A stretch of 64,000 nucleotides of DNA, from NCBI GenBank assembly GCA_002269645.1, contig NIVC01002610.1, forward strand, positions 48,167-112,166. Direction: 5' to 3'. The notes under the pieces were generated by a model. It ran no database searches and was not told where the DNA came from. It saw nothing but the letters and a program-made list of their open reading frames with translations. This document shows, piece after piece, positions 1 to 64,000 of the stretch (positions are counted from its first letter, which is position 1; the number at the start of each line of letters is the position of its first letter). Origin of the DNA: Macrostomum lignano (Eukaryota). Made by a program: the position numbers and the translations under genes.

Positions 1-1158
1 GTACGTCTAAAAACTACGCCTAAATCGGACAATACGCCCTTGAGGTTGGAAGAAGGCAGAATGCCTGTACTGGGCACTGGGCAGCACGCTCTTGGGGAAG
101 AGAGAGAGAGAGAGACAACACGCCTCTATTGAACAGCACTGTTGTACCTTGGGAGAAAGAGGCAAAATCTTCCCAAGTAAGTGATAATGACAAATATGCT
201 ATTTTTAGAACAAAAATATCAGACACTCGGATCGAGGCAAGTATTAGGCAAGAGCCCAGGAGCAAGAAGTTGGTCTTTCACTTGTGTTTTTCGTCGGTAT
301 ATTTAATAAGAAAATGAAGATGGCGGTTTCTTTAAAACAAACTACAGTATTTATACGTGTCTTTTAAATACAATAGGTGCAAAATATCAGTTTTTATCAG
401 TGCGCTAATAAAATATGGTTAGAAAAATTATTTCATTTTTTCAAGTTTCAAATTTCAAATTTTTTCAAGGAGATAGAAAATAATGCTAACCACCTATATA
501 ATCGCCTAATCACCTAGTAACCATAGTAATCACCAGAGATCCATAGCCACTCTAAGGACCTCCATGACAAACATGTACTTTTAAATTTCACCGACGCTTA
601 GCCGACGTATAATGACGTTATCTGTCGATGTAACGTAGAGTGCATATTTTATACTCTCGGATTGTATACAGTCTAGTCGGATTGCTGTACCGGTATAATG
701 AAATTGGGGATGTTGCCTCGCAAAGTAGCGGCCTAACTAATTCAGAACAAATATCACGTATGATCATAGCTATTGGTTTTACTCGTACCGCATTTCACAC
801 TCGCACTCGTAAAATATAGTTTCACATTTATACGTACAGAAACACCGCTTTTAAGGCTTTGAACTTTCCTTAACAAGGTCCACCAAACTTTTGTGGTTTT
901 TAATCCGATTCTTCTTATTTTTCTTCCTAGATGTCTGGCTCTCTGACCCTCTTGGTAATCTCCAAATTTGACAAGAGCAAATCTAATAATTTGTTATTAG
1001 AAATGAGAGCATTTCTCTAAGCACTACGATCGTAGCATAGAACTCAATTATAAGTACTCGTAATCGACCAGTTCCTGAAAAATCTCAGCACATGAGACTG
1101 TCTAAGTGCTTATAATTAATCCGTGCTAAGTACTTTGAGCTTAATTCGAAATTGCAGA

Positions 1159-4100
1159 ATGGGCAATACTGGAAGCAAACTGAGCAACAATACTGATGAG
1201 CATTGGAGCGTAGCTGCAAAATACAAAGTCGTTGGATGGAGCGCTGGCGATGGCATCATTCATGTGGGCCCTTGGGAATCAACACATTATGACTATAAGG
1301 GTTTTCCTGTTAACATCTATTTTAAACACAAGACGCATAGTTTGTCAGATACGGTTAGTGACTCAGATATGAAATCATGGTGCTACGGTTTCACAAACAT
1401 GGAATGGAAACTGCATTCACCATCAGAAGGCGTCATCCATCTGGAATATAATGGAGGATATGTTGCAAACTACAAATACGAAACCAGATCGATGTTCGCC
1501 GCGAGAATGCGCAGAGAAAAAGAGCAGAGAATGCAAGGGGCGCTGGAGCAGCTGAAGCAGGGCGACAGGGAGCAGGCACTTTTTGATCAAAATAGGGCGG
1601 AGCAGCAGAAGGCTAAACAAAGTGCGATGCAAACTGAAAACAGACAGAAGTGGGAAATTTTGAATGCTGAGCGACACAGAGCTTTGGTGAACTTCAACCA
1701 TAAAACCAATGATTTCAGCAGAAGATGCGAGGCGACGAGGCAAGAGAGATTGGCCAAATACGAGGCGAGTAAAAAGCAAACCGAAACAGATCGAGCAGAA
1801 CACTTTGCCAGATTGCAGAAGCAAGCAAGAGACAGAACAGAATGCGAACAGCTATCTTTGGCTGATGAACAGGAGCAGGCAAATGCTATTCGCAAACAGA
1901 GACTTGAAGATTTTCAGCGTCAAAAAGTGAGAATCGCTTCAGAAACTAGCGAAAAAATTAGCAGTCTTTACAAGGAAGCTCAGGAAACCAGAGCTCGTTT
2001 GAGAGCTCAGTTTGAAGAGAGAAAAAGTACTTTTCAGGAACAGATGGAGCAAAAGAAAGCGCAGATGCAGCAGCAAAGCTCGGAGATGCAGGAGAGGCTG
2101 CAGTTGCAGCACAGGCAGTTGGAAATTGGCAAAGAAGAACTTTACCGCGAGTTGGTTGACAGGGAGGCTGAAATTGCCCGAAAAATAGAAGAGCAGCGGC
2201 GGCATCGAGCGGAGAAGCAACGGGAGTCTGAGAACCTGAAGAAAACAGAGCAGTTCAAGCGACAAATATTGATAGAGCTGGAGAGAGAGAGAGCCAAAGC
2301 TATGCGCAGACAATTTAAGAGTGTTAGCTACTCTATTCAGCACGTCCGTGGGAAGAGCGCCCAAGGCTATTCTAATCCTGAAGTAAGCGAAGCATCCGAA
2401 GTGATGCTCAGAGACCAGTTTGAAGAAAATGTTGAAGGTGCTTTGATGAAAGTTCTAGCCAGTCTGTCCAATGCTATCGAGGATGATTCCAATCAGGAAC
2501 TGTCAGTAGCAGCTAATGTCAAAACAATTTCTGCAAAGGACGCTTTAGATTTATTTAACCGTGTCTGGAAATCAGAAGGTCATCCGTTCGGAAATGATCC
2601 AACATCTAGCCAGTTGTCTCTTCTACAACTATTGGATGAAAAATTCGCTCAACAGTGTTTAGATGCGGCTAATAAAGTCTTCCGAGAGATCTGCTTTCCA
2701 AATTTAGAACTCGACATAGTCAGCTATGGTCTGCTGGTTTTTGTCCTGCACAGCGAAAAATCCAACGATATCAAGCACGAACAAGACTTCAGTGCTCTCC
2801 GTCAGCAACTCAGCGACACAAGAATTGCACTGGCGCATATGAGAAAGCTCACTAGTGAAACAGCGCACAATGAACCCAGTCCTGTCACTGAAAGGCTGCT
2901 CCAGCTGCTAGTTGTGGCTGAAGATGTTATTCGACTTTGGCCGATTCAACAAGACCCTGCTGCTGGTTTAAAGAGGCTCAGAGTCGTACTGGCAACGATG
3001 CTGAGGCATGCTGGTGTGTCGCAGTATTTGGATGAAAAATCCAACACTGAATGTGTCGTAGAGCTCATAACATCAATGCAGCATTGGGACCCTGTTAGCA
3101 TGCTCAAGCTGATGGAATTTATACATACGAGTAGCACCGAGCCCGATCAAGTGAGAGAATTCGTGAAGATGATGGTGTTGAGCCGCGGCGACCCCAGATC
3201 TCTTTCGAGTCCTCGCGAGGCGATTACGGAAACTTATATTGCGAGCCTAAAAAAAGCTCAAGCATCACAGAAAACACTTGACCAGCTTCTCGATGAGCTG
3301 AAGAAGACAGGGCAGTTCGACGAGGGTCAACTTTCAGAACTTGCTGACGTAGTAAGAAAAGTTTTCACATATTTTGATTCGTCTGGGCTCGATAAAGCAT
3401 TGCAGAAACTGAAAATATGGGAACGTGGTAAGGAATCGCCACTGCACAAAATTCTGATTGATCTCTGTAAGGCAGTGCTGAAATGCAAGGGATATCTCCC
3501 AAGACATACACAAGTATTCAGTACTGCGGCCCTCCTAAACGCTTTTAAAAACAAAGCAAGTGGGCAAGTATTACAGATCCTGACTGGTGAAGGAAAATCC
3601 TGCATTGTTGCAATGTCTGCTGTAGGATTGGTGCGTCTTGGACAGAAATCTGTTGATGTCGTGGCTCCGTCAGAAGTTTTGGCTGCGAGAGACTGTAAGG
3701 AATGGAAAGATTTCTATAAAATATGCCATGTTTCAGTTGACTGCAACATTGAGCATGAAGATCCCAAAAAGTGCTATGAATCGTGCATAGTGTATGGCAC
3801 AGTCTCTTCTTTCGCGGGCGACACATTGCGGCATGAGTTCCAGTTCAAAGACATCCGCGGCTCACGAGGCTTTGATTCAATAATCGTGGATGAAGTTGAC
3901 TCTCTGCTGCTGGACCAAGGTGTGCAGCTGACGTATCTGGCTCAGGACGCAGGTGACATGAAAATGCTGGATCCAATTTTCGCTACTATCTTTAGAGCCA
4001 CTCTGGGCTGCCACGTTCTCAACACAGCGCACGGAGGTGAGATGGTGGCAGAGCAACAAATGACTTTTCTCTACCTCATAAAAGAGTTCTTCTCGTATGA

Positions 4101-7100
4101 TGAAGAGTTCAGCACTTTGGTCGAGCAACTTGATCTCAAGCAGTTAATTAGTTCAGAGGAGAAACAGAGCTTCTTGGCTCAAAATGCCGAACCAGTCGAT
4201 TTGTCAAACTTTGATATTAAAAGGACGATTCAGGTTCTTGAAGTTTCTGGAGAATTTTTGCAAAATTTTCCATCGTATACAATTTATACATTTAGAAATG
4301 CTGAAATCGAACCAGTGCGGCTTTGCCAAGATAGCTCATTTGATTTTTTAGTCCAAGATGGTGGAGTCTGCAATTTGCTTTTTGAAAATATCGATGACTT
4401 CAAAACGCGAAAGAAGGCCGATATCTTGTCGAGAATAGACTACAGTACAACAATACTGGACCCTAAAGACGACGCCAAAAAGAAACAGAATGAAGAGGCC
4501 CAGCTGCCCATTCCATCGCATTTAAAGCAGTTCATAGATGACATGCTGGATGTCTGGATCAACAGTGCCCTCACTGCAGGAGCTCTGCAACCCGGTAGAG
4601 ACTACCTGCTTCAGGGTGGAGACGCTGTTCCAGTAGACTACAAGCACACAGGAGTGGTGCAGGAGAACATGAGATGGAGCGATGGGCTGCAGCAGTTTCT
4701 GCAGTTAAAACACAGTCTGCAAATGCGGCCTCTAGGATTGGAAACAAACTTCCTGTCAAACTTGGCCTTCTTCCGTCGATATGGCAAATCTGTGTTCGGT
4801 GTATCTGGAACTCTCGGAGAAGAGCATGAGAAAAATTTCATGCGGGAAACTTACAAAGTGCAACTGAACTACATTCCTCCGTACAGGGAGCGCCGGCTTG
4901 TGGAGAACCCGGGCATTGTGACAGAAACCAAGTCAGAGTGCATCACGAAAATTTGCCAGCTAGTTACACAGGAGAGAAATCGGCCCAGCTTGATCGTGTG
5001 CGAGGATATCAACAGTGCCGACCTCATTTTCGAAGAGGTAACTCGCCGTTGTCACGGAGTTAAGACTAAAAAGTACGTCAAGAATGAGGACACAAAAGAT
5101 GAACTTCAGGTGGGTCCCGGTGATGTTATTGTGGCCACGAATCTGGCAGGCAGGGGCACGGATGTGAAAGTGAGTGACGACGCGGAGACAGCGGGAGGTC
5201 TGCACGTTCTCGTCACATTCCTGCCTCTGAATCAGCGAGTTGAGGAGCAAGTGTTCGGCCGCAGTGGTCGCAAGGGCCAGCGGGGTTCAGCGACTTTGCT
5301 GCTAAGCAGAGAGGGCCTCAGTGCCTGCTTTTCAGACTGTGACTCTGTCGAAGAAATGAAGCAGGTGAGACGAGAGGCCAGCTTGCAGGAACTGAAGAAT
5401 CATGAGGAGTTCGCGCTGCCGGAAGTTGAGTTCAAGGAGAATCTTTTCAAGTGTATCAGTCATTTGCTATCGGAGTATTATCATCAGATAAAGAAACCTC
5501 CCAGCTCTGGTACAGAGCTAGAAAAGCGTTGGTCAGAGACGGACCTAAAATTAAAAATGGATTATTTAAAAGAGATTTGGGGCATGCATCTCAAAAAGAC
5601 ACTCTGTCACATTACTGATTTCAGTATAGAGAGAACAGCTCAGTGCATTGGAGAAGTTGAGAAAATGTTCCAGGAAGCAAAATCTAATGTCGAATCCGAG
5701 TGTTCATTGAGTCCTTTTCAAGCACTGAAGTTCGCAGAGAAAAGTGTAAGGCACGAAGATTTCGAGCGGGCCATTGATCTTTACACAAAAGCTATAAATA
5801 TGAACAGCTCATGGTCGTCTATCGCGTACTACAACAGAGCATACGCAAAAATAATGAAAGGCAACTGTGATATCAGAGAAGTGATGGACGACTTGAAAGA
5901 CGCAAAAGCTCGGATTGCAGAAACTTGGCTGGCCCATGCCACGTGGACGCAGCTGTACTCTGGCGCAAGAATCCAGCAGGAAAACGCAAGCGATAATGAC
6001 TGTGAGGAGGCTAAGAAGAAAACACCCAAAGACCAAGCGAATAAACAAGTTAAGGAAGAAGCCAGCCAAGATGTTCGAAGTGAAGCTGCAAACCCTCAGT
6101 TCCGTCAGTGCGTGGCTCGAATAAGGATAATCAGCAATTATAAAACCCAAATAGAAAAATGCCTGGAAAATCTGGAAGAGCACAGAAGAGCTGGTGATAA
6201 AATCATTGCTGTCAGCACTTGCATTAAGGAGATTGAGAAGGAGCCAGACAGCATTACACTTGACGAGCTCAAGTCACTGTACCATCTGGGTCATGTAAGA
6301 TTTTTTGATGTACAAAAGAAGCCTTCATATACATTAGCGATTGCTGTGGCGATTTTCGGTGCTTTTGAGATTGCACTTGGCAGCGCGCTGTGCTACTGTG
6401 GTCAGGTGAATGTCGGAAATTATTTTATCAATGAAGGCATTAATGATATAATGGCAGGTGTGATGGGAATGATTCAGGGTGATTTTAATTTAAAAGCCTG
6501 GCTAAAAAATAAAGCCATCAATATTGGTGTCAGCCTACTGACTTTTGGATTTAGAAAAGTTGCTAACTATCTTAAGTCTTCGGGAAAATTCGCATCTGTT
6601 GCGCAAAAAGTTAACTCAGCTGGGAGTACATTTTACACTAAAGCCGCATCAGTACTGAACAAAGTGATTGGACAAAACGCTGTTAAGTTTATTAAGACCA
6701 TAATGAGCAATCCAATTGTACAGAAAGTGACCGATTACGCGATAAGTGTAGCTCAAAGGAAACTGCTCGATCAGTTAATTGAAAAGTTAAAGCAGGACGT
6801 CCAAAGCGACGTTAAAGAGAAGTGCGCCTCTGAGGCTGAAAGCGGAAAACTTCATGACATTGTTCTCCGACTGACTGCTCCTCTCTGCTTAGTAAAGGAC
6901 CAGGAGACGAGTAAAATCGATTTATATGATTTTTCCACTCTAACTGATTCTCAAACCAAAATCATTTTACAGGCTCTTACCGCTATAGCACACGAAGCAA
7001 CAGATGAATTAATGTCTGATGTAAAAAATACGGCCAAAGTAATTGAAGCAATTAATTCACGATTGACTGTACTAAAAGACGAGTTCTCGCAACTCTTCAA

Positions 7101-7218
7101 AGGTATTCTGTCTTTTGTAAGACTGGCATCAGTAGCAGTGGATTCGGCAGCAATAGCAGAGCATGCAAAAACATTAAACAGCCTGGTAGGCAATACCAGG
7201 TGGACAAATTATTGCTGA
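1159..7218 (+). CDS. Large SecA-family (DEAD-like) ATPase protein: N-terminal beta-rich domain and coiled coil, SecA NBD1/NBD2, TPR, hydrophobic C-terminal segment; probably continues into the repeat ORF
   Basis: Uninterrupted ORF, first ATG at 1159 (MGNTGSK). SecA motifs appear in the correct order: QILTGEGKS (3574-3600, Walker A), VVAPSEVLAARD, IVYGTVSSFAGDTLR, IIVDEVDSLLLD (DEVD 3889-3900), RWSDGLQQ (4672), FFRRYGKSVFGVSGT, ATNLAGRGTD (5134), GGLHVLVT..QVFGRSGRKGQRG (5248). TPR-like FERAIDLYTKAINMNSSWSSIAYYNRA at about 5761-5845. Not labelled secA because the size and extra domains differ from the canonical translocase. Confidence 0.92.
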   Translation: MGNTGSKLSNNTDEHWSVAAKYKVVGWSAGDGIIHVGPWESTHYDYKGFPVNIYFKHKTHSLSDTVSDSDMKSWCYGFTNMEWKLHSPSEGVIHLEYNGGYVANYKYETRSMFAARMRREKEQRMQGALEQLKQGDREQALFDQNRAEQQKAKQSAMQTENRQKWEILNAERHRALVNFNHKTNDFSRRCEATRQERLAKYEASKKQTETDRAEHFARLQKQARDRTECEQLSLADEQEQANAIRKQRLEDFQRQKVRIASETSEKISSLYKEAQETRARLRAQFEERKSTFQEQMEQKKAQMQQQSSEMQERLQLQHRQLEIGKEELYRELVDREAEIARKIEEQRRHRAEKQRESENLKKTEQFKRQILIELERERAKAMRRQFKSVSYSIQHVRGKSAQGYSNPEVSEASEVMLRDQFEENVEGALMKVLASLSNAIEDDSNQELSVAANVKTISAKDALDLFNRVWKSEGHPFGNDPTSSQLSLLQLLDEKFAQQCLDAANKVFREICFPNLELDIVSYGLLVFVLHSEKSNDIKHEQDFSALRQQLSDTRIALAHMRKLTSETAHNEPSPVTERLLQLLVVAEDVIRLWPIQQDPAAGLKRLRVVLATMLRHAGVSQYLDEKSNTECVVELITSMQHWDPVSMLKLMEFIHTSSTEPDQVREFVKMMVLSRGDPRSLSSPREAITETYIASLKKAQASQKTLDQLLDELKKTGQFDEGQLSELADVVRKVFTYFDSSGLDKALQKLKIWERGKESPLHKILIDLCKAVLKCKGYLPRHTQVFSTAALLNAFKNKASGQVLQILTGEGKSCIVAMSAVGLVRLGQKSVDVVAPSEVLAARDCKEWKDFYKICHVSVDCNIEHEDPKKCYESCIVYGTVSSFAGDTLRHEFQFKDIRGSRGFDSIIVDEVDSLLLDQGVQLTYLAQDAGDMKMLDPIFATIFRATLGCHVLNTAHGGEMVAEQQMTFLYLIKEFFSYDEEFSTLVEQLDLKQLISSEEKQSFLAQNAEPVDLSNFDIKRTIQVLEVSGEFLQNFPSYTIYTFRNAEIEPVRLCQDSSFDFLVQDGGVCNLLFENIDDFKTRKKADILSRIDYSTTILDPKDDAKKKQNEEAQLPIPSHLKQFIDDMLDVWINSALTAGALQPGRDYLLQGGDAVPVDYKHTGVVQENMRWSDGLQQFLQLKHSLQMRPLGLETNFLSNLAFFRRYGKSVFGVSGTLGEEHEKNFMRETYKVQLNYIPPYRERRLVENPGIVTETKSECITKICQLVTQERNRPSLIVCEDINSADLIFEEVTRRCHGVKTKKYVKNEDTKDELQVGPGDVIVATNLAGRGTDVKVSDDAETAGGLHVLVTFLPLNQRVEEQVFGRSGRKGQRGSATLLLSREGLSACFSDCDSVEEMKQVRREASLQELKNHEEFALPEVEFKENLFKCISHLLSEYYHQIKKPPSSGTELEKRWSETDLKLKMDYLKEIWGMHLKKTLCHITDFSIERTAQCIGEVEKMFQEAKSNVESECSLSPFQALKFAEKSVRHEDFERAIDLYTKAINMNSSWSSIAYYNRAYAKIMKGNCDIREVMDDLKDAKARIAETWLAHATWTQLYSGARIQQENASDNDCEEAKKKTPKDQANKQVKEEASQDVRSEAANPQFRQCVARIRIISNYKTQIEKCLENLEEHRRAGDKIIAVSTCIKEIEKEPDSITLDELKSLYHLGHVRFFDVQKKPSYTLAIAVAIFGAFEIALGSALCYCGQVNVGNYFINEGINDIMAGVMGMIQGDFNLKAWLKNKAINIGVSLLTFGFRKVANYLKSSGKFASVAQKVNSAGSTFYTKAASVLNKVIGQNAVKFIKTIMSNPIVQKVTDYAISVAQRKLLDQLIEKLKQDVQSDVKEKCASEAESGKLHDIVLRLTAPLCLVKDQETSKIDLYDFSTLTDSQTKIILQALTAIAHEATDELMSDVKNTAKVIEAINSRLTVLKDEFSQLFKGILSFVRLASVAVDSAAIAEHAKTLNSLVGNTRWTNYC

Positions 7219-7247
7219 AGAGACAATGGAAAATAAAATTTGACCAG

Positions 7248-10200
7248 ACCATTGACATCCGAAGCGAAAAGCTGCAGAGAAAAGAATGCATCAAACCACT
7301 CTGTAAAGCTACTGGAAAAGAGCTGGAGCAGCGCATCATTGAATGCGTCATTGTAATACTGGAAGAGCACATCCGTAAAAACCTAGATGGCATTGTGGAA
7401 AACAGCATTGAACAAGCAAAAAAATTCATTGGAAAAACATTTAAAACCGCACATAAAGAAAATACAGCTAATAAAAAGATACCATCCATCAAAAATAAAA
7501 ATATTGAAGAATCCGAAAAAGCCGGAATAAAGAAATTCATGAAGAAGACTAAAGTCACTGCTACAGACTCCGGTGTGGAGCTAGCTAATGCAGACACAAA
7601 ACTAGCGGTCAGGACTGGCGACTCTGGAGTGAGTGTGGCCGTTCAGCACAAAGACATCGCTCTCGGCGTGTCTCACGGATCGGACGGTTCTACAGAAGTG
7701 GCCGCGAGCAAGGGCGACAGCAAACTAGCGGTCAAGGCTGGCGACTCTGGAGTGAGTGTGGCCGTTCAGCACAAAGACATCGCTCTCGGCGTGTCTCACG
7801 GATCGGACGGTTCTACAGAAGTGGCCGCGAGCAAGGGCGACAGCAAACTAGCGGTCAAGGCTGGCGACTCTGGAGTGAGTGTGGCCGCTCAGCACAAAGA
7901 CATCGCTCTCGGCGTGTCTCACGGATCGGACAGTTCTACAGAAGTGGCCGCGAGCAAGGGCGACAGCAAACTAGCGGTCAAGGCTGGCGACTCTGGAGTG
8001 AGTGTGGCCGCTCAGCACAAAGACATCGCTCTCGGCGTGTCTCACGGATCGGACGGTTCTACAGAAGTGGCCGCGAGCAAGGGCGACAGCAAACTAGCGG
8101 TCAAGGCTGGCGACTCTGGAGTGAGTGTGGCCGCTCAGCACAAAGACATCGCTCTCGGCGTGTCTCACGGATCGGACGGTTCTACAGAAGTGGCCGCGAG
8201 CAAAAGCGACAGCAAACTAGCGGTCAAGGCTGGCGACTCTGGAGTGAGTGTGGCCGCTCAGCACAAAGACATCGCTCTCGGCGTGTCTCACGGATCGGAC
8301 AGTTCTACAGAAGTGGCCGCGAGCAAGGGCGACAGCAAACTAGCGGTCAAGGCTGGCGACTCTGGAGTGAGTGTGGCCGCTCAGCACAAAGACATCGCTC
8401 TCGGCGTGTCTCACGGATCGGACAGTTCTACAGAAGTGGCCGCGAGCAAGGGCGACAGCAAACTAGCGGTCAAGGCTGGCGACTCTGGAGTGAGTGTGGC
8501 CGCTCAGCACAAAGACATCGCTCTCGGCGTGTCTCACGGATCGGACAGTTCTACAGAAGTGGCCGCGAGCAAGGGCGACAGCAAACTAGCGGTCAAGGCT
8601 GGCGACTCTGGAGTGAGTGTGGCCGCTCAGCACAAAGACATCGCTCTCGGCGTGTCTCACGGATCGGACAGTTCTACAGAAGTGGCCGCGAGCAAGGGCG
8701 ACAGCAAACTAGCGGTCAAGGCTGGCGACTCTGGAGTGAGTGTGGCCGCTCAGCACAAAGACATCGCTCTCGGTGTGTCTCACGGATCGGACAGTTCTAC
8801 AGAAGTGGCCGCGAGCAAGGGCGACAGCAAACTAGCGGTCAAGGCTGGCGACTCTGGAGTGAGTGTGGCCGCTCAGCACAAAGACATGGCTCTCGGCGTG
8901 TCTCACGGATCGGACAGTTCTACAGAAGTGGCCGCGAGCAAGGGCGACAGCAAACTAGCGGTCAAGGCTGGCGACTCTGGAGTGAGTGTGGCCGCTCAGC
9001 ACAAAGACATCGCTCTCGCGTGTCTCACGGATCGGACAGTTCTACAGAAGTGGCCGCGAGCAAGGGCGACAGCAAACTAGCGGTCAAGGCTGGCGACTCT
9101 GGAGTGAGTGTGGCCGCTCAGCACAAAGACATCGCTCTCGGCGTGTCTCACGGATCGGACAGTTCTACAGAAGTGGCCGCGAGCAAGGGCGACAGCAAAC
9201 TAGCGGTCAAGGCTGGCGACTCTGGAGTGAGTGTGGCCGCTCAGCACAAAGACATCGCTCTCGGCGTGTCTCACGGATCGGACGGTTCTACAGAAGTGGC
9301 CGCGAGCAAGGGCGACAGCAAACTAGCGGTCAAGGCTGGCGACTCTGGAGTGAGTGTGGCCGCTCAGCACAAAGACATCGCTCTCGGCGTGTCTCACGGA
9401 TCGGACGGTTCTACAGAAGTGGCCGCGAGCAAGCGACAGCAAACTAGCGGTCAAGGCTGGCGACTCTGGAGTGAGTGTGGCCGCTCAGCACAAAGACATC
9501 GCTCTCGGCGTGTCTCACGGATCGGACGGTTCTACAGAAGTGGCCGCGAGCAAGGGCGACAGCAAACTAGCGGTCAAGGCTGGCGACTCTGGAGTGAGTG
9601 TGGCCGCTCAGCACAAAGACATCGCTCTCGGCGTGTCTCACGGATCGGACAGTTCTACAGAAGTGGCCGCGAGCAAGGGCGACAGCAAACTAGCGGTCAA
9701 GGCTGGCGACTCTGGAGTGAGTGTGGCCGCTCAGCACAAAGACATCGCTCTCGGCGTGTCTCACGGATCGGACAGTTCTACAGAAGTGGCCGCGAGCAAG
9801 GGCGACAGCAAACTAGCGGTCAAGGCTGGCGACTCTGGAGTGAGTGTGGCCGCTCAGCACAAAGACATCGCTCTCGGTGTGTCTCACGGATCGGACAGTT
9901 CTACAGAAGTGGCCGCGAGCAAGGGCGACAGCAAACTAGCGGTCAAGGCTGGCGACTCTGGAGTGAGTGTGGCCGCTCAGCACAAAGACATGGCTCTCGG
10001 CGTGTCTCACGGATCGGACAGTTCTACAGAAGTGGCCGCGAGCAAGGGCGACAGCAAACTAGCGGTCAAGGCTGGCGACTCTGGAGTGAGTGTGGCCGCT
10101 CAGCACAAAGACATCGCTCTCGGCGTGTCTCACGGATCGGACAGTTCTACAGAAGTGGCCGCGAGCAAGGGCGACAGCAAACTAGCGGTCAAGGCTGGCG

Positions 10201-13200
10201 ACTCTGGAGTGAGTGTGGCCGCTCAGCACAAAGACATCGCTCTCGGCGTGTCTCACGGATCGGACAGTTCTACAGAAGTGGCCGCGAGCAAGGGCGACAG
10301 CAAACTAGCGGTCAAGGCTGGCGACTCTGGAGTGAGTGTGGCCGCTCAGCACAAAGACATCGCTCTCGGCGTGTCTCACGGATCGGACGGTTCTACAGAA
10401 GTGGCCGCGAGCAAGGGCGACAGCAAACTAGCGGTCAAGGCTGGCGACTCTGGAGTGAGTGTGGCCGCTCAGCACAAAGACATCGCTCTCGGCGTGTCTC
10501 ACGGATCGGACGGTTCTACAGAAGTGGCCGCGAGCAAGCGACAGCAAACTAGCGGTCAAGGCTGGCGACTCTGGAGTGAGTGTGGCCGCTCAGCACAAAG
10601 ACATCGCTCTCGGCGTGTCTCACGGATCGGACGGTTCTACAGAAGTGGCCGCGAGCAAGCGACAGCAAACTAGCGGTCAAGGCTGGCGACTCTGGAGTGA
10701 GTGTGGCCGCTCAGCACAAAGACATCGCTCTCGGCGTGTCTCACGGATCGGACAGTTCTACAGAAGTGGCCGCGAGCAAGGGCGACAGCAAACTAGCGGT
10801 CAAGGCTGGCGACTCTGGAGTGAGTGTGGCCGCTCAGCACAAAGACATGGCTCTCGGCGTGTCTCACGGATCGGACGGTTCTACAGAAGTGGCCGCGAGC
10901 AAGGGCGACAGCAAACTAGCGGTCAAGGCTGGCGACTCTGGAGTGAGTGTGGCCGCTCAGCACAAAGACATCGCTCTCGGCGTGTCTCACGGATCGGACA
11001 GTTCTACAGAAGTGGCCGCGAGCAAGCGACAGCAAACTAGCGGTCAAGGCTGGCGACTCTGGAGTGAGTGTGGCCGCTCAGCACAAAGACATGGCTCTCG
11101 GCGTGTCTCACGGATCGGACAGTTCTACAGAAGTGGCCGCGAGCAAGGGCGACAGCAAACTAGCGGTCAAGGCTGGCGACTCTGGAGTGAGTGTGGCCGC
11201 TCAGCACAAAGACATCGCTCTCGGCGTGTCTCACGGATCGGACGGTTCTACAGAAGTGGCCGCGAGCAAGCGACAGCAAACTAGCGGTCAAGGCTGGCGA
11301 CTCTGGAGTGAGTGTGGCCGCTCAGCACAAAGACATCGCTCTCGGCGTGTCTCACGGATCGGACAGTTCTACAGAAGTGGCCGCGAGCAAGGGCGACAGC
11401 AAACTAGCGGTCAAGGCTGGCGACTCTGGAGTGAGTGTGGCCGCTCAGCACAAAGACATGGCTCTCGGCGTGTCTCACGGATCGGACGGTTCTACAGAAG
11501 TGGCCGCGAGCAAGGGCGACAGCAAACTAGCGGTCAAGGCTGGCGACTCTGGAGTGAGTGTGGCCGCTCAGCACAAAGACATCGCTCTCGGCGTGTCTCA
11601 CGGATCGGACAGTTCTACAGAAGTGGCCGCGAGCAAGGGCGACAGCAAACTAGCGGTCAAGGCTGGCGACTCTGGAGTGAGTGTGGCCGCTCAGCACAAA
11701 GACATCGCTCTCGGCGTGTCTCACGGATCGGACAGTTCTACAGAAGTGGCCGCGAGCAAGGGCGACAGCAAACTAGCGGTCAAGGCTGGCGACTCTGGAG
11801 TGAGTGTGGCCGCTCAGCACAAAGACATGGCTCTCGGCGTGTCTCACGGATCGGACAGTTCTACAGAAGTGGCCGCGAGCAAGGGCGACAGCAAACTAGC
11901 GGTCAAGGCTGGCGACTCTGGAGTGAGTGTGGCCGCTCAGCACAAAGACATCGCTCTCGGCGTGTCTCACGGATCGGACGGTTCTACAGAAGTGGCCGCG
12001 AGCAAGGGCGACAGCAAACTAGCGGTCAAGGCTGGCGACTCTGGAGTGAGTGTGGCCGCTCAGCACAAAGACATCGCTCTCGGCGTGTCTCACGGATCGG
12101 ACGGTTCTACAGAAGTGGCCGCGAGCAAAAGCGACAGCAAACTAGCGGTCAAGGCTGGCGACTCTGGAGTGAGTGTGGCCGCTCAGCACAAAGACATCGC
12201 TCTCGGCGTGTCTCACGGATCGGACGGTTCTACAGAAGTGGCCGCGAGCAAGCGACAGCAAACTAGCGGTCAAGGCTGGCGACTCTGGAGTGAGTGTGGC
12301 CGCTCAGCACAAAGACATCGCTCTCGGCGTGTCTCACGGATCGGACAGTTCTACAGAAGTGGCCGCGAGCAAGGGCGACAGCAAACTAGCGGTCAAGGCT
12401 GGCGACTCTGGAGTGAGTGTGGCCGCTCAGCACAAAGACATGGCTCTCGGCGTGTCTCACGGATCGGACGGTTCTACAGAAGTGGCCGCGAGCAAGGGCG
12501 ACAGCAAACTAGCGGTCAAGGCTGGCGACTCTGGAGTGAGTGTGGCCGCTCAGCACAAAGACATCGCTCTCGGCGTGTCTCACGGATCGGACAGTTCTAC
12601 AGAAGTGGCCGCGAGCAAAAGCGACAGCAAACTAGCGGTCAAGGCTGGCGACTCTGGAGTGAGTGTGGCCGCTCAGCACAAAGACATGGCTCTCGGCGTG
12701 TCTCACGGATCGGACAGTTCTACAGAAGTGGCCGCGAGCAAGGGCGACAGCAAACTAGCGGTCAAGGCTGGCGACTCTGGAGTGAGTGTGGCCGCTCAGC
12801 ACAAAGACATCGCTCTCGGCGTGTCTCACGGATCGGACGGTTCTACAGAAGTGGCCGCGAGCAAGCGACAGCAAACTAGCGGTCAAGGCTGGCGACTCTG
12901 GAGTGAGTGTGGCCGCTCAGCACAAAGACATCGCTCTCGGCGTGTCTCACGGATCGGACAGTTCTACAGAAGTGGCCGCGAGCAAGGGCGACAGCAAACT
13001 AGCGGTCAAGGCTGGCGACTCTGGAGTGAGTGTGGCCGCTCAGCACAAAGACATGGCTCTCGGCGTGTCTCACGGATCGGACGGTTCTACAGAAGTGGCC
13101 GCGAGCAAGGGCGACAGCAAACTAGCGGTCAAGGCTGGCGACTCTGGAGTGAGTGTGGCCGCTCAGCACAAAGACATCGCTCTCGGCGTGTCTCACGGAT

Positions 13201-14627
13201 CGGACAGTTCTACAGAAGTGGCCGCGAGCAAAAGCGACAGCAAACTAGCGGTCAAGGCTGGCGACTCTGGAGTGAGTGTGGCCGCTCAGCACAAAGACAT
13301 GGCTCTCGGCGTGTCTCACGGATCGGACAGTTCTACAGAAGTGGCCGCGAGCAAGGGCGACAGCAAACTAGCGGTCAAGGCTGGCGACTCTAGAGTGAGT
13401 GTGGCCGCTCAGCACAAAGACATCGCTCTCGGCGTGTCTCACGGATCGGATGGTTCTACAGAAGTGGCCGCGAGCAAAAGCGACAGCAAACTAGCGGTCA
13501 AGGCTGGCGACTCTGGAGTGAGTGTGGCCGCTCAGCACAAAGACATCGCTCTCGGCGTGTCTCACGGATCGGACAGTTCTACAGAAGTGGCCGCGAGCAA
13601 GGGCGACAGCAAACTAGCGGTCAAGGCTGGCGACTCTGGAGTGAGTGTGGCCGCTCAGCACAAAGACATCGCTCTCGGCGTGTCTCACGGATCGGACAGT
13701 TCTACAGAAGTGGCCGCGAGCAAGGGCGACAGCAAACTAGCGGTCAAGGCTGGCGACTCTGGAGTGAGTGTGGCCGCTCAGCACAAAGACATCGCTCTCG
13801 GCGTGTCTCACGGATCGGACAGTTCTACAGAAGTGGCCGCGAGCAAGGGCGACAGCAAACTAGCGGTCAAGGCTGGCGACTCTGGAGTGAGTGTGGCCGC
13901 TCAGCACAAAGACATGGCTCTCGGCGTGTCTCATGGATCGGACAGTTCTACAGAAGTGGCCGCGAGCAAGGGCGACAGCAAACTAGCGGTCAAGGCTGGC
14001 GACTCTAGAGTGAGTGTGGCCGCTCAGCACAAAGACATCGCTCTCGGCGTGTCTCACGGATCGGATGGTTCTACAGAAGTGGCCGCGAGCAAAAGCGACA
14101 GCAAACTAGCGGTCAAGGCTGGCGACTCTGGAGTGAGTGTGGCCGCTCAGCACAAAGACATCGCTCTCGGCGTGTCTCACGGATCGGACAGTTCTACAGA
14201 AGTGGCCGCGAGCAAGGGCGACAGCAAACTAGCGGTCAAGGCTGGCGACTCTGGAGTGAGTGTGGCCGCTCAGCACAAAGACATCGCTCTCGGCGTGTCT
14301 CATGGATCGGACAGTTCTACAGAAGTGGCCGCGAGCAAGGGCGACAGCAAACTAGCGGTCAAGGCTGGCGACTCTGGAGTGAGTGTGGCCGCTCAGCACA
14401 AAGACATCGCTCTCGGCGTGTCTCACGGATCGGACAGTTCTACAGAAGTGGCCGCGAGCAAGGGCGACAGCAAACTAGCGGTCAAGGCTGGCGACTCTGG
14501 AGTGAGTGTGGCCGCTCAGCACAAAGACATCGCTCTCGGCGTGTCTCATGGATCGGACAGTTCTACAGAAGTGGCCGCGAGCAAGGGCGACAGCAAACTA
14601 GCGGTCAAGGCTGGTGAATCTCTATAA
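7248..14627 (+). CDS. Probable C-terminal continuation of the SecA-like protein: about 120 aa unique linker plus about 57 x 41-aa repeats; interrupted by 8 small deletions as assembled
   Basis: The frame open from 7200 runs from unique sequence directly into the repeat frame, with degenerate first units (TATDSGVELANADTKLAVRTGDSG). The array ends in a unique in-frame KLAVKAGESL-stop (TAA 14625-14627). Deletions: 1 nt at about 9018 and 2 nt at about 9431, 10535, 10657, 11024, 11268, 12250 and 12863. Confidence 0.62.
7599..14614 (+). repeat. 123-bp tandem repeat, about 57 near-identical copies, unit KGDSKLAVKAGDSGVSVAAQHKDIALGVSHGSDSSTEVAAS
   Basis: Directly visible period of 123 bp, with seven 121-bp variant units and one 122-bp unit. 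Confidence 0.98.
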
Positions 14628-15445
14628 GGACTACCATTTTGACGTGTAATGACGGTAATATTTTGGCTATACGATTTAATCGAAAAGGACATTTTTCAGT
14701 GACGTCCTTTGACTTCCGTGTGGTTGAATACTTTTGCGGACTTCAGAGTGTCGTTGTCTAAGCGTTCGTTTGAAATTCAGTGTAGATGAAAAAAAGTGTT
14801 GAAATTAGTATTTATAGTTTCTAGTATAGCAAGTAAATCATTTAGGTCATTTTATCCACCTACATGTGCTTGTATCGTTTGAAGTAAAAACTTTTACAAG
14901 AATACAAGTACCCACTAAATTGATGCAACTTCGTTTAGGAGTTATTTGGCATTGATTTGGGGCTACTAGTTTTTATTTTATTTATAAAATAATATTAACT
15001 ATTCGCATTGTAATCGTGTAATTCGTGGTTTTTCTATGGGTAAATTATGGATTTTCTATGGGTAAATTACCTTTTGGAGGAATGCAGCGACAGGTACATG
15101 TCGCTAACTTTTTATGCTATCTGCTAATAACATTTTGAGCTAAAGCTTTCCCTAAATTGCCTGACGTCAAAGTATGCAAATGAGTAAGCTTAATGATCTA
15201 TAGTTAGTGGAGCGAATAATTGTGAGCAAAAACAAGAACCCTGAGCCCTTTTCGGCTAAATTTTAAAATTATTATGATCATTGTATTGTTGGACAAATTT
15301 TAGTGAAAGCACTTCTGCTCATTTTGCATGTACAAATATGTGAATGTACGACTCATATCGCACTTATCCAGAGAATTTGGAGTATTGCTAATGGTGAGTA
15401 ATTTCAGTTGAAGATAATGAACTGCTTTGCCTATTTCTTTACTAT

Positions 15446-15740
15446 AAATACTGTTTTGTATTATTTCTGGTTTAACATTGTCAATTTTTAAAATGGCTTT
15501 AAAATCATGCAAAAACTCATGGACAAAATATTGAATTTAGGGTTTTGGTTAGGGTTAGGGTTAGGGTTAGAAGTTTTACAGGAGATTTTTTAAGATTTCA
15601 AGGCTACATGTAGCTTATTAAAAAAACGTGTATTGCATTTATTTGGCTCCCCAACGGGGGGGCGTAGATTGCTAGTAAATATTGTTTTGTATTATTTTCT
15701 GGTTTAACATTGTTAATTTTTAAAATGGCTTTAAAATCAT
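15446..15740 (+). repeat. About 63-bp direct repeats (15446-15508, 15677-15740) flanking a segment with (TTAGGG)3 and a Helitron-like 3' end
   Basis: Two near-identical copies of AAATA(C/T)TGTTTTGTATTATTT..TTTAAAATCAT. TTAGGG x3 at about 15549-15570. GC hairpin 15646-15663 followed 8 nt later by CTAG|T (15672-15676). Confidence 0.55.
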
Positions 15741-16202
15741 TTGATTTCAAACACACTACTACATGTATATGTTACTGTACCTTCGTAGCTTTTTTGTCGA
15801 ACGTATATCGAACGCACCAAAAGCCGAATTACAATCTTTATTTTATTTTAAGAGGAGTATATAGCTCGTATGAATTAAATAAATTATCGGAAAAAGTCTG
15901 AGATTTGATGTGAACAGCAAATTTACTGATGATTATGTACATAGGCTACACTCGGCGACTTAAAATAAAGGCTCATTCCCATTGCAATCAAATTCAACCA
16001 ACCAAATACTACGATCAATGTACAAATGAACCAAATTTGATGTACAAGTCGCGTTATCAAACGAAATTGGACCAGATTAGATGGTGTTTTGAATGAACGA
16101 AGTTAGGGCTGCGATGGACACTCCTGTGTGAGTTTGGCCTGCTGTGCATATGGTTGCCGTACGTATCCGAGCGCTTGCATGTGTGCCTGGTCGGGGGGTG
16201 TC

Positions 16203-16219
16203 GTCTGTCTGTCTGTCTC

Positions 16220-16259
<40 letters not shown>

Positions 16260-16285
16260 CCTGCCTGTCTGTCTTTGTCTTTCTA

Positions 16286-16320
<35 letters not shown>

Positions 16321-16640
16321 CTCTGTCTGTCTGTCTGTCTGCCTGTCTGTCTGTCTTTGTCTTTCTATCTGTCTGTCTGTCTGTCCGTCTGTCTGTCTGT
16401 CTGTCTATCTGTCTGTCTTGTGTCTGTCTGTCTGGGTGTCTGTCTGTCTGCCTGTCTGTCTGTCTGTCTGTCCTAGTGTCTGTCTGTCTGTCTATCTGTC
16501 TGTCTTACTGTCTGTCTGTCTGGGTGTCTGTCTGTCTGCCTGTCTGTCTGTCTGTCTGTCCGTCCGTCTGTCTGTCTGTCTATCTGTCTGTCTTAGTGTC
16601 TGTCTGTCTGTCTGTCTGTCTGTCTTAGTGTCTGTCTGAG

Positions 16641-16671
<31 letters not shown>

Positions 16672-16672
16672 G

Positions 16673-16729
<57 letters not shown>

Positions 16730-16790
16730 GACTGTCTGTCTGTCCGTCTGTCTGTCTGTCTGTCTGTCCTAGCGTCTGTCTGTCTGTCTG
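16203..16790. repeat. Imperfect (GTCT)n microsatellite
   Basis: Direct inspection; the VCLS/TDRQ ORFs here are translation artefacts. Confidence 0.97.
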
Positions 16791-17418
16791 CAAACTGCAG
16801 CCCTCCTACTTCTAAGTCTAACCCATTACTCTGATGGATCTAGTACACGCACATGAGGCTACATGCGTTAGATGTAAAAATACAAATCAAAGCAATGCAA
16901 GCGCATGAACTTCAAGAACACGGCCGGACATTTTCTTGCGTACTTTTCAAACAAGAATCAAGTCGCCAGCCCTCCAGACCGTCGAGATGTTCGACGATTC
17001 TGCTAAGGTAGGATTTTTCCCATACGATCTATATTTTATAGAGTGTGTTCAATAATTAATTACACCTCTGTTCGCCAATCAGCACTGCACTGCACCTCAG
17101 TACTCATGCAGCCTTGCCTGCTAGCCTCGAAATTTCATTAATTATAGCACGTCGAAGATGCAGTGTCTGCATCAACTCGGACTTTGTCGGTCTCAGCTGC
17201 ATGGCTTTCACCCAAAAGCGGAGCTTCTGGACTTTCAACAGGTGGCACCAGGTGACTATGGACACGCCCCTGTTGCGAATTTCCGGTCTACTTCTGCTGA
17301 TTAAGCCTCTCGACAGTGGGCAAGCCTCAACTGCTGGACATCCTGGGGAAGGACCACTGTAGTACTACTACAGTGGTAGTACTACTACAGTGGTCCTTGA
17401 TCCTGGGTCGATCGCTAT

Positions 17419-17576
17419 AGTCTCTCATGCATTCAGTCATCATCCAGACGTCGTCGTCTACTGATCAACTGAGATGACCTGGTGATGAGGATCCATATAG
17501 TCTGAACCTGCCACCTGGTATAATCTATTAAATGCCGATGACGACGTCTGGGTGATGACTGAATGCTTGAGAGACT
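17419..17576. mobile_element. Foldback/MITE-like element, 37-bp inverted arms with 84-bp spacer
   Basis: AGTCTCTCATGCATTCAGTCATCATCCAGACGTCGTC (17419-17455) is the reverse complement of 17540-17576 with 2 mismatches. No clear TSD. Confidence 0.55.
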
Positions 17577-18647
17577 TAGCTGAGAATTTCCAGCTGTTGA
17601 GGTTTGCCCTCTCTCGGGGGATTCCCCTTTGTTATAGTTGTATTGTACTTTTAGTGCATATAAAAAATACTTAATCGACCAGGACCAAACGGCCTTTATC
17701 GACTAGACTGTTCATGATCTTACGACGTAAAGGCCGCTGCAGCGCTGTACATGTACATGTATATATGTATATCTGTGCAACATAGACGTCTCTGCCAAAT
17801 GAATATTTTACGTTAAGCCGACAGATAAAATGTTGCATGTACGTACCTATGTATTTGCCTTGTCGCATCGATGATAATTAAACTTTGCAAAGAAATTTCT
17901 GCCGACGTTGTCTCAAGGTGCTTGCGCATGTAATTGTCTGCATGTACTTCAATTTGCTGACATGTACATATGTCGCTCAGTGTGTGCGTGCTTGTAAAAA
18001 GGCATCAGTGTCTAAATAATGTAACTACAGGTAACTTTAAAAAAAGTATAGCCTTATATACCTTCAACAGGTAGCATCAAGAGCATATATAAGTATATGG
18101 ACACCAGCTGTTGCTACTACACTGACAGTGGGCAGACCTCAACTACTGGGCATTTTCATTTTGTTTTTTTAAACTAGAAGAATGGCAATTAGTATTCCTA
18201 CTGTTGATTGATTAGACTTCAATAGGCCACTACTGCACTGCACCGAGCTTTAATGTCCTTCTGCCAGTGTACTTGATAATCTCGTAGTATTTGGTATTAT
18301 TAAGTAGTGGTGGTAACTGGTCATTCTTTAAAGCATCGCATTACATTAAAAATTACATATTTGCTAAAAAATTGCGCACTCCAAAAACTACGACTGTATT
18401 TGTTCGAACTGCTAGCAACGATATCATACGAAGAAATCTCATTCAATTGAACGTAGCATGTAAGTGTGTGTGGTCGGATTCTCGCCTTTAACAATTTTCA
18501 AGTTTACAAAATAAAAACCGCTCGAGTCGAGCAAATCTTAATTTTATTAATTTGCTATTCAATTAAAATCTATTTTGGCCTAAGATTTGACTTTCTTGCT
18601 TTTCGATTCTTGTATAGCTTTAGCTAGGGGGGGCCCTATTAAGAATC

Positions 18648-21600
18648 ATGGAAAACTCAACAAAGTCAAAGTCAAAACAAATCTCCTCTGAAGCCGAAGG
18701 TGCCGAAAAAGATATTTTCAGAGACACTTGGGTTCGATATTTAGGTAAGTTATCCATAAAAGTCTTACAGCCATTTTTATTGTTTAATCCTACTTTTTAC
18801 TGAAGCAAGGTCTAGGTCTAGGCTAGGGTCTATATAATATTCTAATTGTTGTAATTTTGTAGACAACCAAATAAGCAAAAATCAGTAACTCACAACAATT
18901 ATTGAAAATATCAAAATAAATACTGGTAGCTGTGTAATTAAAAATTAGCTGAATTTTATGAATAAGTTATTTAGACCCTACTTTTTAAGGTTTCTAATAT
19001 TTTTTATTCATTTTCAAGTGCAAGATATCGCTTATTGAACTTTATAGGTTTATAAGTTACATATAAGCCTATATAACTTTGGCCAATTGGTTTTTACCAA
19101 TGTTAAAACTGATGTTAAATGTACATAATGGGAGTGGGGTGGCTGTATACTAGACGACAATTTGGTCAGTTATGGGTTATGGGGTAGCTGACCAAATTGG
19201 TGAGACTAGGAGATAATTGAGTCATGCAAAATCATGCACATGTCTATGTACATTTTAACATCAGTTTTAACATCTGTAAAGACTGATCAACCAAAGTTAT
19301 TTTCATTAAATTAGTTGCAGTTTTGATAATATTTATAGATAATCCAAAGTCAGGAAGTGGCATGTGTAGGCCTATGCCAAAATTAAATTTGGGAAAAGGT
19401 CCTTATGTACACCCTATAGTCCCAAGTATGCACTGTGTATAGGCCCTACAAGAATTTTTTTTTGCTTTGTAGGCTGGTTTGATGAATTTGATCCCATAGT
19501 TAAGCCATCAAAGTTGTTGCAGGTCTCTAAATAGTAATTATATATGTTTTTCAGAATCTCATTTTGATATAATTATTGTGCATTTCCAATAATTGTTCTT
19601 AATCTTGTAATATTATATTTAGTTCTAGTAGCATTTTGATATAGTTTGCCTAAGCAGTCTTATGTAAGCTTATTCTAGTAATGGGTAATGGTCTAATGTA
19701 ATTGCCTGAGTGGTCTAATGTATTCTTTCTAGTCTTTCAGGCATTATCTAGATTAGAGGGTCATGGCATGTCTCTCTAAATTTCCTTTGATGGCTTATTA
19801 TAATTCTCCAATCTATTCTCTTAGACTTAGTAAGCTTCTTAGCACTTCAAATTTCTTAGTGTAAAATACTAATTTGATATAATTCCTTCAAAGGTTTATT
19901 TAATCAACATTTAAAAGGTCTTGAGGGCATTGGGAAGCATACATGCCCAACACCTGTCTAACCCATCCAAACTAGATGGGTAAAATGGCCACTGGCCAAG
20001 GTAAGTTGCAAAATCAAAAATGTGAAAAACAAAAAATTGGGAGAATAAAGAAAGGAAAGGAAGAGAAATGGAAAAGAAAGAAGAGAAAAGAGAGTAAGGG
20101 GAAAGAGAAAGAGAAGAAAAGAGAAGAAAGCAGGAAAAAAAGAAAAAAGGCAAGAAAAGTCATATATACAAAGTGAAAATTAAGTTGCAATCAAGAGGAA
20201 CTAAGTCGCAAATCTGGACAAAGCAAAGTTATACCAGATAGGTGAAACTTTGAGGTTGGGAAGGGGGTTTTAGTGGTAAGAAAAATGGTATTCCTTTGAT
20301 TTACAAGTTCATTTTTTCACCTACATTTTGGTTCATGATCCCCATGTAATTTTCTATTTCGGTGTTCAAAAGAAACAAAAATGGTTAAACTAGGCTTATT
20401 CATTTCACTAGAAAAACTAAATAGAATAGCCAACCTATAGTTTCTCCTATGGCATGGCAATGATGAGGATCCTATGTATCTACCTCAGTTTATGATCATT
20501 AAAATAGTAGAAATAACACTTAAATGATTGTGAAGTGAAGGTAAGGGAGTTGTAGTGATTTTATATTCCAAAACTGTTCAATGAAGATAATCCTATATAT
20601 CTACTTGGTTTACAATCATTTCAATGGCAGAAATACATGTAATTTGATTACAAACTGAAGGTAAGGGGGTTTAGTGTATCATGATGCTGTCTCATTGACT
20701 TCTAAACCATTTGCATATGGTGCAACAATAGTTTGACCACTGGATTGCAGCTTTAGACTCAACTCCATACATTATCTGCAAAGTTCTGTGGAAAAAAGAC
20801 AAATAAATTAATATACCACATTTGTATTCACTACCCCTCTCAGCTTTGGTTTATAATCATTTAAATTGAAGAAATACATATAAATGATTGAAAACCAAAG
20901 GTAGCTTGTGTATTTAGATAGCCATCAATTTTAGTTACTTATTACACCAAACCCCCTTACCTTCAGCTCACAATCATTTAAAGTTATTTCTGCTATTTAA
21001 ATGATTGTAAACTAAAGAGGACATATAAGATCTTTTTTGTCAAACACTGGCACACATTTGAACATCTCTTCTATAACCATATGCATAGGTATTTATAGGA
21101 ATAAGAATAACTATTTATTCAAGTATTCATACATATACCTACTTTATTTTTATTCAAAGCTTTTTATTTAGTATTCAACTGTCAGTGAAATTCACTATTA
21201 TAATTGATACAACAAATTATATATTTAATAACCTAGTGTTAAACCAAGAAACCATTGACATACTTAGCTTTTTATTGAAACAATTCCAATTTTGGCAAAA
21301 CTATTGCATTTTGGCATGGCTGTTAGACAGTATGATGCTAATGAATTTCAAAATCAAAATGTTACCATTACAGTAAACAAAAATGCTACTATTCAAATAA
21401 AAATACACTTTTGTTTTATCTTACTTGTAGGTTACGCCAATGAAGTTGGTGAAGCATTTCGGATTCAAGTCCATGTGAACTGGGTTCGCTTCTCCTATGT
21501 GGTTGCATCGGGCTATGTGGCTGCTGACACTGCACACAAAACTCAACTTGAGTATCAGGTAATAATACTTAAAGAGCTAATAGTTAATCTACTTTGAAGC

Positions 21601-57600: not shown

Positions 57601-60600
57601 TGATTCTAATCGCGACTACTTCTGAGTTCTGACTTTTCAAAACAGACCCAGCATTAGTTGAACACGTTCTATTAAAGGGTTCCTTTATAGCCTATTAATG
57701 ATTACTAAAGGCAAGCCTATCTTAATTGATTTCTTTTCCTCGCAGATTCTGAAGTCAGCCACGCCAGCGACATGCCTAAGAGACAAGAATGCGCTTTAAC
57801 GATCAGCAGCGAGCATTCTGATCTCGCCGCTGCATCCGTCATTTGGTTCACTTGCTGCTCACAAGCCGCAGCAGCAGCAGCCGCTATCCGTGCAGGCAGT
57901 CAGTCTATTTGTGAATTTTCTGGTGGATCTGAAGAAAACCCGTCCGGCACAGGATTAAAGAGAAAGAGACGATCTGTTTTGGGTGAGTATTATCTGCTGT
58001 AGAAGTATTGTACACCAGAGTACTTGTGTTACTTGGTAGAGCACAATTCAAAAGCAATGCAACAATCTCAGTGGCATTGTTGGGACACAAGCTACAAACG
58101 CATTGAATAGTAAACACAGCCCAGCCTAGCTCAAGGCTAGTAATTTGTTGGGCATTTATTGGGACATTGCAGCCAGGCCTATTTTTTGAACAGCATTTGT
58201 TGGGTCGCACTTATTGGGACAATACTGATTCTAATCGCGACTACTTCTGAGTTCTGACTTTTCAAAACAGACCCAGCATTAGTTGAACACGTTCTATTAA
58301 AGGGTTCCTTTATAGCCTATTAATGATTACTAAAGGCAAGCCTATCTTAATTGATTTCTTTTCCTCGCAGATTCTGAAGTCAGCCACGCCAGCGACATGC
58401 CTAAGAGACAAGAATGCGCTTTAACGATCAGCAGCGAGCATTCTGATCTCGCCGCTGCATCCGTCATTTGGTTCACTTGCTGCTCACAAGCCGCAGCAGC
58501 AGCAGCCGCTATCCGTGCAGGCAGTCAGTCTATTTGTGAATTTTCTGGTGGATCTGAAGAAAACCCGTCCGGCACAGGATTAAAGAGAAAGAGACGATCT
58601 GTTTTGGGTGAGTATTATCTGCTGTAGAAGTATTGTACACCAGAGTACTTGTGTTACTTGGTAGAGCACAATTCAAAAGCAATGCAACAATCTCAGTGGC
58701 ATTGTTGGGACACAAGCTACAAACGCATTGAATAGTAAACACAGCCCAGCCTAGCTCAAGGCTAGTAATTTGTTGGGCATTTATTGGGACATTGCAGCCA
58801 GGCCTATTTTTTGAACAGCATTTGTTGGGTCGCACTTATTGGGACAATACTGATTCTAATCGCGACTACTTCTGAGTTCTGACTTTTCAAAACAGACCCA
58901 GCATTAGTTGAACACGTTCTATTAAAGGGTTCCTTTATAGCCTATTAATGATTACTAAAGCAAGCCTATCTTAATTGATTTCTTTTCCTCGCAGATTCTG
59001 AAGTCAGCCACGCCAGCGACATGCCTAAGAGACAAGAATGCGCTTTAACGATCAGCAGCGAGCATTCTGATCTCGCCGCTGCATCCGTCATTTGGTTCAC
59101 TTGCTGCTCACAAGCCGCAGCAGCAGCAGCCGCTATCCGTGCAGGCAGTCAGTCTCTTTGTGAATTTTCTGGTGGATCTGAAGAAAACCCGTCCGGCACA
59201 GGATTAAAGAGAAAGAGACGATCTGTTTTGGGTGAGTATTATCTGCTGTAGAAGTATTGTACACCAGAGTACTTGTGTTACTTGGTAGAGCACAATTCAA
59301 AAGCAATGCAACAATCTCAGTGGCATTGTTGGGACACAAGCTACAAACGCATTGAATAGTAAACACAGCCCAGCCTAGCTCAAGGCTAGTAATTTGTTGG
59401 GCATTTATTGGGACATTGCAGCCAGGCCTATTTTTTGAACAGCATTTGTTGGGTCGCACTTATTGGGACAATACTGATTCTAATCGCGACTACTTCTGAG
59501 TTCTGACTTTTCAAAACAGACCCAGCATTAGTTGAACACGTTCTATTAAAGGGTTCCTTTATAGCCTATTAATGATTACTAAAGCAAGCCTATCTTAATT
59601 GATTTCTTTTCCTCGCAGATTCTGAAGTCAGCCACGCCAGCGACATGCCTAAGAGACAAGAATGCGCTTTAACGATCAGCAGCGAGCATTCTGATCTCGC
59701 CGCTGCATCCGTCATTTGGTTCACTTGCTGCTCACAAGCCGCAGCAGCAGCAGCCGCTATCCGTGCAGGCAGTCAGTCTCTTTGTGAATTTTCTGGTGGA
59801 TCTGAAGAAAACCCGTCCGGCACAGGATTAAAGAGAAAGAGACGATCTGTTTTGGGTGAGTATTATCTGCTGTAGAAGTATTGTACACCAGAGTACTTGT
59901 GTTACTTGGTAGAGCACAATTCAAAAGCAATGCAACAATCTCAGTGGCATTGTTGGGACACAAGCTACAAACGCATTGAATAGTAAACACAGCCCAGCCT
60001 AGCTCAAGGCTAGTAATTTGTTGGGCATTTATTGGGACATTGCAGCCAGGCCTATTTTTTGAACAGCATTTGTTGGGTCGCACTTATTGGGACAATACTG
60101 ATTCTAATCGCGACTACTTCTGAGTTCTGACTTTTCAAAACAGACCCAGCATTAGTTGAACACGTTCTATTAAAGGGTTCCTTTATAGCCTATTAATGAT
60201 TACTAAAGCAAGCCTATCTTAATTGATTTCTTTTCCTCGCAGATTCTGAAGTCAGCCACGCCAGCGACATGCCTAAGAGACAAGAATGCGCTTTAACGAT
60301 CAGCAGCGAGCATTCTGATCTCGCCGCTGCATCCGTCATTTGGTTCACTTGCTGCTCACAAGCCGCAGCAGCAGCAGCCGCTATCCGTGCAGGCAGTCAG
60401 TCTTTGTGAATTTTCTGGTGGATCTGAAGAAAACCCGTCCGGCACAGGATTAAAGAGAAAGAGACGATCTGTTTTGGGTGAGTATTATCTGCTGTAGAAG
60501 TATTGTACACCAGAGTACTTGTGTTACTTGGTAGAGCACAATTGAAAAGCAATGCAACAATCTCAGTGGCATTGTTGGGACACAAGCTACAAACGCATTG

Positions 60601-62858
60601 AATAGTAAACACAGCCCAGCCTAGCTCAAGGCTAGTAATTTGTTGGGCATTTATTGGGACATTGCAGCCAGGCCTATTTTTTGAACAGCATTTGTTGGGT
60701 CGCACTTATTGGGACAATACTGATTCTAATCGCGACTACTTCTGAGTTCTGACTTTTCAAAACAGACCCAGCATTAGTTGAACACGTTCTATTAAAGGGT
60801 TCCTTTATAGCCTATTAATGATTACTAAAGCAAGCCTATCTTAATTGATTTCTTTTCCTCGCAGATTCTGAAGTCAGCCACGCCAGCGACATGCCTAAGA
60901 GACAAGAATGCGCTTTAACGATCAGCAGCGAGCATTCTGATCTCGCCGCTGCATCCGTCATTTGGTTCACTTGCTGCTCACAAGCCGCAGCAGCAGCAGC
61001 CGCTATCCGTGCAGGCAGTCAGTCTATTTGTGAATTTTCTGGTGGATCTGAAGAAAACCCGTCCGGCACAGGATTAAAGAGAAAGAGACGATCTGTTTTG
61101 GGTGAGTATTATCTGCTGTAGAAGTATTGTACACCAGAGTACTTGTGTTACTTGGTAGAGCACAATTCAAAAGCAATGCAACAATCTCAGTGGCATTGTT
61201 GGGACACAAGCTACAAACGCATTGAATAGTAAACACAGCCCAGCCTAGCTCAAGGCTAGTAATTTGTTGGGCATTTATTGGGACATTGCAGCCAGGCCTA
61301 TTTTTTGAACAGCATTTGTTGGGTCGCACTTATTGGGACAATACTGATTCTAATCGCGACTACTTCTGAGTTCTGACTTTTCAAAACAGACCCAGCATTA
61401 GTTGAACACGTTCTATTAAAGGGTTCCTTTATAGCCTATTAATGATTACTAAAGGCAAGCCTATCTTAATTGATTTCTTTTCCTCGCAGATTCTGAAGTC
61501 AGCCACGCCAGCGACATGCCTAAGAGACAAGAATGCGCTTTAACGATCAGCAGCGAGCATTCTGATCTCGCCGCTGCATCCGTCATTTGGTTCACTTGCT
61601 GCTCACAAGCCGCAGCAGCAGCAGCCGCTATCCGTGCAGGCAGTCAGTCTCTTTGTGAATTTTCTGGTGGATCTGAAGAAAACCCGTCCGGCACAGGATT
61701 AAAGAGAAAGAGACGATCTGTTTTGGGTGAGTATTATCTGCTGTAGAAGTATTGTACACCAGAGTACTTGTGTTACTTGGTAGAGCACAATTCAAAAGCA
61801 ATGCAACAATCTCAGTGGCATTGTTGGGACACAAGCTACAAACGCATTGAATAGTAAACACAGCCCAGCCTAGCTCAAGGCTAGTAATTTGTTGGGCATT
61901 TATTGGGACATTGCAGCCAGGCCTATTTTTTGAACAGCATTTGTTGGGTCGCACTTATTGGGACAATACTGATTCTAATCGCGACTACTTCTGAGTTCTG
62001 ACTTTTCAAAACAGACCCAGCATTAGTTGAACACGTTCTATTAAAGGGTTCCTTTATAGCCTATTAATGATTACTAAAGCAAGCCTATCTTAATTGATTT
62101 CTTTTCCTCGCAGATTCTGAAGTCAGCCACGCCAGCGACATGCCTAAGAGACAAGAATGCGCTTTAACGATCAGCAGCGAGCATTCTGATCTCGCCGCTG
62201 CATCCGTCATTTGGTTCACTTGCTGCTCACAGCAGCAGCAGCAGCAGCCGCTATCCGTGCAGGCAGTCAGTCTATTTGTGAATTTTCTGGTGGATCTGAA
62301 GAAAACCCGTCCGGCACAGGATTAAAGAGAAAGAGACGATCTGTTTTGGGTGAGTATTATCTGCTGTAGAAGTATTGTACACCAGAGTACTTGTGTTACT
62401 TGGTAGAGCACAATTCAAAAGCAATGCAACAATCTCAGTGGCATTGTTGGGACACAAGCTACAAACGCATTGAATAGTAAACACAGCCCAGCCTAGCTCA
62501 AGGCTAGTAATTTGTTGGGCATTTATTGGGACATTGCAGCCAGGCCTATTTTTTGAACAGCATTTGTTGGGTCGCACTTATTGGGACAATACTGATTCTA
62601 ATCGCGACTACTTCTGAGTTCTGACTTTTCAAAACAGACCCAGCATTAGTTGAACACGTTCTATTAAAGGGTTCCTTTATAGCCTATTAATGATTACTAA
62701 AGCAAGCCTATCTTAATTGATTTCTTTTCCTCGCAGATTCTGAAGTCAGCAACGCCAGCGACATGCCTAAGAGACAAGAATGCGCTTTAACGATCAGCAG
62801 CGAGCATTCTGATCTCGCCGCTGCATCCGTCATTTGGTTCACTTGCTGCTCACAAGCC

Positions 62859-62891
<33 letters not shown>

Positions 62892-62915
62892 GCTATCTGT
62901 GCAGCAGTCAGTTAA
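54676..62915 (+). other. Putative array of tandemly duplicated symmetric 237-nt exons (one per 625-bp unit)
   Basis: Each unit has TTTCTTTTCCTCGCAG|..237 nt..TTGG|GTGAGT (e.g. 55247-55483), phase 1/1, with only one open frame. The last copy ends in an in-frame TAA at 62913-62915. Confidence 0.4.
54704..62900. repeat. About 625-bp tandem repeat, about 13 near-identical copies
   Basis: Recurring ATG marker at 55273, 55898, 56523, 57147, 57772, 58397, 59021, 59645, about 60269, 60891, 61516, 62140 and about 62762. Confidence 0.98.
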
Positions 62916-63114
62916 TTCATGAGTTTTTTGGCGGAGCTGGTTATTTTTTAATTTTCTGAATCGAGAAGCCGATTAACTGCTGTGTGCTTCACTGGAATAT
63001 TATTTAGAGGACGCATTTTTTGCAGTCTGTTTCTAATAAAATCCGGTGCAATGACCGCGGTAGAGCTCTAGCATTTGCTTTTTATAGTATTTGTGTATAT
63101 TCTTTTTCAAGCTA

Positions 63115-63360
63115 TGCTGGAATTGTTGGGACAGCCCTATCCACACTGGCTATGGTGGAATTGTTGGACAGCCCTATCCACACTGGCTATGGTTGAATTG
63201 TTGGGACAGCCCTATCCACACTGGCTATGGTGGAATTGTTGGGACAGCCCTTTCCACACTGGCTATGGTGAATTGTTGGACAGCCCTATCCACACTGGCT
63301 ATGGTGGAATTGTTGGACAGCCCTATCCACACTGGCTATGGGAAATTGTTGGGACAGCCC
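63115..63360. repeat. 38-bp tandem repeat (GGAATTGTTGGGACAGCCCTATCCACACTGGCTATGGT), about 6.5 copies
   Basis: Direct inspection. Confidence 0.92.
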
Positions 63361-64000
63361 ATACTATAGTGTGTGCTGGCTTCTGCTATAGTGTGGTTCA
63401 TTTCCGCATCCTTTTACGTAGCATTCTGTGGGTCCGAATAGCTGACATGTACCTTTTGAGTAATTCTAGTGATTGTGTCATAATCAATAAAGTACATTTT
63501 TATGAACAGTGGAGTTTCGCTACAGAATTGTTTTTTCCCAGTGGCACTAAATGTAGCAAATTTTGTTTATTCAGATCGTAAAATTTTTTTGATATGTGTC
63601 AATGTCGTTTGTCTTCGATAACCTTAAAGTCCCTTGCCATTTACCATCCTGTCTTCTATAATCTATGATCGCTGAAATTATCTGGTGAAATTTGACGCGC
63701 TGATATTATTGCCTTAGTGGAATTCAGCAAGACACCAGGGTTTTTTAATTCTGTTTTAGACAAGTATACATGTACAATCTGTTGTGAGTTCAATGCACCT
63801 CGAAAAATGCTTTCCAACTGTTTTCAGTAAGCCAAAAGCATGTTGTCAATAAAAATCTATTTGGTGGGTTGAAAATTGCCTGTGTGGGGACGTGTGTGTG
63901 TGTGATTTTTCGTGTGTCGGAGCAGTCCAATATGTGCAAGTTTTTGCACACTTGGCCAATAAGTGCCTCGTGCACGTTTGTGTGGTGTGTGTGTGTGTGA

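What the first reader, a model, noticed from the sequence alone, without database searches (positions are those of the whole stretch)
1159..14627. Giant animal SecA-ATPase protein with lipid anchor, TPR, membrane hairpin and a 57-copy repeat tail: candidate sensor/effector (NLR-like) system
Seen: a complete ordered SecA motif set inside a 2019-codon intronless ORF, in a genome whose other genes have long repeat-filled introns. It is preceded by MGNTGSK and a coiled coil and followed by a TPR, hydrophobic segments and a homogenised 41-aa repeat array (about 4470 aa if joined). Established: canonical SecA is the bacterial/plastid protein-translocation motor and animals have no SecYEG-SecA pathway. 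Fungal NLRs such as HET-E pair an NTPase with concertedly evolving repeat arrays that set recognition specificity. Inference: a repurposed, possibly horizontally acquired SecA motor acting as a membrane-anchored sensor or toxin-like effector with a rapidly reshuffled repeat module. I recall automated SecA-domain annotations in scattered eukaryotes, so the family may be known, but I know of no functional description.
Basis: partly seen in the sequence, partly recalled or inferred. Interest (0 to 1): 0.86.

Follow-up and report, generated by a model that had tools for sequence, protein, structure and literature searches.

The report
Giant flatworm SecA-like membrane ATPase gene
This is a real gene of the flatworm Macrostomum lignano for a giant membrane-anchored protein built around a SecA-type ATPase motor and probably ending in 57 near-identical 41-residue repeats; it belongs to an animal and endosymbiont gene family reported in 2013 whose function is still untested.

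Summary
Window 1159-7218 is an uninterrupted 2019-codon ORF in Macrostomum lignano (assembly Mlig_3_7). It has all SecA ATPase motifs, an MGNTGSK myristoylation-type start, a charged helical stretch, one TPR-like motif and a strongly hydrophobic helical segment.

A 123-bp x 57 array (7599-14621) follows. It is reached only after a 1-nt frame change near 7200 and contains eight frameshifting deletions. The assembly is unpolishable PacBio CLR here, so error and real decay cannot be told apart.

The 126 stop-free codons between ORF and array (3 of 20,000 shuffles) argue that coding continues past 7218. So do the in-frame entry into the array and the stop right after it.

The family is not new. 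Duplouy et al. 2013 described giant, mostly intronless eukaryotic secA-domain genes exchanged with Wolbachia and Amoebophilus. I find hundreds of members in fishes, amphibians, coelacanth, a hemichordate and mosquitoes. They share the post-SecA hydrophobic module, many start with MG, and their C-terminal tails vary (AHH nuclease in Aedes, weak OTU-like signal in vertebrates).

The NLR analogy and recent bacterial acquisition are not supported. Best reading: a new member of this uncharacterised family with an orphan, predicted all-beta repeat tail. The mechanism is inferred only.

The parts
1152..1158 (+). 'ttgcag' acceptor-like sequence directly before the start codon; possible trans-splice or 3' splice site
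   Evidence: Sequence read. M. lignano mRNAs are often trans-spliced (PMC5730564). Inference only, not tested.
1159..7218 (+). ORF1: 2019 codons without interruption, encoding the SecA-like giant protein (stop 7216-7218)
   Evidence: This exact protein was also called on NIVC01002610.1.
1159..1179 (+). MGNTGSK, an N-myristoylation-type start
   Evidence: Pattern match. 43 of 152 long family members start with MG and 32 fit the pattern. Polyodon starts MGNTVTIK.
1159..1503 (+). N-terminal domain of about 115 aa, of the vertebrate 'MGxxxT.xNxT...W' type
   Evidence: No Pfam match.
1504..2358 (+). Charged, proline-free stretch (aa 116-400), coiled-coil-like
   Evidence: 52% E/R/K/Q and 0 Pro. Relatives have E/R/K-rich repeats at the same place. 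No coiled-coil predictor was run.
3268..4827 (+). SecA DEAD-like NBD1 (Walker A 3586-3606, DEVD 3889-3900) with a large insert (aa 929-1159) where SecA has its preprotein cross-linking domain
   Evidence: Pfam SecA_DEAD 1e-23; SecA_PP_bind matched only in part, E=0.02. Motifs. AF2 shows a beta-rich insert.
4834..5328 (+). NBD2 (P-loop_SecA / Helicase_C; GRGTD and GRSGR motifs)
5347..5490 (+). 48-residue helix directly after NBD2, in the position of SecA's helical scaffold
   Evidence: AF2 H708-755 of the model, pLDDT 80 overall. Foldseek aligns 870-950 columns to full-length SecA.
5725..5907 (+). Single TPR-like motif
   Evidence: Pfam TPR_BSK1_C E=2e-4, below cut-off. Family profile vs consensus TPR structures E=1.4e-9. 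Aedes homolog has TPR_1/TPR_8.
6331..6543 (+). Conserved hydrophobic module: three predicted helices (aa 1725-1746, 1750-1773, 1778-1795), the first strongly hydrophobic, with the family motif G[IV][SN]D
   Evidence: Hydropathy 2.13, AF2, conservation across the family.
7056..7218 (+). Overlap zone where frame 1 (ORF1) and frame 3 (linker and array) are both open. The frame change (assembly indel, real frameshift or micro-intron, e.g. 7186-7220) must lie here.
7221..7598 (+). Lys-rich linker: 126 codons open in frame 3 only, running in frame into the array
   Evidence: 3 of 20,000 dinucleotide shuffles are stop-free; the other frames have 6 and 14 stops. Weak collinear match to the family C-terminal profile.
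7599..14621 (+). Tandem array of 57 units of 123 bp (41 aa: KLAVKAGDSGVSVAAQHKDIALGVSHGSDSSTEVAASKGDS), 60% GC, 15 unit types with higher-order blocks
8952..12872 (+). Zone holding the eight frameshifting deletions: 1 bp (GG>G) in the unit starting at 8952; 2 bp (AAGGGCGAC>AAGCGAC) in the units starting at 9320, 10425, 10546, 10913, 11157, 12139 and 12752
14625..14627 (+). TAA stop in the array's coding frame, 10 codons into the last partial unit, followed by AT-rich sequence

Best explanation
Shown: the locus is a protein-coding gene of the flatworm Macrostomum lignano. It belongs to the eukaryotic family of giant secA-domain proteins.

The protein has a constant part made of these pieces, in order:
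- a Gly-2 start fitting the N-myristoylation pattern, and a small N-terminal domain;
- a long charged helical stretch and a helical region;
- a SecA-type two-lobed ATPase with every catalytic motif intact and a SecA-like overall fold;
- one TPR-like motif;
- a conserved module of three helices, the first hydrophobic enough to sit in a membrane.

Inferred: the protein sits on the cytosolic face of a membrane, held by the lipid anchor and the hydrophobic helices. Like SecA, it would use ATP to grip and push a polypeptide at that membrane.

The part after the hydrophobic module differs between lineages. It is an AHH nuclease in Aedes, an OTU-like region (weak signal) in fishes and amphibians, and here about 57 copies of an orphan 41-residue unit predicted to form amphipathic beta-strands. 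That layout, a constant delivery or anchoring part with a swappable C-terminal part, is the layout of effector and toxin proteins in biological conflicts. Patchy distribution, paralogue clusters and exchange with endosymbionts point the same way. I therefore favour a defence or effector role, with the tail as the working end or cargo.

The array most likely belongs to the coding sequence. The frame change at about 7200 and the eight deletions in the array are either residual PacBio CLR errors or recent decay of the tail.
For: - Gene and organism.
- SecA motor: Pfam, NCBIfam and PDB matches and intact motifs. The AF2 model (pLDDT 80, pTM 0.76) has full-length SecA structures as top matches (E=3e-26; TM 0.62 normalised to 5eul_A).
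- Family size: collinear 28% identity over aa 631-1846 with the Polyodon protein. The post-SecA profile finds 1058 cluster representatives, 621 at E<1e-10. A second profile finds 470 proteins at E<1e-20.
- Family range: fishes, amphibians, coelacanth, Ptychodera and mosquitoes, plus an Amoebophilus ankyrin giant protein.
- MG starts are enriched in the family.
- Variable tails: AHH in Aedes at 25 bits, above the 22.3 cut-off; weak OTU signals; a different repeat tail in P0059.
- Tail is coding: linker open in 3 of 20,000 shuffles; unit length 3 x 41; in-frame entry and a terminal stop; weak collinear profile match across the frame change.
- Error model: Canu 1.4 CLR assembly polished only with short reads (PMC5730564). 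All deletions lie in G runs.
- Literature: PMC3639933, PMC5062602, PMC3482391, PMC8195603.
Against: - No expression, localisation or activity data were available.
- No protein in 5.8 billion sequences resembles the linker or the repeat unit, and Pfam and PADLOC find nothing.
- The 2-bp deletion recurs seven times and sits inside recurring higher-order blocks (ICJ, ICJLG). That looks more like a real, propagated variant than random error. If so, the reading frame ends after about 12-24 units.
- Two of the three frames of the 60%-GC unit are open, so openness of the array alone is weak evidence.
- Differences between units show no purifying selection.
- The AF2 model of the repeats is only moderately confident (pLDDT 66) and has no structural match at E<1e-3.
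- The flatworm tail carries no recognisable effector domain.
- The conflict or effector role rests on architecture and distribution, not on any test.
Confidence: 0.55

Rival explanations
1. The gene ends at or shortly after 7218, and the 123-bp array is a non-coding satellite or a decayed former coding tail that merely abuts it.
For: - Stop at 7216-7218 in the ORF1 frame.
- Eight frameshifting deletions, seven of them identical and embedded in recurring unit blocks.
- GC jumps from 37-45% to 60%.
- The window is full of other tandem repeats.
- No homolog of the unit exists anywhere.
- The gene caller stopped at 7218.
Against: - 126 further stop-free codons in exactly the frame that enters the array's protein-like frame (p about 1.5e-4).
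- The period is a multiple of three, unlike nearly all other repeats in the window.
- A stop codon comes right after the last unit.
- The deletions sum to a multiple of three.
- Homologs all continue 350-900 residues beyond the hydrophobic module.
Confidence: 0.25
2. One reading: an NLR-like sensor in which the NTPase acts as a switch and the concertedly evolving repeats set recognition specificity, as in the fungal protein HET-E.
For: The gross layout, an NTPase followed by highly homogenised repeats, resembles HET-E. The family shows the patchy distribution and paralogue expansion typical of immune genes.
Against: - The NTPase is an SF2/SecA motor, not a STAND ATPase.
- The repeats vary at 11 sites with two states each and have no hypervariable patch.
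- Relatives carry enzymes, not repeats, at the same position.
- The repeats are predicted as beta-strand meanders with no match to WD40, LRR, TPR or ANK.
Confidence: 0.07
3. A recent horizontal acquisition from bacteria, or a chimeric or contaminant join in the assembly.
For: - SecA is typically bacterial.
- The ORF is intronless.
- Homologs occur in Amoebophilus, in Wolbachia phage WO, and on a compact prokaryote-like metagenome contig.
Against: - Flanks are typical flatworm DNA, with microsatellites, TTAGGG repeats and an MTP18 exon.
- The closest relatives are animal proteins, and the N-terminal MG motif and domain type are shared with vertebrates.
- In a rough NJ tree the protein sits with the animal group, apart from canonical SecA.
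- The published ML tree infers eukaryote-to-bacterium transfer for this clade, and notes that these eukaryotic genes are generally intronless.
Confidence: 0.05
4. A canonical SecA translocase working with a SecY-type channel, for example in an organelle.
For: Full catalytic motif set and SecA-like fold, including a scaffold-like helix.
Against: - NCBIfam scores of 100-144 bits against cut-offs of 725-1493.
- No SecA_SW or SEC-C domains.
- About 800 residues precede the motor and more than 600 follow it.
- A myristoylation-type rather than an organelle-targeting N-terminus.
- Animals lack SecYEG (established knowledge).
Confidence: 0.03

Closest known systems
Eukaryotic giant secA-domain proteins and their Wolbachia copies wBol1_1091/wBol1_1092 (Duplouy et al. 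2013, BMC Genomics 14:20; listed among phage WO 'eukaryotic association module' domains by Bordenstein & Bordenstein 2016)
   Same: A SecA ATPase core in a protein thousands of residues long. Mostly intronless. Patchy in eukaryotes. A clade separate from canonical SecA. Function unknown. The Aedes member of that clade is a direct homolog here.
   Different: Those papers did not report flatworm or vertebrate members, the conserved hydrophobic module, the MG start or the tail domains. The flatworm tail is a 57-copy orphan repeat found in no other member.
Vertebrate and hemichordate 'protein translocase subunit SecA-like' / 'uncharacterized protein LOC...' genes (e.g. Polyodon XP_041093940.1, Lissotriton LOC144819160, Latimeria LOC135359053, Ptychodera)
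   Same: Collinear over about 1200 residues at 27-33% identity. Same N-terminal type, TPR and hydrophobic module.
   Different: Their tails carry a conserved region with weak OTU-like signal, and in some a further C-terminal domain. The flatworm has the repeat array instead.
Bacterial SecA (e.g. B. subtilis 1tf5, and 5eul in complex with SecY)
   Same: DEAD-type motor with all motifs. Part of the cross-linking domain stem. A long helix after NBD2. Best structural match.
   Different: No wing/scaffold or SEC-C Pfam match. Far below equivalog cut-offs. Large N- and C-terminal additions. No SecYEG partner in animals.
SecA-like ATPase modules in endosymbiont effectors and giant secreted toxins (Amoebophilus effectors, Zhang et al. 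2012; actinobacterial giant toxins, Kaur et al. 2021)
   Same: A SecA-like ATPase embedded in a very large multidomain protein with variable effector domains. An Amoebophilus ankyrin giant protein shares the SecA, TPR and hydrophobic module.
   Different: Those are bacterial proteins acting on a host or a rival. This one is host-encoded, with a eukaryotic lipid-anchor motif.
Fungal NLR HET-E
   Same: An NTPase plus highly homogenised tandem repeats.
   Different: Different NTPase class, different repeat type, and no hypervariable positions.

Membership tests
Canonical SecA preprotein translocase | Two-lobed DEAD-type motor (NBD1, NBD2) with Walker A, DEVD, motif III, V and VI | tested here: met
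   Pfam SecA_DEAD 1e-23 and P-loop_SecA. PDB SecA 1e-32. Motifs at aa 810, 911, 1216, 1331 and 1367.
Canonical SecA preprotein translocase | Complete preprotein cross-linking domain | tested here: inconclusive
   Only positions 61-109 of 110 of SecA_PP_bind match, at E=0.02. A beta-rich insert of about 230 residues occupies the site in the AF2 model.
Canonical SecA preprotein translocase | Helical scaffold and wing domains (SecA_SW) | tested here: inconclusive
   No PF07516 match. But there is a 48-residue helix after NBD2, and Foldseek aligns about 870-950 columns to full-length SecA.
Canonical SecA preprotein translocase | Score above the curated equivalog cut-off | tested here: not met
   TIGR00963 gives 127 bits against a cut-off of 800. 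The best model gives 144 against 862.
Canonical SecA preprotein translocase | C-terminal zinc-binding SEC-C motif | tested here: not met
   No PF02810 match.
Canonical SecA preprotein translocase | Works with SecYEG to export preproteins | not testable with these tools
   Needs biochemistry. Animals lack SecYEG (established knowledge).
Eukaryotic giant secA-domain protein family (Duplouy 2013 clade; animal 'SecA-like' genes) | Collinear homology beyond the ATPase to animal members | tested here: met
   aa 631-1846 align with Polyodon, E=2e-114. Profile hits.
Eukaryotic giant secA-domain protein family (Duplouy 2013 clade; animal 'SecA-like' genes) | Groups with eukaryotic members, apart from canonical SecA | tested here: met
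   NJ tree on 568 columns. It is rough and has no support values. It agrees with the ML tree of PMC3639933.
Eukaryotic giant secA-domain protein family (Duplouy 2013 clade; animal 'SecA-like' genes) | Very long, essentially intronless coding sequence | tested here: met
   6057-nt uninterrupted ORF. A possible micro-intron or indel only at about 7200.
Eukaryotic giant secA-domain protein family (Duplouy 2013 clade; animal 'SecA-like' genes) | Conserved TPR plus hydrophobic helical module after the motor | tested here: met
   Alignments A1-A3, hydropathy, AF2.
NLR / STAND sensors (HET-E-like) | STAND NTPase (NACHT or NB-ARC) | tested here: not met
   Only SecA and SF2 helicase families match.
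NLR / STAND sensors (HET-E-like) | Repeats with hypervariable, positively selected positions | tested here: not met
   11 variable sites with two states each, 4 synonymous and 7 non-synonymous. This is one haplotype only; population data were not available.
Polymorphic-toxin-like effectors | Constant N-terminal part with differing C-terminal toxin domains among homologs | tested here: inconclusive
   AHH nuclease in Aedes, above cut-off. OTU-like signals are below cut-off. Most tails are unassigned.
Polymorphic-toxin-like effectors | A recognisable toxin domain in this protein's own tail | tested here: not met
   No Pfam, PADLOC, protein-database or structural match for the linker or repeats.

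The most novel reading that the evidence does not exclude
The constant part (SecA-type motor plus hydrophobic helical module) is a self-contained translocation device encoded by animals. Anchored on the cytosolic face, it would thread the protein's own C-terminal tail into or across a membrane. That tail is the beta-repeat array here, and a nuclease or peptidase in relatives. This would be a eukaryotic counterpart of self-delivering bacterial toxins, and a SecA-driven export route independent of SecYEG.
Probability: 0.12. Interest if true: 0.85.

Novelty: new member of a known kind. Interest (0 to 1): 0.45.

Why it matters
SecA is textbook bacterial machinery, yet hundreds of animal genes keep its motor intact inside giant membrane-anchored proteins, and no functional study of them turned up in my literature searches. 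This flatworm copy is the only member I found named from a flatworm, and it sits in a species where transgenesis is established (PMC5730564) and, from my own knowledge, RNAi as well. Its tail is an unusually clean 57-unit repeat.

Comparing the family brought out features that the papers I read do not mention:
- a conserved hydrophobic module after the motor;
- a frequent myristoylation-type start;
- swappable C-terminal ends, including a toxin-type nuclease.

Together these turn 'uncharacterised SecA-like' into a testable idea of a membrane-bound, ATP-driven effector. If the idea is wrong, the locus is simply one more member of an annotated orphan family.

Tried and rejected
- The first full-length protein search returned only 15 hits, probably because words from the charged low-complexity region filled the candidate list (my inference). 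Searching again with profiles of the conserved region solved this.
- A search with the junction plus three repeats found nothing, so no transcript-derived protein could settle the join.
- I listed every GT-AG pair that would join the two frames. There are too many, including 35-nt and 62-nt candidates, to choose one without RNA data.
- I cut the C-terminal columns from alignment A3, but MAFFT had misplaced the fragment's end. I redid this by anchoring on the G[IV][SN]D motif.
- The AF2 model of eight repeats gave a moderate-confidence beta meander. Its Foldseek matches (VDAC, OspA, ApoB) are all above E=0.01 and I treat them as uninformative.
- PADLOC gave only a sub-threshold DpdF helicase hit.
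- Supplementary files of the genome paper, and a Macrostomum + SecA literature search, held nothing on this gene.
- Resemblance of the unit to 14-residue YadA-head or ice-nucleation repeats was a recollection only. Pfam did not support it.
- Substitution counts between units are too few, and too affected by homogenisation, to test selection.

Full report
**Origin of the window.** The exact 2019-residue product of window 1159-7218 is on record for contig NIVC01002610.1 of assembly GCA_002269645.1. Papers tie that accession to Macrostomum lignano Mlig_3_7. The assembly was made with Canu 1.4 from PacBio CLR reads and polished with Pilon using short reads (PMC5730564). The rest of the window is typical repeat-rich animal DNA. 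It holds dozens of micro- and minisatellites, a short TTAGGG run and an exon-like ORF matching MTP18 at 21292-21597.

**The observation.**
- ORF1 runs without interruption from ATG 1159 to the stop at 7216-7218. Stops lie just upstream and 'ttgcag' sits directly before the ATG.
- Pfam finds SecA_DEAD (E=1e-23), P-loop_SecA and Helicase_C.
- NCBIfam SecA models match at 100-144 bits, far below their cut-offs of 725-1493.
- PDB SecA chains match at E=1e-32.
- Walker A, DEVD, motif III, GRGTD and GRSGR are all intact.
- The start MGNTGSK fits the N-myristoylation pattern.
- aa 116-400 are 52% E/R/K/Q with no proline.
- A single TPR-like motif lies at aa 1523-1583.
- aa 1722-1750 are strongly hydrophobic.
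- Tandem Repeats Finder reports 57.2 copies of a 123-bp unit at 7599-14621 with 98% matches.

The description is therefore accurate.

**The join and the array.** ORF1 is in frame 1. The array's protein-like frame is frame 3, which is open from 7056.
- After ORF1's stop, frame 3 stays open for 126 codons up to the array, while the other frames have 6 and 14 stops. Only 3 of 20,000 dinucleotide shuffles do as well.
- This Lys-rich linker runs in frame into the unit KLAVKAGDSGVSVAAQHKDIALGVSHGSDSSTEVAASKGDS. A TAA follows 10 codons into the last partial unit.
- A profile of homologs' post-hairpin regions aligns collinearly: first to the end of ORF1 in frame 1 (profile positions 27-184), then weakly to the linker in frame 3 (positions 226-316).
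- The frame change could be a 1-nt assembly deletion near 'ccagg/tgg', a real frameshift, or a micro-intron such as 7186-7220. Sequence alone cannot decide.

Inside the array, 49 units are 123 bp, one is 122 bp (GG>G), and seven are 121 bp with the same change, AAGGGCGAC>AAGCGAC. The deletions sum to -15, so the first ORF (7200-9080) and the last (12786-14627) share a frame. All deletions are in G runs, and short-read polishing cannot work in such an array, which favours error. However, the 2-bp-deleted unit recurs inside higher-order blocks (ICJ, ICJLG), which favours a real, propagated variant. I leave this open at about even odds.

Differences between units are few: 11 sites, 4 synonymous and 7 not. 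The unit has no homolog in 5.8 billion proteins, nor in Pfam or PADLOC. AF2 predicts about four beta-strands per unit at moderate confidence (pLDDT 66). Nothing in the PDB matches below E=0.01.

**The family.** The first search was swamped, probably by the charged region, but it found Polyodon, Aedes and a metagenome protein with the same order of parts.
- The Polyodon protein aligns collinearly over aa 631-1846.
- A profile of the post-motor region alone found 1058 cluster representatives in 1.84 billion proteins, 621 at E<1e-10 and 180 at E<1e-30.
- A profile of motor plus post-motor region found 470 proteins at E<1e-20.
- Named members include teleosts, gar, sturgeon and paddlefish, bichirs, coelacanth, caecilians, salamanders (several loci on one chromosome), frogs, the hemichordate Ptychodera, culicine mosquitoes, and an Amoebophilus ankyrin giant protein.
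- Databases call them 'uncharacterized' or 'protein translocase subunit SecA-like'.
- Of 152 members of at least 1700 residues, 43 start with MG and 32 fit the myristoylation pattern. The flatworm N-terminus resembles the vertebrate 'MGxxxT.xNxT...W' type.

**Structure of the core.** An AF2 model of aa 690-1850 built with 45 family sequences reached pLDDT 80 and pTM 0.76.
- Its best PDB matches are full-length SecA structures (1tf5, E=3e-26; 5eul_A, TM 0.62 normalised to the target; 870-950 aligned columns). Other SF2 helicases come far behind.
- The model shows a beta-rich insert where SecA has its cross-linking domain.
- It shows a 48-residue helix right after NBD2, as in SecA's scaffold.
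- It shows three helices at aa 1725-1795.

**Tails of relatives.** The Aedes protein ends in an AHH nuclease of the HNH/EndoVII toxin type (25 bits, cut-off 22.3). Vertebrate tails give only weak OTU-like signals: Pfam E=0.003-0.02, and a viral OTU structure at E=0.023. One member has a different K/Q/T-rich repeat tail.

**Phylogeny.** A rough NJ tree puts the family apart from canonical SecA, the mosquito proteins with the Amoebophilus-like ones, and the flatworm protein at the base of the vertebrate and hemichordate group. There are no support values.

**Literature.**
- Duplouy et al. 2013 (PMC3639933) described a eukaryotic clade of very long, mostly intronless secA-domain genes in mosquitoes, ants, Daphnia, beetles and protists. 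They inferred transfers from eukaryotes into Wolbachia (wBol1_1091/1092) and Amoebophilus (Aasi_1610/1144).
- Bordenstein & Bordenstein 2016 list SecA among phage WO domains closer to invertebrates than to bacteria.
- Zhang et al. 2012 and Kaur et al. 2021 note SecA-like modules in Amoebophilus effectors and in giant actinobacterial toxins. In the latter they are predicted to aid secretion.
- I found no functional study of the animal genes.

**Interpretation.**
- Shown: a real flatworm gene; a member of this family; an intact SecA-type motor and fold; a conserved hydrophobic module; an MG start.
- Inferred: membrane anchoring on the cytosolic face; ATP-driven action on a polypeptide; a conflict or effector role suggested by variable tails, patchy distribution, paralogue clusters and traffic with endosymbionts.
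- Probable but unproven: the repeat array is the C-terminal tail.
- Not supported: the NLR analogy (no STAND domain, no hypervariable repeat positions) and a recent bacterial origin.
- Most novel reading still open: the motor and hydrophobic module move the protein's own tail into or across a membrane. I give this about 0.12.

**Verdict.** This is a new member of a known but functionally unexplored family, with a lineage-specific orphan repeat tail. Interest is moderate. The family deserves experiments, and this species can be manipulated, but the finding is not a new kind of system.

Noticed in passing
window 21292-21597 (+): Exon-like ORF matching Pfam MTP18 (mitochondrial fission process protein), E=1.5e-5. 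It is an ordinary animal gene fragment about 7 kb downstream of the array, which supports a genuine eukaryotic context.
   Followed up: partly
window 54760-62577 (-): Long satellite with a unit of roughly 600-650 bp. Each copy carries a nearly identical 101-108-aa ORF (MRPNKCCSKNRPGCNVPINAQQ...). Not reported by TRF because the period exceeds 500. No Pfam match for the ORF.
   Followed up: partly
window 15538-15572: Short interstitial run of the telomere-type repeat (TTAGGG)n in the AT-rich sequence downstream of the array.
   Followed up: no
window 34685-35209 (-): ORF with Ala-rich and poly-Gln tracts (17 consecutive Q) next to (AG)n and 15-bp repeats. Possibly an exon of a low-complexity protein. 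No Pfam match.
   Followed up: partly
window 16199-16790, 29150-31043, 48319-48525: Very long (TGTC)n/(ACAG)n microsatellites, up to 473 copies, which create long spurious ORFs on both strands. The Pfam SAM_5 hit in the 17-bp repeat at 41434-42294 has no passing stretch and looks spurious.
   Followed up: partly
P0278, not in the window: A partial family member deposited as a 'Candidatus Thiodiazotropha taylori' MAG protein groups with amphibian proteins in the NJ tree. It may be host or contaminant DNA binned into the symbiont MAG rather than a bacterial gene.
   Followed up: no
L002 1-11657 (JGI metagenome 3300048016): The 2676-aa family member P0004 lies on a compact contig with closely spaced genes, the next one overlapping it and carrying a DUF7945 domain. 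That is a prokaryote- or virus-like context for a protein with the same SecA plus hydrophobic module.
   Followed up: partly
Lissotriton helveticus LOC144819160, -164, -167, -181: Several full-length paralogues with neighbouring locus numbers on one 2.1-Gb chromosome record, suggesting tandem expansion of the family in newts.
   Followed up: no

Follow-up and report, generated by a model that had tools for sequence, protein, structure and literature searches.

The 64,000-nucleotide window of the flatworm Macrostomum lignano analysed here (assembly Mlig_3_7, contig NIVC01002610.1; all features described lie on the plus strand) contains a long array of 123-bp units next to a gene for a giant SecA-like ATPase. 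Judged by its sequence, the array is probably a young coding minisatellite tail. We propose, more specifically, that it is a very young coding minisatellite, that it constitutes the C-terminal tail of the SecA-like ATPase gene and that its product would form a beta-meander ribbon; taken as a whole, we regard this proposal as evenly poised between right and wrong.

Tandem Repeats Finder delimits a single array at positions 7599-14621 (period 123 bp, 57.2 copies, 98% matches, score 13528). The period is divisible by three, and each unit therefore corresponds to 41 codons. The majority unit occurs in 21 copies that are identical as DNA; its translation, KLAVKAGDSGVSVAAQHKDIALGVSHGSDSSTEVAASKGDS, is devoid of Phe, Trp, Tyr, Cys and Pro, and the peptides encoded by the array include AGDSGVSVAAQHK and DIALGVSHGSDSSTEVAASK. 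These results bear out a preliminary description that had reported about 57 copies of a 41-residue unit free of aromatic residues, Cys and Pro. The array also has a higher-order pattern: whole blocks of 5 and of 9 units have been duplicated, and units 37-41 equal units 42-46. No further copies of the unit occur in the remaining window or in the 10 kb upstream, and no relatives were found in M. lignano or other flatworm proteins searched. Eleven kinds of substitution distinguish the units, seven non-synonymous and four synonymous (three of these four being CpG transitions), which gives no sign of purifying selection between units. In favour of coding we count that the unit frame follows the order GC1 > GC3 > GC2, as does the upstream ORF, and that it has the best codon-usage score of the three plus frames; against coding we count the GC content of 60%, compared with 37-46% in the flanks. 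The minus strand carries stops in all three frames, and two of the three plus-strand frames of the unit are open. The surroundings are rich in non-coding satellites, with over 25 arrays of unrelated micro- and minisatellites on the contig. No gene was called within the array; the gene caller of the protein collection ended the gene at 7218.

The ORF directly upstream of the array starts with MGNTGSK and would supply exon 1 of the host gene (1159-7116). Unspliced, it continues to a TGA at 7216-7218 and encodes 2019 aa (P0001). This protein passes the gathering scores of both the SecA_DEAD profile (E 1.1e-23, 84.3 bits, cut-off 24.6) and the P-loop_SecA profile (E 5e-8, 33.2 bits, cut-off 27), and hydropathy indicates a hydrophobic module at about aa 1722-1800. 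Homologues were found in newt, ant and ENA records; those of animals have 3090-3132 aa, with long, variable tails beyond the shared hydrophobic module. The host ATPase is probably N-myristoylated and membrane-associated. Between exon 1 and the array lies a unique linker of 133 codons (7200-7598), which is rich in Lys and Glu, free of stops and in frame with the array; its frame continues directly into the first 12 units. The linker has no in-frame ATG upstream of 7539. At a GC content of 37%, its frame stays open in 11 of 200000 shuffles (a chance of ~5e-5), and the two other plus frames of the region contain 7 and 14 stops. No homologue of the linker was found among 1.84 billion representative proteins. 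A listing of GT-AG pairs with a length of 2 mod 3 yielded a candidate 83-nt microintron at 7117-7199 (TTT/GTAAGA...ATACCAG/G), which would connect frame 0 of exon 1 with the frame of the linker and array. Alternatively, the junction could be made by an intron at 7186-7247 or by an assembly error that dropped one base between 7056 and 7216. Microintrons have been reported from flatworms, M. lignano included (PMC6530080), and the SecA-like ORF may be spliced to the linker and array.

As assembled, no frame spans the whole array. Eight of the 57 units are shortened, one by 1 bp and seven by an identical 2-bp deletion, and these eight frameshifts split the array into nine overlapping ORF fragments in the ORF listing. 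The array frame is open only from 7056 to a TAG at 9078-9080 and breaks after copy 12. From unit 0 to halfway through unit 11 (7599-9017) the 41-codon repeat is intact and in the frame of the linker; unit 11 then lacks 1 bp at ~9018 (CTCGGCG to CTCGCG), resulting in this first in-frame stop (9018-9080). In the middle of the array (units 12-42, 9081-12872) the frame moves among the three genomic frames at seven 121-bp units, namely units 14, 23, 24, 27, 29, 37 and 42. All seven lack the same 2 bp (AAGGGC or AAAAGC to AAGC), after positions 9433, 10538, 10659, 11026, 11270, 12252 and 12865. The deletions of the array are spanned by the k-mers GAGCAAGCGACAGC and CTCTCGCGTGTC. Fourteen intact units follow (units 43-56, 12873-14594), again in the genomic frame of units 0-11, and then a partial last unit (KLAVKAGESL) with the TAA stop at 14625-14627 (together 14595-14627) and AT-rich unique sequence. 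That the last 15 units return to the genomic frame of the first 12, and reach this TAA in it, is due only to the deletions totalling 15 nt; such agreement has a one-in-three chance and is no evidence for coding. The TAA lies 10 codons into AT-rich sequence and is uninformative on the coding status of the array. The array had been described as entering in frame from unique sequence and exiting into a unique stop. The entry from a coding-like linker is confirmed, but the eight frameshifts and the stop after unit 12 interrupt the path between the two, and with the terminal stop so placed the argument fails as proof of coding for the entire array.

Circular self-comparison of the unit gives a peak at shifts 20/21 (11/41 identities, BLOSUM 26, ~99th percentile of shuffles) and a second one at shifts 9 and 32 (score 27). 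The first peak lends modest support to the earlier view that the unit consists of two related halves of 20-21 residues, which align as LAVKAG-DSGVSVAAQHKD with LGVSHGSDSSTEVAASKGD. As DNA the halves are barely alike (42/123 positions identical at shifts 60/63), and likeness that is visible in the protein but barely in the DNA fits an origin as coding sequence. For seven window units AlphaFold2 predicts four strands per unit (DSSP; pLDDT 70, pTM 0.60), in agreement with the preliminary description; the model is a single-sequence prediction, a mode in which AlphaFold over-regularises perfect repeats. The model is open, its best Foldseek matches are the single-layer sheets of OspA (mutants; E ~1e-2, TM ~0.2), and there is no propeller among the matches. 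The beta hydrophobic moment of the unit (1.78) shows no excess over that of shuffles (1.56 +/- 0.31, p = 0.24). Among the fold options raised earlier, the AlphaFold2 and Foldseek predictions favour a long open beta-meander; the seven-unit model is no closed propeller.

The unit belongs to no Pfam family. A 613-aa ORF fragment of the array scores 45.8 bits with LEA_5 (PF00477; cut-off 40), yet no single stretch passes and seven units score 25.9 bits; the score is an artefact of composition and repetition, and the assignment was rejected. The only specific, though distant, relative of the unit is a 20-aa hairpin repeat, HKDTSFGVESNKDGMKFAGK, in one metagenomic protein, P0054 (ENA assembly ERZ25878582, 2.13-Mb contig, locus L002). 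The repeat lies within an intact ORF of 1859 aa and its DNA copies are 75% alike, which indicates that such repeats are translated elsewhere. The match with the unit has an E-value of 6.1e-33 (131 bits), but it amounts to ~18 bits per unit and was picked from 1.84 billion proteins, so that chance plus repetition could have produced it. The alignment of P0054 with the window array covers ~280 aa at 33-35% identity and has a gap once in every 41 aa. The pair scores above 5000 of 5000 composition-preserving shuffles, and above 2000 of 2000 in a second shuffle test that is biased by a profile built from matches selected by the query itself. Since repetition inflates the E-value, we regard homology as plausible rather than proven. 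Both repeats contain the motif VA[AG]QHKD-xx-LGV...D[GS]...A with a spacing of 20/21 residues, and the window unit has the period of 20-21 residues with one hairpin per period that characterises the P0054 type. The P0054 repeat likewise forms a C-terminal tail, and its protein is very large; a continuous beta-meander is predicted for both repeats. P0054 differs in repeating every 20 aa (60 bp), with a higher-order period of 180 bp, as opposed to 41 aa in the window, and in that its copies are old and lie in an intact ORF. Furthermore, HKD occurs in every hairpin of P0054 but in one half of the window unit, and the P0054 host protein carries a haemagglutinin-type repeat (Fil_haemagg_2) instead of a SecA-like ATPase. 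The AlphaFold2 model of the P0054 repeat is a perfect meander (pLDDT 94), which Foldseek matches to the ApoB100 structures 9e9r/9ea7 (TMq 0.5) and to engineered OspA (probability 1.0).

How much of the array could be translated depends on the eight deletions, which we consider rather probably to be consensus errors in a repeat beyond the reach of short-read polishing. The assembly was made with Canu from PacBio CLR reads and polished by Pilon alone, and the eight changes are without exception deletions. The 2-bp event takes exactly the one dimorphic dinucleotide of the array (GG or AA, nt 114-115), and the deleted units always occupy slots in which the higher-order pattern predicts an AA-type unit (compare 'M e m' with 'M a m', and 'g d' with 'g A'). 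That the deletions are real is somewhat doubtful; if they are, only ~12 units would be translated. The array could then be a truncated or decaying coding minisatellite, which appears possible but rather unlikely. The protein would end after ~12 units and a short missense tail, and the other 45 units would be untranslated 3' sequence still homogenised by unequal crossing-over. The assembled sequence itself contains the deletions and the stop at 9078-9080, slippage could plausibly have occurred at the A4 run of the AA-type allele, and the absence of visible purifying selection between units suits decay. One 2-bp deletion recurring in seven units, some of them within duplicated blocks and 6/7 with 88G, also fits a real, heritable variant multiplied by unequal crossing-over, and an indel excess is absent from the other arrays of the window, which speaks against a generally error-prone consensus. 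However, the identical deletion is found on both nt-88 backgrounds (A and G), each time where the pattern would place an intact AA-type unit, which would need recurrent mutation or very short conversion tracts if it were real, and all eight events are deletions where short-read polishing cannot reach. A non-coding minisatellite of the ordinary kind, grown beside the gene's 3' end or into it, with incidental open frames that were never translated, would agree with the many unrelated arrays on the same contig, with a GC content unlike that of the gene and with the missing gene call, the eight frameshifts and the lack of a selection signal. Open frames are also not rare at 123 bp and 60% GC (an estimated chance of ~26% per frame), and two of the three plus frames are open. 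We nevertheless regard this reading as unlikely, as it has to accommodate a coding-like linker (p ~5e-5) that has no start of its own and enters the array in the protein-like frame, a period divisible by three, unit halves that are similar as protein but barely as DNA, and a unit that outdoes its own shuffles against the translated P0054 hairpin repeat (0/2000 as good).

The spacing of the unit had also been likened to that of WD40 blades, and in a stronger form the unit would truly be a WD40 blade, though a diverged one, and the array would fold into some eight seven-bladed propellers in a string. The likeness is real to the extent that the unit has ~40 residues and four strands (AlphaFold2 DSSP), as WD40 blades have, and that HMMER retrieves highly repetitive WD40 proteins: most of the 71 matches are WD40/STAND proteins (best E 2.8e-19), and the 41-aa, near-identical blades of PDB 2YMU from Nostoc punctiforme align in register with one gap per unit and conserved H, GV, D(G)xT, AS, KL and G. 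The 57 units are close to 8 x 7, and the P0054 hairpins give faint Pfam WD40-propeller matches (NBCH_WD40, E 5e-4, under the cut-off). However, a shared periodicity of 41-42 residues in query and targets inflates the WD40 E-values. The E-value of 3.3e-8 for 2YMU refers to the whole sequence and falls to 0.3-0.9 per stretch, the sum re-using one periodic match. YVTN, BNR-like and FG-GAP repeats, which are unrelated propeller families, are matched by the array too, so that the signal appears generic for four-strand repeats of ~41 residues. The Pfam WD40 and propeller models find neither the array ORFs at E <= 0.1 nor seven units at E <= 10. The GH...WD signature is absent: the unit has QH, no Trp or other aromatic residue, and Ala in place of the Trp of the KLW motif. 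The 20-aa period of the closest relative is silent on within- versus between-blade connections. With the Pfam profile failed, no Trp and seven units that stay open in the model, we find WD40 membership unsupported, and the propeller string seems very unlikely to us.

The repetitive WD40 domains of 2YMU and of STAND NTPases nevertheless resemble the array in their length of 41-42 residues and four strands, in the His, Gly-Val, Asp-Gly-x-Thr, Ala-Ser and Lys-Leu positions and in near-identical, recently amplified blades. Apart from the missing Trp and signature, the array differs in that its model does not form a closed propeller and in its 57 units, which are not multiples of 7 behind a STAND-type NTPase. 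Structurally, the predicted models match best the central sheet of OspA with its engineered hairpin-duplication variants and the region of 9e9r/9ea7 that we take to be the long beta-sheet belt of ApoB100. These are likewise long antiparallel meanders made from successive hairpins, but the likeness is a predicted one (TM ~0.2 for the window model), the sequences are unrelated and none of the known examples is a near-perfect tandem repeat. An ApoB100-type lipid belt also contrasts with the non-significant strand amphipathicity of the unit. At the DNA level, coding minisatellites (VNTRs) are known in large animal genes, for example in the tandem-repeat exons of mucins. The array shares with them a unit divisible by 3, near-identical copies, a single large exon, higher-order blocks duplicated by unequal crossing-over and proneness to both real frameshift alleles and assembly errors. 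Unlike mucin repeats, which form an extended glycosylated rod, the window unit is not Pro/Thr/Ser-rich or glycosylation-like and is predicted to be folded as beta structure.

From these data we infer how the array would be translated, folded and used. In the coding minisatellite reading, the array would be the last exon of the giant SecA-like ATPase gene, encoding its C-terminal tail, and would have been enlarged by unequal crossing-over with duplication of the 5- and 9-unit blocks. Each unit would form two related beta-hairpins from the strands LAVKA, SVAAQH, IALGVSH and TEVAAS, connected by Gly/Ser/Asp turns. Successive hairpins may pair into a single long open antiparallel ribbon rather than closed WD40 propellers, and the role would most likely be structural, as a long extension that is hydrophilic and repetitive and might serve as a spacer or multivalent surface. 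Translation of the array in full would give ~2,300 residues with 114 near-identical hairpins, a continuous single-layer ribbon on a membrane-associated SecA-like motor; we consider this outcome decidedly improbable.

The consequences depend on how the frameshifts are read. If they are artefacts, the array is a warning that short-read-only polishing of long-read assemblies can break repeat-rich genes; if they are real, it is a snapshot of a coding minisatellite decaying to a satellite. The giant SecA-like ATPases to which the array would be attached form an unstudied family with a scattered occurrence among animals. If translated, the array would rank near the top of known beta-hairpin repeats in both length and uniformity and would be a natural case for studying single-layer beta-sheets and the evolution of repeat proteins by amplification of a blade or hairpin from a single peptide. 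As M. lignano is a transgenic flatworm model, this case would also be genetically tractable. Full translation would define a new class of giant animal repeat protein and would show a folded beta architecture in the making, through amplification of a two-hairpin peptide in the very recent past.

Tandem Repeats Finder reported positions 7599-14621 as one array with a period of 123 bp, 57.2 copies, 98% matches and a score of 13528. The majority unit, present as 21 identical DNA copies, encodes in one frame the peptide KLAVKAGDSGVSVAAQHKDIALGVSHGSDSSTEVAASKGDS, a peptide shared by 25 of the 49 units of full length. Altogether, the full-length units encode nine peptide variants, in which I20M, S30G and G39S are the common changes. 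The array as an object, its coordinates (7599-14614 in the preliminary description), its copy number of about 57 and its peptide are thus as first described. Its GC content is 60% compared with 37-46% in the flanks, and the unit was not found again in the remainder of the window or within the 10 kb before it. The unit has a net charge of about −1, and the tryptic peptides expected of its frame are AGDSGVSVAAQHK, DIALGVSHGSDSSTEVAASK and DMALGVSHGSDGSTEVAASK. Scanning the whole window for Rfam families and tRNA genes gave no match. An interstitial run of 5.7 telomere-type hexamers TTAGGG (15537-15570) follows the array at a distance of about 0.9 kb. Positions 16199-50985 (~35 kb) are a mosaic in which over 25 micro- and minisatellite arrays, unrelated to one another, show pronounced local strand skews and contain many spurious ORFs of more than 200 aa. 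Among these arrays are (TGTC)n at 16199-16790, (ACAG)n at 29150-31043, a 34-bp unit in 32 copies at 32828-33908 and a 17-bp unit in 114 copies at 41810-43713; a 61-bp unit in 4.3 copies (41118-41377) has the palindromic core CACGTGAC.

The array had been described as entered in frame from unique sequence and ending in a unique stop, in support of coding status. In the sequence of this assembly it is not a single frame, since eight units are shortened and the frame is broken. Anchored on the unit start, 49 units measure 123 bp, one 122 bp and seven 121 bp. In unit 11 (units are numbered 0-56), CTCGGCG is short of one G at about 9018, and the same two bases are missing in units 14, 23, 24, 27, 29, 37 and 42, where AAGGGC or AAAAGC has become AAGC (sequences across the deletion sites, for comparison: GAGCAAGCGACAGC versus GAGCAAGGGCGACAGC and GAGCAAAAGCGACAGC; CTCTCGCGTGTC versus CTCTCGGCGTGTC). 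The originally described frame, open from 7056, meets a TAG at 9078-9080, and an ORF listing over the array gives nine overlapping fragments instead of one. The two other plus frames of the unit are open but nonsensical (TSGQGWRLWSECGR...) and interrupted by TAG and TGA, respectively, while all three minus-strand frames are closed. Because the deletions total 15 nt, the last 15 units regain the starting genomic frame and reach a TAA at 14625-14627. We rejected this total as support for coding, since a return to the starting frame is expected by chance in one case out of three whichever model holds, and is uninformative.

We lean towards reading the eight deletions as assembly artefacts. The Macrostomum lignano assembly Mlig_3_7 (NIVC00000000, GCA_002269645.1) was built with Canu 1.4 on PacBio CLR reads and polished by Pilon only, with Illumina and RNA-seq reads. 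The eight changes, every one a deletion, fall in a 7-kb array beyond unique short-read polishing. The 2-bp deletion removes exactly nt 114-115, the sole dimorphic dinucleotide of the unit: most units have GG here, and units 4, 36, 40, 45, 47 and 52 have AA. A loss of 2 bp is unlike a typical homopolymer error, and slippage in vivo is conceivable at the A4 run of the AA allele; both points speak for real sequence. For an artefact, each deleted unit occupies the slot in which the higher-order pattern of the array leads one to expect a unit of AA type that carries its own nt-88 allele: “M e m” (units 26-28) corresponds to “M a m” (units 39-41 and 44-46), and “g d” (units 13-14 and 22-23) to “g A” (units 3-4 and 35-36). 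The identical 2-bp deletion thus recurs on two backgrounds, which a systematic mis-call of the minority allele explains more simply than a single mutation that spread. The occurrence of the variant within cleanly duplicated blocks (units 37-41 equal units 42-46) again fits real deletions, the reading that we favour less than an artefact. With the deletions taken as artefacts, the ORF would extend over about 4,400 codons; with real deletions, the truncation would be genuine.

Two further signals of coding are weak: the unit frame has the order GC1 > GC3 > GC2, as does the upstream ORF, and its codon-usage score is the best of the three frames. No signal of selection was found between units, which show seven non-synonymous and four synonymous kinds of change, three of the latter being CpG transitions. 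The two halves of the unit are alike as protein and hardly as DNA (42/123 identities at shifts of 60/63), which fits an old hairpin duplication kept at the protein level and predating the recent 123-bp amplification. The gene caller behind the protein collection ended the host gene at 7218 and made no call within the array.

The host ORF just upstream of the array (1159-7218 on the plus strand, contig NIVC01002610.1) comprises 2019 aa and matches SecA_DEAD (E 1.1e-23) as well as P-loop_SecA. Its N-terminus is MGNTGSK, an N-myristoylation-type motif; the region around aa 120-400 is rich in E/R/Q/K, and a hydrophobic module lies near aa 1722-1800. Giant homologues, one each from a newt (3090 aa), an ant (3132 aa) and an ENA record (3490 aa), have this module in conserved form and continue for hundreds to thousands of residues past it with unrelated tails. 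This giant SecA_DEAD-like family is little known and patchy among animals (flatworm, newt, ant), with additional ENA metagenome records, and the next-best matches of the host ORF are bacterial SecA. The newt homologue has a precomputed match to PF18818, presumably the polyvalent-protein metallopeptidase domain. In tblastn, the three homologues showed no similarity to the window past 6726, so that the exon junction is not placeable by homology.

Between the host ORF and the array lies a linker of 133 unique codons (7200-7598, plus strand) that is stop-free in exactly the frame of the array. This frame was kept open in just 11 of 200000 shuffles, and the other plus frames contain 7 and 14 stops. 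As the first in-frame ATG does not occur before 7539, the linker resembles a continuation rather than a separate gene. Positions 7056-7216 are open both in frame 0 of the host ORF and in frame 2 of the linker, and the two could be joined in phase by a candidate GT-AG intron of 83 nt (7117-7199, plus strand; TTT/GTAAGA...CAG/G), by a candidate intron of 62 nt (7186-7247, plus strand) or, as a third way, by a single base missing from the assembly. The obvious choice of an intron at 7103-7199 (AAG/GTATTC...CAG) was rejected because its 97 nt give the wrong phase. Microintrons are known in flatworms including M. lignano (PMC6530080). Judging by these sequence features, the SecA-like gene probably includes the linker and no fewer than the 12 leading units of the array. 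An antisense ORF of 166 aa opposite the linker (7097-7597, minus strand), which is hydrophobic and rich in Phe, Leu, Ser and Met, had no family match and most probably represents a shadow cast by the K/E-rich linker frame on the sense strand.

The array appears to belong neither to WD40 nor to any curated family, and the closest candidate relative is a single metagenomic protein that is itself uncharacterised. HMMER, run exhaustively over 1.84 billion representative proteins, yielded 71 matches; every one of them lies in the repeat, and the linker had none. The top match (P0054, E 6.1e-33) is a protein of 1859 aa on a 2.13-Mb contig of ENA assembly ERZ25878582. Its C-terminus consists of ~19-22 copies of the 20-aa unit HKDTSFGVESNKDGMKFAGK, encoded by 60-bp repeats that are merely 75% alike within an intact ORF. 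Common to both repeats are VA[AG]QHKD-xx-LGV and the 20/21 spacing, with 33-35% identity across ~280 aa, and against the P0054 profile the real unit beats all composition-preserving shuffles. Since the score per unit is only ~18 bits and the target was picked from a huge library, homology of the two repeats is plausible but unproven. Unlike the host ORF, P0054 has no SecA domain; its upstream part carries a haemagglutinin-type repeat. At its DNA locus (L002), more 60-bp hairpin copies, decayed and with in-frame stops, lie behind the stop of P0054 (15581-15869), so that this array is eroding at its 3′ end, a possible parallel to the frame-broken array studied here. Upstream of P0054, two large ORFs of 343 and 1450 aa overlap by 4 nt (ATGA; L002 3685-9065); neither has a Pfam match, and the first, inspected by eye, looks beta-helix-like. 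The contig may be eukaryotic, given a reverse-transcriptase fragment and a low density of ORFs.

The preliminary description had seen a loose resemblance to WD40 blades, which holds for the spacing and a few residues but probably not for membership. The remaining HMMER matches are mostly WD40 proteins of STAND NTPases, and a PDB sequence search found 2YMU, a Nostoc WD40 protein with near-identical 41-aa blades in register with the unit. However, single-stretch E-values are just 0.3-0.9, YVTN, BNR-like and FG-GAP blade repeats matched as well, the unit is without Trp, and Pfam WD40 and every propeller model gave no match to the array even at E up to 10. We read the WD40 matches as a generic likeness of ~41-residue four-strand repeats with turn-rich loops, boosted by equal periods. 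The Pfam matches to LEA_5, BRX_N, Corona_NS4, EAD10 and others are summed weak repeat matches and were rejected, and NCBIfam gave nothing for the array. Scans with back-translated motifs brought up no relative either among JGI metagenome contigs or among the bacterial and archaeal genomes of GTDB. A word-indexed protein search with the linker and four units also gave no match; as the same search with the P0054 repeat missed P0054 itself, this means little, and the exhaustive HMMER search is preferred.

Concerning the fold, the proposed four strands per unit and the option of a long beta-meander are favoured by an AlphaFold2 run on seven array units with no alignment given; no propeller was found by Foldseek. 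The model is all-beta with the strands LAVKA, SVAAQH, IALGVSH and TEVAAS (mean pLDDT 70, pTM 0.60), and its best Foldseek matches, OspA single-layer-sheet variants, are weak (E ~1e-2, TM ~0.2). The P0054 repeat was modelled with pLDDT 94 in four of five models, as 28 strands of eight residues with two-residue turns; it is matched best by the ApoB100 structures 9e9r/9ea7 (TMq 0.5), in a part which we take to be the long beta-sheet belt, and by engineered OspA sheets (probability 1.0). The predictions for both repeats point to an open, continuous antiparallel meander, with the caveat that single-sequence AlphaFold tends toward idealised perfect repeats. A lipid-binding amphipathic belt was rejected for the array, the hydrophobic moment of the strands not being above that of shuffles (p = 0.24).

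We propose that the array arose when unequal crossing-over amplified, in the very recent past, a 41-aa segment of two hairpins located C-terminally in a SecA-like ATPase gene, which led to the 98% identity and the duplicated blocks of 5 and 9 units. The array behaves like a coding minisatellite and, as modelled, looks like a hairpin-repeat beta sheet. If translated, it would add up to ~2,340 residues of hydrophilic beta-hairpin ribbon, carried by a protein that is probably N-terminally lipid-anchored and has a hydrophobic module before the tail. We rate the array as a variant among the tandem beta-repeat tails of giant proteins, and its most economical role would be that of a long structural spacer or a multivalent surface.
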